Origin: Acidimicrobiia bacterium | GTDB taxonomy: Bacteria; Actinomycetota; Acidimicrobiia; Acidimicrobiales; JANYDT01 | Assembly: GCA_031423635.1 (NCBI GenBank) | Contig: JANPFX010000077.1 | Span: forward strand, 6,344-70,343 | DNA length: 64,000 nt | Direction of reading: 5' to 3' | Translations under genes and position numbers: made by a program | The notes under the pieces: generated by a model | The model's input: the letters and a program-made list of their open reading frames with translations, nothing else | The model's database searches: none | What the model was told of the DNA's origin: nothing | Shown here: in pieces, positions 1 through 64,000 of the stretch | Layout of the letters: the number at the start of each line of letters is the position of its first letter | Numbering within the stretch: position 1 is the stretch's first letter

Positions 1-308
1 TGCTGCCGGGACACATCCTCGCACCCCTGCTTCCCGGCGTCGCCGAGATCTGGGAGCAGAGTCAGTGCCCATTCGTCGCGGTTGGTGTGTCCGGCGCCGA
101 CGACGTGTGGAAGAACGGCCGCTGGTTCCCGCGGACCGCGATACGGAGCCGAAACCGTCCCCTCGTGCACGTCCGGGTGGCCGACCCGGTGTTCCCCGGT
201 GGCCTGCCGTGCTCGCTGGAGCGGGTCGAGGAGATCATGGAGGCGAACTGCGTGCAGAGCGCCCACGATCACGAGAAGCGGGTCGCTGAGCTGCTCTCGT
301 GGCGCTGA
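1..308 (+). CDS. 3' end of an unidentified protein-coding gene (5' end outside window)
   Basis: Frame 3 is open from base 3 to the TGA at 306-308, with GC-rich third positions. The C-terminus reads ...LERVEEIMEANCVQSAHDHEKRVAELLSWR. No family recognised. Confidence 0.4.
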   Translation, partial: LPGHILAPLLPGVAEIWEQSQCPFVAVGVSGADDVWKNGRWFPRTAIRSRNRPLVHVRVADPVFPGGLPCSLERVEEIMEANCVQSAHDHEKRVAELLSWR

Positions 309-367
309 TCCGTCGCCCCGGGCTGAGTCGTCGCCCCGGTCGCCTCGGGTGGTTCGACCCGGGCCAG

Positions 368-1027
368 CTACCAGCCGTCGAGGATGGCCCGGCCGCCTGA
401 CGTGCCGATCCGCGTGGCGCCCGCCTCGATCATGGCCCTCGCCGTCGCTGCATCACGGATGCCGCCCGACGCCTTGACGCCGGTGTCCTCGCCGACCGTC
501 TCGGCCATGAGGCGCACGGCGGCCACGGTCGCACCGCCCGAGGGGTGAAAGCCGGTCGACGTCTTCACGAAGTCGGCCCCCGCCGACCTGGCCACACGGC
601 ACGCCTCGACGATCTCGGCGTCGGAGAGGACGCCCGTCTCCAGAATCACCTTGAGCAGAGCGTTGGGCACGGCGGCCGCCACGTCGGCGACGTCGGCTTC
701 GAGCCCGGCCCAGTCGCCCGACTTGATGAGTCCGAGGTTGGCGACCATGTCGACCTCCGAAGCCCCGCCGGCGACCGCGAGCGATGCCTCCATGGCCTTG
801 ATGCGGCTATCGACGGCGCCACTCGGAAAGCCCACCACCGTGCACACCACGATGCCGTCGTCGACCGCATTGACGGCCAGCTCGACGTTGCACGGGCTCA
901 CGCAGACCGCGCCGACCCCCAGCTCGTTCGCCTCGACACACAACGCCACGACCTCGTCGGGTGTGGCCTCGGGACGAAGGAGGGTGAGATCGAGCATGCG
1001 GGCGACATCGGCGCGGGACAGGTCCAT
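368..1027 (-). CDS. deoC: deoxyribose-phosphate aldolase
   Basis: 219-aa ORF with typical DeoC segments: LDLTLLRPEAT, VCVSP, DFVKTSTGF and KASGGIRD. Confidence 0.9.
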   Translation of the reverse strand: MDLSRADVARMLDLTLLRPEATPDEVVALCVEANELGVGAVCVSPCNVELAVNAVDDGIVVCTVVGFPSGAVDSRIKAMEASLAVAGGASEVDMVANLGLIKSGDWAGLEADVADVAAAVPNALLKVILETGVLSDAEIVEACRVARSAGADFVKTSTGFHPSGGATVAAVRLMAETVGEDTGVKASGGIRDAATARAMIEAGATRIGTSGGRAILDGW

Positions 1028-1210
1028 GTCCCCACGTTCTCACGGCGGCGCCGGTCTCCGTTTCCGATCTGCCGACGCTGGTTCATCGCCCGCAATGCGG
1101 AAACTGCCCGGGATTCGTCGCCCAAGCCGGCTTTGCCGGCGACGGAGACCGCATTGGCGGGCGATACGGTCCGTGTGCAGAGGCGGCGCGGAGTTTGGAA
1201 GGATGCCGGG

Positions 1211-2920
1211 GTGACTGATTCGACTTCCCCGGGTCCTGCAGCAGTCCGTCTCGCGGCGCAGCGCTGGCTCGCCTTGGATCCCGACCCGGTCACCAGAGCC
1301 GAGACGCAAGCGCTTCTCGACGCCGCGGCGACCGGCGACGCGAAGGCGGTGGAAGACCTCGCCAACCGCTTCACCGGACGTCTCCAGTTCGGTACGGCTG
1401 GGATTCGGGCTGCCATCGGCGCCGGGCCGCAGCGGATGAACCGGTTGGTCGTGCGGCAAACGGCGGCTGGCGTGGCGGCGGATCTCCGCGCGACGGTGCC
1501 CGACGCGGCGGCGAGGGGCGTGGTCATCGGCGGCGATGCCCGTCACGGGTCGAAGGAGTTCGTGGAAGACATTGCGGCAGTCCTCGCCTCGGCGGGCATC
1601 GCGTCGATGCGGTTTCCCGACCCGACGCCCACCCCGGTGGTGGCGTTTGCGACGAAGCATCTCAAGGTCGCCGCCGGCATCCAGGTCACGGCGAGCCACA
1701 ACCCGCCCGCCGACAACGGGATGAAGGTGTACTGGGGTGACGGCGCCCAGATCGTGCCGCCCATGGATGAGCGCATCGCCGCGGCGATCGACGTGGTGGC
1801 GAACGGTCCCATCGTCCTTGCGGGTCCGGACAGCCCGCTGGCCCAGTTCGTCGACCCGACGCTCGTCGATCAGTACGTGGCAGGGGTGCACGCGCTCGAT
1901 CCGCACACCGCCTCGGCGTCAGAGCGAGCGGCGCTGAAGATCGTCATGACCCCGATGCACGGTGTGGGCGGCGCTCTGCTCGTTCGCATCCTCGGCGAAG
2001 CGGGGTTCGCCCAGGTCGTGCCCGTGGCCGAACAGTTCGCACCCGACCCGGACTTCCCGACGGTGTCGTTCCCCAACCCCGAGGAGCCCGGCGCGCTCGA
2101 CCTGGCGTTCGCCACGGCCCGGCGCGTCGACGCCGACATCATCATTGCCAACGATCCCGACGCCGATCGGTGTGCTCTGGCCGTTGCCGATCCGTCCGCT
2201 GACGGTGGCTGGCGCATGCTCCGGGGTGACGAGGTGGGCTGGGTTCTCGCCGACCATCTCCTGGGGGTACCGTCGGACGACCCGCGTCCGACCCTTCTGA
2301 TCACGACGCTCGTGTCCTCGTCGCTGCTTCGCGAGATGGCGGCGCGTCGGGGTGCGACCTACGTCGAAACGCTCACGGGATTCAAATGGCTCGCCCGGGC
2401 AGCCATGGATCGTCCTGATCATCGCCTCGTCCTCGCCTACGAAGAGGCTCTCGGGTATTGCGTCGGCGACCTCGTTGCCGACAAGGACGGCTTCAGCGCC
2501 GCCCTCGTGGCTGCTGACCTGGCCGCTCGACGCAAGGCCGACGGATCGTCGCTGCTCGGCGCATTACGCGACATCCAGTCGACCTACGGGCGTTACGACA
2601 CCTCACAGTGGTCCCTTCGCTTCGACGGACCCACGGCGGCCGAGGATATGGCGGCGCTCATGGTCCGAGCCCGCGCCGCACACCCGGCGGAGATCGCCGG
2701 ATGCGCCGTGGTGGAAGAGCGGGACTACCTCACCACCAATCCGCCGGCGGACGTCGTCGTGTTCTCGCTCGGCGAGACCGGGCGCATCACGGTGCGCCCG
2801 AGCGGGACCGAACCGAAGTGCAAGGTCTACTTCGAGGTCGTGTCGCATGAAGGCGCGGCCGCCGTCACAGTCGACGAGCTCCGACTCGCCATGGCTCTGC
2901 TGCTGGGTGTCCCGGCGTGA
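1211..2920 (+). CDS. phospho-sugar mutase (alpha-D-phosphohexomutase superfamily; phosphopentomutase-like role suggested by context)
   Basis: GTG at 1211 lies 8 nt after GGAAGGA. Catalytic Ser loop TASHNPPADNG and metal loop ANDPDADR are present. The ORF-track start at 545 runs antisense through deoC and is rejected. Confidence 0.85.
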   Translation: MTDSTSPGPAAVRLAAQRWLALDPDPVTRAETQALLDAAATGDAKAVEDLANRFTGRLQFGTAGIRAAIGAGPQRMNRLVVRQTAAGVAADLRATVPDAAARGVVIGGDARHGSKEFVEDIAAVLASAGIASMRFPDPTPTPVVAFATKHLKVAAGIQVTASHNPPADNGMKVYWGDGAQIVPPMDERIAAAIDVVANGPIVLAGPDSPLAQFVDPTLVDQYVAGVHALDPHTASASERAALKIVMTPMHGVGGALLVRILGEAGFAQVVPVAEQFAPDPDFPTVSFPNPEEPGALDLAFATARRVDADIIIANDPDADRCALAVADPSADGGWRMLRGDEVGWVLADHLLGVPSDDPRPTLLITTLVSSSLLREMAARRGATYVETLTGFKWLARAAMDRPDHRLVLAYEEALGYCVGDLVADKDGFSAALVAADLAARRKADGSSLLGALRDIQSTYGRYDTSQWSLRFDGPTAAEDMAALMVRARAAHPAEIAGCAVVEERDYLTTNPPADVVVFSLGETGRITVRPSGTEPKCKVYFEVVSHEGAAAVTVDELRLAMALLLGVPA

Positions 2921-2977
2921 TCTGGCGTGTTCGTCGCGTGTCTGGCCATGGCTCTGCTGCTGGGTGTCCCGGCGTGA
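2888..2977. repeat. perfect 33-bp direct duplication of the mutase 3' end (copies at 2888-2920 and 2945-2977)
   Basis: GCCATGGCTCTGCTGCTGGGTGTCCCGGCGTGA is read twice, 57 bp apart. Copy 1 is the last 10 codons plus stop of the mutase. Copy 2 lies in the spacer before the next gene. Confidence 0.95.
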
Positions 2978-3002
2978 ACCGTCGGACGACAAGGGAACGC
3001 TG

Positions 3003-4496
3003 ATGCCCGAGCTCGGGCGGCTCCAGTGGGACCGGTCCTTCGTCAGCGTCCGCGCCGATCCAGCAGTTCCGCTGCTCGCTCACGTGCGGGCGACCGGTTC
3101 GACCGCAGCTCCCGTGACCGTCCTCGTGATCGTGTCCCCCCTCGCGTCCCACATCGCCGTCGAGCCGGGCATCGAGGAGCTTGTTCGTTCGGGCCGTCGC
3201 GTCGTTGTCGCCGATCACCCCGGCACCGGTGGGAGTGACGAGTGGGCGGGGTCACTTGATGACTGGATCGACCAGGTCGGTGGCGCGGTGGATGCCGGCG
3301 TGCTCGTCGCCATGGGTCCGGCCGCGGGCGACCCCATGGAGCTCGCCGCACTTGCCGAGCGGTTGGAGCCGCGCGCTGATGGAGCCCACCTCGCCGCGGC
3401 CATCGATGCCGTGCGCTCGGCCTGGGTCTTCGGTCCGTGGCACGAACGAACGTCCACGGCCCGTCTGAGCGCCGCAGTCCCCGACGCCGCGGCGCTGCAC
3501 GTTGGGGCGTTGCGTCTCCTCGAGTCACCGTCCACACTCGCCGAGCGCGGTGCCTGGTTCGACGGGCTCGCCTCGCACGTTTTCAGGACACGACGGGCGA
3601 GCCAGGACCCTGACCCGACCCGATCATACGTACTCACACGATTCGGGCAGGTGCACATCCGGACGAAAGGTCGTCGCACCCGGCGACCGACGCTCCTCGC
3701 ACTGCATCCGTCCCCCGGGTCGGCGCGTCCTTATGCGCACATAGCGGGTCGGCTCGGATCGACTCGCCGGGTTGTCGCTCCCGACATGCTCGGCAACGGT
3801 GACTCCGACGGCCCCGTGGTCCACCACGCGCTCGTCGATGCACTGTCCCCGGAGTTCAGCGACACCTGCGGTACGTCGCGCACACTGGCCGACTATGCGG
3901 ACGAGGCGATCGCAGTGCTCGATGGGCTCGGTGAAATCGAGCCCATCGACATCTGGGGCAACCACACCGGCGCACTCATTGGAATGGAGTTGGCAATCCG
4001 CCATCCCCATCGAGTGCGACGACTGGTCATGGACGGCATCACGATCTTCGACCCCGCGGAGAAGGCCGACATCCTCACCCACTACCTGCCGCCGTTCGAA
4101 CTCGACGACCATGGCGCCCACCTGTTGCGCGCCTGGGGCATGCGTCACGACATGATCCTGTTCTGGCCGTGGTATCGGACGAACCCGTCAGGGTGGCGTC
4201 CTCTCGGCGCGGTCGAGCCGAGGGCATTGCACGCCATCACGATGGAACTGCTTCGCAGCGGCCCGACGTTCCGTACCGCCTACGACGCCGCCTTCCGCTA
4301 CCCGACCACGGCCCGGTTGCCGCTGCTGACCGTTCCGGCCATGCTCACAGTGTTTCCCGCCGACCCACTCGCCGGCGCGGCCGACGAGGCGTGCCGACTC
4401 CTCCCGTCATTGCAGCGGGCCGACATCGGTGGGTACGGCCCCGATCAGCTCGACGCGTCCGTGGGAGTGATCACCGGATTCCTCGACGCGCCGTGA
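3003..4496 (+). CDS. alpha/beta-hydrolase-fold protein (two-lobed, 497 aa)
   Basis: ATG at 3003 is in frame with ORF 2352..4496. The C-terminal half resembles epoxide-hydrolase/haloalkane-dehalogenase folds (LLALHPSPGS, DMLGNGDSD, IWGNHTGALIGMELA, RLVMDG). The nucleophile elbow reads G-N-H-T-G. Confidence 0.65.
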   Translation: MPELGRLQWDRSFVSVRADPAVPLLAHVRATGSTAAPVTVLVIVSPLASHIAVEPGIEELVRSGRRVVVADHPGTGGSDEWAGSLDDWIDQVGGAVDAGVLVAMGPAAGDPMELAALAERLEPRADGAHLAAAIDAVRSAWVFGPWHERTSTARLSAAVPDAAALHVGALRLLESPSTLAERGAWFDGLASHVFRTRRASQDPDPTRSYVLTRFGQVHIRTKGRRTRRPTLLALHPSPGSARPYAHIAGRLGSTRRVVAPDMLGNGDSDGPVVHHALVDALSPEFSDTCGTSRTLADYADEAIAVLDGLGEIEPIDIWGNHTGALIGMELAIRHPHRVRRLVMDGITIFDPAEKADILTHYLPPFELDDHGAHLLRAWGMRHDMILFWPWYRTNPSGWRPLGAVEPRALHAITMELLRSGPTFRTAYDAAFRYPTTARLPLLTVPAMLTVFPADPLAGAADEACRLLPSLQRADIGGYGPDQLDASVGVITGFLDAP

Positions 4497-4507
4497 TTCG
4501 ATCGGAC

Positions 4508-5866
4508 CTACGCCAGCCACCAGCCCGGGAGTGCTGTTCGGGTGCCTGACGCATACTTCGCCAACCGCTCACGGCCGGTCGTGCTCAGCAGGTCGATGAT
4601 GTCGAAGTACGCGGACGGCCCGGCCGAACGGAGTGCCCTCGCCGGTTCAGTGTTGCGTTCGGGGAGATGGGTGGTCAGAAGCACGACCGGGCACCCGTCG
4701 ACATGGTCGCGAATGGCGTGCAGACGGCCAAGGGTGTCCCACACCGCACCGGCGTTGGTCATTCCTGCCCGATGAGTCGTATGCGCGCCGACGATCTTGA
4801 AGTACCACGTCTTCCCGTGATTGTCGGTGGCTCGGAAATCGACCGACACACCCGTTTTGGCGATCTTCGGCGAGACGCTGTCGATGATGAACCCGGCAGC
4901 CCGCAGAACGGAGTCGGCGAGCTTCGCCGCGCCCATCGAATCATCTCCTTCGAGGTCATCCGTACGCATGCCTTCGGCGGCAACCCGGGCACGGGCGATT
5001 TCCACGTACGCAGGATCGAGGTCGTAGCCGATGTAGCGCCGACCGAGGCGCGACGCGGCAACCATTGACGAACCACTGCCGAGGAACGGATCGAGCACCA
5101 AGTCGTTTTCATACGTATACAGACGAATAAGCTGCTCGGGAAGCTCGACCGGGAAGGGCGCCGGATGACCGACCCGCTTCGCCGACTCCGGCGCGATGTC
5201 CCACAGGTCGAGCGTCAGCGAGAGGAAGTCGTCGGTGGCGATCGTGGCAGTGTGCGGGAGGTTCTCCTTCGCCCGTGTGGCCGCGTTGCGCGCTCGATCA
5301 AAGCGACCCTTCGACGCGATGATGATGCGTTCGGTGAGGTCGCGGAGCACCGGATTCGCCGGGCTGCGGTATGAACCCCAGGCGCACGACCCGGTTGCGC
5401 CGACGGCCTTGCGCCAGATGACCTCGCCCCGCAGCAGGACTCCGAGGTCGTCCTGCAGGATGTGGATCACGTCGGCCGACAGACTGCGGTAGGGCTTGCG
5501 TCCGAGGTTGGCGACATTGACCGCGATACGTCCGCCGGGTTCGAGGACCCGGACACACTCGGTGAACACCTCGCGGAGCATGGCAAGGAACTCGACGTAG
5601 GACGACGGCACGTGATCTGCGGTCAGTTCCTCCTCGTACTGCTTGCCGGCAAAGTAAGGCGGCGACGTGACGACGAGCGCGACCGAACCGTCCGCAAGCG
5701 CGGCCATCGAGCGCGAGTCCCCACAGACGAACGGCTCGGCAATAGCGAACGGCGCCAGCACCGTGTCATCGTCGGACAGCCTGGGAGCGGTGAAGCGCGT
5801 GTAGAAGCCCGTGGCGTCGTGGGCCTCCCGGCGGCCCGATCCAAAATTCGATGTCGTCGTGGCCAC
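4508..5866 (-). CDS. site-specific DNA methyltransferase (beta-class N4/N6) with ~130-aa uncharacterised C-terminal domain
   Basis: Motif IV (VVTSPPYF) precedes motif I (LDPFLGSGSSMVAA). That order is the beta-class permutation of N6_N4 methyltransferases. The C-terminal region from about AAKLADSVLRAAGF to the end has no family I recognise. Confidence 0.85.
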   Translation of the reverse strand: MATTTSNFGSGRREAHDATGFYTRFTAPRLSDDDTVLAPFAIAEPFVCGDSRSMAALADGSVALVVTSPPYFAGKQYEEELTADHVPSSYVEFLAMLREVFTECVRVLEPGGRIAVNVANLGRKPYRSLSADVIHILQDDLGVLLRGEVIWRKAVGATGSCAWGSYRSPANPVLRDLTERIIIASKGRFDRARNAATRAKENLPHTATIATDDFLSLTLDLWDIAPESAKRVGHPAPFPVELPEQLIRLYTYENDLVLDPFLGSGSSMVAASRLGRRYIGYDLDPAYVEIARARVAAEGMRTDDLEGDDSMGAAKLADSVLRAAGFIIDSVSPKIAKTGVSVDFRATDNHGKTWYFKIVGAHTTHRAGMTNAGAVWDTLGRLHAIRDHVDGCPVVLLTTHLPERNTEPARALRSAGPSAYFDIIDLLSTTGRERLAKYASGTRTALPGWWLA

Positions 5867-5994
5867 GGTGGTAACGACGGTAGTGGGCAGCCGCGCGCGC
5901 CGCGAGTCTCGTGGGCCAGCTCACTCGCTTGGGCCGGCAAACACCGGGAAAACCACGGTCTGCTGGCCGGAGCGAGCCGGCCGGCCCACGGTCG

Positions 5995-7092
5995 CTAGGC
6001 CGCTGCGAGTTCGGCGGCGAGCGCCGCGTAGCGCGGTTTGATGACCTGCTCGATGAGGTGCAGGCGCCCGTCGAAGGCCCAGAATGCGCTCTTCATGCCG
6101 TTGACGGTGAACCAGCGGAGATCGTCGAGGCCATAGTCGAAGGTGTCGCACAGCGTGGCGAACTCCGACGACATGGAGCAGCCGCTCATCAGCCGGTTGT
6201 CGGTGTTCACCGTCACCCGGAACCGGAGTCGTTTGAGCAGGTGAATGGGATGCTCAGCGATGGACCGCGCCGCGCCGGTGTGCACGTTCGAAGTCGGGCA
6301 CATCTCGAGCGGCACCCGTCGATCGCGGACGTAGGAAGCCAAACGGCCGAGCGCGTACGTGCCGTCGGGCCGCATGGTGATGTCGTCGACGATGCGTACT
6401 CCGTGGCCGAGGCGCTCGGCACCGCAGTACTGCAGCGCCTCGTGGATCGACGGCAGACCGAACGCTTCGCCGGCATGGATCGTCGTATGGAAGTTCGCCT
6501 CGTGGATGCGATTGAACGCCCCGAGATGACGAGACGGCGGGAAGCCGTCCTCCGGTCCAGCGATGTCGAAACCGATCACGTTGTTGTCCCGATGGCGGAT
6601 CGCCAGCTCGGCGATCTCGAACGAGTGCGCCTCCTGGCGCATCGCCGACAGCAGGGTGCCGATGGTGATGGTGTTCCCGGCGGATTCGGCCGACTTGCGA
6701 CCGAGCTCGAAGCCCTCGACGACGGCGTCGACAACGTCGTCGAGGCTGAGGCCCTTCTTGAGGTGCTGTTCGGGGGCGAAGCGGATCTCGGCATAGACGA
6801 CGCCGTCGGCGGCGAGGTCCTCGGCGGCCTCCGCAGCGATTCGGGTGAGCGCGTCACGGTCCTGCATCACGCCAACGGTGTGGTCGAAGGTGGAGAGGTA
6901 CAGCGGAAGCGACAGCCGGTCGGCGCCTTCGCGGATCTTCGCCGCAAGTTCGTCCGGGTCGGTCGAGGGCAGGCCGGCGTAGCCGAACTCCTTGGCCAGC
7001 TCGATCATCGTTTGGGGACGCAATCCGCCATCGAGATGATCGTGGAGCAGGACCTTCGGGGCTCGGCGGATGACTTCCAGCGAAAGGCTCAT
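5995..7092 (-). CDS. add: adenosine deaminase
   Basis: Start at MSLSLEVIRRAPKVLLHDHLDGGLR (metal-binding HxH region), with TIHAGE and NTDN-type segments later. Length is 365 aa. The upstream 70 codons of ORF 5995..7302 look non-coding. Confidence 0.9.
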   Translation of the reverse strand: MSLSLEVIRRAPKVLLHDHLDGGLRPQTMIELAKEFGYAGLPSTDPDELAAKIREGADRLSLPLYLSTFDHTVGVMQDRDALTRIAAEAAEDLAADGVVYAEIRFAPEQHLKKGLSLDDVVDAVVEGFELGRKSAESAGNTITIGTLLSAMRQEAHSFEIAELAIRHRDNNVIGFDIAGPEDGFPPSRHLGAFNRIHEANFHTTIHAGEAFGLPSIHEALQYCGAERLGHGVRIVDDITMRPDGTYALGRLASYVRDRRVPLEMCPTSNVHTGAARSIAEHPIHLLKRLRFRVTVNTDNRLMSGCSMSSEFATLCDTFDYGLDDLRWFTVNGMKSAFWAFDGRLHLIEQVIKPRYAALAAELAAA

Positions 7093-7218
7093 GTCCCATT
7101 CTTGCCTGCGACCGAGAGGGTGGCGCCCCGCACCACGGCCGCGCCCGCGGTGAGCGGTCACGGACGTCCGACCGCAGGTCCGGCCGATCTCGCCCCTTCT
7201 CGCGTAACCTCGCCTGCC

Positions 7219-7629
7219 ATGTCGGATCGTCAGCGGATTTCGTCGGGTCTGCCCTACGAGCTCATCGTCGGGTACAGCCGGGCCATCCGTGTCCACGAGC
7301 ACGTCTACGTCTCCGGCACCACCCCGCAGTGGGAGAACGGCACGGTCGACCCCGATCCGGAGCGTCAGGTGCGGCGCTGCTTCGAGATCATCGAGAAGGC
7401 GCTGATGGAGGCGGGCGGTTCATTGGCCGGCGTCGTCCGCACGCGTATCTACCTGACGAGCACCGACACGGTGCGGGCCGTCGAGAAGGTGCACGGCGAA
7501 CTGTTCGGAGACGTCCGTCCGGCGAACTCCACGGTCGTCGTGGCGGCACTCCTCAATCCGGCCTGGAAGGTCGAGATCGAAGCCGACGCCGTCATCGGGT
7601 CGAGGGACCGCGAACGCACCGGGAGCTGA
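7219..7629 (+). CDS. RidA/YjgF-family protein
   Basis: 136 aa starting MSDRQRISSGLPYE...VYVSGTTP...RTRIYL...VEIEADAV. This is the in-frame distal part of ORF 5911..7629. Confidence 0.75.
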   Translation: MSDRQRISSGLPYELIVGYSRAIRVHEHVYVSGTTPQWENGTVDPDPERQVRRCFEIIEKALMEAGGSLAGVVRTRIYLTSTDTVRAVEKVHGELFGDVRPANSTVVVAALLNPAWKVEIEADAVIGSRDRERTGS

Positions 7630-7635
7630 GCCGTC

Positions 7636-8589
7636 ATGACCGGGCCGTCCACACCTCGGGTCCTCATCGACTGCGATCCCGGTCACGACGATGTCTTCGC
7701 GATCGCCGTCGCGGCGCAGCACTGTGCCATCGTCGGGGTCACGACGGTAGCGGGCAACTCTCCGCTGACGAACACCACCCGTAACGCGTTGATCGCCATG
7801 GATCTGTTCGGTCTGCACTTCGTGCCGGTGCACAGCGGGTCTGCAGTACCGGTGAATGGTCAAGAGGGACGCTATCCCGAGGCGCATGGGCGTTCCGGTC
7901 TCGATGGGCCGGTGCCCCGCACACCCTCGCGCGGTGTCGACGGGACCGACGCCGTATCGTTCATCATCGACACGGTGCGGGCGACCGAAGGATTGTGGCT
8001 CGTCCCGATCGGTCCCCTGACCAACATCGCCCTTGCGCTGCGCCGCGCCCCCGACATCTCGCGACGAGTGGCCGGCATCTCGATCATGGGTGGGTCACTG
8101 ACGCACGGGAACATGACGAGTGCGGCGGAGTTCAACATCTGGTTCGACCCCGAGGCCGCCGACGAGGTGTTCCGGTCCGGCGCGCCGATGATGATGTGCG
8201 GCCTCGACCTGACCCATCAGGTAGCGGCCGACGGGAGATTCATCGACGCGTTGGAGTCGCACGGGACCGACACCTCGCGTTTCTGTGCCGAGCTGATGCG
8301 CTTCTACCACGGGTACTCAGCGCGCTTAGTTCACCTGGAGGGCGAGTCCGCGTATCGTCACCGGGTCCCGATGCATGATCCCTGCGCGGTGATGGCGATC
8401 ACCCATCCGCACCTCTTCACCGTCGAACGCCTGCACGTCGTGGTCGAGACTGCGGGGACGCACACCCGGGGCATGACCCACCCGGACCTCCGCCCGTGGG
8501 CCGACCCGACCCGTGCGAACGTCGACGCTGTCGTCGTCGCCCGCCGTGATCAGGCGCTCGATGTCGTTCTTGGCGCCCTGATGCGTTGA
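7636..8589 (+). CDS. nucleoside hydrolase (inosine/uridine-preferring family)
   Basis: N-terminal Asp cluster VLIDCDPGHDD, with TNIALAL and AEFNIWFDPEAA segments. Confidence 0.85.
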   Translation: MTGPSTPRVLIDCDPGHDDVFAIAVAAQHCAIVGVTTVAGNSPLTNTTRNALIAMDLFGLHFVPVHSGSAVPVNGQEGRYPEAHGRSGLDGPVPRTPSRGVDGTDAVSFIIDTVRATEGLWLVPIGPLTNIALALRRAPDISRRVAGISIMGGSLTHGNMTSAAEFNIWFDPEAADEVFRSGAPMMMCGLDLTHQVAADGRFIDALESHGTDTSRFCAELMRFYHGYSARLVHLEGESAYRHRVPMHDPCAVMAITHPHLFTVERLHVVVETAGTHTRGMTHPDLRPWADPTRANVDAVVVARRDQALDVVLGALMR

Positions 8590-8677
8590 CGGTGATCGTC
8601 CGCCGGCCCGGGCCGGCCTTCACCAGCATCGCGGTTGGGATCGGTTGCCCAACGGTCGGAACCGGTCGCCATCTGCG

Positions 8678-8825
8678 GCTGAACGCCTCCTAGCCACGTT
8701 CGGAGGTGTTCTGCCCCCATATATGGGGGCAACCTCTCTCCCAGTGGCACCGGCCACTCGTGTTGCGAGCAGTCGAGCGAAGCGAGCGGCGCAGCGCCAT
8801 TGAACAGAGGGGCAACCTCTCTTCC
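8678..8825 (+). repeat. modular intergenic repeat, copy 1 (hairpin - palindrome - A box - 66-nt segment - A box)
   Basis: Degenerate hairpin 8678-8714. Palindrome GCCCCCATATATGGGGGC at 8713-8730. GGGGCAACCTCTCTCCC at 8726-8742 and GGGGCAACCTCTCTTCC at 8809-8825. The core GCCACTCGTGTTGCGAGCAGTCGAGCGAAGCGAGCGGCGCAGCGCC lies between the two boxes. Confidence 0.9.
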
Positions 8826-8829
8826 AATG

Positions 8830-9228
8830 TCAGTGGAGGTCGTCGGGGCCGAAGGAGTCGGGGAGGATGTCGTCGAGGGTTTTGATGCCGCCGACGCCTT
8901 TGACGAGGAGTTGTTTGCCGCCGTGTTCGAGGAGCAGCTGGCGGCAGCGGCCGCACGGGGCGAGGACGTAGCCCTCGGCGTGGACCGCGACGAACGCCAC
9001 GAGGCGTCCACCACCGCTCGCCATGAGCGACGACACCAGCCCGCACTCGGCGCAGAGCCCGAGACCGTAGGACGCGTTCTCGACGTTGCAGCCGGTGACG
9101 ATGCGCCCGTCGTCGACCAGAGCGGCGGCGCCGACCGGGAACTTGGAATACGGGGCGTAGGACTTCTCGGTCATGGCGAGCGCCGCGGCGTGCAGCGCAT
9201 CCCAGTCGACGGTCGGGGGAGAGGACAC
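8830..9228 (-). CDS. cdd: cytidine deaminase
   Basis: Zinc motifs CAECG and PCGRCRQ, plus YAPYSKFPVGAA. GTG at 9228 lies 4 nt after the stop of the upstream permease. Length is 132 aa. Confidence 0.85.
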   Translation of the reverse strand: MSSPPTVDWDALHAAALAMTEKSYAPYSKFPVGAAALVDDGRIVTGCNVENASYGLGLCAECGLVSSLMASGGGRLVAFVAVHAEGYVLAPCGRCRQLLLEHGGKQLLVKGVGGIKTLDDILPDSFGPDDLH

Positions 9229-9232
9229 CGAT

Positions 9233-10462
9233 CTACCCCGCCTGTCCCTTGATGTACGGCCGACCGCTCTCGGCCGGGGGTCGTTGGCGCTTCGAGGCAA
9301 CCGTGAGCACGATCAGGGTCAGCAGATACGGCAGGGCTTTGATCAATGCGTCATTGATGATCTCGTTGGCCGAGGCGAACCACAACACGAACGCGGCAAC
9401 GACCCCCAGCCCGGCGGCCGGCTTGAAGCGCTTCTTCGCCACGTTCCATGCGGCTGCCAGCAGGAACGAGAGGCCCACGGCGCCGATGACCGCACGCGAC
9501 TCGAGACCGAGCTGGAAACCGACGGACTGGCTGAAGCTGAACAGCAGCGCACCGATCGACAGCAGGCCGGGCATCCAGTTGCCGAAGATCATGGCGGCCA
9601 GGCCCAGGTAGCCCCGGTTCGCCGTCATGCCCTGCTGATACTTGAGGCTGTCGAGGACCAGCCAGGCACCACCGAGACCGGCCAGGCTGCCGGAGATGAG
9701 CAGCGCCATCCACCGGGTGAAGATGACGTTCACGCCGAGGGACTCGGCGGCGGCCGGCTTCTCGCCACTGCTGCGAAGGCGCAGACCGAACGGCGTCCGC
9801 CAGACCAGATACCAGATCGCCGGGATGAGGAGGAGCAGGAGAACCGACGACCAGGCGACCTCGATGGTGAAGCCCCGGACCGTGCCAGCGAGGTCGGAGA
9901 GGAGGAACCACCGCTTGTCCTCGATGGTCTGAAGCCAGTCGCCGATGAACGGGATGGAGAACTTGCTGCCGAAGTTCCGCACCGACGGAGAGTCGGCGAT
10001 GGTGCCGAGGTCGCCTTCGCGGCCCTTTCCGTCGAAGAAGATGCCGGAGAGGTAGCGGACGAGGCCCACCGACAAGATGTTGATCGCGACGCCGGCCACC
10101 GTCTGATCGACGGCGAACGTCACGGTGGCAAGGGCGAGGAGTGCCCCACCGAGGAAGCCGCCGATGAGCCCCCCGAGAAGCGCCCCCCACGGCCCGAAGT
10201 GCCAGCCGAGATAGCCGGCACCCCACGTGCCCATGATCATCATGCCCTCGAGGCCGATGTTGAACACCCCGGCGCGCTCGGCGACGAGTCCTCCGAGTCC
10301 GGCGAGGATCACCGGAACGGCAAAGCCAAGAGCGGTGCTGACCGTCGATGACCCGGTGAGTCCCGGAGCACTGAACAGCCGGGCGGAGATCGAGAGGAGG
10401 AGTACAACACCGAGGGCGCTGAGCGAAGCGCGCTGCCATCCGTTCAGGCGGACATTCATCAT
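9233..10462 (-). CDS. ABC transporter permease (BMP/nucleoside-type uptake system)
   Basis: 409-aa polytopic membrane ORF. Its start overlaps the preceding permease stop by 4 nt. Confidence 0.8.
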   Translation of the reverse strand: MMNVRLNGWQRASLSALGVVLLLSISARLFSAPGLTGSSTVSTALGFAVPVILAGLGGLVAERAGVFNIGLEGMMIMGTWGAGYLGWHFGPWGALLGGLIGGFLGGALLALATVTFAVDQTVAGVAINILSVGLVRYLSGIFFDGKGREGDLGTIADSPSVRNFGSKFSIPFIGDWLQTIEDKRWFLLSDLAGTVRGFTIEVAWSSVLLLLLIPAIWYLVWRTPFGLRLRSSGEKPAAAESLGVNVIFTRWMALLISGSLAGLGGAWLVLDSLKYQQGMTANRGYLGLAAMIFGNWMPGLLSIGALLFSFSQSVGFQLGLESRAVIGAVGLSFLLAAAWNVAKKRFKPAAGLGVVAAFVLWFASANEIINDALIKALPYLLTLIVLTVASKRQRPPAESGRPYIKGQAG

Positions 10463-11549
10463 GCGCCGGCTTCCTGCAGCTTCGCCGCGTGTGTTCTTGC
10501 TGCAGCCTCTCGGATGATGGTGGCGAGGGTCTTGCGTTCCCAGACGGCGTAGACGATGACCGCGATGAACAACAGGGAGCCTTGGAGGATCACGGCGATC
10601 TCGCCGGGGATCCCGACCGTGACCAGACCGCGGGCGCCCTGGTCGAGTGCGGCCCAGAGAAAGGCCGCTGCAGCGACACCGATGGGATGGTTACGCCCGA
10701 GCAGGGCGATCCCGATGCCGGTGAAACCGAGCATGCCCGGGAACCGGTCACCGTAGGAGAGCTGATCGTTGGCCGAGAGCACGATCCCCATCCCGATGAG
10801 TCCGGCACATGCGCCCGAGATGAGCATCGTGATCATCATCATTCGCTTGGGGTTGATGCCCGCTGATCGGGCGGCTGAGGCGTTGCCGCCCGAGGCCCGC
10901 AGGTCGAAGCCGAATCGGGTGCGGTAGACGATCAGATAGAACGCCACGCCGACGACCATCGCGATGAGGACGTAGCTCTGGATCTTGGCGTCACCGATCT
11001 TGAAGACGGGAAGCTGACCGTTCTTGGGGATCGGACGGGTCGAGCCGTACTCGGGCCGGTTCGGATCGCGGAAGTGCGTCCACTTGCTCTGCATCAGGTA
11101 ACTGATGAGCGACAGCCCAACGCCGTTCAGCATGATGCCGATGAGGACGGGGTTCACGTTGCGGGTGACGTTGAGGATCCCGATGAGCGACGCCCAGATC
11201 GCGCCGGCCACGATCGCCGTCAAGAGGGTCACGGCGACGTGCAGCGGGGCCGGGAGGTCGATGGCGGCGCCGACGACCGCGCCGAACATCGCCGCCACCT
11301 GGTATTGGACGTTCGTGCCGATGTTGAAGACGTTCATCTTCAGAGCGATGGCGACGGCGATGGCGCTCACGTAATAGCGGGCACCGACATTTATGGCGGT
11401 GACCACACCGTCGAGATTGGCGAAGTTCTTCCACATCGCCCGGTAGGCGGTGAGCGGGTTGTGACCCGAGACCAGAAGGACGACGGACGCGATGGCGAAG
11501 GCGAGCGCAAGCGCAAGCGCCGCCGGTGTGAGCGTCTTCTTGAGGTTCT

Positions 11550-11553
<4 letters not shown>
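10459..11553 (-). CDS. ABC transporter permease (BMP/nucleoside-type uptake system)
   Basis: 364-aa polytopic membrane ORF with a 4-nt overlap to the ATPase gene. Confidence 0.8.
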
Positions 11554-13097
<1,544 letters not shown>

Positions 13098-13166
13098 CGC
13101 GTTCGCTGTTCCTTGCTGCGTCGTCGAGGGACGTCGGACGGTTTCGTCATGACCACGCCTTCCTAG

Positions 13167-13205
13167 CAGAAAAGCAAACGGGGCGACCCGAAGGTCGCCC
13201 CGTTT
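13167..13205 (-). terminator. intercistronic stem-loop / attenuating terminator after the binding-protein gene
   Basis: Perfect 13-bp stem AAACGGGGCGACC-CGAA-GGTCGCCCCGTTT (13176-13205). On the minus strand it is followed by GCTTTTCTG. Confidence 0.55.
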
Positions 13206-13242
13206 CACACGGTTCGCGTTCGGCGCAAAGCGCCTCGTGCGA

Positions 13243-14313
13243 CTACTTGCGGGTCGGCACCTTCGGCACGACGATCTTGCCGCTGATGATGTCCTTCTTG
13301 ACCTTCTCGACCTTGGCGATGAGGGAAGCCTTCAGCGCCTTGTTGCTCTTGGCGTATCCCACGCCGTCGGCCGCGAGGCCGAGCGTGACCGTGCCGGTGG
13401 CGGGCTTGCCGCTGTTGTACGCCTTGATGGCTTCGTAGGCGGCGACGTCAACACGCTTGAGCATCGAGGTGAGGATGTAGTCGCGGCCGTTGGCCTGGGA
13501 GATGGTCTGGTATTGATCGGAGTCGACCCCGATGGCCCAGATCTGGCCGGGCTTCTTGCCCGACTCCTTGGCGGCGATGAACGCACCGTTGCCGGTGGAT
13601 CCGGCGGCGACGTAGATCACGTCAATGCCCGACTTGTACATGGCGGCGGCGATGGCCTTGCCCTTCGGGACGTCGGTGAAGCCGGAGAAGTCCGGCGGAG
13701 CCGAGGCGTACTTCTGGGTGATCTTGATGTTCTTCTTGGCCGCCTTGGCTCCGGCCTCGAAGCCGGCCTCGAATCGCTTGATCAGATCGATCTCGACGCC
13801 TCCGATGAAGCCGACCTTGCCGGTCTTCGTGGTGCTACCGGCGATGTAACCGACGAGGTAGGAACCTTCCTGCTCGGAGAACAGGTAGCCGGCGGCGTTG
13901 GCGAGCGGCGCACCCTTGGTGGCACCGTCATCCTGGTCGGAGAGGGCATCGTCGATCGACGCAAACGCGATGGTGGGGTTGGCCTTGGCGCCCTTGGAGC
14001 AGTCCGGCGTCCAGAGGAAGCCGATGCAGATGATCAGACCGTTCTTGGCGGCGATGACGGTCTTGAGGCGCTCGGCGCGGTCACCGTCGGCACCCGACGG
14101 AACCGACTCGGTGGCCTTGAGACCAGAGAATTCGGCCTTGGCCTTGTCGAGGCCGGCGGCAGCCGCGTCGTTGAACGACTTGTCGCCACGACCGGTCAAG
14201 TCGAACATCAGGGCGACGGACTTCGGCTCCTGCGACTGCGCGGCCGGGGCGGCGATCAGTGCAAGAGCACTGGCCATCGCGACGCCGGCAACGGCTTTGC
14301 GGGTGATCTTCAT
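13243..14313 (-). CDS. BMP-family ABC substrate-binding lipoprotein (nucleoside-binding type)
   Basis: Start MKITRKAVAGVAMASALALIAAPAAQ (signal peptide) is preceded by GGAGGG. BMP-like body (GDKSFND, GFIGG). Confidence 0.85.
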   Translation of the reverse strand: MKITRKAVAGVAMASALALIAAPAAQSQEPKSVALMFDLTGRGDKSFNDAAAAGLDKAKAEFSGLKATESVPSGADGDRAERLKTVIAAKNGLIICIGFLWTPDCSKGAKANPTIAFASIDDALSDQDDGATKGAPLANAAGYLFSEQEGSYLVGYIAGSTTKTGKVGFIGGVEIDLIKRFEAGFEAGAKAAKKNIKITQKYASAPPDFSGFTDVPKGKAIAAAMYKSGIDVIYVAAGSTGNGAFIAAKESGKKPGQIWAIGVDSDQYQTISQANGRDYILTSMLKRVDVAAYEAIKAYNSGKPATGTVTLGLAADGVGYAKSNKALKASLIAKVEKVKKDIISGKIVVPKVPTRK

Positions 14314-14579
14314 GGAGTTTGACCCTCCGAGGGTGTGATGTAGGGGCCGCACTCCGCGGAAGCGGTGTTGCGGACCGGGTTTGGTCCCACGTGACGTTAA
14401 CGGGCTGAACAGGGTGCAGCAATCAGAACTTGGGTCCGGTTCACGAGATTGCAACACGGGTCGGGCGAAGTGCCTCGAGAAAGGTCGTTGGACTGGTGAT
14501 GGGACGGACACCCGACCGCGCCCGGACGACGTGCGGTCGGGAACGCGGTAGGCGACTCGAACAACTACGTTCGTCGGCA

Positions 14580-15353
14580 GTGTCCACCTCGTCCCGTTCA
14601 CTCCGTTCACGCAAACGCGAGGTCCCCGCCGATTTCGATGTCGTGGCCGGGCACTACGACCTTCTGGTCAAGCGCAACCCCGGCTACGTCGAGCACCTTG
14701 CGCTGAGCGCCGCCCGGCTGGGCCTCGCCGACGGGGGCCGCGGTATGCGGCTGCTCGATCTGTGTTGCGGGACGGGGCTCTCCACCGCCGGGCTCCTGGC
14801 GAGCTATCCCCACGCCGAGATCGTCGGACTCGACGCATCGATCGGCATGCTCGAGCTCGCTCGGGCGAAGCCGGCGCTGCGCCAAGCCGGCGTGCACTTC
14901 GTGCACGGTGATGCCATGGATCCAACGGGTGCAGTGGCCGGGGCCTTCGGTGTGGCTCCAGAGGAACTCGCGCTCGATGGGATCGTGATGGCCTACGGGA
15001 TTCGGAACATGCCCGACGCCGACGAGTGCCTCGCCCGACTCCTGCCACTCCTCAAGCCGGGTGCGCCGATCTGCTTCCACGAGTACTCCGTGGCCCATTC
15101 GCCCCGGTCCAAGGGCACCTGGACGGCGGTCGCGTGGGGAATCATCATCCCGTCCGGCTTCATCGCCGCCCGCCACACCCGCATCTACCGCTACCTGTGG
15201 CGCAGCGTGCTCGACTTCGACGGCCGTCCGCAGTTCGAGGAACGCCTGAGCGGACACGGTTTCGACGACGTGCGTACCGAACCGATGGACGGCTGGCAGA
15301 AGGACATCGTCCATTCGTTCCTGGCCCGGCGGCCGGTCGCGAACCAACCGTGA
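14580..15353 (+). CDS. class I SAM-dependent methyltransferase
   Basis: Motif [13 protein letters not shown]. The start is uncertain: GTG 14580 is chosen and ATG 14499 is possible. The stop overlaps the next start (GTGA). Confidence 0.7.
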
Positions 15354-16897
15354 CCCGCGCCCCGGGCGGCCGAGACCGGCGCGCCGTGCGGATCACCGGG
15401 CCTGACTCTGCCGACGGGGGGACCCGCCTATCGGGCGATCGGAGCCTGCAGGTCACCGTCGTCGGCGGCGGGCTCGCCGGCATGGCCGCGGCGGTGTCGC
15501 TGGCCGAGCGGGGCGCAGCTGTCACTGTTCGAGAGGCCGGACCGGTCCTCGGCGGACGGCTCTCCTCCTGGCCCGACACGCTCAACGACGAGGCTGGGGG
15601 CGGACCGATCCAGATGGAGCGTGGGTTTCACGCCTTCTTCCGGCAGTACTACAACGCCCGTGCCCTGCTTCGCCGGGTCGATCCGTCGCTGTCGTTCCTT
15701 CGGGCGTGCGATGACTATCCGCTCTTCGGCCCGAACGGCTCGTTCCAGTCGTTCGCGTCGCTGCCGGCGACGCCGCCGCTGAATCTGGCGGTGCTCGTGA
15801 AGCGCACGCCCACCCTGAACCTGGCCGGGCTCCGAGGCATCAACGGTGATGCGGCGGCGGAGATGCTGGCCTTCGACGGCGACGACACCTATGCCCGCTT
15901 CGACCAGATCAGCGCGAAGGAGTACCTCGATCAGGTCAACTTCCCGGCCGACGCCCGCCGGATGCTCTTCGAGGTGTTCGCCCATTCGTTCTTCAACCCC
16001 GAGGAGGTCATGTCGGCGGGCGAGATGCTCATGATGTTCCACCTCTACTTCTGCGGCTCGGCCGAGGGGATCCTCTTCGATGTCCTCGACGGCCCGTTCG
16101 GAGAGTCCGTGTGGGTCCCGCTGCAGCGCTACGCGGAATCGCTCGGCGTCCGCATCACCGTCGGGGATCCGGTCGACCTGCTCCCGGAACCGGGAGACGC
16201 CGAGGCCGTGGTGCTGGCGACGAACGTCGACGCGCTGCGCGGGATCGTCGACACAAATCCGTGGATCGGTCGGGGCGAAACCGAGTGGCTTGCCAAGGTG
16301 GCGGCGCGCCGCCAGGCGCCGCCGTTCGCCGTGCTCCGGCTCTGGCTCGATCGGGACGTGCACCCGGACCGGGCGCCGTTCGCCGGGACGGCAGCGCTCG
16401 GCATCCTCGACAACATCTCGTGCGTCCACCGGTATCAGGACGAGGCCCGGAGCTGGGCCCGCCGCACCGGCGGCAGCGTCGTGGAACTGCACGCCTACGC
16501 GCTCCCGGTCTCGCACCATCACGACGAGGCACTCGTGCGGCGCGATCTCCTGGAGCAGTTGCGCGGCGTCTACCCGGAGACCCGTGACGCGAAGATCCTC
16601 GACGAGCGACTCCTCCTGCGCGCCGACTGCCCGAGCTTCGAGGTGGGCTCCTTTGCCGGTCGGCTGCCGGTCACGACCCCGCATCCCCGCGTCGTGCTGG
16701 CCGGCGACCACGTCCGTCTCTCCTTTCCGACGGCGCTGATGGAACGGGCGGTGACCAGTGGCTTCCTCGCCGCGAATGCGCTCCTCTCGCCATTGGGGGC
16801 GGCACCCGAGCCGATCTGGTCGGTTCCCACCAGGGGCGTCCTCGCAGGCCTGCAGGCATGGCAGCGTCGTCGACAGGGCAGCCCGGTCGACTCCTGA
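15350..16897 (+). CDS. FAD-dependent oxidoreductase, carotenoid-desaturase/CrtU-like family
   Basis: Dinucleotide fold [21 protein letters not shown], then [24 protein letters not shown] and [17 protein letters not shown] 15350 overlaps the methyltransferase stop. Confidence 0.7.
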
Positions 16898-16988
16898 AAG
16901 CGATTGCGCGTGTCCGTACACTGGTGCGCGGACGCGGTGTCCGAGTCTGGGGCCACAGTCTCGGAACGGAGTGGCAGAAGGGGCAGAC

Positions 16989-18887
16989 GTGGGGAATGTG
17001 GTGACGGCCCGGGCGGCGATCGTTCGATCGTCTGTCGTCGGCATCCTTGGTGCGCTGTACCCCGACCGGGATGCTCACGCGATCTTCGACCGGCTGGGCG
17101 CGGTGAGCGAACGTGCGGCCGCGGCTCGAACAGCGGAGTTATTGGAACGGGACCGCGCCGCTGAACTGACGCCGGACTGGTTCCATTCCAACACGATGAT
17201 CGGCTACGTGGCGTACGCGGATCGGTTCGGTGGTGATCTCGGCGGCGTCACCAAGCACCTCGACTATCTCGGTGAGCTCGGGATCACCTACGTGCACCTG
17301 ATGTCGGTCATGCGTCCACGCGACGGCGAGAACGACGGCGGCTACGCCATCGCCGATTATCGCGACGTCGATCCTTCTCTCGGCACGATCGACGACCTAC
17401 GCGCGCTTATCACCGACCTGCACGAGCGGAACATGGTGGTGTGCATCGATCTCGTGATGAATCACACCGCCGACACACACCCGTGGGCTCTCGAAGCGAT
17501 GGCCGGCGATGAAGCAAAGCGCGCATATTTTCTCACCTACCCCGACCGCGTCGAGCCCGACCGTTGGGAACGCAGCCTTCCCGAGGTGTTCCCCACCATG
17601 GCGCCCGGCAACTTCACGTGGAACGACGCGTTGGGCCGATGGGTGTGGACAACGTTCAATTCGTTCCAGTGGGACCTGAACTACGCCAATCCCGACGTGC
17701 TCGTCGAGATGCTCGATGTCATGTGCTTCCTCGCGAATCTTGGCGTCGACGTGCTGCGCCTCGATGCGGTGGCCTTCACCTGGAAGCGTCAGGGGACGAA
17801 CTGTCAGAACCAGCCGGAGGCCCATTTGATCGCCCAAGTGCTCCGGGCGATGCTGGGCGTCGCCGCACCGGTGACGATCCTGCAGGCCGAAGCGATCGTC
17901 GGACCCGACGACCTGGTGCACTACCTCGGTGCCTACGGGTCGCGTCAGCGTCGCGAGTGTGAGCTCGCCTATCACAACCAACTCATGGTCATGGGGTGGT
18001 CGGCGCTCGCCGAGCAGAACGTGCGGCTCGCCACCCAGGCGCTCGCGCGCATGTCGCAGATCCCGTCGTGGGCCACGTGGTGCACCTACGTGCGATGCCA
18101 CGACGACATCGGCTGGGCGGTGACCGACGAAGACGCCGGGCGGGTCGGGCTGTCGGGAGGTGCGCACCGCCGGTTCCTCGCCGAGTTCTACCGCGGCGCG
18201 TTCGCCGGGAGCTATTCGTCCGGTGTCGCATTTTCCGCCAACGACGACACCGGGGACGAGCGCACGAGCGGATCGGCCGCCGCGCTCGTCGGGATCGACA
18301 GCGCGCGTCGTAGCGGTGATCTTGTCGCGTTGGATCTCGGGGTCCGTCGCCTGCTGATGCTCTACGGGTTGGCGTTCTCCTTCGGTGGGATCCCGCTCGT
18401 CTACATGGGCGATGAGCTGGCGTTGGCCAATGACCATACGTACACAGATGATCCAGCCCATGCGACGGACAGTCGATGGATCCACCGGCCGATGATGGAC
18501 TGGTCCGCCGCCGAACGACGTCGGGATCCGAGCACGATCGAAGGTCGGGTCTTCGCCCGGTTCCGACAGTTGGCCGCGGCGCGTGCCGCCGCGCCAGAAC
18601 TCCGTTCGGGCGGAACCATCGAGGCGTTCTCGACCGGCAGCGATCGGGTGCTCGGCATCCGCCGTTGGCACCCGCTTCACGGCCCGGTGCTCATCGTTGC
18701 CTCGTTCTCCGCCGAGACGGTGACCATTGCTCCGGTCGGTGCGCCGCCGGCGGGCGACGTATGGTTCGACGCGCTCAACGGTGAGCGGGTCCGTGGTGAC
18801 GTGCCGCTGTCGCTGAGTGGCTACGCGATGCGCTGGCTGGTCGTCGCTCCGGAGCATTCCGTCGTACCCGCTCCCGGTCCACGCTGA
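16989..18887 (+). CDS. amylosucrase-type GH13 alpha-glucan enzyme
   Basis: Long collinear similarity to the amylosucrase pattern: YLGELGITYVHLM, DGGYAIADYRDVDPSLGTIDDL, DLVMNHT, TFNSFQWDLNY, GVDVLRLDAVAF, YVRCHDDIGW. Alternative GTG starts at 16998 and 17001. Confidence 0.8.
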   Translation: MGNVVTARAAIVRSSVVGILGALYPDRDAHAIFDRLGAVSERAAAARTAELLERDRAAELTPDWFHSNTMIGYVAYADRFGGDLGGVTKHLDYLGELGITYVHLMSVMRPRDGENDGGYAIADYRDVDPSLGTIDDLRALITDLHERNMVVCIDLVMNHTADTHPWALEAMAGDEAKRAYFLTYPDRVEPDRWERSLPEVFPTMAPGNFTWNDALGRWVWTTFNSFQWDLNYANPDVLVEMLDVMCFLANLGVDVLRLDAVAFTWKRQGTNCQNQPEAHLIAQVLRAMLGVAAPVTILQAEAIVGPDDLVHYLGAYGSRQRRECELAYHNQLMVMGWSALAEQNVRLATQALARMSQIPSWATWCTYVRCHDDIGWAVTDEDAGRVGLSGGAHRRFLAEFYRGAFAGSYSSGVAFSANDDTGDERTSGSAAALVGIDSARRSGDLVALDLGVRRLLMLYGLAFSFGGIPLVYMGDELALANDHTYTDDPAHATDSRWIHRPMMDWSAAERRRDPSTIEGRVFARFRQLAAARAAAPELRSGGTIEAFSTGSDRVLGIRRWHPLHGPVLIVASFSAETVTIAPVGAPPAGDVWFDALNGERVRGDVPLSLSGYAMRWLVVAPEHSVVPAPGPR

Positions 18888-18998
18888 TTCCCTACGAGGT
18901 TGGCCCGGCCGCGGTGTTGCCCGTACTGCGGGCCGGTGCGGTCTCCTACGGCTTCCCGGGTAGCTGTGCTGTCGGCACGTCGGGGACTTTTGGCGGAC

Positions 18999-19964
18999 TC
19001 AGGGTTGGCCGGGCCGCCATCCACGGGCGCGAAGGGCGTAGGTGCGCTCGGCGTACCGGGCGTCGTCGCGCCACAGGCGTGTGGCCATCGCGGCGATGAT
19101 CGGCCTTGCGACAGATGCTCCCTTGAGCATCGTGGCGAAACCGGGGCGTTCGCTCGTGACCAGCGTCGCCTCGATGACGGCCGTGCGTGGTGCCACCCCG
19201 GGCGCCGCCGGCGCCATCGGCGTGGCGTGGGTTTCGACGACCGATCCGGTCCCTTCGCCGCCGATGATCGTCATGACGATGGTCCGCGGATCCGGGCAGT
19301 CGAATCGGGCTTCCACCTCGACGCGGTGACGGGGCGTGACCCGGTAGGCCACGCGGAGGTCAAGTGCGTCGTCGGTGGCGGCCAGCACCTCGAGTGAGGA
19401 GAAGGCATACGGATGGAAATGGACGCCATGCCACGGGTCGAGTCGGTTGGCGAGCACATCGGCCGGCTCGGCCGTGACATCGCGACGGATGACGGCGTCG
19501 AGAAAGCGGTCGGGCCGCTTCGTGATGATCGGCGCATCGGTGTTCTCCTCCGCGCCGTGATGGAGTTGGACCCACACCAGCACCCCGTCATCATGGACGG
19601 CGAGCGGAGACCAACGGCCTTGGCCGTCGACGCGCTCGCCCCGCCGGGCGGGTAGCGCCAGCCCGTGCCAGGGGCAGACGAGGCTGCCGGCCCCGTTCAC
19701 CCGGCCGTCGGCGAGATGCGCCCCGAGATGGGGACACGCCGCCGGGGCCGCAGCGACACCCTCATCGCCGACCCAGGTGACCAGTTCGAGGCCGTCGACA
19801 GTGTGGCGCTGGGGCCGGGAGGGCCTGGAGCGGAGGGTTCGTCGGGACCCCAGCACGAACCACCCGCCGCTCGGCTTGGCGAGTGCGCGGCTGAGCGCCG
19901 ACGCAATCGAAGGGCCGTGCGCCTGCTTCCAGTCGGGTTCCCGTCGTGGCGGCATCCGGCCCAA
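18999..19964 (-). CDS. Rieske [2Fe-2S] domain protein
   Basis: CPHLGAHL...CPWHG Rieske motif in the N-terminal third. The C-terminal two thirds are uncharacterised. Confidence 0.75.
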   Translation of the reverse strand: MGRMPPRREPDWKQAHGPSIASALSRALAKPSGGWFVLGSRRTLRSRPSRPQRHTVDGLELVTWVGDEGVAAAPAACPHLGAHLADGRVNGAGSLVCPWHGLALPARRGERVDGQGRWSPLAVHDDGVLVWVQLHHGAEENTDAPIITKRPDRFLDAVIRRDVTAEPADVLANRLDPWHGVHFHPYAFSSLEVLAATDDALDLRVAYRVTPRHRVEVEARFDCPDPRTIVMTIIGGEGTGSVVETHATPMAPAAPGVAPRTAVIEATLVTSERPGFATMLKGASVARPIIAAMATRLWRDDARYAERTYALRARGWRPGQP

Positions 19965-20016
19965 CGCTAACGGGAAGCAGCCGTCGCAGGGCTCCCGACC
20001 TTCGGGAATATGAGGC

Positions 20017-20054
20017 GGTCCCCGGGGAGGCGGCGGAGCCTCAACCCGGGGACC
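20017..20054 (-). terminator. strong stem-loop downstream of the lactonase operon
   Basis: GGTCCCCGGG (20017-20026) pairs with CCCGGGGACC (20045-20054), with an inner GAGG/CCTC extension. There is only a weak U-tract on the minus strand. Confidence 0.35.
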
Positions 20055-20132
20055 TCACCGGAGCAGGTGGCGGGAACCTGAACCGGTGTGCTCCGTATCG
20101 TAGGTGAATCACCCATACAACGGAAGGGAGCT

Positions 20133-21212
20133 TCAGGGACGCCACCCAACCGCGGCAAAACCCGACACGGCGGTCACCGGCCACACGGAGCGGACGTCGG
20201 CGGTCATGGACGGTCCCAACCGCAACCTGCGGAGCTCCCCGCCACGCGTGCAGGCGAGAAGGAGGTCGCCGGTGGCGGTCCACGCTCCGAACCGGGCACC
20301 GCAACCGGGTGTCGCCCAACGACGAGTCTCTCCCTCGGAAGTGACGCCGACGAGTTCGTCGGTCCCACGACTGATCACGACCACCATCGGGCCAGTTCCG
20401 GTGGCGGCATCAGGCCGGACGACCACGTCGGCCGGCGTGGACCCGTCGAGCGCGATCCGACGCACGAGGGACAGCCGACCTTTGTCGAAGCTCCACCACG
20501 AGAGGCCTCCCCGCAACTCCTCGGAGACGACGAGGGTGAACGGGTCGGCGAACACCGCAGTCCTCGGTCCGGTGCCGGCGGGAAGCCGCTCGGTGCGAAG
20601 GAGGCCGAGAGTGCGTGCATCGAAGACATGCAGCGAATCCGTGCCGAGATCGGCAACGACCAGGTAGCGATCGTCGGTCGAGACGGCGATCGAATGCGCA
20701 TGGGGACCCAGCTGCCGCCTGGGGTCGGGGCCTCGGCCGACGGGGAGGAGGACACGTTTCGCCGCCTTGGGCACTCCTCGTTCGTCGAGGATGACCCGGG
20801 TGATGCTGCCGTCGGTGTAACCGGCGACAAAAGCCGTTCGGCCCTTGGAATCGAGTGCGATGTGGACCGGACCGGTCCCGGTCGCCGCCCTTCCTATCTC
20901 CCGCCATTCCTTCGCCGTCGGCGTGATGGCGACCAGCACGCGATTCGCAGGTCCCGACTCCTTCGTGACGTAGAACACCGGGAGGGTCGGATGGGCGACC
21001 ACGTAGGTCAGCCCCGAGAGCCCGCCGACGGTGGGTGAGACACTGCCATCCGCTCCGAGGCTCAACGGGCCGGATGCTCGGGGTGAGACAGCGAGAACGA
21101 CATCCGCTGGCGTCTCGGCGGGTGATGCGCCGGGAGCGCTCGGCGCCGCGAAAACGGCGGACGCCAGGCAGACGGCCCCAAGGAGGCCCGTCCTCCCCAC
21201 TCCGCGCACCAT
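20133..21212 (-). CDS. secreted beta-propeller lactonase-family protein
   Basis: Signal peptide MVRGVGRTGLLGAVCLASAVFAAPSA, followed by repeated beta-propeller-like segments. The ATG overlaps the upstream stop (ATGA). Confidence 0.6.
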   Translation of the reverse strand: MVRGVGRTGLLGAVCLASAVFAAPSAPGASPAETPADVVLAVSPRASGPLSLGADGSVSPTVGGLSGLTYVVAHPTLPVFYVTKESGPANRVLVAITPTAKEWREIGRAATGTGPVHIALDSKGRTAFVAGYTDGSITRVILDERGVPKAAKRVLLPVGRGPDPRRQLGPHAHSIAVSTDDRYLVVADLGTDSLHVFDARTLGLLRTERLPAGTGPRTAVFADPFTLVVSEELRGGLSWWSFDKGRLSLVRRIALDGSTPADVVVRPDAATGTGPMVVVISRGTDELVGVTSEGETRRWATPGCGARFGAWTATGDLLLACTRGGELRRLRLGPSMTADVRSVWPVTAVSGFAAVGWRP

Positions 21213-22420
21213 CAGCGTTCCTTGAGGCTCACGATGAGGTTGTTGCGGTCGTCGGCGACGAGCAGTGAGCCGTCCGGCATCGGAATCACCCCGACCGGTC
21301 CGCCCAGGTTCTGGGTCTCGTCGTTGGCCAGATCCTTTTCGCCCCAGTCGTCGATCACGGCGATGGGATCACCGACCGGACGGCCCTGCGCGTCGACATC
21401 GAAGGAGATGAGGCGATGCCCGGTGTCGCGGTAGCCGTGGAGGGACACGATCAACCGGCCGGCGAACTTTGCCGGGGCGTTCGGTCCGGTCCAGTACGTG
21501 AGCCCGAGCGGTGCACTGTGCGCGGGCAGAAGGCGGAAGGGCTTCGTGGTCTGCCCGCAGGCGAACGTGCGGAACTCGGGTGACGGGACCGCGTTGTCGT
21601 AGCAGTGGGGCCAGCCGTAGTCGTTCACCGTGGTGCGATCGAGCACGTTCAGCTCATCGTGCGGGAGTGTCTCGTCGTCGAGCTTCGGATCGGCCGCCGT
21701 TATGTCGTCGCGTCCATTCTCGACCTGCACCAGCGTCCCCGAGCTGTGCTCGGCGAAACCCATGGAGTTCCGCAACCCGCGGGCGACGAGAGTCCACGCA
21801 CCGACGCGACCTTCGGGCCACGTCATCGCGTAGCGGCGGACCACTGCCACCGCGTCGCGCCCGATCGCCGCCGGGCAGGCCGGCCGACCCTTGGACTTCT
21901 CGCAGTTGTTGGTGTCGGACCCGAGGCTGACCAGAAGCGAGCGATCCCGGGTGAAGAGGAGCTGGGTCAGCGGATGCAGACCGCGGGCGGGGAGGCGGGG
22001 TGTCGACGAGCGGCCCCCGATCACGTCATCGCGCGCCGGCTTGTCGAGCGTCGGGTCGAAGCGGAACACCGAGCCGGCAACGCCGACGTAGGCCTTGTTG
22101 TCGGGGCCCAGCGCCAGGCCGAACGGTCGGTCGAGGCCGGAGAACACGACGGTGCGTCGCCACACTCCTGCGCTGTTTCGGTCCAGGCGGGAAAGCCGGC
22201 CCTGGCCCTTCGTCCAGCTGAACTCGGTCACGAGGATCCGGGCATCGCTCATGGCGAGGAGTCCGCGGGGGGCGCGAAGTCCGGACGCGACAACGGCCAT
22301 CTTCAGCGACGGATGGACGCGCACGTCAAGCCTTCCCGGCCCTTCGGCGGAAGCCGACCCGGCCAGCGCGGCGACAGACATCGCCGCGCCGACGACCGCG
22401 GCGGTCGCCGCCTTCCTCAC
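21212..22420 (-). CDS. PQQ-dependent sugar dehydrogenase (soluble glucose/sorbosone dehydrogenase family)
   Basis: GLRNSMGF, HGYRDTGHR and DGSLLVADD segments, with a signal peptide VRKAATAAVVGAAMSVAALAGSASA. GTG 22420 overlaps the upstream stop (GTGA). Confidence 0.7.
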   Translation of the reverse strand: MRKAATAAVVGAAMSVAALAGSASAEGPGRLDVRVHPSLKMAVVASGLRAPRGLLAMSDARILVTEFSWTKGQGRLSRLDRNSAGVWRRTVVFSGLDRPFGLALGPDNKAYVGVAGSVFRFDPTLDKPARDDVIGGRSSTPRLPARGLHPLTQLLFTRDRSLLVSLGSDTNNCEKSKGRPACPAAIGRDAVAVVRRYAMTWPEGRVGAWTLVARGLRNSMGFAEHSSGTLVQVENGRDDITAADPKLDDETLPHDELNVLDRTTVNDYGWPHCYDNAVPSPEFRTFACGQTTKPFRLLPAHSAPLGLTYWTGPNAPAKFAGRLIVSLHGYRDTGHRLISFDVDAQGRPVGDPIAVIDDWGEKDLANDETQNLGGPVGVIPMPDGSLLVADDRNNLIVSLKER

Positions 22421-23058
22421 GCCTGCTTCCCGACGAAGGTCACGCCGGATCCGCCCTCGCTCGACCATTCGCCCACGGGGCTGCGCAGCAAGGTGGTCGT
22501 CGAAGGAACGAGGGCGAGTGCATTGGATCCGGCGAGCCGCAGGGTGCGCGCCCGCCGGTCGGCGAGCCAGGTGTCGCTCCCGGGCAGGATCGCCATGCCG
22601 GTGATGAGTCCCAGTCCGATGGTGAACGCGCCGCCGCGGGGATCGAGCATCGGATCACCGAGCGCCGATGCGGCGCCGCCCTCGGCGATGATCGGGACAC
22701 CGCGGGCGAATGCATCGAGCACCGCGGACCAGGCGGGCGACCCCGCCATCACCGATCGGAGATGGAGCGGCTGGCCGCCGGTGAACAGGAGTGCCTCGGC
22801 CGACGCGATCACCGCCACGTGCTCGGGGTCATAGGCATCGTGGCGAGTGAGCACCCCGCTCGTGACGACCGTGACGCCGAGGGGGGCGAACCATTCGGCG
22901 GCCGACATGGTTGCTGCGGTGGGGTCCTCGAACGCTGCGGCGGTCGGCACGACGGAGAGCGTACGTGCCGTGCCCAGTACGCGCCGGGCGACGTCTGTGC
23001 TGGCCAGCCACCCCGAACCTCCGTGCAGGGCCAGCCATCCGGTCGTTGCTGCGTTCAC
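22417..23058 (-). CDS. peptidase S51 / cyanophycinase-like (type 1 glutamine amidotransferase-like fold) protein
   Basis: 213 aa with LLFTGGQP and IIAEGGAASALG segments resembling S51. Assignment is at family level only. Confidence 0.45.
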   Translation of the reverse strand: MNAATTGWLALHGGSGWLASTDVARRVLGTARTLSVVPTAAAFEDPTAATMSAAEWFAPLGVTVVTSGVLTRHDAYDPEHVAVIASAEALLFTGGQPLHLRSVMAGSPAWSAVLDAFARGVPIIAEGGAASALGDPMLDPRGGAFTIGLGLITGMAILPGSDTWLADRRARTLRLAGSNALALVPSTTTLLRSPVGEWSSEGGSGVTFVGKQA

Positions 23059-23158
23059 CCGAGCCTCCTTGTTTGGTGCGTCGCCGACTTCACGCGAAGC
23101 GTTTTGGGTACGCGTCTCGACTTGCGGGACGTTAGTGCCTCGCGTCTACGGTTCCCTG

Positions 23159-24070
23159 ATGGCAACAGCACCCGAGACCACCGCGACTTCCGAGGACTCG
23201 GCGCAACCGTCGGGCTTGCGAACGGTCGGAATCGTCGGTTCCGGCATCATGGGCGCGGGCGTGGCTGAGGTTGTCGCCCGGGCCGGGTTCGACGTCATCG
23301 TCGCCTCGCGGAGCCAGGAACGGGCCGACGAGACTGCAGCGTCCTTCGCGTCGTCACTGAACCGGCAGGTCGAGCGGGGCAAGCTCACCCTCGACGAACG
23401 TGACGCTGCGCGGGCCCGCCTCTCGACGACCAACGACATGCACAACCTTGTGGGATGCGATCTCGTTCTCGAGTCGATCGTCGAGGACCTCGAGCGCAAG
23501 CGTGACGTCTTCGGGGTGCTCGACGAGGTGTGCCAACCCGGTGCGATCCTGGCCACCAACACCTCGACGCTGCCGGTGGTCGAGCTCGCCATGCGGACCA
23601 AGCGGCCTCAGTTGGTGTGCGGGATCCACTTCTTCAACCCGGCCCCGGCGATGTCACTTGTCGAGGTTGTCAACCAGATCACCGCCGCGCCGACAACCGT
23701 CGCCCGGGCACAGGCGTTTGCCCGTGAGTGCGGGAAGGACCCCGTGGTGGTCAAGGACCGGGCCGGGTTCATCGTCAACGCCCTGCTCTTCCCGTACCTG
23801 AACAACGCGGTGCGCCTGCTGGAGAACGGCGTCGCCGGCCGCGACGACATGGACAAGGCGATGAAGGGCGGCTGCGGGTTCCCGATGGGGCCGTTCGCCC
23901 TCCTCGACCTGGTCGGCATCGATACGAGCGTGGCCATCCTCGAAGCCCTTTTCACCGAGACCCGTGACCCTCACGTGTCACCCCAGCCGCTGCTGCGTCG
24001 CATGGTCACGGCGAACATGCTCGGACGCAAGACCGGCGTCGGGTTCTACGAGTACCCCAAACGCTCGTAG
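23159..24070 (+). CDS. 3-hydroxybutyryl-CoA / 3-hydroxyacyl-CoA dehydrogenase
   Basis: VGIVGSGIMGAGVAEV Rossmann motif, NTSTLPV, HFFNPAP and GFIVNALL segments. ATG 23159 is in frame with ORF 22847..24070. Confidence 0.9.
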   Translation: MATAPETTATSEDSAQPSGLRTVGIVGSGIMGAGVAEVVARAGFDVIVASRSQERADETAASFASSLNRQVERGKLTLDERDAARARLSTTNDMHNLVGCDLVLESIVEDLERKRDVFGVLDEVCQPGAILATNTSTLPVVELAMRTKRPQLVCGIHFFNPAPAMSLVEVVNQITAAPTTVARAQAFARECGKDPVVVKDRAGFIVNALLFPYLNNAVRLLENGVAGRDDMDKAMKGGCGFPMGPFALLDLVGIDTSVAILEALFTETRDPHVSPQPLLRRMVTANMLGRKTGVGFYEYPKRS

Positions 24071-24285
24071 GTCTTTGCCGCGGCCTCCGATCTGGCCCGC
24101 GTCACCGCCGGCGGTCCGCCGCACATCGGTCGGGCTGTGCCGCACAACCCACCGAAACACCCCTTCTTGCGCAGCATTTAGCCGATGTGCGGCACAGCAC
24201 CCGTGTGGTGCGGCAGAGCGGGTTGGATGTGTGGCGGTATCGGCCGGACACGACAGCGTGCTGCGGCAGTATCGTCGTCCGGGCG

Positions 24286-27200
24286 ATGGAATGTGGTCAC
24301 TGCCGGTCGGAGAACCCCGCCAACTTTCGACATTGTGGATCGTGCGGACAGCGTCTGGCAGCGACGCCCTGCGACGCGTGTGGCTTCGTCACTCCGGTGC
24401 CCTTTTCGTTCTGCGGGAACTGCGGGACCGCCCTCGACCTGCACCGGGCGAGCTCCCCCGAGGAACGCCGCCTGGTCACGGTGCTCTTTGCCGACGTCGT
24501 GGGCTTCACCAAGCTGGCCGATGACACCGACCCCGAAGACATCGCCCGGGTGATCGACGCGGCCTTCCGCCAGCTCAGCGATGTCGTCGCCGACCATGGC
24601 GGCACCATCGACAAGTACATCGGCGACTCGCTCATGGCGGTGTTCGGACTGGCCCAGGTGCACGAGGACGATGCCGAACGCGCCGTCGCTGCTGCCCTTG
24701 CCATGCAGCGGACCGATACCGGGCTCGGATTCGCCATCGGGGTCAATACCGGCGAGGTCATGGCCACGGCGCTCGCCGGCGGGTCGGTCACCGTGATGGG
24801 TGATCCGGTGAACGTGGCCGCTCGGCTGGAGAAGGCGGCGAAGGAAGGCGAGGTGTTGGTCGGCCCGGTGACATACGAGCTCACGGCGAGCCGTATCCAC
24901 TACCGCGATCGGCCACCGATGACGCTGAAGGGCAAACGCGAACCCGTCGAGGTGCATCAGGCCATGTCGTTGCGGGCCCAGAGCCTTGCGGTGACGTCTG
25001 AAGTCGTTCCGATGGTCGGCCGCGTCGAGGAGCTCGACTTCTTGCTGTCGCAGTGGAAGCGGGCAGCGTCGCTTCGTCGTCTCGGCACCGTCCTGCTCAC
25101 CGGCGACGCCGGGATCGGCAAGACCCGACTGCTCGACGAACTCATGGAAAGAATCGGCGACGAGGCCCTCGTCATCCGATCGTCGTATCCCCCCTACGGC
25201 GGCGCCGGAGGAGTTCGGGTCGGTGGCGACCTCCTTGCCCAACTCGGTCCGAGCACTGACGAGGCGATCGACCGACGTGTTCGCTCGCTGGGCGGCGACA
25301 TCGATGCGTCGCTTCTCGACATCGACCCGGCGGCGCTGCGCAAGGAACAGGTCTGGGCACTCCGTCGCCTGGCCGAGATGCGCGCCACCGAGCAGCCGAT
25401 CCTGGTCGTGATCGAAGACGTCCACATGGCTTCGACGAGCATCGAGTTCCTGACGAGCTTCATCGCCCAGGTGATCGATCTTCCGATGCTCGTCGTTCTC
25501 GCGGGCCGGCCGGAAGGCCGTTGGCTGACGAGCTTCTCCATGGCCAGCACGTTGCGGCTGCGCGCGCTCACCCTCGAGGGTTCACGGATCCTCGCCCGGC
25601 TCTGGCAGCCTGAGTCGGAGCCCGACCCGGCGCTGTTGGCGTGGGCGGCCGGCAACCCGTTGTTCCTCCGTGAACTCCTGGCGTTCGCCGCTCTCCATGG
25701 GCCGGAGTCGGTGGAGCGCCAGCAGTGGCCGGTGAGCCTGCGCGCCGTGCTCGCCGCCCGCCTCGACACGTTCAGTGCTGCGGAGCGGGCGGCTCTGCAG
25801 GACTTCGCCGTGATCGGTGACACCGCCACGGTGGAGCAGTTGGTCGCGCTCGGCGGATCGAGCATCGCCGAAGGAATCAGCGGCTTGACCAATGCCGGCG
25901 TGGTCCGTCATCGACCCGACGGCACGTTGCGCATCACCGAGCCGCTCCTGCGTGAGGTGGCCTACGAGACGATGCCCCGCACGATTCGCGTGGAGCGGCA
26001 TCGTCGCATGGTGGACCTGTCGACCGATCTCGACGACCGTGCCCGACACCTCAGCCGGGCGAGTGAGCAGGCGCCCGAGGACGTCGAGCTCCGGGCTCGG
26101 GCGGCCGAAGCGCTCGCCGCAGCCGGACTGGAGGCACTCAACCGCTCGCGTCGTCCCGAGGGCATCGCGTCCTTGCGGCAGTCCGTCGCGTTGGGTCAGC
26201 GGGATCCGCACATGCTGCTCGAGTTGTCGCGTGCGCTGATCGAATCGGACAAGGGCGAAGCACGACGGCTGTTGGAGCTCTTCCCCGAGCCGAGCGGTGA
26301 TCAACGTATCGATGCCGAACGGGTTCTCGTACGCGCCAACGCCCTGACCGATGACGACCTCCCGGCAGCGCTCGTGGCCTTCGACGATGCCGCGGAAAGG
26401 TGGTCGGCGATCGGAGACCGGGTCAAGGAGGCATGGTCGCATTCGAACAAGGGCGTCGCGCTGGCGCTCGGCGGACGGATGGGCGAGGCGGATGGAGAGT
26501 TGGTGAAGGGGCTCGACTTGTTCCGCGCCGAGTCGAACCGTTCCGGCGAGCTGGCGACCGTCAGCTTTCGGGCACTGGTGCGACCCGATCATCCGGATGT
26601 GGAGACCTGGCTGCAGGACGGACTGGCTTACGCACTCGAGCTGGGTGATCGGTCGAAGCATGTGGCCGCCCTCACGGCCTTGCAGTGGCACAGCTTCCTG
26701 ACCACCCGCCTCGGCGGGTCCGTCGAGACGATGACGGCTCGCTCATGGATCGACGAGCACCTCGCCCTGACGAAGTCGCTGGGTTGGGCCGACTCGATGC
26801 TGCAGGGCCTTTGCCTGAAGGCAAGTCTTCTGCGCAACGACGGCGACGTCGTGGGTGCCCGGGCTGCGGCCGAGGAAGCGCATGCCGTCAGCACACATAG
26901 TTCGTCGGGAGAGCGGGCGCTGCTTGCGGCCGTCGACGCGTCGCTTGATCCGGGTCGTCCGTTCCGGCGGATCGATGGGATTGATCCGTTCTCGTCCCTG
27001 GCCCTCGTGATCCAGATGGAGACGGCGCTGTTCGAAGGGCGTTTCGCCGAACTGTTCGAGTCGAACTTCGTCCCCGGACACGATGGGCTCGGCCGCCATC
27101 AGGCGATCGTCGGATACGTACCGGCGGCGGCCGGCCTGGCGTCGATCGGAGACCTCGACGGTGCCGAGCGCCTGGCCAGCCTGGTCATCGACTCGGCCAA

Positions 27201-27447
27201 CCGCTCACGTCGTGAGCTGCCGAGGATCGCCGCCGAGGCCATCCTGGCGGAGTGCCGTATTCGGCGCGGTGATCACGTCGAGGTCGCGGCGCCGACGATG
27301 GGTGGGCTCGCCGGAGCGCTCGTGCTCCGCGCCCAGGCGTGGGCGGAAGTGCCCGGGGCGCATGAAGCATTGGCCGCCGTCGCTAACCGCCTTCGGGCGC
27401 CGGGGCTGATTGCCGACATCGACGAGATCGTCGGTGCGATTCGTTGA
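24286..27447 (+). CDS. zinc-ribbon + class III adenylate/guanylate cyclase + AAA/STAND ATPase + helical-repeat regulator
   Basis: N-terminal CxxC pairs (CGHC..CGSC..CDAC..CGNC). Cyclase core VTVLFADVVGFT...GDSLMAVFG...GVNTGEV. P-loop LLTGDAGIGKTRL. Long alpha-helical C-terminus without an obvious LuxR HTH. Confidence 0.8.
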   Translation: MECGHCRSENPANFRHCGSCGQRLAATPCDACGFVTPVPFSFCGNCGTALDLHRASSPEERRLVTVLFADVVGFTKLADDTDPEDIARVIDAAFRQLSDVVADHGGTIDKYIGDSLMAVFGLAQVHEDDAERAVAAALAMQRTDTGLGFAIGVNTGEVMATALAGGSVTVMGDPVNVAARLEKAAKEGEVLVGPVTYELTASRIHYRDRPPMTLKGKREPVEVHQAMSLRAQSLAVTSEVVPMVGRVEELDFLLSQWKRAASLRRLGTVLLTGDAGIGKTRLLDELMERIGDEALVIRSSYPPYGGAGGVRVGGDLLAQLGPSTDEAIDRRVRSLGGDIDASLLDIDPAALRKEQVWALRRLAEMRATEQPILVVIEDVHMASTSIEFLTSFIAQVIDLPMLVVLAGRPEGRWLTSFSMASTLRLRALTLEGSRILARLWQPESEPDPALLAWAAGNPLFLRELLAFAALHGPESVERQQWPVSLRAVLAARLDTFSAAERAALQDFAVIGDTATVEQLVALGGSSIAEGISGLTNAGVVRHRPDGTLRITEPLLREVAYETMPRTIRVERHRRMVDLSTDLDDRARHLSRASEQAPEDVELRARAAEALAAAGLEALNRSRRPEGIASLRQSVALGQRDPHMLLELSRALIESDKGEARRLLELFPEPSGDQRIDAERVLVRANALTDDDLPAALVAFDDAAERWSAIGDRVKEAWSHSNKGVALALGGRMGEADGELVKGLDLFRAESNRSGELATVSFRALVRPDHPDVETWLQDGLAYALELGDRSKHVAALTALQWHSFLTTRLGGSVETMTARSWIDEHLALTKSLGWADSMLQGLCLKASLLRNDGDVVGARAAAEEAHAVSTHSSSGERALLAAVDASLDPGRPFRRIDGIDPFSSLALVIQMETALFEGRFAELFESNFVPGHDGLGRHQAIVGYVPAAAGLASIGDLDGAERLASLVIDSANRSRRELPRIAAEAILAECRIRRGDHVEVAAPTMGGLAGALVLRAQAWAEVPGAHEALAAVANRLRAPGLIADIDEIVGAIR

Positions 27448-27457
27448 GCGCCGTTCG

Positions 27458-27958
27458 ATGAGCGCGAAAGGAACACCGGCGACCCAGGTGGCATCGGCCG
27501 CGGGGCTCGCGTACGCGCTGCATTCCTATGACCACGATCCGGGTGCTGCGTCCTACGGCCTCGAAGCGGCGGAGCGCCTCGGCGTGTCACCGAAGCGAGT
27601 CGCCAAGACGCTCGTCGCCTCGGTGGCGCGAAGCAGCCGACCTGAATTGGTTGTCGGTGTTGTGCCGGTCGACGGGCAACTCGACCTCAAGGCACTGGCC
27701 GCCGCGGTTGGCTCGAAGCGCGCCGACATGGCGCCGCCGGGTGATGTCGAACGATCGACCGGATATGTGCTCGGCGGCGTGTCGCCGCTCGGACAGCGCA
27801 GGAAGCTCTCGACGGTGATCGATGCGTCGTTGATCGAGCACGCCACGGTGTTCGTCTCGGCGGGGAGACGGGGCCTCGAGATCGAGCTATCGCCGATTGA
27901 TCTCGTCAACGTGTCATCGGCAATGGTCGCCCCGATCGTGACGTACGTCCAGCGGTAG
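27458..27958 (+). CDS. ybaK: Cys-tRNA(Pro)/Cys-tRNA(Cys) deacylase YbaK family
   Basis: 166 aa with KTLVA, GYVLGGVSPLG and VFVSAG segments typical of YbaK/ProX editing domains. Confidence 0.75.
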   Translation: MSAKGTPATQVASAAGLAYALHSYDHDPGAASYGLEAAERLGVSPKRVAKTLVASVARSSRPELVVGVVPVDGQLDLKALAAAVGSKRADMAPPGDVERSTGYVLGGVSPLGQRRKLSTVIDASLIEHATVFVSAGRRGLEIELSPIDLVNVSSAMVAPIVTYVQR

Positions 27959-27965
27959 GCGACCG

Positions 27966-27986
27966 TAACCGACGCTGCGTCGGTTA
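27966..27986. promoter_or_regulatory. perfect palindrome, candidate TetR operator
   Basis: TAACCGACG-CTG-CGTCGGTTA lies 12 nt upstream of the TetR-family start codon. Confidence 0.4.
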
Positions 27987-27997
27987 AGATCGCTCTT

Positions 27998-28627
27998 ATG
28001 CAGCGAGCGCGATCACCGGAGGCGAAGACGATCCGCCTTGTCGCGATCCTTGACGCGACTGCCCGCTGTTTCGACGAGGTCGGACCCGACCTCACGCTTG
28101 ACCAGGTTGCCACTGCCGCCGGTCTGACACGAACGACGCTCTACGGTTACGCAGTGACCCGTGAAGAGCTTCTCCTGCTTCTCACCGCACGCGAGCTCGA
28201 CGGCTTCTTCGACGCCCTTGCGCTCGGCATACGACGCCGGCGCAGTGCGAACGGAGTCGCCCGTCTCTTTGCCGAAGCCGTCATCGAACGTCCGCGCCTG
28301 GCGCCGCTGCTGGCGTCGTGCAGCGTCGTGTTCGAGCGGAACATCTCCCTCGGCGCAGCCGTCACCTGGAAGCAGCATCTTCATGATCAACTGCTCGCCA
28401 CCGGCGCGCACATCGATTCGGCCCTGCGGCTCGACGAAGGTTCGGGGGCCCGCTTCGTGCTCCACGTGCACGCTGTCGTCACCGGGCTGCACGGTGTCGC
28501 GTTTCCACCCGAGGTTGCCGCCAAGGCCATCACTGACGCTGGGCTCGACGCTCTGCGCGTGGACTTCGCTGACGAACTGATCGTCTCGCTCACCGCCCTG
28601 GCCGGGGCACTTCTCACCGCGTCGTGA
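27998..28627 (+). CDS. TetR-family transcriptional regulator
   Basis: N-terminal HTH LTLDQVATAAGLTRTTLYGYA. Length is 209 aa. Confidence 0.85.
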   Translation: MQRARSPEAKTIRLVAILDATARCFDEVGPDLTLDQVATAAGLTRTTLYGYAVTREELLLLLTARELDGFFDALALGIRRRRSANGVARLFAEAVIERPRLAPLLASCSVVFERNISLGAAVTWKQHLHDQLLATGAHIDSALRLDEGSGARFVLHVHAVVTGLHGVAFPPEVAAKAITDAGLDALRVDFADELIVSLTALAGALLTAS

Positions 28628-28651
28628 TTCACCACGACCGAAAGGAACATC

Positions 28652-29446
28652 ATGAACACCCCCACCCGTCCGCTTGCCGTCGTCACCGGTGCCTCCGGTG
28701 GCATCGGCGAAGAACTCGCGCGTGAGCTCGGCGCGAAGGGCCACGATCTCGTGCTGGTCGCCCGCTCCACCGGGAAGCTCGAGGCGCTCGCAGACGGTCT
28801 TTCGTCCAAGCACGGGGTGGCGGTGCACGTGCTCACCGCCGACCTTGGCCACGTCGGCGCCGGACACGCGCTCGCCGCGGAGCTTGCCGCGAAAGGCCTT
28901 GACATCGACGTGCTCGTCAACAACGCCGGCTTCGCCGATTTCGGTGAGATGTGGAAAGCCGATGCAGCCAAGCTCGACTCGATGATCGCGCTGAACATGG
29001 CCGTCCTCACCGAGCTCATGCACGACCTCATCCCGGCGATGGTGGCGCGTGGCCGAGGCCGGATCATGAACGTAGCGTCGACTGCGGCGTTCTTCCCTGG
29101 CCCGTTGATGGGGGTGTACTACGCCACCAAGGCGTATGTGCTCAGCCTCAGCGAGGCCACGCACGAGGAACTCAAGGGCACGGGCGTCACCGTCACCGCG
29201 CTGTGTCCGGGGCCGACCCAATCGGGTTTCCAGGCTGCCGCGGCGATGGAGAACTCCAAGCTGGTGAAAGGGCGCAAGATGCCGACGGCACAGCACGTCG
29301 CCGAGCTCGGTGTCGCAGCAATGCTCAAGGGCAAGCCGGTCTTCGTGATCGGAGCCAAGAACAAGCTGTCCGTCCTGAGCCCCCGCTTCATGCCGCGCTC
29401 GATGGTCCCCGGCATGGTCAAGCGAGCCCAGGCTGCGTCGCACTGA
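28652..29446 (+). CDS. SDR-family oxidoreductase
   Basis: TGASGGIG cofactor motif, NNAG, and the YxxxK catalytic pair (YYATKAY). Confidence 0.9.
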   Translation: MNTPTRPLAVVTGASGGIGEELARELGAKGHDLVLVARSTGKLEALADGLSSKHGVAVHVLTADLGHVGAGHALAAELAAKGLDIDVLVNNAGFADFGEMWKADAAKLDSMIALNMAVLTELMHDLIPAMVARGRGRIMNVASTAAFFPGPLMGVYYATKAYVLSLSEATHEELKGTGVTVTALCPGPTQSGFQAAAAMENSKLVKGRKMPTAQHVAELGVAAMLKGKPVFVIGAKNKLSVLSPRFMPRSMVPGMVKRAQAASH

Positions 29447-29953
29447 CGCAAACGCTGCGGCTCGGGGTACGCCTTCCAGAATCGATCGGGATCGGCGCGT
29501 AACTCGTGCGCGGCTGCGTCGAGCGTGACGTCACCGAACTCGATCCCGACTCGGCCCCTTGGCGGATCGAGTCGGCGTGGCCGGTCGCGACCAGGACGCC
29601 AGGAAACGCACTCGAACCCGACCATCGGTTCACGTGGAGCACGAGGACGTCGGGGATGCGGATGACTGCCCCGCACGTCGTCGAACCGAAAGCGAGTGGT
29701 TCACGCAACTCGCTTCGTATCGATCTCGAAGGCGCCGGCGCGACGCTCATGGGATGGCTCCTCGCCGCAAGATCGAACGTGTCCTGGCCACGGAGCACGA
29801 CGGGTTTCGTCGGGAGGCCGAGCGCATCGCCGCCGAAGCCGGGCGCAACCTCCGCTCAGCCGACTCCGGGTGAAGCTCGCCTTGGCGACGCACGCATGCC
29901 GAGCGCTACGGTCGCCTTTGTAGGACAACAGCGCTCTGCCCGAAGGACTCCGA

Positions 29954-31099
29954 ATGACCGACGGCTTTTGCAACCCCATGTTCGATGCCGTCAGATCAGC
30001 GTTCGACGCAAACTTCGCCCGAGGCGACGAGGTGGGCGCGTCCGTTGCGGTGATTCACCGGGGCGAGGTCGTTGTTGATCTCTGGGGTGGCCACACCGAC
30101 GCCGTGAAGTCCACGGAGTGGGGTCGCGACACGCTGATCAACGTGTGGTCGACGACGAAGACGATGACCGCGCTCTGCATGCTCCTATTGATGGATCGCG
30201 GCGAGCTCGATCCTGATGCCCCGGTCACCAGGTACTGGCCCGAGTTCGAGGCCAACGGCAAGGGCAACGTCCTCATCCGCCACATCATGAGCCACACCGC
30301 CGGACTGCCCGGATGGGACGAGAAGATCGACGTGACGGTCCTCTTCGACTGGGATCGAACGTGTGCATTGCTTGCCGCCCAGCCGACGTGGTGGGAGCCG
30401 GGCACCGCCTCGGGCTATCACGCCACCTCCCAGGGCTTCTTGTGCGGTGAGGTGGTGCGTCGGATCACCGGGCTCACCCTCGGTCACTTCTTTGCCCGTG
30501 AGGTGGCGGGGCCGACCGGCGCCGACTTCCACATCGGCACCTCGCAGGCGCAGGACCACCGGGTCATCTCGGTGATCCCACCCGAGCCGACAGCTGGTTT
30601 TGCGGCCCTTCCGGCGGACGCCGTGATCCCGCCTGAGTTCGAGATCGCCCACCGCACCTTCACCAACCCCCAGACGCAGGCCGAGGTGTCGTTCACGATC
30701 CCGTGGCGGCGCGCGGAACTGCCGGCCGTCGGCGGCCACGGCAACGCCCGCTCCGTCGCGGTCGCCCAACATGCCGTATCGCACGGTGGCGTGGCGTTCG
30801 GTCGGCGGATCCTGTCACCGAACGCCACCGATGTGATCTTCCGGGAGCAGTACAACGGCGTCGACCGGGTGCTGTTCTCGTCCCTCCATCACGGCATCGG
30901 CTACGCCCTCCCCGGTGAGTTGCACCCACTGCCTTCGAGTAGGGCGGCGTGGTGGGCCGGCTGGGGCGGGTCCCTTTGCGTCAACGACCTCGAACACGGC
31001 TTCACCTTCGCCTACGTGATGAACCGCATGCTCCCGGGCACCTTCGGCGACTACCGCTCCGCCGGTCTACTGACGGCGCTGTACCGCTCCCTCGGCTGA
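29954..31099 (+). CDS. serine hydrolase, beta-lactamase/esterase (class C-like) family
   Basis: SxxK motif in VWSTTKTMTAL, with the YHA region downstream. Length is 381 aa. Confidence 0.8.
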   Translation: MTDGFCNPMFDAVRSAFDANFARGDEVGASVAVIHRGEVVVDLWGGHTDAVKSTEWGRDTLINVWSTTKTMTALCMLLLMDRGELDPDAPVTRYWPEFEANGKGNVLIRHIMSHTAGLPGWDEKIDVTVLFDWDRTCALLAAQPTWWEPGTASGYHATSQGFLCGEVVRRITGLTLGHFFAREVAGPTGADFHIGTSQAQDHRVISVIPPEPTAGFAALPADAVIPPEFEIAHRTFTNPQTQAEVSFTIPWRRAELPAVGGHGNARSVAVAQHAVSHGGVAFGRRILSPNATDVIFREQYNGVDRVLFSSLHHGIGYALPGELHPLPSSRAAWWAGWGGSLCVNDLEHGFTFAYVMNRMLPGTFGDYRSAGLLTALYRSLG

Positions 31100-31187
31100 G
31101 CCGGTTGTTTCTGCCAACGCGGCCGGGCGCTTCGTCGCTCCCTCGGTGGATTGTTCCGCGCGCTGAGTGATCGGGGAGGATGGTCGC

Positions 31188-33140
31188 ATGCGTGAACGCG
31201 ACCAGCCGTGGGTGATGAGGACCTACTCGGGCCACTCGACGGCCCGGGCGTCGAATGCGTTGTACCGCACCAACCTCGCCAAGGGCCAGACCGGCCTCTC
31301 GGTGGCCTTCGACCTTCCGACGCAAACCGGGTATGACCCGGGTGATCTGGCGGCCAATGGCGAGGTCGGCAAGGTCGGCGTGCCAGTGGTGCATCTCGGC
31401 CACATGCGCGAGCTGTTCGCCGACATCCCGCTCGAGTAGTTGAACACCTCGATGACAATCAACGCCACAGCGGCGTGGTTGCTCGGTCTCTACGTCGCCC
31501 TCGCGGATGAACGCGGCATCGACCCGGCGGTGCTGGCCGGCACCACACAGAACGACATCGTCAAGGAGTACCTGTCCAGGGGTACCTACATCTACCCACC
31601 TGAGGCATCGCGACGGCTCATCGTCGACATGGTGGCCTACACCGTGCATCACGTTCCGAAGTGGAATCCGATCAACGTGTGCAGCTACCACCTGCAGGAG
31701 GCCGGGGCCACCCCCACGCAGGAACTGGCCTACGCGCTTGCAACGGCGATCGACGTGCTCGACGCCGTGCGGGCGTCGGGTCAGGTGAGCGAGGCCGAGT
31801 TCGCCGAGACCGTCGGCCGGATCTCGTTCTTCGTCAACGCCGGCATCCGCTTCGTGGAGGAGATGTGCAAGATGCGCGCCTTCACGCAGATGTGGGAGCG
31901 CATCTGTGTGGAGCGCTACGGCGTCACCAACCCGAAGTTCACCCGCTTCCGTTACGGTCTCCAGGTGAACTCGCTCGGCCTCACCGAGGCGCAACCGGAG
32001 AACAACGTGCCGCGCATCGTGCTCGAGATGCTCGGCGTCACGCTTTCACGCGATGCGCGTGCTCGCGCCGTGCAGCTTCCGGCGTGGAACGAGGCGCTCG
32101 GTCTGCCCCGACCATGGGATCAGCAATGGTCACTGCGCATGCAGCAGATCCTCGCCTTCGAAACCGACCTTCTCGAATACGACGACCTGTTCACCGGCTC
32201 GGTTGTCGTCGAGGCGAAGGTCGCCGACATGATTGCCGCGGCGCAGTCCGAGCTCGACGACGTGCTCGGCCTCGGTGGCGCCTTCGCTGCAATCGATGAA
32301 CTGAAGGCCCGACTCGTACGTTCGCATACGGAACGCACCCGTCGCATCGAGAGCGGTGATCTCATCGTCGTCGGCGTGAACCGTTTCACCGAGACGACCG
32401 ACTCACCGCTCGGTGGAGCCGAGAGCATCTTGAAGGTCGACCCTGCGGTCGAAGCCGAGGCGATCGCCGAACTCGCAGTCTGGCGAGCGCAGCGTGACCA
32501 GTCGGCGGTCGATGCCGCGCTTGCCGACCTCCGGAACTGCGCACAGGATGGCTCGAACGTGATGCCGGCGACGATCGTCGCCGCCCGTGCCGGCGTGACG
32601 ACGGGGGAGTGGGCGCAGGTGCTGCGTGAGGAGTTCGGCGAGTTCCGTGCTCCCACCGGTGTCGGCGGTGCGAGCGGGACCGCGCGTCGCTCACCTGGCA
32701 TGGTGGCACTGGCGACGCGCAACAAGGCGCTCGCCGGTGGCCCGCCGCGGCTGCTCGTCGGCAAGCCCGGGCTCGACGGCCACTCCAACGGTGCCGAGCA
32801 GATCGCCGTTGCGGCTCGTGACGCTGGCATGGAAGTCATCTACGAGGGCATCCGGTCCACCCCGCAGCAGATCGCCGCTGCGGCCCGCGACGAGGACCCC
32901 GACGTGATCGGGCTTTCGATCCTCTCCGGGTCACACCTCACGATGGTTACCGAGGTGATGGATCTTCTGCGCGCATATGATATTGATGCGCCGGTGGTCG
33001 TAGGCGGGATCATTCCGGAGGACGACCGCGCCGTGCTCACCGCGGCTGGGGTGCGAGCGGTCTACACACCGAAAGACTTCGATCTCACGAAGATCATGGA
33101 GGAACTCTCCGACCTCGCCGCCGCAGGCCGGGTGCGCTAG
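31188..33140 (+). pseudogene. meaA: MeaA/Ecm-type (ethylmalonyl-CoA mutase-like) B12-dependent acyl-CoA mutase, interrupted by in-frame TAG at 31437-31439
   Basis: ORFs 31167..31439 and 31440..33140 are in the same frame and read ...DIPLE*LNTSMTINATA... RTYSGHSTA lies at the N-terminus. The C-terminal B12 domain has GKPGLDGHSNG (DxHxxG). Confidence 0.8.
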
Positions 33141-33168
33141 CCACCGACCCGGTGTCGCGGCGGGACCC

Positions 33169-33915
33169 TCAGCCTTTGCCGAACGTTCCGAGTCGTTCCC
33201 CGGCGCCGGACATCGGGTACTGGGTGTCGTATTCGAACTGGAGGGCCTCGGACATGCCCCGGTCCTGGCCGTTGCGGTACAGGTCCTTGTAGGCGGCGAG
33301 GGCTTCGGGGCTGTTGGCCACCACCGACGCGGCGACCTCGGCAACCGTGTCATCGATCTGGTCGAGGGGTACGCAGTGCGACGCCATGCCGAAGTCGTAG
33401 GCCTCGCGACCGGTGAAGGTGCGGGCGGTGTAGGATAGCTCGCGGGCGCGGACCGTCCCGACTGCCCTCACGAGTCGGGCGCTCATCCCCCACGTGGGAC
33501 GCAGGCCCCACTTGGCGTGGGTGTCCCCCAGCTTCGCTTCCTCGGCAACGACCATCAGGTCGCAAGCGAGCGCTAACTCCAACGCGCCGGTGAAGCAGAA
33601 GCCGTGGACCCGGGCGATCGTGACCTTGGGCATCGTCGCCAGGAGCTTGGTGCAGCGCCGAGCGGGACCGTTCAGACCGCCGGAGACGTTCCCTCCATCG
33701 ACCGAGGTGCCCTGCAGCGCCTTCAGGTCCACGCCCGCGCTGAACGCCCGGCCCGTGCCGGTCAGGACCACCACGCGAACGGATCCGTCCGAAGCAGCTT
33801 CGGCGAGTGCGTCGGCCAGTTCGGAAAGGAGTGCGGGAGTGAGTGCATTCAGCGCATCCGGTCGGTGAAGCGTGAGGGTGCGAACGGCCTCGTCGTCGTG
33901 GCGAAGGATGGTCAT
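33169..33915 (-). CDS. enoyl-CoA hydratase/isomerase (crotonase) family protein
   Basis: Start MTILRHDDEAVRTLTLHRPDALNAL, then VVVLTGTGRAFSAGVDL and the GFCFTGALELALACD oxyanion region. Confidence 0.85.
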   Translation of the reverse strand: MTILRHDDEAVRTLTLHRPDALNALTPALLSELADALAEAASDGSVRVVVLTGTGRAFSAGVDLKALQGTSVDGGNVSGGLNGPARRCTKLLATMPKVTIARVHGFCFTGALELALACDLMVVAEEAKLGDTHAKWGLRPTWGMSARLVRAVGTVRARELSYTARTFTGREAYDFGMASHCVPLDQIDDTVAEVAASVVANSPEALAAYKDLYRNGQDRGMSEALQFEYDTQYPMSGAGERLGTFGKG

Positions 33916-34109
33916 GGCTCTCACCATCGCACGGGGTGGCACCCAATCGCCAACAACGCGCGGGTTCGTCGCCGGCAACGCGCTTTCCTGGCAAGAAATC
34001 GACGAACTCACGCGTAGCGGGCGATGAACCTGCCCCGCGCGGGCGACCTACGTGAATCGCGACGGCGAATTCCGAACGAGAGTCTGCCGCGGACGTCTCA
34101 TTCGCTCGC

Positions 34110-34814
34110 TCACGGCGCGCGGACGTCGTGGGGCACCCACCCGAGCGTCTCGTCGAGGTCGCGCGCCACAACGGGCCGGCGGGTGAGACGCGCCGAAGAG
34201 ATGCGGTCGAGTCGGAAGATCCGGCCGGCGTTCCGTAGATGGCACCAGCCGATGAGGAACCAGCGGTCGTCTCCACGGTAGAAGCCGAGGGCTTCCACCG
34301 CTCGGTTCGTCACCAGTCCGTTGGCGTCGGTGTAGGCGAGGTTGACGACGACCTGACGTCTCACGGCGTCCTCAACCGTTCGTCGAACGTGCGCCTTCAC
34401 GCGCGCTTGATCCAGGGGAGCGCCGTTGTTGGTACGGATCCGTCGTCGCAACGCGTCGACCTCGAATCGGGTCTGCTCGCCAAGGCTGTCGAGGAGCCGC
34501 TTCACCGCCGCAGACCCGGCGTCGGAGAAGGGCATGTCCCGTCCCGCGGATGCCAACGCGATCACCAATGAGACCACCTCGGGCGTCGAAAGGGTCACGA
34601 TGACGGCGCCGGCTCGATCGAGCGTGTGTTGTCCTCCGTTGCGTCCGTGGTCGACATAGAGCGGAACGCCGCTCGATCGCAACGCTGCGAGATCGCGCTC
34701 GATGGTGCGACGGCTCACCTCGAACTCGCGGGCCAACTGGGTGGAGCTCACCGGCCGGCCGCGATTGCGGCGGATGTGTTCGTTGATGGCGTAAAGACGC
34801 TCGAGTCGATTCAT
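34110..34814 (-). CDS. YafY-type HTH + WYL domain transcriptional regulator
   Basis: MNRLERLYAINEHIRRNRGRPVSSTQLAREFEVSRRTIERDLAALR (HTH). A WYL-like core RWFLIGWCHLRNAGRIFRLDRI is present. Confidence 0.85.
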   Translation of the reverse strand: MNRLERLYAINEHIRRNRGRPVSSTQLAREFEVSRRTIERDLAALRSSGVPLYVDHGRNGGQHTLDRAGAVIVTLSTPEVVSLVIALASAGRDMPFSDAGSAAVKRLLDSLGEQTRFEVDALRRRIRTNNGAPLDQARVKAHVRRTVEDAVRRQVVVNLAYTDANGLVTNRAVEALGFYRGDDRWFLIGWCHLRNAGRIFRLDRISSARLTRRPVVARDLDETLGWVPHDVRAP

Positions 34815-34883
34815 GGGTGCACGCAGATCATTTTCCGGGAATATCCGACACTCCGCTGTCGCACATGGATCGTACGGTGTCGG

Positions 34884-35315
34884 ATGACGAAAGGTGTTCA
34901 ACTGATGACCGCTCCCGCTCCACTTCGACTCGGCTACGTGATCTTCTACGTTGAGAGTGTTGGCGCCACCGTCCGGTTCTATGCAGACGCGTTCGGGTTG
35001 GCCGAGAAGTTCGCCACCGAGGACTACGCCGAACTCGACACTGGCGCAACGACGTTGTCGTTCGTCGCGCACTCGCTCGCCCACCGCAACCTCGATGCCG
35101 TCGGCGGCTTCACACCGGTGAGTTCGTCGGTCCCTCCGATCGGCGCATCGATCACGCTGATCACCGATGACGTTGGCGCAGCAACCCAACGCGCGATCGC
35201 CGCCGGTGCGCGTCCCTACCTCGAACCCACGGTGAAGCTGTGGGGACAGACGGTGTCGTATGTGCTCGATCCGAACGGCATCCTCGTCGAGATCGGCACC
35301 CCTGTCGGCGGCTGA
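34884..35315 (+). CDS. VOC/glyoxalase-family protein
   Basis: LGYVIFYVESVGATVRFYADAFG and LDPNGILVEI segments. An alternative start is ATG 34905. Confidence 0.7.
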   Translation: MTKGVQLMTAPAPLRLGYVIFYVESVGATVRFYADAFGLAEKFATEDYAELDTGATTLSFVAHSLAHRNLDAVGGFTPVSSSVPPIGASITLITDDVGAATQRAIAAGARPYLEPTVKLWGQTVSYVLDPNGILVEIGTPVGG

Positions 35316-35365
35316 CGAACGAGTCGGTGGGCGACCGCACTTGCTCGATCGGCCGTTCATGGGCG

Positions 35366-36319
35366 ATGGTCGGTTGCATGAGTGATGCACGTGCCCTCGT
35401 CCCCTACGACGAGTTCTCGATGTTCCATGAGAACGCGTCCGAGTTCGGCCTGCCGCTCCCGGGTCCGCCGATCGTTCGCCGGGTGACGGCGACGATGCCC
35501 GACGGCCGGGTGATGAGTGCGCTCGCGTGGGGTGACACGCCGCCGGAGTTGGTCCTCATCCACGGCGGCGCGCAGAACGCGCACACGTGGGACACGGTCG
35601 CGCTCGCGCTCGGGCGGCCGCTGCTCGCGATCGATCTTCCCGGCCACGGTCACTCCGACAGCGCCTCTTCGGCCACGGACGCGCAGACATCGGCGACGGC
35701 GCTGGCTGCGGATGTCGCAGAGGTGATCCATCAGCTGGCACCCTCGGCGAAGGTGATCGTCGGCATGTCGCTCGGTGGACTCACGTCGATTGCGTTGACA
35801 GGTGCGCGTCCTGACCTGGTCCGTTCCCTCGTGCTGGTCGACGTGACGCCTGGGGTGACCAGTGAGAAGGCGAAGGCGATCCACAGCTTCGTGAACGGCC
35901 CGACGAGCTTCCCGAGCTTTGACGAGATCCTCGCCCGCACGGTGGAGTTCAACCCCGGTCGCACGGTCGCGTCGTTGCGTCGCGGCATCCTCCACAACGC
36001 CCAGCAGCAGGCCGACGGCAGTTGGGTGTGGCGCCACCGTCGCCATGCGGATCCTGACGCGAGCCCGATGGCGGCCGCTTCGGGGGAAGAGCGGATGAAC
36101 GCCCTCGCCGCACTGTGGGACGTGGTGTCGACGTCGACGATGCCGGTGATGTTGGTACGCGGGATGCGTCCTCAGTCCGTCGTCGACGACAACGACGAGG
36201 CCGAGCTCCTCCGTCGTCGACCCGATGCACGGGTCGAGCACGTCGATGAGGCGGGCCACAGCGTTCAGGGCGACGCACCAGTCGAACTTGCCCGCCTGAT
36301 CGCCGACTTCCTGTCGTAG
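35366..36319 (+). CDS. alpha/beta hydrolase
   Basis: LVLIHGGAQNAHTW, DLPGHGHSD and the nucleophile elbow GMSLGG. An alternative start is ATG 35378. Confidence 0.8.
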   Translation: MVGCMSDARALVPYDEFSMFHENASEFGLPLPGPPIVRRVTATMPDGRVMSALAWGDTPPELVLIHGGAQNAHTWDTVALALGRPLLAIDLPGHGHSDSASSATDAQTSATALAADVAEVIHQLAPSAKVIVGMSLGGLTSIALTGARPDLVRSLVLVDVTPGVTSEKAKAIHSFVNGPTSFPSFDEILARTVEFNPGRTVASLRRGILHNAQQQADGSWVWRHRRHADPDASPMAAASGEERMNALAALWDVVSTSTMPVMLVRGMRPQSVVDDNDEAELLRRRPDARVEHVDEAGHSVQGDAPVELARLIADFLS

Positions 36320-36352
36320 CCATATAGCCATACAGTTTGATATGCTAAGAAT
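36318..36352 (+). promoter_or_regulatory. AT-rich promoter/operator region of vapBC, possibly giving a leaderless mRNA
   Basis: Local GC drop. Direct repeat AGCCATA at 36318-36324 and 36326-36332. TATGCT at 36341-36346 ends 6 nt before the ATG at 36353, and there is no SD. Confidence 0.3.
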
Positions 36353-36595
36353 ATGAAGACGACGGTGAACCTCCCCGACGCATTGGCGGAACAGGCAAAA
36401 AAACGTGCCGCGGAGGAAGGGCGAACGTTCACCAGCCTGATCGAAGAAGGACTTCGCGCCTTGCTCTCGAGCGAGCGAGCGTTTCCATCGGTCGAGCCGC
36501 TGCCAAGTTTCGGCGCGTTCGGAGCGAAACCGAAGGTTGATCTCGAGGACCGCGACGCGCTTTGGGCGGCCCTCGATCGAGACGGCCTTCGGTGA
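36353..36595 (+). CDS. vapB: type II antitoxin (VapB-like, ribbon-helix-helix type)
   Basis: 80 aa starting MKTTVNLPDALAEQAKKRAAEEGRTFTSLIEEGLRALL. The stop overlaps the toxin start (GTGA). Confidence 0.8.
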   Translation: MKTTVNLPDALAEQAKKRAAEEGRTFTSLIEEGLRALLSSERAFPSVEPLPSFGAFGAKPKVDLEDRDALWAALDRDGLR

Positions 36596-37029
36596 TTGTC
36601 GCCGACGTCAACGTGTTGGTCTACGCCTTTCGGCATGAGTCGGAGCACTTCGAGACGTACCACCGCTGGCTCGGTGAGACCATCGGCGGACCCGAAGCAT
36701 TCGCGATCGTCGACGTTTGCCTTGCCGGATTCGTGCGCATCGTCACCAACCCGCGAATCTACGAAGCTCCTGCGCCGACTGTCCTCGCGCTCGAGTTCGT
36801 CCGAAAGCTGCGCATCTCTCGCAACGCAACGCCGATTGCGGCGAACTCCGCGACGTGGGAACTCCTTGACGAGTGGGTCAGCGGTGACGATCGAATCGTC
36901 GGCAATCTCGTGCCCGATGCATTTCTCGCGGCGCTTGCCGCATCGCATGGCGCTCGGTTGGCCACCAATGACCGCGGCTTTGCTCGGTACCCGGGCCTGA
37001 AGGTCTTCGACCCCCTCACCCGAGGTTGA
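36592..37029 (+). CDS. vapC: type II toxin VapC (PIN domain ribonuclease)
   Basis: VIVADVNVLVYA (first acidic residue), a later D in LVPDAFLAA, and TNDRGFARY near the C-terminus. Length is 145 aa. Confidence 0.85.
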   Translation: MIVADVNVLVYAFRHESEHFETYHRWLGETIGGPEAFAIVDVCLAGFVRIVTNPRIYEAPAPTVLALEFVRKLRISRNATPIAANSATWELLDEWVSGDDRIVGNLVPDAFLAALAASHGARLATNDRGFARYPGLKVFDPLTRG

Positions 37030-37192
37030 GCCACCTCCTGATACGGGTGCTGTGGTCGCTTCACCCAAGCGTCCGACGGGGCCACCTCGGACAAGCTCCA
37101 GTCGGAAGAGGCCACGCTGGGCGCGATCACCGTTGAAGGTCTCGACCGTTGTCTGGCGCTGTTCGGCTTGACCTGTCGCCGCCCGCCCACGT

Positions 37193-38149
37193 CTACCGCA
37201 CCACCACGACAACGAGAACGACAGGGATCAGCACGAGCGCCAGCCCCGACAGCACGATGGCGATGAGCGCGAAGGACGCTGAGGAATCCTTCGGCGGTTT
37301 GCCGGCCGCGCCGACGGTCTCCCACAACGCCTTCAGCGGGTTGTCGAGGGTGAGACGGATGCGATGGCGGGCGACCGCCGCTCCGCGCAGGGCCGACCAC
37401 GAGATCAGACCGAAGAGCACGAAGAGCACGGCGATGGCCACGATCAGGCCGACCTTCGACTTCGCTCCCTCGAGCGCGTTGCTCACGACCGATGACAACC
37501 AGGACACGACGGCGCCGCCGAGGAGGAACGTCGGCACACCGAGCGGGTTCTTCCTCAGTGTCGGCATGACGCGCTCGGCGTCGATGCGAGCCCGCCGCAG
37601 CATGAAGCGGTCGGGAGAGTCCCTGGGCGCGTTGGCCTCGCGGCGGATGTAGAGGTTCCGGATGGCCGTGATCGCTTCGGCCTGGTGGTTGCGGACGATG
37701 AATCGGCTGATCAACTGCACCAGGAACGCCAGGACGGGAGTGAGAGGACCCAGTTTGGGGAGCTGGGGGCTTCTCGCCCCGTTTCGGTCGAGCACCTCGA
37801 GTGACCGCATGGCCATCAGGTGCGCTTCCTCGAACCGTGCCGGGAGGTAGAGCGGCTTGCGGGCGGACAACTCGCGAAGGATGTCCTTCTCGACGCGACC
37901 CTTCGCCCCGAAGTTCGACAGGATCGCGTCGACGCCAGCCTCGTCGTTCGACTTGCTCAGCGATCGGAACGCGCTGAGGCGCTCGCTGAAGTCATCGAGG
38001 ATCAGGAAATCCCGTTTGCCGTCCCCATCGGTGTCGCCGAGCTTGCGGGTCGTTTCGGTCTCGCCATGGTCGGCCACGGGAGAACGGTAGCCGGATGCCG
38101 GAGCTGGACGAGGGCCGGAGCGGCGCGGGGTTACGGTGGCAGCCGTCAT
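37193..38149 (-). CDS. hypothetical membrane protein
   Basis: Coding-like ORF with 3-4 hydrophobic helices in the C-terminal half (PTFLLGGAVVSWLSSVV, LIVAIAVLFVLFGLISW, FALIAIVLSGLALVLIPVVLVVVVV). The start is uncertain (38167, 38149 or GTG 38077). No family recognised. Confidence 0.5.
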   Translation of the reverse strand: MTAATVTPRRSGPRPAPASGYRSPVADHGETETTRKLGDTDGDGKRDFLILDDFSERLSAFRSLSKSNDEAGVDAILSNFGAKGRVEKDILRELSARKPLYLPARFEEAHLMAMRSLEVLDRNGARSPQLPKLGPLTPVLAFLVQLISRFIVRNHQAEAITAIRNLYIRREANAPRDSPDRFMLRRARIDAERVMPTLRKNPLGVPTFLLGGAVVSWLSSVVSNALEGAKSKVGLIVAIAVLFVLFGLISWSALRGAAVARHRIRLTLDNPLKALWETVGAAGKPPKDSSASFALIAIVLSGLALVLIPVVLVVVVVR

Positions 38150-39290
38150 GGTCGATGCTCCCGTCATCGCCCCGTTCCGGCGCTTCGCCGGTCTCGACGG
38201 CCTCCGCGCCTTCGCGGTTCTTCTCGTCGTCTGGCACAACTGGGGCGCGTTGCCGTTCACCCGTCGTTTCGGTCGAGCCGGGGAGCTCCGGGCGGGGTAC
38301 ATCGGCGTGAGTGTGTTCTTCGTCATCAGCGGCTTCCTCATCACGCATCTTCTTCTCGACGAGGTTGCCGCGAGTGGGCGCGTTCGCATCTCTGCGTTCT
38401 ATGTTCGGCGGGCATACCGGCTTCTTCCCGCACTCCTCCTCACGCTGATCCTCCTGATTGCCACGGGGGCCCGGCGACACCACCCGTGGAGCGACACGGC
38501 CCACGCCACAGCGACGGCACTCGGCTACATCTTCAACCTGGCCGCCGAGCGTGCGCCGGTGGCCAAACCGTTGGGCGGGGCCGGCTGGGGGCACTTGTGG
38601 TCGCTCTCCGTCGAGGAGCAGTTCTACCTCGTCTGGCCTGTCCTCATCGGGCTGCTCGCCCGCAGGTGGTCGCCGAAGGCAGTCACCTGCGGCCTGGTCG
38701 CGGCGTCCTGTGCGATCACGGCCTGGCGGACCCACCTCTGGCTCGACGGGGCGTCGTTCTTTCGCCTCTATCTCCTCACCGACGTTCGCTGTGATGCGAT
38801 CCTCCTGGGTGCTGCGTCGGCAGTGGCGCTTCGCACGTTCCCCGGGTTGCGCCTGTTCGCCGGGCGGGTCGGCTGGACGCTCGGGCCGTTGCTGATCGGC
38901 GTGCTGGTGCTTGCCCACCGAGGCTCATCGGCGGACCCTGCGGCTCCACCCGGGTGGCTCGTCGGGCCGGGCACGCTCGTCGTCTCGGTGGCAGCCGTGC
39001 TCATGGTCCTGATCGCGGTCACCGAGTCGGGGGGCAGGGTCCAGCGGGTGCTGGATTGCGCTCCCGTGGCGGCGATCGGTCGGCGGTCGTACGGGATCTA
39101 CCTGTTCCACTACCCGCTCGAAGCGATCACGGCGAACCTTCGGGGTGGCTGGTTCCTCGCGCTCGGATCGACCGTTGCGCTGACCGAGATCAGCTACCGG
39201 TTCGTTGAACTCCCGGTGCTGCGCCGCCTGCCGGCGTCCGCGTTCCGTCGGCCAATCGGGATGAGCGCACGCCACGCGGAAGTCACGTGA
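38136..39290 (+). CDS. acyltransferase family 3 (membrane O-acyltransferase)
   Basis: FAGLDGLRAFAVLLVVWHNWG N-terminal signature and multiple TM helices. An alternative start is ATG 38148. Confidence 0.8.
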   Translation: MAAVMVDAPVIAPFRRFAGLDGLRAFAVLLVVWHNWGALPFTRRFGRAGELRAGYIGVSVFFVISGFLITHLLLDEVAASGRVRISAFYVRRAYRLLPALLLTLILLIATGARRHHPWSDTAHATATALGYIFNLAAERAPVAKPLGGAGWGHLWSLSVEEQFYLVWPVLIGLLARRWSPKAVTCGLVAASCAITAWRTHLWLDGASFFRLYLLTDVRCDAILLGAASAVALRTFPGLRLFAGRVGWTLGPLLIGVLVLAHRGSSADPAAPPGWLVGPGTLVVSVAAVLMVLIAVTESGGRVQRVLDCAPVAAIGRRSYGIYLFHYPLEAITANLRGGWFLALGSTVALTEISYRFVELPVLRRLPASAFRRPIGMSARHAEVT

Positions 39291-39398
39291 CGAGAGTCAC
39301 ACTCGCTGGATGACGGCGTGACATCCGAGTTGGACGCCTGTTCCGGAGAGTTACCGACGTCATCCCGACCTCGACGCCTGTTCCAAGGAGCCCCACAA

Positions 39399-40022
39399 AT
39401 GCGTATGACCCGAACCCGCGCAGCTGTCGCTGTCGCCGCCCTCGCCCTTACCTTCGGGCTGGCCGCCTGCGGCAGCGATTCCGCCGACACCACGGCAGCC
39501 CCGGCCGAGACGGAAGCGGTGGCCGCCGAGACCGAAGCCCCGGTCGAGACCGAGGCCATGGCCGCAGAGTCGGAAGCGGTGGCCGCCGAGACGGAAGCCG
39601 CTGCGGCAGCCGATGCGCCGAAGGACATCATCGATACCGCCGTTGCCGCCGGCAGCTTCAACACGCTGGCCAAGCTCCTCACCGATGCCGGTCTCGTGGA
39701 GACCCTGAAGGGCGAGGGCCCGTTCACCGTGTTCGCCCCGACCGATGAGGCTTTCGCCGCCGTCCCGGCCGACACCCTCGCCGCCCTCGGCGCCGACAAG
39801 GCCCTTCTCACCAAGGTCCTGACCTACCACGTCGTCCCGGGCAAGGTATTGGCCGCCCACAGCGCCGCCGGCGTTGACGCCACCGTGGCCGGTCCGACCG
39901 TCAAGCTCTCCATCGTCGACGGCAAGGTCATGGTGAACGACGCCACCGTCGTCACCGCCGACGTTGCTGCGTCGAATGGTGTCATCCACGTCATCGACAA
40001 GGTGCTCCTCCCCCCGGCGTGA
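39399..40022 (+). CDS. fasciclin (FAS1) domain lipoprotein
   Basis: Lipobox LAAC after [20 protein letters not shown], then an Ala/Glu/Thr-rich linker. FAS1 core [10 protein letters not shown]...VLTYHVVPG...[13 protein letters not shown]. Confidence 0.85.
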
Positions 40023-40101
40023 GCATCCTGATGTCGTGATCGGCCCCGGGCCGGTGGTCCCCCCCTCCACCGCACCCGGGGCCGTTTCGCGTCCGGACAC
40101 T

Positions 40102-40334
40102 GGGAGAGAGGTTGCCCCCTCTGTTGTTTGGGCGCTGCGCCGCTCGCTCCGCTCGACTGCTCGCAACACGAGTGGCGCCGACATTGGGAGAGAGGTTGCC
40201 CCCTCTGTTGTTTGGGCGCTGCGCCGCTCGCTCCGCTCGACTGCTCGCAACACGAGTGGCGCCGACATTGGGAGAGAGGTTGCCCCAATGTATGGGGGCA
40301 GAACACCTCCGAACGCAGCTCGGAGGTGTTCTGC
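40102..40334 (-). repeat. modular intergenic repeat, copy 2 (inverse orientation; A box x3 with perfect 84-bp tandem unit x2, then palindrome and hairpin)
   Basis: GGGAGAGAGGTTGCCCC at 40102, 40186 and 40270, with identical 67-nt segments between. GCCCCAATGTATGGGGGC at 40282-40299. Hairpin GCAGAACACCTCCGA-n7-TCGGAGGTGTTCTGC at 40298-40334. Confidence 0.95.
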
Positions 40335-40365
40335 AGCATCGGACGGACGCCCCTACCGTTGTCGG

Positions 40366-41523
40366 ATGGTCCGGGTCTCGACACGCTCGCAGGTGCCGCC
40401 GTTCTATGCGATGGCCATGGGCGCGCTCGCCGAGGCGCGTCAGACCCAAGGCCACCGGGTGCTGCACCTCGAGGTCGGACAGCCGAGCGGTGGCGCCCCA
40501 GCAGGAGCGCGAGCCGCCGCCGCCGAAGCGCTGACCCGTCGAGCCCTCGGCTACACAACCTCGCCGGGCCTCCCCGAACTGCGGGCACGCATCGCCCGCC
40601 ACTACGACCATTTGTACGGCGTCGGCGTCGACCCGCGCCAGGTCAGCGTCGTCGGCGGTGCATCCGGCGGATTCGTCCTTGCCTTCCTGGCGTGCTTCGA
40701 CGTGGGTTCTCGCGTAGCCCTCACGGAGCCCGGCTATCCCGCGTACCGCAACACCCTCGACGCCCTCGGGTGCCTTCCGGTGGGCATCCCCATCGGCCCA
40801 GACACCGGATACCGGCTCACGGGATCGGCCATCGAGTCAGCCCATCGGGCCGCGCCTCTTGACGGATTGATCATCGCGTCTCCGTCCAATCCCACCGGCA
40901 CCCAACTGAGCGACAACGACCTCGTCGACATCGTCTCGACCTGTCACCGTCTTGGCATCACGTTGATCGCCGACGAGATCTATCACGGCATCACCTACGA
41001 CACACCGGCGTCCACCGTGCTCTCGCACACGGGAAACGTCGTCGTGCTCAACAGTTTCTCGAAGTACTTCGGCATGACCGGATGGCGTCTCGGATGGATC
41101 GTTGCCCCGCCCGAACTCGTTGATCCCATCGATCGCCTGGCCCAGAACCTCTACATCTGCGCGCCCCATGTGTCGCAGGTCGCCGGGCTCGCTGCGTTCG
41201 ACTGCGCCGACGAACTTGACGCCCGTGTCGTGGAGTTCGCCGAGAAGCGTCGCGTTCTCCTCGACGGACTTCACCGCGCCGGCCTGACCGACACCGCACC
41301 ATCCGACGGCGCCTTCTACGCCTACGCCGACGTCTCCCATCTGACCGGCGATTCGTGGGGCTTGTGTCGGCAGTGGCTCACCGACATCGACGTCGCCGTC
41401 ACGCCCGGTATTGATTTCGACCCGGTTCGCGGCCACCGGTTCATCAGGTTCTCCTACGCGGGATCACTCGACGACGTGCGTGAAGCCGCCGAGCGCATCG
41501 CTGCGTGGACGTCGACGCGCTGA
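40366..41523 (+). CDS. pyridoxal-phosphate-dependent aminotransferase (class I/II)
   Basis: Start MVRVSTRSQVPPFYAMAM. The PLP-lysine region is NSFSKYFGMTGWRLGW. Length is 385 aa. Confidence 0.85.
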   Translation: MVRVSTRSQVPPFYAMAMGALAEARQTQGHRVLHLEVGQPSGGAPAGARAAAAEALTRRALGYTTSPGLPELRARIARHYDHLYGVGVDPRQVSVVGGASGGFVLAFLACFDVGSRVALTEPGYPAYRNTLDALGCLPVGIPIGPDTGYRLTGSAIESAHRAAPLDGLIIASPSNPTGTQLSDNDLVDIVSTCHRLGITLIADEIYHGITYDTPASTVLSHTGNVVVLNSFSKYFGMTGWRLGWIVAPPELVDPIDRLAQNLYICAPHVSQVAGLAAFDCADELDARVVEFAEKRRVLLDGLHRAGLTDTAPSDGAFYAYADVSHLTGDSWGLCRQWLTDIDVAVTPGIDFDPVRGHRFIRFSYAGSLDDVREAAERIAAWTSTR

Positions 41524-41630
41524 CGACCGTGCGGCGAGCGCTGCGCCGACGCGCCGAAGCTCGACCCCGTGAGTCGAGCGTTTCAGCCCCGTGGCGAGTG
41601 GCCTGTCCCCCGGCGACCACGCACCGAGTG

Positions 41631-43331
41631 CTATCCCCAGTAGGCGTCCGACCAGACGTTGCCGGTCCACGTTGCACCTGACCAGGTCGCGCCCGACCAG
41701 GTGGACCCGGACCAGGACGAGCCAGACCACGAAGACCCGGACCACGAGGAACCCGACCACGAAGACCCGGACCACGAGGAACCCGACCACGTGGAACCTG
41801 ACCAGGTACCGCCGGCCCACGCCGTGAGGGTGAGTTCGGCCTGAGCTTGGGCGGGGCCGTTGTAGGGCTTGGCGAAGATGTCCAAGTCGCCGTTCAGTTC
41901 GATCCCGTTGTGCACGAGTCGTGACGAACCGCGGGCGGCGTCGAGGGATCCGCCTCCGAGGAGGGTTACCTTCGGCGGGTTGGTGGCGGACCAGATCGTT
42001 GGCGAGTTCCGGGCCAGGCGCAGGTCAAGGGCGCCCTTGCCCTGCATCTCCGGCTTGACCTTCTTGAGCTTGATCGTCGATTCCGTCAGCGCCTGCTTCA
42101 CCGAGTCGGGTGTGATGGAGGGATTCTGCTGAACGAGCAGAGCGGCCGCTCCGGAGACGATGGCCGACGCCTGGGACGTACCGCTGCCGCGGAACAGCTG
42201 CTCGTTGATGTACCCGGTGCCGCCGTGCTTGGTGTCGATGGTCGAGCCGGGTGCCCGGAGGCTGACGATGCTCTTCCCCGGAACGACGAAATCGGGGCGC
42301 CGGGCCTTGCTGCCGTTCGACGAGAAGCTGGCGATCTCGTCCCATTCCCGCGGATTGGAGGCTGCGGTCTGACCCAGCGCACCGACGGCGATGATCGTGC
42401 CGGTGCGGGCCGGGTTGGTCATGGTGCTGCGCTTGTCGGCCCAGCCGGCGTTCCCGCTGGCGGCGACCACGACGATGCCCCGGCGCCAGGCCTGGTCGAC
42501 GGCGAACGACAGCGGGTCGATCTTGACGTCCTGGGTGGAGTCCGTGCCGTAGGAGAGGTTCATCACCCGGATGTTCAGGCCGTTCTTGTTGCGGTTCGCG
42601 ACGACCCAGTCGATCGCCGCGATCACCTGAGAGACATCGGTGGAACCGTCCTTGTCGGCGACCTTGACGCTGACGATGCGGGCATCGGGGGCCACTCCCA
42701 CGAAGCCGCTGGTGGGGTCGCTGAGCGATGTGCCCGCCGTCCGTCCGGCGATGAGGCCGGCCATGTGGGTGCCGTGGCCGTAGGTGTCGACGTTGCGCTT
42801 GGCCGGGTCCTGCGACTCGAGGGAGAGGTCGGGTCCGAACAGCACGCGGTTCGCCGGCAGCGCGTCGCTGATCCGAACACCGGAGTCGATCAGGGCCACG
42901 TCGACGCCGCGGCCGGTGATGCCGGCGTTCCAGTACGCCGACGAGCCGATGATCTCGCTCACGTTCTTGGGGCCGCCCACGTCGGTGTAGGGGTTCCAAG
43001 CCTGGCTGAGCGGTCGAACGACCTCGTTCGGGGTGACCGATCGGATGCCGGGAACGCGACGAAGTCCGGTCAGGTCGCGCTGATCGACGGTCGCCGCGAT
43101 CCCTCCGACGATATCGAGGCGGCGGGTGACCCTCCCTTTCACTCTGGCCACGGCGTCGACGGCACGTCCGACCTGGCCGGGATCAGCCGTGACGATGACC
43201 GAGACCGGTCGATCGGCGGCGACGGCCGGCTGAGGTCCGGTGACAACGAGGACCGGTGCGAGACCCAGCGCGCCGAGTGCAGCGATGGAGTGGAGGCGTG
43301 TCCGTTTCACTCGCGATCCATCGGCAACCAC
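41631..43331 (-). CDS. secreted S8 (subtilisin-like) serine peptidase with C-terminal Trp-repeat tail
   Basis: Catalytic triad contexts VALIDSGV, HGTHMAGLIAG and GTSQASAIVSGAAALL. A signal peptide is present and an alternative GTG start lies near 43310. Confidence 0.9.
   Translation of the reverse strand: MVADGSRVKRTRLHSIAALGALGLAPVLVVTGPQPAVAADRPVSVIVTADPGQVGRAVDAVARVKGRVTRRLDIVGGIAATVDQRDLTGLRRVPGIRSVTPNEVVRPLSQAWNPYTDVGGPKNVSEIIGSSAYWNAGITGRGVDVALIDSGVRISDALPANRVLFGPDLSLESQDPAKRNVDTYGHGTHMAGLIAGRTAGTSLSDPTSGFVGVAPDARIVSVKVADKDGSTDVSQVIAAIDWVVANRNKNGLNIRVMNLSYGTDSTQDVKIDPLSFAVDQAWRRGIVVVAASGNAGWADKRSTMTNPARTGTIIAVGALGQTAASNPREWDEIASFSSNGSKARRPDFVVPGKSIVSLRAPGSTIDTKHGGTGYINEQLFRGSGTSQASAIVSGAAALLVQQNPSITPDSVKQALTESTIKLKKVKPEMQGKGALDLRLARNSPTIWSATNPPKVTLLGGGSLDAARGSSRLVHNGIELNGDLDIFAKPYNGPAQAQAELTLTAWAGGTWSGSTWSGSSWSGSSWSGSSWSGSSWSGSSWSGSTWSGATWSGATWTGNVWSDAYWG
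41634..41810 (-). repeat. 15-nt (5-aa) tandem repeat inside the S8 peptidase gene, about 12 units of x-x-W-S/T-G
   Basis: Translation GTWSG STWSG SSWSG x5 STWSG ATWSG ATWTG NVWSD AYWG. The DNA shows a 15-bp periodicity of CCAGGA/CCACGA units. Confidence 0.9.
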
Positions 43332-43364
43332 TCTCCGTGACCAAATGAGTCGTTCGGTTCGTTC

Positions 43365-46010
43365 CTACCCTGGACCGCTCGGACGGTGATGGGCCGCCCG
43401 GATCAGCGGTTCAGTGATCCTTGGCCTGCCCGACACACTGCGGACGGCCAGGCCGGCCGTGCCGCAGGTCAGATCGTCGACCAGCGCACCCAACGTCGTC
43501 GGGGCGCGCAGCCCCCGCCCCTGCATCCACGAGCACCCGAGTGCGCGGGCGGCCGCCACGTCGCGGTTGCTCTCGATTCCTTTGGCCACCAGTCGGAAAT
43601 CGAAGACCTCGCCGAGCTCGGTGAGTGCCCGCACGACGGGCATGACGGCAGCGTCCGACAGACCTCCGACGGTGGTGCGGGCGAGCTTCACGATCAACGG
43701 CCGGACGTCGGCGAGGAGTTGGAACGGCACGTCGTCGAGCTCGAAGTCGTCGAGCGACACGGCGACGCCGAGCTCGCGAAGGGTGCCGACGCGGCGGAGC
43801 ACCGCCTCGGTTGAGCGGCGAAGCGCACGAACGGGGATCTCGAGCACCAATCGGTTGAGGTGGTCGGGCGCCGTTTGGCGGCGCACGACTTCCGCGAACG
43901 AGTCGCGGCTCAGCTGGGTGAGGCCGAGGTTGATGGCGACCGTGACGTCAGGGAAACCCTCGGTCTGTTCCAGAGCGTCGGCGATGCTGCGCAACACGAA
44001 CTCGTCGATGATCTCCGCGGCCGCCCCGTCGGTCAAACCGACGAGGAAGTCGTCGGGCCCGAGTACACCGTGCACCGGATGGTTCCATCGCAGGAGGCCT
44101 TCGATGCTCACGATTGCGCCGGTGGTGGTGTCGACCACCGGCTGGTAGGCCATCGAGAACTGGTCGAGAGGCACGTGCTGGGCCAAGTGGTTCGCGAGCT
44201 CGGTGCCGCGACCGTTCACCCCTGCCCGTTGGGGATCGATGACTTCGACGGCGTTCTTGCCACGGGCCTTTGCCCGGTACATCGCCTGATCGGCCCGGTC
44301 GAGGAGCGCGGCGAGATCGTCGCCGTCCACCACGACCCCGATTCCCACCGTCGCTCTCGGGGCGACCTCGATCCCGCTCGCCAACAGCATCGGCTGACGG
44401 ATCACCTCGAGCAGCCGCTGGCCGCGAAGGTCCAGTGACTCTTGACGCGCGTTCGGGTCGAAGAGCAGGGCGAACTCATCGCCCGAGAGGCGGGCGGCCG
44501 ATTCGGTCGAAGTGATTGCGGATTGGATGCGTCGACCGATCGTGACCAGCATGGCGTCACCGGCGGCGTGTCCGAAGGAGTCGTTGACGTTCTTGAAGTC
44601 GTCGAGATCGATGATGGCAACAGCCCACCGACCTCCGTTGACCCCTTTCGTGTTGATGACCTGTCGCGCCGCTCGGGTGAATGCTGACCGATTGAGCAGC
44701 CCGGTGAGTGGATCATGCTGGAGCTCGTGGACGAGCCGGCGCTCCAGATCGCGCAGCTCGGAGATCGACGCCATCTGGCGCTCGTTCTCGATGAGCGACC
44801 CGATCTGGGCGGCCAGGGCGAAAGCGAGCGGAAGGTCCCGGGCGTCGAAGGCGTCGACCCCCTCGACTTCCGAACCGATCAGCAGGACGCCGTCAACCAG
44901 ATCCGGAACGTGGACGGGTACGACCAGACCCGAACGCAGACCCCGCTCGAGGATGGCGCGGCTCAGGACGTCTTCACCGAGGTCGCTGGCGTTGCGCATG
45001 TCGGCCGTCCCGGCGGGCGGGATCGACACGGCGTCGAGGAGTCCCGGCGTCGCACCCTGTCCGTTGCGTTGCGGGCTCTGGGCGTGTCGGCGGTTCCCGC
45101 CGACGTTCAGGGCGACTTCGACGTGGGAGAACCGGAGGTCCCGCTGGGCGTTTCCGATCAATGCGGTGAGTGTGTGCTCGGTCGCCTCGGCGTGGCGCAG
45201 GGCTTCGGTCGACCGGTGGAGGAATTCCATCTCGCTCTTGCGCTGCCGCTCACGCTGGTAGACGACGTTGGATGAGTAGCCGATGAAGAACGGGACGAGC
45301 ATCAGCGGGGTGGCCACAGGTGTGGTCGACGCGAGGGCCGCCGTCGCCATGCCGACTGCCGCTGTTGCCAAGCTCGCCAGCGCACTGACGAACACCGAAG
45401 GGAGCATCTCCGACGCGGGGAGCTTCTCGCCGCTCACCCGAACCACGAGAACGACGAGCATCGAACCGCAGACGGAGAACACGACACAAGCGACGAACCC
45501 GAACGTGATGGCGCGAAGTGTCGTCATCGACGAGATGTTGCCCAGATCGAGGACCAGCGCCGCGAGTTGCGAGCACAGCACGAACGTCGCGGCGTTGAAG
45601 GCAACTTTGAGCAGGGGTTGGCGACGGAGGAATCGCAGCGTCACGCATCCGCCCAGCACGACCGCGCCGATCGTCGGACCATGTCCGAGGTGCAGCAGCG
45701 AGAGGAGCACGACGCCGTCGGTGAGCGAGATCGAATGTGCCGACCGGCCGAGGTGGATGTGGACGACGAAGGCCTCGGCCAGGGCGAACAGGGCAACCAT
45801 GCCGACCCAGCCACTCCAGCTGGACCACGCAGGATGCGCCACAGGGGGACCGTGGGTCACGGCGAACAACGCGAGGCCGACCGCCAAGATCAGAACGGAC
45901 AGGACCCAGATCTGCGGTGCCCGGGACCGCCCACGGCCGACCGGCAACAGTTCAGACTGGTTCCCCGACGCGACCGTCGTGACCCTCCCGTCGTTGTTCC
46001 TGTCCGGCAC
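43365..46010 (-). CDS. membrane-anchored GGDEF/EAL (c-di-GMP) signalling protein
   Basis: N-terminal multi-TM region. GGDEF domain with variant site RLSGDEFALLF. EAL domain with EGLLRW in place of EALxR. Confidence 0.85.
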   Translation of the reverse strand: MPDRNNDGRVTTVASGNQSELLPVGRGRSRAPQIWVLSVLILAVGLALFAVTHGPPVAHPAWSSWSGWVGMVALFALAEAFVVHIHLGRSAHSISLTDGVVLLSLLHLGHGPTIGAVVLGGCVTLRFLRRQPLLKVAFNAATFVLCSQLAALVLDLGNISSMTTLRAITFGFVACVVFSVCGSMLVVLVVRVSGEKLPASEMLPSVFVSALASLATAAVGMATAALASTTPVATPLMLVPFFIGYSSNVVYQRERQRKSEMEFLHRSTEALRHAEATEHTLTALIGNAQRDLRFSHVEVALNVGGNRRHAQSPQRNGQGATPGLLDAVSIPPAGTADMRNASDLGEDVLSRAILERGLRSGLVVPVHVPDLVDGVLLIGSEVEGVDAFDARDLPLAFALAAQIGSLIENERQMASISELRDLERRLVHELQHDPLTGLLNRSAFTRAARQVINTKGVNGGRWAVAIIDLDDFKNVNDSFGHAAGDAMLVTIGRRIQSAITSTESAARLSGDEFALLFDPNARQESLDLRGQRLLEVIRQPMLLASGIEVAPRATVGIGVVVDGDDLAALLDRADQAMYRAKARGKNAVEVIDPQRAGVNGRGTELANHLAQHVPLDQFSMAYQPVVDTTTGAIVSIEGLLRWNHPVHGVLGPDDFLVGLTDGAAAEIIDEFVLRSIADALEQTEGFPDVTVAINLGLTQLSRDSFAEVVRRQTAPDHLNRLVLEIPVRALRRSTEAVLRRVGTLRELGVAVSLDDFELDDVPFQLLADVRPLIVKLARTTVGGLSDAAVMPVVRALTELGEVFDFRLVAKGIESNRDVAAARALGCSWMQGRGLRAPTTLGALVDDLTCGTAGLAVRSVSGRPRITEPLIRAAHHRPSGPG

Positions 46011-46110
46011 GGTCGAACCATCGGCACCTCGACAGGGGACATTGACTCAGCCGGGTCGATCGACCTACGACCTTGCCGGCTGCCCGGCAGCATGTCGTCG
46101 GGTGGCGCGG

Positions 46111-46317
46111 CTACGGGCGTGGGCGTCGGGTGAGGGGGTGGTTGTTCCACCAGCGGCCGGAGAATCGCCAGTCGGTCGTGGTGGAGCTCTCGGCTGCAGC
46201 GTCGACCAGCAGCACCGGCTTCGGCCAGGCCCATTCCATCGCGGCGACGATAGCGACGAGCTGGTCGTCGGTCGGAGTCGGCGAAATGTCCCGGGCAGAC
46301 GCGATCGGGCCGTTCAC
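46111..46317 (-). CDS. acyl-CoA carboxylase epsilon subunit
   Basis: 68 aa: VNGPIASARDISPTPTDDQLVAIVAAMEWAW...WRFSGRWW. GTG 46317 overlaps the pccB stop (GTGA). It is hidden inside the spurious ORF 46111..46953. Confidence 0.7.
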   Translation of the reverse strand: MNGPIASARDISPTPTDDQLVAIVAAMEWAWPKPVLLVDAAAESSTTTDWRFSGRWWNNHPLTRRPRP

Positions 46318-47870
46318 AGCGGCACGTTCCCGTGCTTGCGCTTGGGCAGCTCTTCCTTCTTGGTGCGAAGGAACGCGAGCCCACGAGTGAGCATCTTGCG
46401 GGTATCGGCCGGGTCGATCACATCGTCGATGTAGCCCCGCTCCGCGGCGACGTAGGGGTTGGCGTAGAGCTCGGTGTACTCGTCGACCAGCTCGGCCCTC
46501 CGGGCGACCGGGTCGGAAGCGGCGTCGAGCTCGCGCTTGTACACAATGCCGACGGCACCCTGCGGACCCATCACGGCGAGTTCGGCCGACGGCCAGGCGA
46601 AGCAAAGATCCGAGCCGATCGACTTCGAGTCCATGACCACGTAGGCGCCGCCGTAGGCCTTGCGGGTGATGATGCTGATGCGGGGCACCGTGGCCTCGCA
46701 GTAGGCGTAGAGCAGCTTGGCGCCGTGACGGATGATGCCGCCGTATTCCTGATCTGTGCCGGGCATGAACCCGGGTACGTCGACGAAGGTGACGAGCGGG
46801 ATGTTGAACGCGTCGCACGTGCGGACGAATCGGCCGGCCTTCTCGGAGGAGTCGATGTCGAGCACACCCGCCATGACCATCGGCTGGTTGCCGACGATGC
46901 CCACCGGGTTCCCGTCGAGTCGGGCGAAGCCGCACACGATGTTCCCGGCCCACTTCGGGAAGTACTCGAAGAACTCCCCGTCGTCGACGACCTCGCGGAT
47001 GACCTTCTTCATGTCGTAGGGCCGGTTCGGCGAATCCGGGAGCATGGTGAGCAGGGCGTCGCAGCGTCGTTCAGGGTCGTCGTCGGAGGGACTGTGCGGC
47101 GGCGCCTCGAGGTTGTTCGACGGCAGGAAGGACAGGAGGAACCGGACGTCTTCGAGACACGACTGCTCGTCGGGGGACACGAACGTGGCCACACCCGACT
47201 TGGACGCGTGCGTCGATGCGCCGCCGAGTTCTTCGAGGGTGACCTCCTCACCGGTGACGGTCTTGACCACATCGGGCCCGGTGATGAACATGTGGCTGGT
47301 CTTGTCGACCATGAAGATGAAGTCGGTCATCGCCGGCGAGTAAACCGCACCGCCGGCACACGGCCCCATGATCACGCTGATCTGCGGGACGACGCCGGAC
47401 GACTTCACGTTGCGGAAGAAGATCGCACCGTAGGACGCGAGAGACACCACGCCTTCCTGGATGCGGGCACCTCCCGAGTCGTTCAGTCCAATCACCGGCA
47501 CGCCGACCGAGGTGGCGAGGTCCATGATCTTGGTGATCTTCTCTGCGAACACTTCACCGAGCGCTCCGCCGAACACGGTGAAGTCCTGGGCGAACACGGC
47601 GACCTTGCGTCCGTTGACCTCCCCCCAACCGGTGACGACACCGTCGGTGTAGGGCCGGTCGGCCTCGATCCCCATGCCGTGGGCGCGGTGCCGGGCGAGC
47701 ATGTCGAGCTCGACGAAGGTGTCGGGGTCGAGGAACACGGCGATGCGTTCGCGGGCGGTCAGCTTGCCCTTCGCATGCTGACGCTCGACGGAACGCTCCG
47801 ACCCGGCGTTGAGGGCTTGCTGGCGGCGCTCTTCGAGTTGCGCCAATCGCGTCGTCATCGGGAAATCCAT
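46314..47870 (-). CDS. pccB: acyl-CoA carboxylase carboxyltransferase beta subunit (propionyl-CoA carboxylase type)
   Basis: QHAKGKLTARERI, GPCAGGAVYSPA and two crotonase-like carboxyltransferase halves. Length is 518 aa. Confidence 0.9.
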   Translation of the reverse strand: MDFPMTTRLAQLEERRQQALNAGSERSVERQHAKGKLTARERIAVFLDPDTFVELDMLARHRAHGMGIEADRPYTDGVVTGWGEVNGRKVAVFAQDFTVFGGALGEVFAEKITKIMDLATSVGVPVIGLNDSGGARIQEGVVSLASYGAIFFRNVKSSGVVPQISVIMGPCAGGAVYSPAMTDFIFMVDKTSHMFITGPDVVKTVTGEEVTLEELGGASTHASKSGVATFVSPDEQSCLEDVRFLLSFLPSNNLEAPPHSPSDDDPERRCDALLTMLPDSPNRPYDMKKVIREVVDDGEFFEYFPKWAGNIVCGFARLDGNPVGIVGNQPMVMAGVLDIDSSEKAGRFVRTCDAFNIPLVTFVDVPGFMPGTDQEYGGIIRHGAKLLYAYCEATVPRISIITRKAYGGAYVVMDSKSIGSDLCFAWPSAELAVMGPQGAVGIVYKRELDAASDPVARRAELVDEYTELYANPYVAAERGYIDDVIDPADTRKMLTRGLAFLRTKKEELPKRKHGNVPL

Positions 47871-47931
47871 GGGCTGTAGAACCTACCGGCGCTTCATCAC
47901 CCTGAGCGAACCCGGTGCGCACGCACACAGT

Positions 47932-47996
47932 AGGAGAGAGGTTGCCCCCATAGATGGGGGCAGAACACCTCCCAATGCCGTTGGGAGGTGTTCTGC
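47932..47996 (-). repeat. modular intergenic repeat, copy 3 (minimal: A box - palindrome - hairpin)
   Basis: AGGAGAGAGGTTGCCCC at 47932-47948. GCCCCCATAGATGGGGGC at 47944-47961. GCAGAACACCTCC-n11-GGAGGTGTTCTGC at 47960-47996. Confidence 0.9.
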
Positions 47997-48088
47997 CGCA
48001 GAACTGTGCTTCCGGGGTTGACGCAAACCATGGTCGGATGTGTCATGGACCCGGCGGCGCCGACCCGGTCGTCGCCGTTCGTCACTCG

Positions 48089-48850
48089 TCAGCTGATGTC
48101 GTAGACCAACTGCACAGAGGCGCTGACCTCGTAGCTGCCGGCCTCGATCGGAACGTCGGCCGACCTCGTCTCCGCGGCCTTGAACTGCGGCTGCGGTCCG
48201 ACGCTGGATTCGACCGACGTGCGGATCGTCCGCAGTGCGCCCAGCTTGACGCCGGCGGCCTTGGTCAACTGCTCCGCCTGGGTGCGGGCATCGGCGACGG
48301 CCAACTCGCGCGCCCGGCCCTGGGCTTTCGACGGATCGCCGATGGCGAACGACAGGCCGTTGATACGGATGGCGTCGCCGGCGACTTTGGCCACGTCGTC
48401 GATCAGCGCCCCCGAAGTGTCGAGCTTGCGGATCGTCACGGTGATCGAGTTGTTCACCTGATAGGCGGTGATGCGACGGCCGGTGGCGTCGAACTGGGGA
48501 TAGATCGAGAGTCCACTGGTCTGGATGTCGCGGGCTTCGATCCCCTTCGACTTGAGCAGCTTGTTGACGGTGGTCGCTGAGTCGTTGTTGGACCTGAGTG
48601 CGTCAGCGACCCGGGCCGCCCTCGTCTCGACCCCGAGATTGAGGATCATGCGGTCGGGTGTCTCTGCGACGCGGCCAGTTCCGTCGACGATGATCGTGCG
48701 GCCGGGGGACTTCGATGACTCAGAGGTCGAAACGTTTGCTCCTGCCGGCTGGCCGGCGAATGCGAGACCGATGGCACCGACGGCGGCAAGTCCGATGGCG
48801 AGCAGGCTGCGGCGGCGGGTGGTGGCTGAGGTGAGGGATTGCATGTTCAT
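48089..48850 (-). CDS. SIMPL/DUF541-family secreted protein
   Basis: Signal MNMQSLTSATTRRRSLLAIGLAAVGAIGLAFA (RR-containing). The body resembles 26-kDa periplasmic immunogenic protein-like sequences. Confidence 0.7.
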   Translation of the reverse strand: MNMQSLTSATTRRRSLLAIGLAAVGAIGLAFAGQPAGANVSTSESSKSPGRTIIVDGTGRVAETPDRMILNLGVETRAARVADALRSNNDSATTVNKLLKSKGIEARDIQTSGLSIYPQFDATGRRITAYQVNNSITVTIRKLDTSGALIDDVAKVAGDAIRINGLSFAIGDPSKAQGRARELAVADARTQAEQLTKAAGVKLGALRTIRTSVESSVGPQPQFKAAETRSADVPIEAGSYEVSASVQLVYDIS

Positions 48851-48938
48851 GGCTCCTTCGACGAAGCGTCTCGGTCGTGAAGTTCCCCGGTGTGGCGACC
48901 TTCACAGCATCCTCACACCTGCGACCCGAGGACCTGGT

Positions 48939-49826
48939 TCAACCCCCGACGCGTGAGGCCAGGTGGGTGGCGCGGCGGAACAGGTTGGGTGCATCGATCG
49001 ACGCCGCCAGAGCCTCGAACCCCGGTGTCGGACCATGCCAACGGAGATCGTCGACCCCGCCGGGAAGAGTGACCGCGTCGAGCCGCACCGTCGCGATGGT
49101 GCGGAACAGCAGCGCGTCGGCGATGTTCTGGACCAAGGTGGCGGCCAGCTTCGGGGCGCTCCGAAGGCCCGGGACGTCCCATTGGCCGGCGTAGAGCGGA
49201 ATCTCCTCGAGCTTCCCGTAACGGGCCAGCACCGCTGCGGTCGACTTGGCACCCCAGCCGGCCAGGCCCGGGTAGCCGTCGGCGGTGTCGCCGACCAGCC
49301 CGAGGTAGTCCGGGATCGAGGTCGGGTCGACCCCGAACTTCGCCCGGACAGCGGCGTCGTCGAGGATCTCGCGCTTGCGACGGTCGAACTGGACGACCCG
49401 GCTCCCTCGAACGCATTGGCCGAGATCCTTGTCCGGCGTGCAGATCAACACCTGCTCCACTCGTGGATCGGCTTCGGCGATCGCGGCACCCGCGGCCAAG
49501 GCGTCGTCGGCCTCGAACTCGACCATCGCCCACACGACGACCCCCATCGCGCGAAGCGCGTCTTCGAGCGGATGGGCTTGACTCCAAAGGGTCGGGTCGA
49601 TGCCCTCGCCCGTCTTGTACCCCGCATAGAGGTCGTTTCGGTAGGACTCGATGACGTGGTCGGTGGCGACGGCGAGGTGGGTGGCTCCGTCCTCGATCAG
49701 GTCGAGCATGCTTCCGAGGACGCCACGCATCGCTCCGGTCTCGCGTCCGTCCGCGGTGACGTGTGACGGAAGGGCGAAGAAGTAACGGAAGAGTTCGTAG
49801 GTGCCGTCGACGAGGTGAACGCGCAT
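48939..49826 (-). CDS. 5'-3' exonuclease (FEN/PIN-like + H3TH)
   Basis: MRVHLVDGTYELFRYFFA, EADD acidic cluster, DKDLGQ, and IPDYLGLVGDTADGYPGLAGWG (H3TH). Length is 295 aa. Confidence 0.8.
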   Translation of the reverse strand: MRVHLVDGTYELFRYFFALPSHVTADGRETGAMRGVLGSMLDLIEDGATHLAVATDHVIESYRNDLYAGYKTGEGIDPTLWSQAHPLEDALRAMGVVVWAMVEFEADDALAAGAAIAEADPRVEQVLICTPDKDLGQCVRGSRVVQFDRRKREILDDAAVRAKFGVDPTSIPDYLGLVGDTADGYPGLAGWGAKSTAAVLARYGKLEEIPLYAGQWDVPGLRSAPKLAATLVQNIADALLFRTIATVRLDAVTLPGGVDDLRWHGPTPGFEALAASIDAPNLFRRATHLASRVGG

Positions 49827-49919
49827 GCCTGTAGTTTGGGCGCGTTCGGCGTCGCCGCGCGCCGAAGAATTTGTGCGGGGCGTTTCGTCCAGCACCCTTC
49901 GGGTACCGAACCTCACCGT

Positions 49920-51269
49920 ATGAATGCGCAGCAACACCTGTCGTTCGCAGATCGAGTGGAGACGAACGAGCGGTTCCGGCAACCCATTACGGCGTCGCGC
50001 ATCCTGTCCACGATGGAAGCTGATCCCCATTTGGCGCAGATGCTCATCGACGCCGATCTGATCGTCCTTTGGGCCTCGGCCGGAATCAGAACGCTGCTCG
50101 GTCACGAGCCGGGAGATGTCGTGGGCCGGCCGGCCTACGAGTTCGTGCACCCCGACGACCTCTCGGTCATCCTCGAGGCCACGCAGCTTGCGATCGCTGA
50201 CCCACGCTCGTCGAAACGGCGCCAGAACGGCTCCGGGATGCGTCACACGATCGACGTCCGCATCCGTTCGCATGACGGCTGGAAGCTGCTGACCATGCGC
50301 GCCGTGGCGGGATACGGCGAGTCGGATTTCAACGCGATGTTCGTGACGCTCTCCCTGCCGGATGCCCACCGCACGCTGCTCGAGGCGATGCAGGCCGTCG
50401 CCTCACATGCCCCGCTCGTCGATTCCCTGGAGACGTTGCTGAGCGCGATTTCTCGTTCGGGAGAGGGTCAGACGGTCGGGGCGTTCGTGGACGAACGGGG
50501 CGATGTTGTGGCCGCGTCGCGGGGCGTTCGGACCACCGACGACCCGGCGACGCGACCGTGGGGCCAGCTGGCGGCCGGTCGGGCGACGTGGACGGTGGAT
50601 GTGCCGTTCGCCGGCGCCTCCGACGCGAGCGAACGGATGCTCGGGCGGTGGACGCTGCACCTGCTCTCGGCGAACAACGCAGTCCACCCCGTCGACGCCT
50701 TCGTCGCCAAGAAGGTGGCGTCGTTGGCAACCCTGGCGATCGAGTCGTCGAACGCGCGTCGTCGGCTGTCCGAGTTGGCTCGCACCGACGACCTGACCGG
50801 GATCAGCAACCGACGGGCATTTCAGGAGGCGCTCGCCGCCATTGGTGAGGATGAGGTCGTCACCACGCTCATCCTCGATCTCGATCGTTTCAAGTCGGTC
50901 AACGACACCCACGGGCACCACGTGGGCGACGCCGCGCTGATCGAAGTGGCAATGGCGCTTGCCTCCTCCCTCGGTCCGAACGACGTCGCCGCCCGCCTCG
51001 GTGGAGACGAGTTCGGCGCCGTGATCCGCGGATCGAAGTCGGAGCGCAACACGACCGTTGCCCGGCTCCGCGGACGGCTGCACAACGTCCCGGTTCCCCA
51101 CACGGAGGGCGTCGTGCACGTGAACGCCTCGATCGGTGAGGCCGAGCACATCGGCGGTGATCCCCTGAAGACGCTGCGTCTCGCCGACGAGAGGCTGCTG
51201 CGGGCGAAGTCCTCCAAGCCCGGGCCGAAATCATCGACCCGGGGTCGGCGTCGGTTTCGCGACGCGTGA
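49920..51269 (+). CDS. PAS-like sensor diguanylate cyclase (GGDEF)
   Basis: PAS-like N-terminus (LIVLWASAGIRTLLGHEPGDVVGRPAYEFVHPDD). Cyclase core DDLTGISNRRAF...DLDRFKSVNDTHGHHVGD...RLGGDEFG. Confidence 0.85.
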   Translation: MNAQQHLSFADRVETNERFRQPITASRILSTMEADPHLAQMLIDADLIVLWASAGIRTLLGHEPGDVVGRPAYEFVHPDDLSVILEATQLAIADPRSSKRRQNGSGMRHTIDVRIRSHDGWKLLTMRAVAGYGESDFNAMFVTLSLPDAHRTLLEAMQAVASHAPLVDSLETLLSAISRSGEGQTVGAFVDERGDVVAASRGVRTTDDPATRPWGQLAAGRATWTVDVPFAGASDASERMLGRWTLHLLSANNAVHPVDAFVAKKVASLATLAIESSNARRRLSELARTDDLTGISNRRAFQEALAAIGEDEVVTTLILDLDRFKSVNDTHGHHVGDAALIEVAMALASSLGPNDVAARLGGDEFGAVIRGSKSERNTTVARLRGRLHNVPVPHTEGVVHVNASIGEAEHIGGDPLKTLRLADERLLRAKSSKPGPKSSTRGRRRFRDA

Positions 51270-51373
51270 ACCGGACGGGCCGATCGCCCTGTCCGGTGGG
51301 TTGATCGACCTTTTTCCGCCGGTGGTGCGCGAGAGAAGGTCCACCGACCGCCCTTCGTGGTCGATAGACGGAC

Positions 51374-53059
51374 ATGGCGTTTCGTCGGTCTTGTTCCCTT
51401 GTTCTCTTCAGCGCGTTGCTCGCGTCCTCCGCGGTCTTCGGGTCGTCGGATGCGACAGCGGCCGGACCAAATGGTCAGAAGGAGTTCTTCGCCGACACCT
51501 TCGGCGATCCGCTCGACTATGCGAACGGTGAGGACGTCGCCCTTGTCGACGAGGCTCTGATCGTCGGCGTCGCCGAGAAACCGACGCTGTCCGAAGGTCA
51601 GTTGCACCTGAAGTTCAACGGTCTCGGCTATTTCTCCCCCTTGTGGGGTGGCTATGACGTCGGTGGCCACGCCATGGGCAGCGACGCCGTCGGACATGAC
51701 CGGGAAGGCAATGCCCGCCGCCTCGACGGTAACGAGTACACGACCTTCCGGGTGCGCATGAACGTCAGCGGCGCAGTCGGTGCCGGCATCTTCTTCTACA
51801 CCTGCACGGCCGGTGTCAACGATGGCTGTCAGAGCGGCGTCCAGTTCGTGACGGAGCCCGGTTGGCGGGTCTATCAAGCCGACGTGCCGAAAGCGTCGGT
51901 CTCGGGGATCCGGGTGGCGATCAGCGGCAACGTCAACGTCGACGTCGACTGGGTCCAGGTTCTCGGTCCGAACAAAGGCAATACGACGATCGACAACGCG
52001 CTCGTCGGACCCGTTCCGGAGGTGCTCAATCCCGATGCTGCTGGCGCCATCCCGCTCCTGTTCCCGCTCGGTGGACGTCCGATCGCCTACACCGGGACGA
52101 ATTGTGTGAACAACGACTGGGCGACGCGGGTCCGCGGCGACGCCTGGGACTTCGCCCAGAAGACCGACGTGGACAAGGTCGACAACTACGCCTCGTGGGA
52201 CGTGGCCAACGGTCAGTTCAACGGCATCGGCATGACCGCGCCGAACGGCGGTGCGCCGGGCGATCCGGGCATCCGACTGGCGCTGCAGGGGCGCACAGTG
52301 AACCCTGCCGTGTGGCATCGCACCACACTCATCGTCCCGTTCTGGGACGGTCGCTACAGCCAGGAGTTCGGCAACGACGGCGGCTGGGTCTTCCGGACGA
52401 TCTGGAAGTTCGTGGGCAACGAACGCTTCCAGGAGTCGGCCCCGATCGTCGAGTACCCGAACGACACCACGATCAGCGTCGACCTCAACGACCCCACGCC
52501 GTTCGACGGCAGCGAGCCGCCGCCGTTGAACATCAACGACACCACCTCGAAGGGGCAGCTCGGCTGGAGCCGCCCCGGGCTGCGGGTGAAGACGTTCCGG
52601 GTGGACATCGCCGAGCCGTACAAACCGCGTCAGACACCGGTCGATCACGTGTGGCTGTCAACCGATGACTGCGGCGTGTCCTCCGCCGACATCGTGTTCC
52701 AGGACAACAACCCGGGAGACGGCACCACCGCCGAGATCCTCGCCGCGCAGTCACCGAAGGGGCCATGGGATCGCATCGGGTCTGCGCCGGTCTCGCGCGG
52801 GCTGAATTCGTGGACCTGGACGAACGCGCCAAAGGGCACTTGGTGGATCAAGGTCGGAATGACGCGGGGTGCGACGTATGGCGAGAACATGTCGACGGGT
52901 CCGGTCACGATCGGGACGGATTTCAGCGACGTGATCAAGGCGGAGGCAGCCGCCGGCGGAGCGGGCCAGTCGGTGCTGGCATTGCGTGCACCGGGTGGTG
53001 CGGCGAACGGACCGAAGACCGTCCCGCCGAAGTCCAAGGCCCGGCGCAAGAAGCCCTGA
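51374..53059 (+). CDS. secreted hypothetical protein (561 aa)
   Basis: Signal peptide MAFRRSCSLVLFSALLASSAVFGSSDATAA. The body is beta-rich and Trp/Asn/Gly-rich, with a basic tail PKSKARRKKP. No family recognised. Confidence 0.6.
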   Translation: MAFRRSCSLVLFSALLASSAVFGSSDATAAGPNGQKEFFADTFGDPLDYANGEDVALVDEALIVGVAEKPTLSEGQLHLKFNGLGYFSPLWGGYDVGGHAMGSDAVGHDREGNARRLDGNEYTTFRVRMNVSGAVGAGIFFYTCTAGVNDGCQSGVQFVTEPGWRVYQADVPKASVSGIRVAISGNVNVDVDWVQVLGPNKGNTTIDNALVGPVPEVLNPDAAGAIPLLFPLGGRPIAYTGTNCVNNDWATRVRGDAWDFAQKTDVDKVDNYASWDVANGQFNGIGMTAPNGGAPGDPGIRLALQGRTVNPAVWHRTTLIVPFWDGRYSQEFGNDGGWVFRTIWKFVGNERFQESAPIVEYPNDTTISVDLNDPTPFDGSEPPPLNINDTTSKGQLGWSRPGLRVKTFRVDIAEPYKPRQTPVDHVWLSTDDCGVSSADIVFQDNNPGDGTTAEILAAQSPKGPWDRIGSAPVSRGLNSWTWTNAPKGTWWIKVGMTRGATYGENMSTGPVTIGTDFSDVIKAEAAAGGAGQSVLALRAPGGAANGPKTVPPKSKARRKKP

Positions 53060-53123
53060 TCCGGCGCGAAACGGCGCGGGCGGCCGCCACACTGGTCGGG
53101 TGCGAGAACCGGCTCCCGAACAG

Positions 53124-53813
53124 ATGGCGTTCACCGGGCGACCCTCCGGTGATCGCGCCGCTCGGAGCTTCACCATTCGCCGCGGCCGCCGCGGCCCCCA
53201 GAAGGAACATGCACTTGCGGTGCTGGTCCCGAAGCTGAGCGTCGTCGTCGGGCCTTCGGTCATCGATCCGTCCGTCGTGTTTGCCCGCGACGCACCGTTG
53301 CTCATCGACATCGGCTTCGGCGCCGGCCACACGACGCTGGCTCTCGCCGAGACGCACCCAGAGGCGAACGTTCTCGGCATAGAGACCCACGAGAACGGCC
53401 TGGCGATGCTGGCCCACGAGCTCGATCAGCGGGCGATCACCAACGTTCGCATGGTGTGTGCGGACGCCTTCGACGTGATCGACGTCATGATCCCGAAGCA
53501 AAGCGCGCGGATCATTCAGTTGGTGTGCCCCGATCCGTGGCCGAAGATCAACCAGTCGCACCGACGTCTGTTCGACGCCAACTTCGCTCGGATGCTCGCC
53601 GAACGACTCGTCATCGGTGGCGAGCTACGGCTGGCCACTGACTGGGAGCCGTACGCCGAACAGATGGCTGCGATCATCGACCGGGAGCCGCTGCTCGAGA
53701 ACGTCTTCGACCGCTTCGCCCCACCGCACCCGGAGCGACCGGTGACGAAGTACGAGCGTAAGGGGCTCGCCGCCGGTCGTTCGATGAGCGACCTGCTGGC
53801 GCGCCGAGTCTGA
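53124..53813 (+). CDS. trmB: tRNA (guanine46-N7)-methyltransferase
   Basis: LIDIGFGAGHTT SAM motif, CPDPWPK and RLATDW segments. Start at MAFTGRPSG. Confidence 0.85.
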   Translation: MAFTGRPSGDRAARSFTIRRGRRGPQKEHALAVLVPKLSVVVGPSVIDPSVVFARDAPLLIDIGFGAGHTTLALAETHPEANVLGIETHENGLAMLAHELDQRAITNVRMVCADAFDVIDVMIPKQSARIIQLVCPDPWPKINQSHRRLFDANFARMLAERLVIGGELRLATDWEPYAEQMAAIIDREPLLENVFDRFAPPHPERPVTKYERKGLAAGRSMSDLLARRV

Positions 53814-53875
53814 CGATTCCAAACAGGATCCCGATCCGGCGCGCCGCCGATGGGCGCGCCCCGGGCCCGATCCGC

Positions 53876-54319
53876 TCAGTGCGCCGGTCCGTTGTCCTGG
53901 ACCAGCTCGACGAGGGTGCCGAAGGTCGTCTTCGGGTGGATGAAGGCGACGGTCGTCCCGCGTGAGCCCGGGCGTGGCGCGTCGTCGATGGCTCGGCCTC
54001 CGGCCGCTTTGACGGCGGCGAGGGCGACCGCGCAGTCGGCGACTCGGTAGCCGATGTGGTGCAGACCTTCCCCCTTCTTCTCAAGGTACTTCGCCACCGG
54101 TGAATCAGGACGTGTCGGCGTGAGCAATTGGATGTAGCTCTCGGCCACCTTCAGGAGCGCCTCTTCGACTCCGTCGCTCTCGACCACCTCGCGGTGGTCG
54201 ACCGTCGCGCCGTAGACCTCGGCGTAGTAGGCGATTGCGCCTTCGAGGTCGTGGACGGCGATAGCGACGTGGTCGATCTCGGTCAGCAGGCCGGCGGACG
54301 AGGGCGGGGCAGAGCTCAT
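53876..54319 (-). CDS. methylmalonyl-CoA / ethylmalonyl-CoA epimerase (VOC family)
   Basis: IDHVAIAVHDLEGAIAYY, GEGLHHIGYRV and FIHPKTTFGTLVELV. Length is 147 aa. Confidence 0.8.
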   Translation of the reverse strand: MSSAPPSSAGLLTEIDHVAIAVHDLEGAIAYYAEVYGATVDHREVVESDGVEEALLKVAESYIQLLTPTRPDSPVAKYLEKKGEGLHHIGYRVADCAVALAAVKAAGGRAIDDAPRPGSRGTTVAFIHPKTTFGTLVELVQDNGPAH

Positions 54320-54373
54320 GGCTCCAGTCTTCTTTCGATCGCGCGGGTGCGGCAAACCATGCCCGGAAGTGCG

Positions 54374-54520
54374 GCAGAACACCTCCGAGCGCCGTTGGGA
54401 GGTGATTAGCCCCCATATATGGGGGCAACCTCTCTCCCAGTGCTACGGCCACTCGTGTTGCGAGCAGTCGAGCGAAGCGAGCGGCGCAGCGCCAGGGAGG
54501 GGAGGGGCAACCTCTCTCCC
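54374..54520 (+). repeat. modular intergenic repeat, copy 4 (hairpin - palindrome - A box - 65-nt segment - A box)
   Basis: Hairpin 54374-54410 with a decayed right arm. GCCCCCATATATGGGGGC at 54409-54426. GGGGCAACCTCTCTCCC at 54422-54438 and 54504-54520. Same 48-nt core as copy 1. Confidence 0.9.
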
Positions 54521-54532
54521 AAAGACCCGCAG

Positions 54533-55894
54533 TCAGGTGGCGTGGCGGAAGCGGTTGAGGGCGGGTTCGCCGATCTTGGCGCGGAACTCCGGGTCGTCGA
54601 TGCCCATGCCCTCCCGAGGGGCCAGGCACAGCACGCCGATCTTTCCCTCGTGCTGGTTGTGGTGGACGGCGTAAGCCGCCTCGCCGGTCGTGTCCATCGT
54701 GTGGACTGCTGACACCATCGGGTGGATCTTTCCCTGGCAGATCAGCTTGTTGGCGGCGTAGGACTCGGCGTAGTTGGCGAAGTGCGAGGACCTGATCGAC
54801 TTGAGCTTCATCCACAGGTGCCGGTTGTCGTACTCGATCATGTAGCCCGATGTCGCCGCGCACGTGATGATCGTCCCGCCCTTCTTGGCCATGTACACCG
54901 ACGCCCCCATGGTCGATCGGCCCGGGTGTTCGAACACGATGTCGGGGTCCTCGCCGACGAGCGCTCGCACGTCGGCGCCGAGGCGACGCCACTCCTTTTC
55001 GTCCTGAGTGTGGGGGTCCGACCAGAACCGGTAGTTGGCCGCCTTGCGGTCGATGACTGCTTCGCAGCCCATGGCGCGGAGGATCGCCGCCTTCTCCGGG
55101 GACGACACCACCCCGACGGGGACGCCGCCGCCGTTGAGCACGTACTGGATGGCGTAACCGCCGATGCCGCCGGTGGCGCCCCACACGAAGACGACGTCTC
55201 CCTGCTTCATCTGCGCGCCGTTGCGGCTCACCAGCATCCGGTAGCTGGTGGAGTTGCACAGAGCGTTCGACGCCGCCTCCTCCCAGCTGAGGTGACGGGG
55301 CTTGGGCATCAACTGGTTCGCTTTCACCACGGCGATCTCGGCGAGTCCGCCAAAATTGGTTTCGAAGCCCCAGATGCGCTGATTCGATCCGAGCATCGAG
55401 TCGTCGTGCGAGGACGGGTCCTGGTCGTCGACGTGGTTGCAGTGGATCGTGACCCGGTCGCCGACCTTCCAATTGCGAACGGCCGAGCCGACCCGCAGAA
55501 CGACACCTGCGCCGTCCGAACCGACCACGTGATAGGGCAGGGCATGTCGCTTTCCCCATTCGCCCTCTCGGCCGAGGCGGTCGAGGAAGCCGAACGTCGG
55601 CATCGGTTCGAAGATCGACGTCCACACGGTATTGAAGTTGATCGAACTGGCCATCATCGCCACATACGCTTCGTCCGGCGCAAGGTCGGGTAACGCAACG
55701 TCCTGCACGTGGAGGCTTTTGCGGGGATCTTTGTCCTCCGAGCGGAGCCCCTCGAACATCGCCGCGTCCTCCCGCCGCACGACGACGGCCCGGTAGCTCT
55801 CGGGAAGCGTGAGTGCTGCGAAATCCCCGGCGGGCGCGCCGGCCTCGACGAGGTCGACGATCGATTGTCCGAACGGCGTCTGGTTGCTTTGCAT
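54533..55894 (-). CDS. ccr: crotonyl-CoA carboxylase/reductase
   Basis: 453-aa MDR-family protein with CCR-typical segments WGFETNFGGLAE, VFVWGATGGIGGYAIQ and HEGKIGVLCLAP. Confidence 0.85.
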   Translation of the reverse strand: MQSNQTPFGQSIVDLVEAGAPAGDFAALTLPESYRAVVVRREDAAMFEGLRSEDKDPRKSLHVQDVALPDLAPDEAYVAMMASSINFNTVWTSIFEPMPTFGFLDRLGREGEWGKRHALPYHVVGSDGAGVVLRVGSAVRNWKVGDRVTIHCNHVDDQDPSSHDDSMLGSNQRIWGFETNFGGLAEIAVVKANQLMPKPRHLSWEEAASNALCNSTSYRMLVSRNGAQMKQGDVVFVWGATGGIGGYAIQYVLNGGGVPVGVVSSPEKAAILRAMGCEAVIDRKAANYRFWSDPHTQDEKEWRRLGADVRALVGEDPDIVFEHPGRSTMGASVYMAKKGGTIITCAATSGYMIEYDNRHLWMKLKSIRSSHFANYAESYAANKLICQGKIHPMVSAVHTMDTTGEAAYAVHHNQHEGKIGVLCLAPREGMGIDDPEFRAKIGEPALNRFRHAT

Positions 55895-56096
55895 AGATGC
55901 ACGGTAGGTCGTGCATATTCATGATTTCCATTCAGCCCCGCCCGGCGTCGCCCGGTCGGACGACAGTCGGGCCGGTCGTCGACCCGGTTGGCGAGTCGCC
56001 GATGTTCGGGCCAGACTTCGCCTGCACGCCCATGATGCCCGTGGACGCGTTCTCGCCACGGTTGCATTCCGTGGCGACCTACGAAGAGGAGCTCCC

Positions 56097-57281
56097 ATGC
56101 CTGGATCCGTCATCGTCGCCGGTGCCCGCACCCCCATCGGCAAACTGGCCGGCGCGTTCGCCGGACTCTCCGCCACCGATCTCGGTGGCCACGCCATCGC
56201 CGCCGCCCTCGCTCGGGCGGGCATCACCGGCGATCAGGTCGACCACGTGATCATGGGCCAGGTGCTCCTTGCCGGCGCCGGACAGATACCGGCGCGGCAG
56301 GCGGCGGTCAAGGGTGGGATCCCGATGAGCGTCCCGTCGACGGTGATCAACAAGGTGTGCCTGTCGGGCCTCAACGCCATCATCGAGGCCGACCGGATGA
56401 TCGCCGTCGGCGACGCCGACATCGTGGTGGCCGGCGGCATGGAGTCGATGACCAACGCGCCGTACCTCTTGCCCGACGCTCGCGCCGGGATGCGCATCGG
56501 TGACAAGTCGATCATCGACTCGATGATGTTCGACGGGCTGACGTGCGCGTTCGACAACGTGGCGATGGGACTCGGGACGGAGCGCTACGGCAAAGCCGAG
56601 GGGATGCAGCGCGAAGCCCAGGATGTGTTCGCCGCGCAGTCCCACGAACGAGCTGCAGCTGCGATCAAGGACGGTCGCTTCGCCGACGAGATCATCGCCG
56701 TGTCGATCCCGCAGCGAAAGGGCGATCCGCTGCTCGTCGAGACCGACGAGGGGGTGCGACCGGGCACCACGGTCGAGTCGCTGGCCAGCCTGCGGGCGAG
56801 CTTCGAGGCCGGTGGCACCATCACCGCGGGAAACGCGTCGCAGATCAGCGATGGGGGCTCCGCCGTCGTGGTGATGTCACGGGCCGCCGCCGAACGCCTG
56901 GGTGTTGCGCCGCTTGGCGAGGTCGTGAGCTACGGGATGGTGGCCGGACCCAATGCTTCGCTGCTCCACCAGCCGTCGCAGGCGATTCTCGCCGCCCTTG
57001 CCCGCGTGTCGATGGGTGTTGGCGACGTCGACCTGTTCGAGATGAACGAGGCGTTCGCTTCCGTCGCGTTGGCATCGATGGCCGATCTTGGAGTTACCGA
57101 TGCCGTCGTGAACGTCAACGGCGGCGCGATTGCGCTCGGCCATCCGATCGGTGCTTCGGGCAACCGTCTGGCCCTCACACTGCTCCACGAACTGCGTCGT
57201 CGGGGCGGCGGTGTCGGCGCCGCGGCGCTGTGTGGCGGCGGTGGGCAGGGCGACGCGCTCGTCGTCCGCGCTTTCGCCTGA
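56097..57281 (+). CDS. acetyl-CoA C-acetyltransferase (thiolase II)
   Basis: INKVCLSGLNAI (active-site Cys), NVNGGAIALGHPIGASG and CGGGGQG. ATG follows GAGGAG. Confidence 0.9.
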   Translation: MPGSVIVAGARTPIGKLAGAFAGLSATDLGGHAIAAALARAGITGDQVDHVIMGQVLLAGAGQIPARQAAVKGGIPMSVPSTVINKVCLSGLNAIIEADRMIAVGDADIVVAGGMESMTNAPYLLPDARAGMRIGDKSIIDSMMFDGLTCAFDNVAMGLGTERYGKAEGMQREAQDVFAAQSHERAAAAIKDGRFADEIIAVSIPQRKGDPLLVETDEGVRPGTTVESLASLRASFEAGGTITAGNASQISDGGSAVVVMSRAAAERLGVAPLGEVVSYGMVAGPNASLLHQPSQAILAALARVSMGVGDVDLFEMNEAFASVALASMADLGVTDAVVNVNGGAIALGHPIGASGNRLALTLLHELRRRGGGVGAAALCGGGGQGDALVVRAFA

Positions 57282-57387
57282 CGGCGCTCGGCGTGGCGGA
57301 TTGCGTCGGTCGGGTGAAGCTGGCCGAAACACAACCGTAACGTCAGGTCAACACCGACGAAATCGCGTGGGCCTACGGTCAACGCCC

Positions 57388-57633
57388 ATGCCTGTCGACG
57401 ACGCTCTCGACGTTCCTGCCGACTTCGGTGATCGCGAAGTCGCGCTCCTCGACACGCTGCGCTCGTGCGGCTCACGCGTCGTCACCCGGCGGGAGTTGGC
57501 CAGGGCGGCCGGGCTGCGCGAGCACCCCCGCCGTGTCGACGTGCATCTCGTGAACGTCCGGCGTTCGCTGACGACGGAGGAGCTCGTCAACGTACGCGGC
57601 CGCGGCTGGATGCTCGTGCCGGTCGGTACCTGA
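57388..57633 (+). CDS. stand-alone winged-helix (OmpR/PhoB C-terminal-like) DNA-binding protein
   Basis: 81 aa: REVALLDTLRSCGSRVVTRRELARAAG...RVDVHLVNVRRSL...VNVRGRGWMLV. It ends 16 nt before the next gene. Confidence 0.5.
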   Translation: MPVDDALDVPADFGDREVALLDTLRSCGSRVVTRRELARAAGLREHPRRVDVHLVNVRRSLTTEELVNVRGRGWMLVPVGT

Positions 57634-57649
57634 TGGTTCGCGCCGCGCC

Positions 57650-60433
57650 ATGAGCCGGATCTTTCTCGACATCCTCGTCGTCCTCGTCGCCGCGAAGCTC
57701 GCCGCCGAGGTCGCCGAGCGCATCGGGATTCCTGCTGTGGTCGGCGAGATCCTGGCCGGGATCGTCATCGGACCGTCGGTCCTGGGGTTCATCGCCACTG
57801 GGGAGGGTTCGTCGGCCGAGGTGCTCCTCACGCTTGGCGAGATCGGCGTGATCCTGCTGTTGCTCGAAGTCGGGATGCAGATGGACCTGCGCGAACTCGG
57901 CGCTGTTGGACGTGCCGCGCTCACCGTCGCCGTCATCGGTGTAGTTGTTCCCATGGCCGGTGGTGTCGGGGTCGGTCATCTCCTCGGGCTCACGTCGAAC
58001 GAAGCGCTGTTCGTCGGATCAGCCCTGGCGGCGACATCGGTGGGCATCACCGCTCGGGTGTTCGGTGATCTCCGTGCGCTGGCCACGATCGAGGCCCGGA
58101 CGGTGCTGGGGGCGGCCGTAGCCGACGACGTGATCGGCTTGATCATCTTGACGGTCGTTGTGCGCATCACCTCTGGTGAGGGTTCGTTCTCGTTCGGCAG
58201 TCTGATCGGCATCGTCGTCGTGGCGCTCGGGTTCCTGTTCTTGGCGACCCTCATCGGCACGCTGACCGTGCCTCGGCTGTTCGCCCAGATCGAACGACTT
58301 TCGCGCTCCAGCGGAACCCTGGTCGCTCTGGCCCTCGCGTTCACTCTGGGCATCGCCGAGTTGGCGACGCTCGCAAAGCTGGCCCCCATCGTCGGTGCCT
58401 TCGTGGCCGGTCTCGTTCTCGGACGCAGTTCGGTGTCGACGCGCGTGCAGAAGGAACTCACGTCCGTCGGTCATCTGTTCATCCCCGTGTTCTTCCTCCA
58501 GATCGGCATCAACACCGATGTCGAGCAGTTCGTCAAGCCGTCGGTGATCGGACTTGCGGCGGCAATGATCGCCGTGGCGGTGGTCGGCAAGGTTGTCGCC
58601 GGTATCGGGGCGACCGGTACGCCCGCCGACCGACTCCTCATCGGCATGGGCATGATCCCGCGGGGTGAAGTCGGCCTGATCTTCGCCAGCATCGGGCTCC
58701 GCGAAGGCGTTCTCACGGGCGACGTCTACGCCGCCGTTCTGGCGATGGTGCTCGTGACCACGCTGATCACCCCTCCGCTGTTGAGCGCTCGGGTTCGCAG
58801 AACGCAGCGGGTGTTGGCGCTTTCACCGGACACGCCCACGCCCCGACCCGAGGGTGGCTGGCTGAAGGTCGAGACGCCGGTCCGAGGTCGGGCGACGGTC
58901 ACTCTTGCCGCGCAACCACCGCGCAGCCAAGCGCTCGTGATCGCCCTCGATGCGTCGCTCATGGTGGACGACGCCGATGCCTCCGTGGCATTGACGACCT
59001 ACCTTGTCGAGGCAACAGGTGGCGCCGAGGCGACCCGGTGGGACGCTGATTCGACGGCGGCGCTGATGTCGGTCATTCGGGGCGGTTCGGTTCGGGCGTG
59101 GCGCTTCCTCGAGTCGACCGCTGTCCTTGACCGGGCGTTGCCGGAACTGGGGGCGGCGATGACCCGGCGTCGGCGGGACCCGTCCCTGCTCGATCCCTCG
59201 GGTGTTCACCACGGGGTGCTCCTCGAACGGTGTCGTCGCCTGGTTGCCGGAACGGCCCACGACTTCGTTGACGACGAACGGGCGACAACCGAGGCACGTC
59301 ACTTGTTGTATCCGGATCGACTTCTCCTCGGCGCGTACCTCGTCGACATGTTCGGCCAGCATTCGACGAACGCGGCGGAGGCCCGAGCGGTGCTCGATCG
59401 GCTCACCATCGACGAGGCCGACCGTACGGCGGTTGCCGCGCTCGTGGCCGATCGTGAGCTCATGCGCGCCGCCGCGCTTCGTGCCGATGGTCTCCACGAA
59501 GACTCTGTGCTCCGCATTGCGGCTCACCTCGGGTCGCCCGAGCAGGCTCGTGCGCTCTACGTGCTGAGCGTTGCCATCGACGAGTTGGAGACGTGGGAAT
59601 CGAGCCTGCTGACCGAACTCCATCGTCTCGTGCTCGCATCACTCGACGGACCGACCTTCTCCGGTGCCGACGCGCTCACATTGCTCGATCGGACCCGCGA
59701 CCGGGCACTTGCGTTGGTCGGGGATTCGTCGCTTCTGCGTGATCGCGTGGCGGCGGCGCCTCTCGCCTACCTTCTCTCCGAGGAACCGGCGGCCGTGGCC
59801 CGTCACGTCCGACTGCTCGAACCGTTCCCGCCACGTGCGTCGTTTCGAGTCGCGGTCACCGCCGAGTCCGGGTCGGTATGGCGGGTGGAGATCGGTGCTC
59901 GCGACCAACTCGGCCTTCTCGCCCTCGTGACCGGGGTGCTCGAACGCGCTCAACTCGACGTCGTCGACGCTGTTCTGGCGACGTGGGGTGATGGTGGAGC
60001 GCTCCAGGCGTTCCGGGTTCGCACGGGGGTCATCGGCGTTGCTCCGGACCCTGAAGCGCTTCTTGTCGCCCTCGCCCATGCTCAGCATCAGCCGCTGGTT
60101 GCCGCCTCGGTGAGCGACGCGGTCGTGTCATTCGACGATCTCGGCTCACCGTGGCACTCGATCGCCGAGGTTCGTGCCACGGACCGCCGCGGGCTCCTCC
60201 ACGCGTTGGCCGTGGCGTTCGCGGCGGCGGGAGCCGACGTTCACTCGGCCCGGATCACCACGAACGATTCGATGGCGCTCGACCGCTTCGACCTCACCGA
60301 TCGCACGGGACGAAAGCTCGACGACGAGACCAAGGCGGCGATCCGCCTCGCTCTGGCAAACGGTGTCGAAGCGCGATCGATGTCGCGCCGCCTCCCCTGG
60401 CGCACGAACACCGTAGGAACCATCCGCAAATAG
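57650..60433 (+). CDS. fusion protein: Kef/CPA2-type cation:proton antiporter (N-terminal ~390 aa) + GlnD-like C-terminal half (degenerate HD region + two ACT domains)
   Basis: The N-terminus MSRIFLDILVVLVAAKLAAEVAERIGIPAVVGEILAGIVIGPSVLG is followed by about 12 hydrophobic helices. The C-terminal half has RFLESTAVLDRALPELG (GlnD-like) and ACT-like blocks VEIGARDQLGLLALVTGVL and VRATDRRGLLHALAVAFAAAGADVHSARITT. Confidence 0.7.
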   Translation: MSRIFLDILVVLVAAKLAAEVAERIGIPAVVGEILAGIVIGPSVLGFIATGEGSSAEVLLTLGEIGVILLLLEVGMQMDLRELGAVGRAALTVAVIGVVVPMAGGVGVGHLLGLTSNEALFVGSALAATSVGITARVFGDLRALATIEARTVLGAAVADDVIGLIILTVVVRITSGEGSFSFGSLIGIVVVALGFLFLATLIGTLTVPRLFAQIERLSRSSGTLVALALAFTLGIAELATLAKLAPIVGAFVAGLVLGRSSVSTRVQKELTSVGHLFIPVFFLQIGINTDVEQFVKPSVIGLAAAMIAVAVVGKVVAGIGATGTPADRLLIGMGMIPRGEVGLIFASIGLREGVLTGDVYAAVLAMVLVTTLITPPLLSARVRRTQRVLALSPDTPTPRPEGGWLKVETPVRGRATVTLAAQPPRSQALVIALDASLMVDDADASVALTTYLVEATGGAEATRWDADSTAALMSVIRGGSVRAWRFLESTAVLDRALPELGAAMTRRRRDPSLLDPSGVHHGVLLERCRRLVAGTAHDFVDDERATTEARHLLYPDRLLLGAYLVDMFGQHSTNAAEARAVLDRLTIDEADRTAVAALVADRELMRAAALRADGLHEDSVLRIAAHLGSPEQARALYVLSVAIDELETWESSLLTELHRLVLASLDGPTFSGADALTLLDRTRDRALALVGDSSLLRDRVAAAPLAYLLSEEPAAVARHVRLLEPFPPRASFRVAVTAESGSVWRVEIGARDQLGLLALVTGVLERAQLDVVDAVLATWGDGGALQAFRVRTGVIGVAPDPEALLVALAHAQHQPLVAASVSDAVVSFDDLGSPWHSIAEVRATDRRGLLHALAVAFAAAGADVHSARITTNDSMALDRFDLTDRTGRKLDDETKAAIRLALANGVEARSMSRRLPWRTNTVGTIRK

Positions 60434-60678
60434 CCAGTTAGCCAGCAGCGAACGGCGTCGAGCGGAATGCACTGCTCGGGTGCTCCGTCACGATCACCCC
60501 GCGACCGTTCCGGGGTCCTGTCACCGATCCTCCCCACCCACTCCGGTACTCGCCCGTTGTTCTCCTCCGTCGAACCGGGTCTCCGTTCCTCGGAGTGGGG
60601 CCCCATCGGCGCCACCCCTCCACTCCTTGTTTGCCGGTGCCTTCTTGTCCCCTTGATGGATGACTGCTCCAGATCGGT

Positions 60679-60735
60679 TGAACACCGGTGAAACAACACG
60701 TTCACATACGAACGCGGTTGCAACAAGCACGAAAC
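60679..60735 (+). promoter_or_regulatory. candidate GlnR-type operator upstream of amt
   Basis: TGAAC-n6-GAAAC-n6-TTCAC at 60679-60705 and GCAAC-n6-GAAAC at 60720-60735. The 11-bp phasing resembles the actinobacterial gTnAc-n6-GaAAc GlnR box. The site lies 128-184 nt upstream of the start. Confidence 0.35.
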
Positions 60736-60862
60736 ACTTCGGAGACGGCGGAGAAATCCCGCCCTCGTAGGTTGCGCTCCGTCATTCATCACATCGTCCC
60801 CGCCCGACCGCAGGACGATGTCACTACCGCCGGACCGCCATATCCGGAAAAGAGGAGGAACC

Positions 60863-62344
60863 GTGCGGCATCCACTGCGCAAACTCGCGGGCCTGACCGT
60901 CGGTGCGCTTACGACTTCGTTGCTCATCGCCGGTCCGGCGTTCGCCGGCAAGGCGGTGGCCGAAGGGAAGCCCGAGGCGGCGACGGCTACGTCACTCAAC
61001 CTGTTGTGGATCATCTTGGGCGCCACGCTCGTGATCTTCATGCAGGCCGGATTCGCGCTCGTCGAGACCGGTCTGTGCCGGGCCAAGCACGCCGCTCACG
61101 TCGTGTCGACGAACTTCGCCATCTTCGGCCTCGGCTTCGTCGGCTTCTTCATCATCGGCTTCCCGTTGATGTTCGGCGGCTACTCGTTTGCCGGAGTGTT
61201 CGGAATGGACAAGGCGATCGGCTCGAGTCTCATCGGTTCGGGTGACTGGGTCTTCCTGTACAAGGCACCTTTGGCGCTCTCAGGCAAGGGTTACGACGTC
61301 AGTGTCGTTGCGTTCTTCCTCTACATGGTCGCCTTCATGGACACCACGGCGACCATCCCGACCGGCTCGATGGCCGAGCGGTGGAAGTGGAAGAGCTTCG
61401 TCGTGTGGGGTCTGTTCTGCGGTTCCATCTACTACCCGGTCTTCGGTGCCTGGACGTGGGGCGGCGGCTGGCTGTCGCAGTTGGGCGACTCGCTCAAGCT
61501 CGGTCATGGCTATGTCGACTTCGCCGGATCCGGTGTGGTGCATGCCGTCGGCGGCATGGCCGCTCTTGCCGGTGCGATCGTCCTCGGTCCCCGTATCGGC
61601 AAGTTCGGTCCCGACGGCAAGCCGAGGTCGCTTCCCGGCCACCATCTTCCAATGGCCATGCTCGGCACCTTCATCCTGCTGTTCGGATGGTTCGGGTTCA
61701 ACGCGGCTTCCACGTTCTCGGCGATGGACAACCGCTTCACCATCGCTGCGGTGAACACGGCCATAGCTGCCGCCTTCGGCGCCGTTGCCGCCATGTACCT
61801 GGTGTCCTACACCGGGGCCAAGAAGCCTGATCCGAGCGCCATGATCAACGGCATGCTCGCGGGTCTTGTCGCCATCACCGCACCGTGCGCCTTCATCGCA
61901 CCGTGGGCTGCCGCCGTGATCGGCGTCACTGCTGCAGTGATCGTGACCTACGCGGGTCGGTTCATCGAGTCCCGCGGCATCGACGACCCGGTCGGGGCCA
62001 TCGCCGTCCACGGTGTGGGCGGTCTGTACGGAGTCATCTGCGTCGGCCTCTTCGCCGACGGCACCTACGGCAACGCCTGGAACGCCCTCGATCGCCAGTG
62101 GACGAAGGACAACGGCGTCACCGGTCTCTTCTACGGAGGCGAAGGCTTCAAGCAGTTGCTCGCCCAGCTCATCGGCTGCGGCGTCCTCGTCACGGTGATC
62201 TTCGGGATGGCGTTCGCCTTCTTCACGATCCAGAACAAGGTCACCAAGGGCGGCATCCGCTCGTCCGAAGCAGACGAGCTCGAGGGCCTGGACATCCCGG
62301 AGATGGGAACCCACGCCTATCCCGACTTCGCGCTGGTGAAGTAA
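60863..62344 (+). CDS. amt: ammonium transporter (Amt family)
   Basis: GTG 60863 follows GAGGAGGA. Signal peptide, then LVIFMQAGFALVETG, DFAGSGVVH and AIAVHGVGGLYG signatures. Confidence 0.9.
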   Translation: MRHPLRKLAGLTVGALTTSLLIAGPAFAGKAVAEGKPEAATATSLNLLWIILGATLVIFMQAGFALVETGLCRAKHAAHVVSTNFAIFGLGFVGFFIIGFPLMFGGYSFAGVFGMDKAIGSSLIGSGDWVFLYKAPLALSGKGYDVSVVAFFLYMVAFMDTTATIPTGSMAERWKWKSFVVWGLFCGSIYYPVFGAWTWGGGWLSQLGDSLKLGHGYVDFAGSGVVHAVGGMAALAGAIVLGPRIGKFGPDGKPRSLPGHHLPMAMLGTFILLFGWFGFNAASTFSAMDNRFTIAAVNTAIAAAFGAVAAMYLVSYTGAKKPDPSAMINGMLAGLVAITAPCAFIAPWAAAVIGVTAAVIVTYAGRFIESRGIDDPVGAIAVHGVGGLYGVICVGLFADGTYGNAWNALDRQWTKDNGVTGLFYGGEGFKQLLAQLIGCGVLVTVIFGMAFAFFTIQNKVTKGGIRSSEADELEGLDIPEMGTHAYPDFALVK

Positions 62345-62365
62345 GCGCACCTAGGAACTTCGCAG

Positions 62366-62397
62366 AAAGGCCGGGGTCCGACGGGCCCCGGCCTTTT
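62366..62397 (+). terminator. intrinsic terminator after amt
   Basis: AAAGGCCGGGG-TCCGACGGG-CCCCGGCCTTTT: an 11-bp GC-rich stem followed by a T-run, 22 nt after the stop. Confidence 0.75.
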
Positions 62398-62453
62398 CGC
62401 GTCGACGCACGACGTCGAAGTATCGTCTGCGGCCACACCGTGAGGAGACCCGA

Positions 62454-63299
62454 ATGAAGCTGGCCACGATTCGCACGAGTTCCGGGACCAGCGCAGTGGT
62501 GGTGGTCGGCGCAGATCTTGTCGAGATACACGGTGCTGACGATGTCGGCGAACTGCTTCGGGACCCGGCCTGGCGGGCCCGAGCCGTCTCTGCGAAGGGA
62601 ACGCGACATCTCGTCGCAGGTGCCGACTTCGCCCCGCTCGTGGTGAAACCGGACAAGGTCTTCTGTGTCGGTCTCAACTACCGCAGCCACATCGAGGAGA
62701 TGGGCAACGTGGTGCCCGAGTTCCCCACCCTCTTCGCCAAGTTCACCGACTCGCTCATCGGAGCGAACGATTCCATTGCTCTTCCGGTGGAATCGGAGAA
62801 GGTCGACTGGGAGGTCGAGCTCGGCGTGGTCATCGGGCGAACCGTTCGCCGGGCCACGGCCGTTGACGCTCGTGCAGCCATTGCCGGGTACACCGTCGTC
62901 AACGACATCTCGATGCGGGACTGGCAGCGCCGTACGGTCGAGTTCCTCCAGGGGAAGACCTTCGAACACTCCACCCCGGTCGGCCCCTACCTGCTCGTCG
63001 CCGACGACGACGCCCCGGTTCCGACCTTCGATCTGCGGTGCTCGGTCGACGGGGTCGTCAAGCAGTCCTCCAACACATCCGATCTCGTCTTCGATCCCGT
63101 CGCGCTCGTCCAGTACTGCTCCACGATCATCACGCTGCGCCCGGGCGACGTGATCGCCACCGGGACGCCCGGGGGAGTTGGCGCCGCCCGGACGCCTCCG
63201 GAGTTCCTCCGTCCCGGTGCGGTGGTGCTCACGGAGATCGACGGCATCGGTGCGTGTCGGAACGTGTGCGTCGCCGATCCGGCCTCGCCATCGGACTGA
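62454..63299 (+). CDS. fumarylacetoacetate hydrolase (FAH) family protein
   Basis: KVFCVGLNYRSH, DWEVELGVVIG, NDISMRDWQ and GDVIATGTPGGVG segments. Confidence 0.85.
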   Translation: MKLATIRTSSGTSAVVVVGADLVEIHGADDVGELLRDPAWRARAVSAKGTRHLVAGADFAPLVVKPDKVFCVGLNYRSHIEEMGNVVPEFPTLFAKFTDSLIGANDSIALPVESEKVDWEVELGVVIGRTVRRATAVDARAAIAGYTVVNDISMRDWQRRTVEFLQGKTFEHSTPVGPYLLVADDDAPVPTFDLRCSVDGVVKQSSNTSDLVFDPVALVQYCSTIITLRPGDVIATGTPGGVGAARTPPEFLRPGAVVLTEIDGIGACRNVCVADPASPSD

Positions 63300-63321
63300 C
63301 GCCTGTAGTAGATCAAAGGGG

Positions 63322-64000
63322 ATGCCCGACGCGTCACTCCCCGCCCACGAGCACATCTTCGACCTGTCGGCGCGGGTGATCGACGAACGGATCACCTCGG
63401 TGAAGGTCAATCGAGTCACGTTGGAGCTCTCCGAGCTCGGCGACGGGCTTGCTCTCGTGGAGGCGTTCTCCCACGTCTACGCCGTCGCCACCGACGCCGG
63501 AATCGTGTGCTTCGACACGAGCGGCCGGCGCGCGGGCCCGCCTGCGGTCGCCGCGCTGCGAGCCTGGAACCAGTCGCCGTTCTCGACGCTCGTCTACACC
63601 CACGGACACGTCGACCACGTCGGTGGGTCCGGCGCGTTTGCTGCCGATGCGGCGGATCGAGGCGACCCCACGCCGGAGGTGATCGGGCATTCGCGGGTCG
63701 GTGCGCGCTTCGAGCGCTACCGGTTGACCAACGGATACAACTCCCAGATCAATGCCCGCCAATTCGGTGGCCGTCCGTCGGGAGACTTCCTCGACCCCAG
63801 TGTGCTGGCCCCGACGCGCGTGGTCGAGTCCCACACCGAGCTCACGGTGGGCTCGTATCCGTTCGCCCTCCATCATGCGCTCGGCGAGACCGACGACCAC
63901 CTGTGGACCTGGGATCCTTCGCGAAGGGCCATCTTCTCCGGTGACCTCATGACGTGGGCGTTCCCGAACGCCGGCAATCCGCAGAAGGTGCAGCGATTCC
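63322..64000 (+). CDS. MBL-fold metallo-hydrolase (3' end outside window)
   Basis: ATG 63322 follows AAAGGGG. The frame is open to the window end. HxHxDH motif YTHGHVDHVGG. It is not in the ORF track because no stop is reached. Confidence 0.65.
   Translation, partial: MPDASLPAHEHIFDLSARVIDERITSVKVNRVTLELSELGDGLALVEAFSHVYAVATDAGIVCFDTSGRRAGPPAVAALRAWNQSPFSTLVYTHGHVDHVGGSGAFAADAADRGDPTPEVIGHSRVGARFERYRLTNGYNSQINARQFGGRPSGDFLDPSVLAPTRVVESHTELTVGSYPFALHHALGETDDHLWTWDPSRRAIFSGDLMTWAFPNAGNPQKVQRF

Follow-up and report, generated by a model that had tools for sequence, protein, structure and literature searches.

The 64,000-nt stretch of DNA that was analysed (the window) carries four copies of an old, vertically inherited composite repeat, REP/BIME/BOX-like in character, which is specific to a clade of uncultured stream-dwelling Acidimicrobiia. 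The family is apparently uncatalogued and is of the same general kind as REP, BIME and BOX. At least 94 elements were counted in the window together with 82 blocks taken from five MAGs of related Acidimicrobiia, in which a 73-nt terminal module (T), made up of a 17-nt A-box and two hairpins (H1, with a 7-bp stem, and H2, with a 13-15-bp stem), is preceded by 0-2 units of [A-box + 46-nt L core]. The initial annotation had proposed that these are dispersed intergenic repeats of modular build, similar to REP/BIME and unrecognised as a family, and had named further copies in relatives as the test in advance; the modules recovered from the 82 blocks bear out both. From the sequence comparisons described below, we consider that the repeat has probably been co-opted as a sequence-recognised 3′-end hairpin module with VNTR-like expansion of the [A-L] unit, a reading that in our judgement has about an even chance of being correct.

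Structure of the four loci in the window

The locus at 40.1 kb (40098-40338, + strand) consists of two 84-nt units, each an A-box with an L module, followed by T. The first unit (40098..40181) is composed of CACT, the A-box (40102-40118), a 12-nt spacer, the L core (40131-40176) and a further spacer, and the second (40182..40265) has its A-box at 40186-40202 and its L core at 40215-40260. TRF reported a period of 84 nt, 2.3 copies and 99 % matches across 40096-40286. The initial annotation had called this tandem perfect, which holds for the 84-nt repeat apart from a single base that differs between the units (40100 vs 40184, C/T). As the second unit is otherwise identical to the first, it represents a very recent tandem duplication, and the orthologues L092 and L195 carry a single [A-L] unit.

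The terminal module occupies 40266..40338 (+; nhmmer E = 7.7e-23 in a profile search of the window) and reads CATT, A-box (40270-40286), H1 (40282-40299), H2 (40298-40334) and a tail, GCAGCA, that ends at 40338. The 17-nt box GGGAGAGAGGTTGCCCC was found at all three of the positions first noted (40102, 40186 and 40270, +), the third box runs into the imperfect palindrome GCCCCAATGTATGGGGGC and the 15-bp-stem hairpin at 40298-40334 was recovered as described. The limits first drawn, 40102-40334, enclose the core, but the element extends 4 nt beyond them on either side, with C-R-Y-T as the consensus ahead of the A-box and its end at 40338. Upstream, the 3′ end of a fasciclin-domain gene (39405..40022, +) points towards the A-box side of the element at a distance of 79 nt, and downstream lies a class I/II aminotransferase gene (40393..41523, +), the start of which is uncertain (40366 or 40393). 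T folds strongly on both strands (-38 to -41 kcal/mol, z = -5.1 to -7.6), with 91 % base pairing. H2 runs into GCCGCA and not into a U tract, so T does not qualify as a canonical intrinsic terminator; a terminator scan flagged just a weak 5-bp hairpin in the A-box, peculiar to the 40.1-kb locus.

Exact copies of GGGAGAGAGGTTGCCCC also occur at 8726 and 54422/54504 (all -), and copies with one mismatch at 8809 (-) and 47932 (+). When up to three mismatches were allowed the window gave 9 matches against 0.31 expected, a number reached in 0/100 shuffles, and the repeat is far beyond chance. A profile search of the window recovered exactly four T modules, four L units and nothing further. The T module at 8674..8746 (-) sits between convergent genes for a nucleoside hydrolase (7636-8589, +) and a cytidine deaminase (8830-9228, -), and is joined to an 83-nt [A-L] unit at 8747..8829 (-; A-box 8809-8825 with one mismatch, L core 8753-8798), the A-box of which lies 7 nt from the cytidine deaminase stop codon according to the gene caller and 4 nt from it when read from the sequence (stop 8830-8832). 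At 47928..48000 (+) T stands alone, antisense to both flanking genes, a carboxyl transferase (46314-47846, -) and SIMPL (48089-48850, -). The T module at 54370..54442 (-) lies between a Zn-dehydrogenase-family gene (crotonyl-CoA reductase-like; 54533-55894, -), which it follows, and a glyoxalase-family gene (53876-54319, -), which it precedes, and is accompanied by an 82-nt [A-L] unit at 54443..54524 (-), with its A-box (54504-54520) 12 nt past the stop codon and its L core at 54450-54493. The 1, 0 and 1 long segments first counted at these three loci, and their orientations, were confirmed.

Three of the window elements have same-site orthologues carrying 0, 1 or 2 [A-L] units: the unit at 8747..8829 is absent from one orthologue (L016) and that at 54443..54524 from another (L040). 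The 47.9-kb element has been kept at the same site in L197, L200/L201/L202 and L206, and is T alone in the window and in every orthologue. The 84-nt tandem is recent, and the variable copy number that the initial annotation had suggested for the long segment was observed directly, as 0, 1 and 2 units at orthologous loci.

Census, conservation and placement of the family

The element-bearing blocks that were searched amount to ~630 kb, a few percent of each genome, and were fetched by an exact match to the A-box, so that the invariance of the A-box is in part a result of ascertainment. A further 23 blocks from other taxa contained a bare A-box match only, in all 23 cases, and these matches are due to chance. 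Among the at least 94 elements, T alone was the most frequent architecture (56), followed by A-L-T (19); A-L-A-L-T occurred once, as the 40.1-kb copy, and 9 elements were symmetric. The symmetric minority are full palindromes of ~93 nt with an inverted A-box at both ends. The consensus of T is CRYT-GGGAGAGAGGTTGCCCC, a hairpin GCCCCCA/TGGGGGC, a second hairpin AGAACACCTCC...GGAGGTGTTCT and GCCGCA; this right end of the asymmetric form is not the inverse of the A-box. T has a GC content of 63 %. The L core is ~90 % conserved in sequence, is unstructured (fold z about 0) and holds three GCTCGC/GCTCGA hexamers. Unit periods across the family range from 82 to 87 nt, and the divisibility of the 84-nt unit by 3, to which attention had been drawn initially, is a coincidence. 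A variant of the L module, L2, was also found without A or T, in 86-nt tandems that take in local flank. Contigs frequently end at elements.

T was gapless and of fixed length in 84/84 aligned copies, with 32 invariant and 15 near-invariant columns, and about 45/73 positions were unchanging even between orthologues with scrambled (saturated) flanks. In 16 orthologous pairs, for which orthology was assigned from the downstream flanks only, the invariant columns showed no differences, and differences were seen in 40-69 % of pairs at the ~12 variable columns and at the bases that immediately flank the element. This per-site invariance spans species at about 80-90 % nucleotide identity. Orthologous copies of T were 86-89 % identical; paralogues were 81.9 % identical within the same genome vs 81.6 % between different genomes, and there are no recent bursts or homogenisation. 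The A-box linked to T is more constrained than that of the upstream [A-L] unit, with mismatches in 3/29 copies compared to 13/29. Two orthologous sites in more distant lineages (L198/L199 and L203) are empty, which indicates that the element was gained or lost at least once.

The placement of the elements is polar. With gene calls in the fetched loci taken from our own codon-usage caller, an unvalidated tool trained on long ORFs (GC3 is 76 %), a stop codon lay at a median of 11 nt from the A-box side and 60 nt from the hairpin (H2) side, and 32/48 A-box sides compared to 1/32 H2 sides lay within 14 nt of a stop (Mann–Whitney p = 1e-9 for the two distributions). The minimum distance on the A-box side was 4 nt. 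The A side faced a gene end in 48 cases and a gene start in 24 (p = 0.006), and in tandem gene contexts 28 copies were sense and 13 antisense (p = 0.03); one third of copies point to a gene start or run counter to local transcription. The next start codon was 10 to >500 nt away. The elements had been described initially as always intergenic and downstream of at least one gene, which is true of 4/4 loci in the window, but 9/67 asymmetric elements of the family with both flanks typed lie between divergent gene starts.

Rfam gave no match at the gathering threshold across the window, and at E ≤ 10 the locus matched two miRNA families as noise only (E = 7-8). A literature search with the A-box string returned no paper, and the sequence family is, as first stated, unrecognised in these sources. 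An exact-protein look-up of five window proteins found no identical record. Viral contigs gave eight chance matches to the A-box, all without T or L, and none to the L core, and a phage origin was rejected on these grounds. A CRISPR array was also rejected: the 'spacers' (L) are identical and are the conserved part, there are at most three A-boxes per locus and the window has no cas domains.

Likeness to known repeats and competing explanations

The family resembles enterobacterial REP/BIME elements in being a set of short, GC-rich extragenic palindromes in many copies, mostly after genes and in composite mosaics. However, there is no sequence similarity between the two, the conserved 5′ GTAG-type tetranucleotide of REPs is absent from T, and T differs from REP/BIME in its unit, a double hairpin of fixed length (73 nt) that includes an unstructured 17-nt purine box, and in its per-site invariance across species. 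Inverted doublets (REPINs) are the predominant arrangement in REP/REPIN-RAYT systems, whereas symmetric forms number only 9 of the ~94 elements counted here. The BOX elements of Streptococcus pneumoniae (boxA-(boxB)n-boxC) share the composite architecture and a tandem internal module that varies in number at orthologous loci, a likeness of architecture and not of homology; the variation in boxB number has been attributed to slipped-strand mispairing or unequal crossover (PMC3049150). BOX is unlike the T family in phylum, base composition and sequence, and in the T family each internal [A-L] unit has a separate copy of the A-box with which T opens, no more than two internal units are seen, and the L2 variant also stands without A or T in its 86-nt tandems. 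SPRITEs, also from S. pneumoniae, are enriched near the 3′ ends of coding sequences and look like terminators, and host co-option has been suggested for them (PMC3049150). T shares this proximity to gene 3′ ends and the terminator-like appearance, but it lacks a U tract, is polar in that only its A-box end adjoins stop codons, and is conserved by sequence and not merely as a hairpin.

A selfish non-autonomous mobile element (MITE or REPIN), copied by a transposase or RAYT encoded elsewhere and tolerated at sites next to stop codons, is the most probable of the competing explanations, although we regard it as unlikely. The symmetric ~93-nt palindromes, with inverted A-boxes that resemble 17-nt terminal inverted repeats, recall Correia elements and MITEs, as do the high base pairing and high copy number. 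The two empty sites and the frequent contig breaks would fit insertion, and long life with vertical inheritance, which the T family shares, is described in at least part of the published account of REPIN-RAYT systems. However, none of the 48 predicted window genes has a transposase, integrase or Y1/RAYT domain (Pfam), in agreement with the initial annotation, and over the ~630 kb of blocks, a few percent of each genome, a tblastn search with E. coli RayT gave spurious matches only (a desaturase-like and an ABC-F ORF) and a regex scan for the HUH..Y motif none, the RAYT check that had been proposed. Genes between facing (inverted) T copies are ordinary metabolic genes, none transposase-like. 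No conserved direct repeat marks a target-site duplication at the ends of T; the two empty orthologous sites are too diverged for junctions to be read, and a metagenome scan with the reductase-like protein beside the 54.4-kb element was uninformative on junctions because it found only relatives of ≤76 % identity, none with the element. The right end (GCCGCA) of the asymmetric copies, which are the majority, is conserved and non-palindromic, T is GC-rich and not AT-rich as such elements are, and there is no known parent IS. The absence of excess similarity within a genome, the roughly 45 positions that stay invariant between orthologues with saturated flanks, and a 4-14-nt spacing on the A side far tighter than that on the H2 side also weigh against mobility.

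The conservation of sequence rather than of structure lends some weight to a DNA-level protein-binding array, in which T and, separately, the L core would be duplex sites for a nucleoid-associated or topological protein. BIMEs bind IHF and gyrase, L is conserved yet unfolded with its three hexamers, and the antisense 47.9-kb copy, equally conserved in four lineages, agrees no less well with a role at the DNA level, or one independent of orientation, than with a transcribed one. Stop-codon adjacency together with per-site invariance would fit both a role in termination or stabilisation and such an array. We nevertheless hold the array to be rather improbable, since the strongly polar spacing from stop codons is difficult to reconcile with a duplex site, there is no candidate protein, and orthologous loci can do without L. 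A cis-regulatory or small structured RNA (an attenuator or a 3′-UTR-derived sRNA), with a function dependent on its fold, is less probable again and was an option of the initial annotation that the covariation data have weakened. Such an RNA would account for the very stable fold and the polarity relative to the upstream gene, and weak pairing of the A-box with the 5′ arm of H2 could yield an alternative structure, but this pairing is just 5+3 bp compared to the 13-15 bp of H2. Covariation in T was no better than in column shuffles (176/500 and 183/500), and G.U-type and A.C-type mismatches were balanced (37:42), so that neither RNA over DNA nor one strand is favoured, and these data do not support a reading specifically in terms of RNA structure. 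The lack of an Rfam match, with E values up to 10 included, and the one third of copies in the opposite orientation also count against it.

Mycobacterial MIRUs are likewise actinobacterial, intercistronic and VNTR-like in unit number, and are said, by Supply et al. in 1997, to carry small ORFs that overlap the flanking stop and start codons. That the elements are coding or translational-coupling units of this kind, with small ORFs bridging the flanking stop and start codons, we consider barely credible, and the likeness drawn initially did not hold in this respect. In its favour are the 84-nt unit at 40.1 kb, the intercistronic position and, in about 60 % of copies, an ATG within the H1 loop that follows an SD-like A-box at 12 nt. 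The length distribution (units of 82-87 nt, T of 73 nt) does not keep to multiples of 3 and effectively refutes the reading. Nor is the ATG conserved (A stands at column 27 in 69 % and G at column 29 in 87 % of copies); no frame has a consistent stop, no ORF is conserved and the next start codon is at no set distance.

Proposed role and significance

The reading we favour, co-option of an old repeat as a 3′-end module, would proceed as follows. The 84-nt tandem may have arisen by slipped-strand or unequal-crossover expansion of [A-L] between direct A-boxes, while the elements themselves would no longer move appreciably. Selection would keep them for the stable double hairpin that they form when transcribed as the 3′ end of the gene to their A-box side; this hairpin would sit just past the footprint of the terminating ribosome, where it could act as a 3′-end barrier or terminator-like module in the manner of REP/BIME and SPRITE. 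REPs have a proposed role as barriers to 3′-exonucleases, and Liang, Rudd and Deutscher reportedly found in 2015 an effect of REPs on translation where the stop codon is no more than about 15 nt away. The invariant letters are those of the A-box and of the CACCTCC/GGAGGTG arms, which resemble anti-Shine–Dalgarno and Shine–Dalgarno sequences, and they may form a recognition surface for a putative protein or for the ribosome.

A more elaborate account, which we regard as something of a long shot, separates a host-maintained recognition module, T, from a self-duplicating module, L. T would be a sequence-specific 3′-end signal at a fixed few nucleotides past stop codons, the purine box and the SD/anti-SD-like arms of which would contact either a dedicated protein or the ribosome during termination or recycling. 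The 46-nt L would propagate by duplicating ~28-34 nt of neighbouring flank, giving the 82-87-nt period. A period of this type occurs in two to three contexts: the A-box flanks, an 86-nt tandem at a gene start (L018/L094), and L067, in which 34-nt direct repeats stand 86 nt apart around L2, although TRF did not call these as a tandem. Integrase-like insertion with widely staggered cuts is one possible mechanism for such duplication.

To our knowledge, nearly all small interspersed repeats characterised to date come from cultured Proteobacteria, Firmicutes, Neisseria and mycobacteria. The T family is a clean and well-delimited example from uncultured freshwater or cryospheric Acidimicrobiia, and its orthologous copies can be compared in at least six species-level lineages, which allows per-copy purifying selection to be separated from recent spread, a separation seldom possible for REP-like elements. 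The elements break MAG assemblies and can cause chimeric joins, and the [A-L] arrays provide VNTR markers for tracking strains in glacier-fed stream metagenomes. Hairpins without a U tract are common and poorly understood in high-GC Actinomycetota. If the proposed role is true, a repeat family would have been domesticated as a standard gene-end module in these organisms, and it would offer a handle on 3′-end formation in high-GC Actinomycetota.

Repeat architecture and distribution

Our analysis showed that the locus at 40.1 kb belongs to a genuine family of small composite interspersed repeats that is clade-specific and uncatalogued. Its members keep their positions across species, are strongly constrained in sequence, are placed in a polar fashion relative to stop codons, and vary in the number of internal modules. 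The 17-nt box described in the initial annotation (A-box, GGGAGAGAGGTTGCCCC) was confirmed at 40102, 40186 and 40270 on the + strand, as was its recurrence at three other loci (8.7, 47.9 and 54.4 kb); at ≤3 mismatches the window holds 9 matches against 0.31 expected, a number reached by 0/100 dinucleotide shuffles. Tandem Repeats Finder reported a period of 84 nt at 40096-40286 (2.3 copies, 99% identity). The tandem described initially therefore stands; with its units phased as 40098-40181 and 40182-40265, one base differs between them (C at 40100, T at 40184). Folding confirmed the two hairpins in the terminal part (-38 to -41 kcal/mol, z = -5.1 to -7.6, both strands), and the long segment (L) alone gave no significant fold (z = +0.1, -0.5). 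Across the 64 kb of the window, a profile built from 84 copies found exactly four terminal modules (T) and four L units, with no additional degenerate copies of either.

Alignment of all copies defined T as 73 nt, without gaps in 84/84 aligned copies, with the consensus CGTT GGGAGAGAGGTTGCCCCCATATATGGGGGCAGAACACCTCC(C/G)AACGnCGCTGGGAGGTGTTCTGCCGCA. It starts 4 nt 5' of the A-box, at a C-R-Y-T tetranucleotide upstream of which no conservation was seen, contains the hairpins H1 (GCCCCCA/TGGGGGC) and H2 (AGAACACCTCC.../...GGAGGTGTTCT), and ends in GCCGCA, after which three columns are random. In some copies T is preceded by an A-L unit, consisting of an A-box, a variable spacer of 10-12 nt, a conserved 46-nt L core (GGCGCTGCGCCGCTCGCTTCGCTCGACTGCTCGCAACACGAGTG) and a second variable spacer. 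The architectures comprised T alone (n=56), A-L-T (n=19), A-L-A-L-T (n=1, the window) and symmetric forms (n=9), in which a second, inverted H1 and A-box after H2 create a perfect palindrome of ~93 nt. Unit periods ranged from 82 to 87 nt (84 nt in the window), so that the divisibility by 3 remarked upon earlier is a coincidence; the MIRU-like coding reading was rejected, as was a CRISPR-like reading of the array. The upstream A-box of A-L units carried mismatches in 13/29 cases versus 3/29 for the T-linked A-box, at loci ascertained by exact A-box match. A variant box, GGGAGAGAGATTCCATGC(A/C), lies beside truncated L cores in three loci of related genomes (L019:2600-2640, L023:6453-6500 and L061:1740-1780), which suggests a second A-box sub-family.

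An exact A-box scan of species-representative genomes returned at least 105 blocks. Among the matches listed, 82 blocks came from five MAGs labelled Acidimicrobiia bacterium (SOY_64, VAR_48, VAR_78, OTE_8 and OTE_38), so the expected further copies in relatives were found, and 23 blocks of other taxa were dismissed as chance, each (23/23) holding the bare 17-mer without T or L. Syntenic stretches of these MAGs are 86-93% identical to the window, which therefore represents a sixth related genome; further relatives are GCA_043717865.1 and ENA scaffolds named BUSI22-1. The family was found neither at 80 distant loci that encode the neighbouring reductase-like protein nor in viral contigs, where A-box matches were chance only. 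Rfam held no match to the family and a literature search none to the A-box sequence, bearing out the view that the family was unrecognised. Elements lie inside or next to many MAG contig ends (for example L015:4-20, L055:3030-3046, L020:4119-4135 and the start of L040); short-read assemblies are therefore fragmented by the family, and MAG copy numbers are underestimates.

Orthologous loci and change in unit number

Orthologues of each of the four window elements occupy the corresponding intergenic site in other species, and A-L unit counts vary among orthologues, in keeping with the variable copy number proposed for the long segment. At 8.7 kb, one unit is present in the window and in the related loci L013, L078 and L041, and none in L016; at 54.4 kb the window has one unit and L040 none; at 47.9 kb the window, L197, L200-L202 and L206 have T alone. 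At 40.1 kb, the window carries A-L-A-L-T with near-identical units, L092 and L195 carry A-L-T, L197 has T after an apparent 5' half of the L core, and L198/L199 are without the element. This series (none, T, A-L-T, A-L-A-L-T) indicates that the 84-bp tandem arose very recently through duplication of a unit that was already there, and it behaves like a VNTR. Slippage between A-boxes would account for its formation.

A variant of the long segment, L2 (GGCGCTGCGCCCCTCCGCTGCGCTCCAATGCTCGCAACACC), is found 15-34 nt before start codons, unaccompanied by A-box or T. At one orthologous locus L2 is single in VAR_78 (L043:706-750), and tandems with an 86-nt period are present in OTE_8 (L018:5319-5523, 1.9 copies) and in OTE_38 (L094:1-185, at least 2.2 perfect copies, up to the contig end), each tandem unit containing the ATG and first codons of the downstream gene. 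In block L067, L2 is flanked on both sides by a directly repeated 34-nt stretch of local sequence, at a spacing of 86 nt (seen by eye; not called by Tandem Repeats Finder), and both L001 and L068 repeat, before the second A-box, the 11 nt that precede the first. A period of 82-87 nt, made up of L and ~28-34 nt of adjacent sequence, therefore recurs in two to three contexts, and may derive either from slippage promoted by L or from an insertion that duplicated a long target.

Other differences were observed around these loci. SOY_64 (L197:2189-2343) is without a 4.6-kb stretch equivalent to window 41524-46112, which carries a subtilase (41631-43310) and a GGDEF/EAL protein (43365-46010), and its carboxyl transferase gene directly follows the aminotransferase. 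In L196 (Logan contig SRR23617201_988275) a T element joins the 3' end of the L002/L068 gene to the aminotransferase locus, which in L195, a MAG with the same protein, instead follows the fasciclin gene; the repeat has probably led to a chimeric assembly here, real recombination being less likely. A SIMPL/carboxyl-transferase intergenic site without T (L203:2217-2335) has an unrelated 12-bp perfect GC hairpin, whose loop holds an A-box-like ACTGGGAGAGG on the opposite strand and which may be left over from a related element or be due to chance. Downstream of SIMPL beside T (L200/L201:2259-2479), the gene's own last ~25 nt are duplicated (ggtggttggtcttcaaacgatgtcgt, present twice). Within the window, coding tandem repeats lie in the subtilase gene (41662-41821, 15/30/45-nt period) and the fasciclin gene's N-terminal part (39485-39604, 21/39-nt period), and the 3' end of a phosphoglucomutase-family gene (545-2920), stop codon included, is duplicated as a 43-nt direct repeat (2885-2927 and 2942-2984, 91% identity, 57 nt apart). 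In a methylmalonyl-CoA-mutase-family gene (31167-33140, +), a TAG in frame at 31437-31439 (...DIPLE*LNTSMTINAT...) separates two parts, which match Pfam PF01642 positions 41-122 and 124-512; this could reflect a pseudogene, an error in the sequence or a gene that is truly split.

Placement at gene ends and sequence constraint

Genes were called with a codon-usage caller trained on the long ORFs of the window, the Pfam check covering window genes. Asymmetric elements presented their A-box end to a gene 3' end in 48 cases versus 24 to a gene start (p = 0.006), at a median of 11 nt from the stop codon and ≤14 nt in 32/48; at the minimum of 4 nt the stop adjoins the CRYT tetranucleotide. The H2 end, when towards a gene 3' end, lay at a median distance of 60 nt and ≤14 nt from the stop in 1/32 (Mann-Whitney p = 1e-9 versus the A-box side). 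Elements between co-directional genes were sense in 28 cases and antisense in 13 (p = 0.03), and in eight of the nine symmetric elements a stop lies 5-14 nt from one A-box or both. The observed A-box spacing puts the foot of H1 ~16-26 nt from the stop, which would be just beyond the footprint of a terminating ribosome. T was rejected as a canonical intrinsic terminator, as a U tract is absent after H2.

Over the non-ascertained columns 22-73, T identity was 86-89% in orthologous pairs, 81.9% between non-orthologous copies of the same genome and 81.6% between those of different genomes; these values give no hint of recent bursts within a genome or of homogenisation by gene conversion. The 16 orthologous T pairs showed 0 differences in ~45 columns, whilst a dozen T columns and the bases just outside T differed in 40-69%, and each copy is therefore individually constrained in sequence. 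The invariant core arms are CACCTCC and GGAGGTG, with CCCC and GGGG in H1. The anti-Shine-Dalgarno end of 16S rRNA reads CACCUCC, with GGAGGUG as the complement, and the A-box (GGGAGAGAGG) looks Shine-Dalgarno-like in its letters.

Possible role and rival explanations

We infer that the repeat has been kept as a module at gene ends; its transcript would form a double-hairpin 3' barrier or terminator-like structure, possibly recognised through its invariant letters. Of three rivals, the most plausible is a selfish MITE or REPIN. The family is clearly repetitive and must have spread at some time, and the element is lacking at two orthologous sites in more distant lineages. Signs of present-day mobility were not seen, however: no target-site duplication was readable at the elements, and no parent IS or RAYT (REP-associated Y1 transposase) was found in the window, where 48/48 predicted genes are ordinary chromosomal genes and, as initially noted, none encodes a transposase, integrase or Y1 domain. 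Neither tblastn with E. coli RayT nor an HUH...Y motif scan revealed a RAYT in the blocks bearing elements, which total ~630 kb and cover a few percent of each genome, weak hits being spurious, and the genes between facing T copies are ordinary.

A duplex protein-binding site ranks next in plausibility, and a structured RNA third. The two T helices are paired in 91% of cells, yet neither pairing nor covariation exceeded chance (176/500 and 183/500 column shuffles, respectively, reached the observed values), which counts against a structured RNA. Helix mismatches were balanced between G.U-type (37) and A.C-type (42), so that nothing favours RNA over DNA, or either strand.

The closest published analogues include the REP/BIME and REPIN-RAYT systems, REP-containing mRNAs being substrates of RNase R/PNPase. 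Pneumococcal BOX elements, with their variable boxB number, and SPRITE repeats, which are terminator-like and adjoin gene 3' ends, are also comparable (PMC3049150). By sequence the family belongs to none of these, and it lacks, or does not clearly show, several features that define them. The repeat is genuine and new as a family, though of a familiar kind, and it stands out for its polarity, with one end abutting stop codons, for being conserved letter by letter between species and for the ~85-nt period at which L duplication recurs.

Follow-up and report, generated by a model that had tools for sequence, protein, structure and literature searches.

A conserved fusion of a NapA-like antiporter domain and a GlnD-like sensor half next to amt in Acidimicrobiia

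Introduction

Regulated CPA antiporters are known that carry KTN, CNBD or autoinhibitory tails. T. thermophilus NapA (structures 4bwz and 5bz2), a CPA2 member of the NapA-I clade, stops after its last helix at about 386 residues and has no regulatory domain. E. coli KefC (8bxg), a glutathione-gated K+/H+ exchanger, joins a CPA2 core with the K+-type LSST/QD residues to a C-terminal cytoplasmic ligand-binding gate, a KTN/RCK nucleotide-binding domain controlled by glutathione adducts. The eukaryotic Na+/H+ exchangers SOS1 and SLC9C1 likewise combine an NhaA-fold membrane domain with a long cytoplasmic C-terminal regulatory region, which in these proteins is built from a CNBD or autoinhibitory domain, with a VSD in addition in SLC9C1. 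According to a published rule for CPA motifs, transport is electrogenic where positions 6 and 7 are aspartates and position 8 is a lysine (PMC6181914), while the Na+ type is marked by a non-polar position 4, in the unwound TM4.

GlnD (TIGR01693) is the [protein-PII] uridylyl/adenylyltransferase and also the corresponding removing enzyme. Its ACT domains are required for the glutamine response of the enzyme, as stated in a passage of PMC11190351 that cites Zhang et al. (2010). The use of GlnD-like ACT domains as a portable glutamine switch on unrelated effectors has precedents (PMC11190351, PMC3173338) in the Chlamydomonas alpha-amylase AMA2, in which a GlnD-like ACT module fused to an amylase brings about activation by glutamine (PMC11190351), and in ACR11 and other ACR proteins of plants. 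The proteins in question are soluble enzymes or consist of ACT domains only, whereas the protein described here has a membrane transporter as its effector and has kept a dead HD bundle. Our literature search returned no paper on an antiporter-GlnD fusion, no published CPA antiporter with a nitrogen-sensor tail and no description of a link between nitrogen status and Na+/H+ exchange.

Results

The fusion protein is encoded by a single uninterrupted ORF of 927 amino acids that begins with ATG and occupies positions 57650..60433 of the forward strand in the 64-kb window, by which we mean the whole stretch of DNA that was analyzed. A Pfam scan placed Na_H_Exchanger (PF00999) on residues 15-377 (E = 4e-63, 213.9 bits against a cut-off of 26.2). 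In the NCBIfam scan the CPA2 model TIGR00932 covered residues 12-290, and the GlnD model TIGR01693 matched residues 465-906 (E = 7e-30) through its C-terminal part only, profile positions 375-849 of 850, with 103.9 bits against an equivalog cut-off of 519.4. The gene is genuine and widely conserved across Acidimicrobiia. More than 120 full-length homologues share 50-97% identity with it. At least 80 genomes at species level, almost all from Acidimicrobiia, have a full-length orthologue, and in other samples independent contigs run across the junction of the two domains with no indels. Precomputed Pfam assignments for over 200 family members contain PF00999 and ACT-type families only. The architecture, of which the sequence-only reading knew no description, is absent from the papers we found and yet common, and its proteins stand in databases under the generic name 'cation:proton antiporter' only.

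The membrane half comprises residues 1-390 with 13 predicted helices (57650..58819, forward strand). Its nine carrier residues, A128-T129-S130-V131, D159-D160, K314, R338 and E340, are all invariant in the 41 aligned family members. Comparison with NapA (4bwz) by phmmer gave E = 2e-62 at 37-38% identity, with D159 and D160 aligned to NapA D156 and D157 and K314 to NapA K305. Foldseek superposed the AF2 model on 5bz2 with a TM-score of 0.89, an rmsd of 2.7 Å and 37% identity, and identified the NhaA fold. The domain therefore shares with NapA its length, its fold and the ATSV…DD…K…R-G-E signature, from which an electrogenic Na+(Li+)/H+ mechanism of the elevator type and a cytoplasmic C-terminus would be expected; NapA ends where the fusion adds about 530 cytoplasmic residues. 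Foldseek also matched the membrane domains of KefC, SOS1 and SLC9C1. The regulatory parts of the two eukaryotic exchangers are unrelated to the fusion tail.

The initial description of this domain as Kef/CPA2-like was correct as to CPA2 and has to be revised as to Kef, since the signature and the closest match are those of NapA. At the positions where the fusion has ATSV and DD, the KefC alignment reads LSST and QD. The fusion gave no Pfam match to a KTN/RCK (TrkA_N) domain at E<=1, and the KefB and KefC equivalog models scored 57-59 bits against cut-offs of 752-804, on the membrane part only. We therefore rejected a Kef-type transporter; the overall plan of core and C-terminal gate is that of KefC, but the fusion differs from it in its Na+-type motif and its GlnD-derived tail. 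With D159, D160 and K314 the fusion carries the electrogenic signature, and its position 4 is non-polar, the ATSV stretch being identical to that of NapA. Because this signature is NapA-like and not the QD/LSST of KefC, Na+/H+ exchange is likelier than K+/H+ exchange, and the membrane half is probably an electrogenic Na+(Li+)/H+ antiporter, the ion being predicted from the motif rule.

Directly after the last transmembrane helix lies a conserved beta-hairpin linker (residues 396-423; 58835..58918, forward strand) with nearly invariant P400, G403, W404, L419 and P423 and AF2 strands at 405-408 and 416-419. We regard this hairpin as a candidate element for coupling the transporter to the sensor. 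The full-length AF2 model had a pTM of only 0.59 and so leaves the transporter/sensor interface undefined.

Homology to GlnD sets in shortly ahead of the HD domain, continues as far as the C-terminus and includes both ACT domains with their loops. The C-half alone retrieved real GlnDs in a phmmer search (proteins with PF08335, PF01966 and ACT; E = 1.8e-17), so that by sequence comparison the relationship is far above chance. An alignment with five true GlnDs defined the pre-HD segment and the HD-homologous helical region (residues 425-723; 58922..59818, forward strand), and the GlnD-like segments RFLESTAVLDRALPELG, SGVHHGVLLERC and LLLGAYLVDMFGQHS are present in the fusion protein. In this alignment the histidine of the GlnD 'YH' pair falls on L513 and that of the 'HD' pair on V565, while D566 is retained; none of the 41 aligned family members has histidine at either position. 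Judged by these residues, the HD-like region is catalytically degenerate, having lost its metal-binding histidines. It was modeled by AF2 with a pLDDT of about 90. Searches of the PDB with the tail gave no HD-fold match that stands out; the best match of the helical region was to a helical body in the 'tRNA processing enzyme' 3wfp (E = 9e-4, TM about 0.35).

The first ACT domain (residues 733-811; 59846..60082, forward strand) has the beta-alpha-beta-beta-alpha order in the AF2 model and aligns with ACT1 of GlnD. Its loop reads D752-x-x-G755-L756-L757…F788, with D752 found in 41 of 41 members, F788 in 40, L756 and L757 in 38 each and G755 in 36. The second (residues 837-904; 60158..60361, forward strand) matches Pfam ACT at 839-896 with 38.3 bits against a cut-off of 27. 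Here the loop is D845-R-R-G848-L-L850 with D878 and F880, and D845, G848, D878 and F880 are invariant across the family and the true GlnDs. Taken over both domains, the D-x-x-G-L-L…F loops are kept in 36-41 of 41 members. The AF2 model of the C-half alone (pLDDT 91, pTM 0.87) contains two ACT folds, and Foldseek matched the tail to the tandem-ACT proteins SerB2, BT0572 and regulatory subunits of aspartate kinase.

These results bear out the outline drawn from the sequence at the start: a CPA2 membrane domain, detected by PF00999, TIGR00932 and Foldseek; a C-terminal half homologous to that of GlnD; an HD-like region devoid of the H...HD residues; two ACT domains; and no nucleotidyltransferase domain. 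The fusion gave no Pfam match to NTP_transf_2, GlnD_UR_UTase (PF08335) or HD at E<=1, and the GlnD profile match begins at position 375. GlnD possesses the NTase, GlnD_UR_UTase and the HD histidines and the fusion tail lacks all three; by this comparison the fusion could therefore neither modify nor demodify PII. A canonical GlnD (NTP_transf_2, GlnD_UR_UTase, HD, ACT) and PII coexist with the fusion in one locus (L075), which makes the fusion a paralogous offshoot and not the GlnD of the cell.

As first described, the fusion gene lies directly upstream of amt, the next gene, which follows after 384 nt. The gene product is a 508-residue ammonium transporter with a signal-peptide-like N-terminus (60818..62344, forward strand; Ammonium_transp E = 2e-103; TIGR00836 351 bits against a cut-off of 343). 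No glnK follows amt in this window, tblastn found no PII or GlnD anywhere in the 64 kb, and no glnR was identified there. An amt gene adjoins the fusion at 55 of the 80 species loci, where three arrangements occur, and amt is missing at 13 loci with ample flanks.

The cassette begins with a gene for a small winged-helix protein of the OmpR/PhoB type (Trans_reg_C; about 81 aa; 57388..57633, forward strand), whose stop codon precedes the fusion start by 16 nt. We propose that the two genes form one transcription unit with the fusion second. The Pfam match (E = 7e-5) is below the gathering score; orthologues from the amt-less clade reach 45 bits, above gathering.

Two arrays of GlnR-box-like repeats, each followed by a -10 element, were found on the forward strand. 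The array upstream of the winged-helix gene (57326..57379) reads GAAAC-n6-GTAAC-n6-TCAAC-n6-GAAAT-n10-TACGGT; since the ATG at 57388 is only 9 nt past the -10, the transcript is probably leaderless. The array upstream of amt (60720..60773), GCAAC-n6-GAAAC-n6-GAGAC-n6-GAAAT-n10-TAGGTT, would give amt its own predicted nitrogen-controlled promoter. Both fit the layout of the GlnR box, an a-n6-b-n6-a-n6-b arrangement (gTnAc-n6-GaAAc…) that overlaps the -35 region (PMC10704036); the boxes are predicted by pattern and by analogy with Streptomyces and Mycobacterium. We counted box patterns in 2.7 Mb of loci (81 sequences). The proximal pattern AC-n6-GAAA[CT]-n9-11-TAnnnT had 67 matches, of which 29 precede a winged-helix/fusion pair and 27 precede amt; together with the PII promoters, these promoters hold nearly all matches (59/67). 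The strict pattern GAAAC-N17-GAAA[CT] had 42 matches, 33 of which lie 40-220 nt upstream of amt. Box patterns are also present in the amt-less clade. A search of RNA runs for the sequence gave no match. We know of no study of GlnR in Acidimicrobiia.

Discussion

On balance, and with moderate confidence, we interpret the fusion as a nitrogen-regulated NapA-type Na+(Li+)/H+ antiporter with a cytoplasmic tail recruited from GlnD and with gating that responds to a ligand sensed by the ACT domains, probably glutamine. Gating by a nitrogen- or glutamine-sensing module had been suggested in the sequence-only reading, and conserved synteny with amt and the predicted GlnR-box promoters strengthen that suggestion. 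A nitrogen-limitation regulon would switch the cassette on, and the ACT pair of the membrane-located fusion would read a metabolite that reports nitrogen status, most likely glutamine. The dead HD bundle and the conserved hairpin would then relay the signal that opens or closes the antiporter, in analogy to the gating of KefC by its KTN domain. In this way H+/Na+ exchange would be tied to ammonium acquisition, and through it so would the pH of the cytoplasm or the sodium cycle. What we infer in this scheme is which ligand is bound and which ion is transported, in which direction regulation acts and what physiological purpose it serves. ACT domains have many and varied ligands and we know of no residue-level glutamine site in GlnD, so that glutamine is a guess by ancestry. 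There is also no obvious physiological ground for Na+/H+ antiport to follow nitrogen status, and the 13 amt-less loci with ample flanks count against the reading.

The protein might instead be a transceptor, engaged mainly in signaling. Its GlnD-derived tail, perhaps together with the ion site, would signal the status of nitrogen or ions and control the winged-helix protein, for instance by keeping that protein bound at the membrane. The winged-helix protein would in turn work through the GAAAC boxes that belong to the cassette and to amt. Tracing the winged-helix gene with an HMM built from the loci revealed that it is the most constant partner of the fusion: at 52 of the 80 species loci it immediately precedes the fusion, at six loci with the order amt->fusion it lies upstream of amt instead, and so it heads the cassette in 58 of the 76 loci with room for it. 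Pfam scans detected no receiver domain in the protein, which would therefore need another input. It belongs to the OmpR family, as does GlnR, and direct repeats like those of the boxes are typical of OmpR-family regulators; the predicted GlnR boxes could be bound by this protein instead. Against this, the gene is missing from the cassette in the other 18 loci, its interaction with the fusion is hypothetical, and a standard GlnR suffices to explain the boxes because they match the canonical GlnR consensus. The invariance of all carrier residues indicates that transport is under selection, yet transceptors keep such residues too. We consider a transceptor unlikely.

A second alternative retains the antiporter and changes what the tail recognizes. 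Since PII is the natural substrate of GlnD, the remnant could bind PII (GlnK) in place of glutamine or in addition to it, and GlnK would regulate the antiporter as it does AmtB. About 14 of the 80 loci have a PII gene within 10 kb of the fusion, and at several (such as L040, L051, L068, L075 and L078) it immediately follows the adjoining amt. At most loci, this window included, there is no PII nearby, the catalytic sites of GlnD are gone (NTase) or dead (HD), and the ACT ligand loops are the most conserved part of the tail, all of which makes docking of PII distinctly unlikely in our view.

The tight and repeated linkage with amt would also suit a relief valve, in which the substrate is NH4+ (or K+) and high glutamine opens an NH4+/H+ exchanger that expels excess ammonium imported by Amt, preventing futile cycling or toxicity. 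AmhT, a CPA2 protein of Bacillus pseudofirmus, reportedly mediates K+/NH4+ efflux. The carrier motif of the fusion (ATSV…DD…K), however, is identical to that of the Na+/Li+-specific NapA, and its position 4 is not the small polar residue by which K+-selective clades are recognized; moreover, an ammonium exporter fits poorly with the co-expression under nitrogen limitation that the GlnR boxes imply. We hold this explanation to be very unlikely.

Databases also contain standalone C-halves, about 470-580 aa in length, some of which JGI labels '[protein-PII] uridylyltransferase', and every standalone half examined proved to be a frameshifted or truncated gene call. In two (P0123 and P0174) a frameshift puts the N-half into another frame, and the adjoining amt is fragmented too; one C-half ORF is overlapped by a CPA2 ORF (P0134), and one gene is cut by the contig end (P0214). 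That an assembly or frameshift error joined a separate antiporter gene to a truncated GlnD-like gene is rejected as practically negligible, given that the entries are themselves artefacts and that the full-length orthologues, the 80 species loci with the fusion and the junction-spanning contigs stand against it.

Under the favored reading of a nitrogen-regulated antiporter, its placement by amt under GlnR-type boxes implies that Na+/H+ exchange, and with it pH or the sodium cycle, may be coupled to nitrogen status throughout the class. More tentatively, the winged-helix protein, the tailed antiporter and Amt might constitute an unrecognized nitrogen-homeostasis module of Acidimicrobiia, a possibility to which we give limited credence. 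Glutamine sensing would in that case act on transport without a PII modification cycle, and might replace GlnK for Amt or feed the winged-helix regulator. At most fusion loci the neighboring Amt has no adjacent glnK. Acidimicrobiia are abundant and mostly uncultured members of soils, sediments and freshwater, and the cassette may be relevant to their handling of ammonium. The tail is also of possible use for the study of glutamine sensing by GlnD-type ACT pairs: our PDB searches returned no solved structure that matches the sensor half of GlnD, and the tail, a natural and catalytically silent excision of that half modeled with high pLDDT, may be tractable for this reason.

A single gene encodes an antiporter with an ACT-containing tail

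The ORF of the fusion gene runs from 57650 to 60433 on the + strand, begins with ATG and encodes 927 aa, exactly as the sequence-only reading had placed it. A Pfam scan recovered the expected arrangement, with Na_H_Exchanger (PF00999; residues 15-377, E=4e-63) at the N-terminus, ACT (residues 839-896, above the curated cut-off) at the C-terminus, and no NTP_transf_2 match. GlnD_UR_UTase had also been anticipated in the tail; this part of the expectation failed, as neither this domain nor HD nor NTP_transf_2 gave a Pfam match even at E<=1. The GlnD homology itself stood. The NCBIfam GlnD equivalog TIGR01693 aligns residues 465-906 with profile positions 375-849 of 850 (E=7e-30), at a score of 104 that is far under the equivalog cut-off of 519 bits and through the C-terminal part of the profile only.

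A full-length search returned upwards of 120 proteins, each about 900-950 aa long, that share 50-97% identity and all contain PF00999 and ACT, and scanning one genome per GTDB species revealed at least 80 full-length loci. The junction between the last transmembrane (TM) helix and the tail is covered without indels by independent contigs from other freshwater-sediment runs. Together these observations exclude an assembly or frameshift artefact. Acidimicrobiia or unclassified Actinomycetota is the label of nearly all of the 80 listed loci, one of which is a MAG contig 97% identical; an exhaustive search of representatives gave 179 clusters (50% identity) at E<=1e-30. The architecture had been thought undescribed. 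In the databases it is common and carries generic names ('cation:proton antiporter' at NCBI, 'KefB / predicted amino acid-binding ACT domain protein' at JGI), while no describing paper was found in literature searches on ACT/GlnD with antiporter or Acidimicrobiia, nor one combining CPA2/NapA with 'ACT domain'.

The databases also hold shorter 'standalone' tails, some labelled PII uridylyltransferase. We rejected these as standalone or split halves, the four short proteins examined all being frameshifted or contig-truncated calls. For P0123 and P0174 the N-terminal half lies in a different frame, and the adjacent amt is shattered too; the C-half ORF of P0134 is overlapped by a CPA2 ORF, and P0214 begins at a contig end. 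On the long contigs L081 (JBAJGS010005908.1), L082 and L083 (ERZ250395xx), probably from long-read assemblies, the fusion gene and amt are split by indel errors. Such splits account for spurious database entries of the kinds 'standalone ACT protein' and '[protein-PII] uridylyltransferase'.

The membrane half resembles NapA

The membrane half had been read as Kef-like; phmmer, AlphaFold superposition and motif alignment all point to NapA instead. In a phmmer search of PDB sequences, Thermus NapA matched over the whole domain with E=2e-62 and KefC with only 1e-14. Superposition of the AlphaFold model on NapA 5bz2 gives a TM-score of 0.89 at 37% identity. In the alignment to NapA, D159/D160 correspond to D156/D157, K314 to K305, and R338/E340 to the R-G-E of TM11. 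At the aligned positions the fusion protein carries D-D and A-T-S-V, against Q-D and L-S-S-T in KefC. A published scheme of CPA motifs takes Asp at position 6 together with Lys at position 8 as the mark of the electrogenic NhaA/NapA/GerN clades and a non-polar position 4 as that of the Na+-type CPA2s, while Kef-like K+ transporters carry LSST (PMC6181914). The nine residues A-T-S-V, D-D, K314, R338 and E340 are unchanged in 41 of 41 aligned family members, which argues that the transport machinery is under selection. Since the NapA topology has a cytoplasmic C-terminus, homology would place the tail of the fusion protein in the cytoplasm.

The tail derives from the sensor half of GlnD

Searched alone, the C-half (about residues 396-927) retrieved its own family first and then true GlnDs with PF08335, PF01966 and ACT (E=1.8e-17 to 4e-4). 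The alignment with GlnD spans the pre-HD segment, in which RFLESTAVLDRALPELG of the fusion protein is aligned to LEVLDRLDLLERFVPEW of GlnD, as well as HD, the linker, ACT1 and ACT2. The HD histidines are indeed lost: the GlnD His of Y-H-(R/K)-Y is replaced by L513 and that of L-L-H-D-I-G-K by V565, and a His occurs at these positions in 0 of 41 family members. The Asp following the second HD position is retained (Asp in 35 and Glu in 6 of the 41). No phosphohydrolase (uridylyl- or adenylyl-removing) activity is expected of the tail, because the HD histidines are absent in 41 of 41.

Both of the ACT-like blocks noted earlier contain a D-x-x-G-L-L loop and a β4 Phe. Family conservation is high in ACT1 (D752 41/41, G755 36/41, F788 40/41) and in ACT2 (D845 and G848 40/41; L850, D878 and F880 41/41), and D845, G848, D878 and F880 remain invariant when true GlnDs are added to the alignment. 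A tail-only AF2 model (pLDDT 91.4, pTM 0.87) consists of a β-hairpin straight after the last TM helix (residues 405-419), a helical bundle (425-723) and two ACT folds (733-811 and 837-904). The full-length model has a pTM of 0.59 and does not define an interface between transporter and tail. Searching the PDB with the C-half sequence gave a chance match only, and a fold search of the tail found no GlnD-like or HD template there; the best fold matches, all weak, were the helical body of a 'tRNA processing enzyme' (3wfp) and generic tandem-ACT proteins.

The fusion protein thus has the features of a CPA2/NapA-type antiporter and of an ACT-domain protein. It is not a KefC, as the KTN domain is absent and the motif is wrong, nor a GlnD, as it lacks the NTase and GlnD_UR_UTase, has a dead HD and scores below the equivalog threshold. 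It is best described as a variation on the theme of CPA antiporters with cytoplasmic regulatory tails, the tail in this case having come from GlnD.

The fusion gene is linked to amt and a winged-helix gene

The next gene downstream is amt (60818-62344; Pfam E=2e-103), as had been noted. Of the 80 listed species loci, 55 have an amt no more than 1.5 kb from the fusion gene: 33 carry it downstream and 18 upstream, in either case on the same strand, and in 4 the two genes diverge. That adjacency survives rearrangement argues for functional coupling of the two genes. In the window and the 55 amt-adjacent loci there is usually no glnK directly attached to amt; PII directly adjoins the fusion-linked amt only in L040, L051, L068, L073, L075 and L078. 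The pairing of amtB with glnK is otherwise very widespread, and its absence beside the fusion-linked amt is unusual. Some loci have a second amt-glnK(-glnD) set close by.

Directly 5' of the fusion gene is a small OmpR/PhoB-type winged-helix gene (57388-57633), whose stop codon lies 16 nt before the fusion start; we refer to the two genes as the cassette. The winged-helix gene holds this position in 52 loci and precedes amt in 6 further amt-to-fusion loci, giving 58 of the 76 loci with room for it. No receiver domain was detected in the winged-helix protein of the cassette, and, considered as a possible GlnR paralogue, it shows only a generic OmpR/PhoB likeness. By ORF and gene calls it is about 81 aa long in the window and about 165 aa or longer in the amt-less clade (orthologues include L007 9304-9981 and L083 3494-3997). 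In that clade, hydantoinase/oxoprolinase A and B genes, another nitrogen-related function, often lie immediately 3' of the fusion gene (L007 12755-16134; also L012, L014, L034, L070 and L083). L001, L002, L005 and L081, the closest relatives, keep the upstream neighbours at 53876-57281 beside their cassettes. These neighbours are a small gene (53876-54382, -), a zinc-ADH-family gene (54533-55894, -), whose L081 orthologue matches Pfam ADH_N and ADH_zinc_N, and a thiolase gene (55911-57281, +); they may form an acyl-CoA metabolism block.

GlnR-type boxes precede both amt and the cassette

Box arrays are present 5' of amt (60720-60773; GCAAC-n6-GAAAC-n6-GAGAC-n6-GAAAT-n10-TAGGTT) and 5' of the winged-helix gene (57326-57379; GAAAC-n6-GTAAC-n6-TCAAC-n6-GAAAT-n10-TACGGT). 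Both fit the actinobacterial GlnR consensus gTnAc-n6-GaAAc-n6-GtnAC-n6-GAAAc (review PMC10704036). Patterns were counted on both strands of 2.7 Mb of loci. The strict pattern GAAAC-N17-GAAA[CT] occurs 42 times, 33 of them 40-220 nt upstream of amt. The proximal pattern AC-n6-GAAA[CT]-n9-11-TAnnnT occurs 67 times in the 2.7 Mb: 29 lie 5' of winged-helix/fusion pairs (amt-less loci included), 27 upstream of amt and 3 upstream of PII. Amt-less loci with the pattern 5' of the winged-helix gene include L011, L013-L016 and L021. Because box patterns precede both, we predict that a GlnR-type nitrogen regulon includes the cassette and amt, with GlnR or the cassette's own winged-helix protein as candidate binders. 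The -10 element ends 9 nt before the ATG of the winged-helix gene, which suggests a leaderless mRNA. A search for RNA-seq runs containing the sequence, as a source of evidence on co-transcription, found none.

A nitrogen-regulated antiporter is the best-supported reading

The evidence best supports reading the protein as a NapA-type antiporter with its activity under the control of an ACT sensor that came from GlnD. The fusion gene would be expressed together with the nitrogen-limitation regulon, and the sensor would then act on the antiporter as the KTN domain does in KefC, an analogous design. GlnD ancestry makes glutamine the most likely ligand: GlnD needs its ACT domains to respond to glutamine, and an algal amylase gains activation by glutamine from a GlnD-like ACT domain (PMC11190351). 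The purpose could be to compensate pH or acid-trap ammonium while Amt imports it, or alternatively to control the sodium cycle.

One rival is a transceptor that controls its winged-helix partner, the product of the gene so often found beside it. Another is an antiporter on which PII docks. PII genes lie within 10 kb in about 14 of the 80 listed loci, and the 64-kb window contains neither PII nor GlnD (glnK/glnD). An NH4+/K+ relief valve, for which the CPA2 member AmhT of Bacillus pseudofirmus, reported to mediate K+/NH4+ efflux, would be an argument, is disfavoured, as the Na+-type carrier motif counts against it. Replacement of GlnD by the fusion protein is contradicted by L075, which has both: winged-helix gene, fusion gene, amt and PII are followed there by a canonical amt-PII-GlnD operon in convergent orientation, and the GlnD that it encodes carries all four domains.

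A repeat element in the fusion-amt spacer

The fusion-amt spacer contains a GC-rich element of roughly 125 nt (60503-60627) that is predicted to fold strongly (-54 kcal/mol for the minus strand) and bears two C-rich motifs, CCCCACCCACTCC and CCACCCCTCCACTCC. It occurs once within the window. The element is multi-copy, since its k-mer depth in four metagenome runs is 3-13-fold that of the flanks and contigs breaking at its ends lead into several different flanks. A 69-nt deletion variant (60531->60601) is present in all four runs. Its 24-mer core has no exact match in JGI metagenome contigs; a 17-mer gave 47 matches, which we regard as chance because none extends past about 20 nt. Rfam returned nothing meaningful on the cassette or the spacer. 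The 96-97% identical relatives L001 (11231-11352) and L002 (12917-13035) carry the element in the same spacer in opposite orientation. Candidate identities are a MITE/REP-like repeat and an invertible segment. The spacers of these two relatives are longer, at about 500-530 nt (L001 11138-11640; L002 12782-13310), with 4-5 tandemly spaced copies of (G)GACCCCGGAACGG, of which the window keeps one, reversed. The spacer is a rearrangement hot spot. Its conserved part is only the last 130 nt or so, with the GlnR boxes and the 5'UTR.
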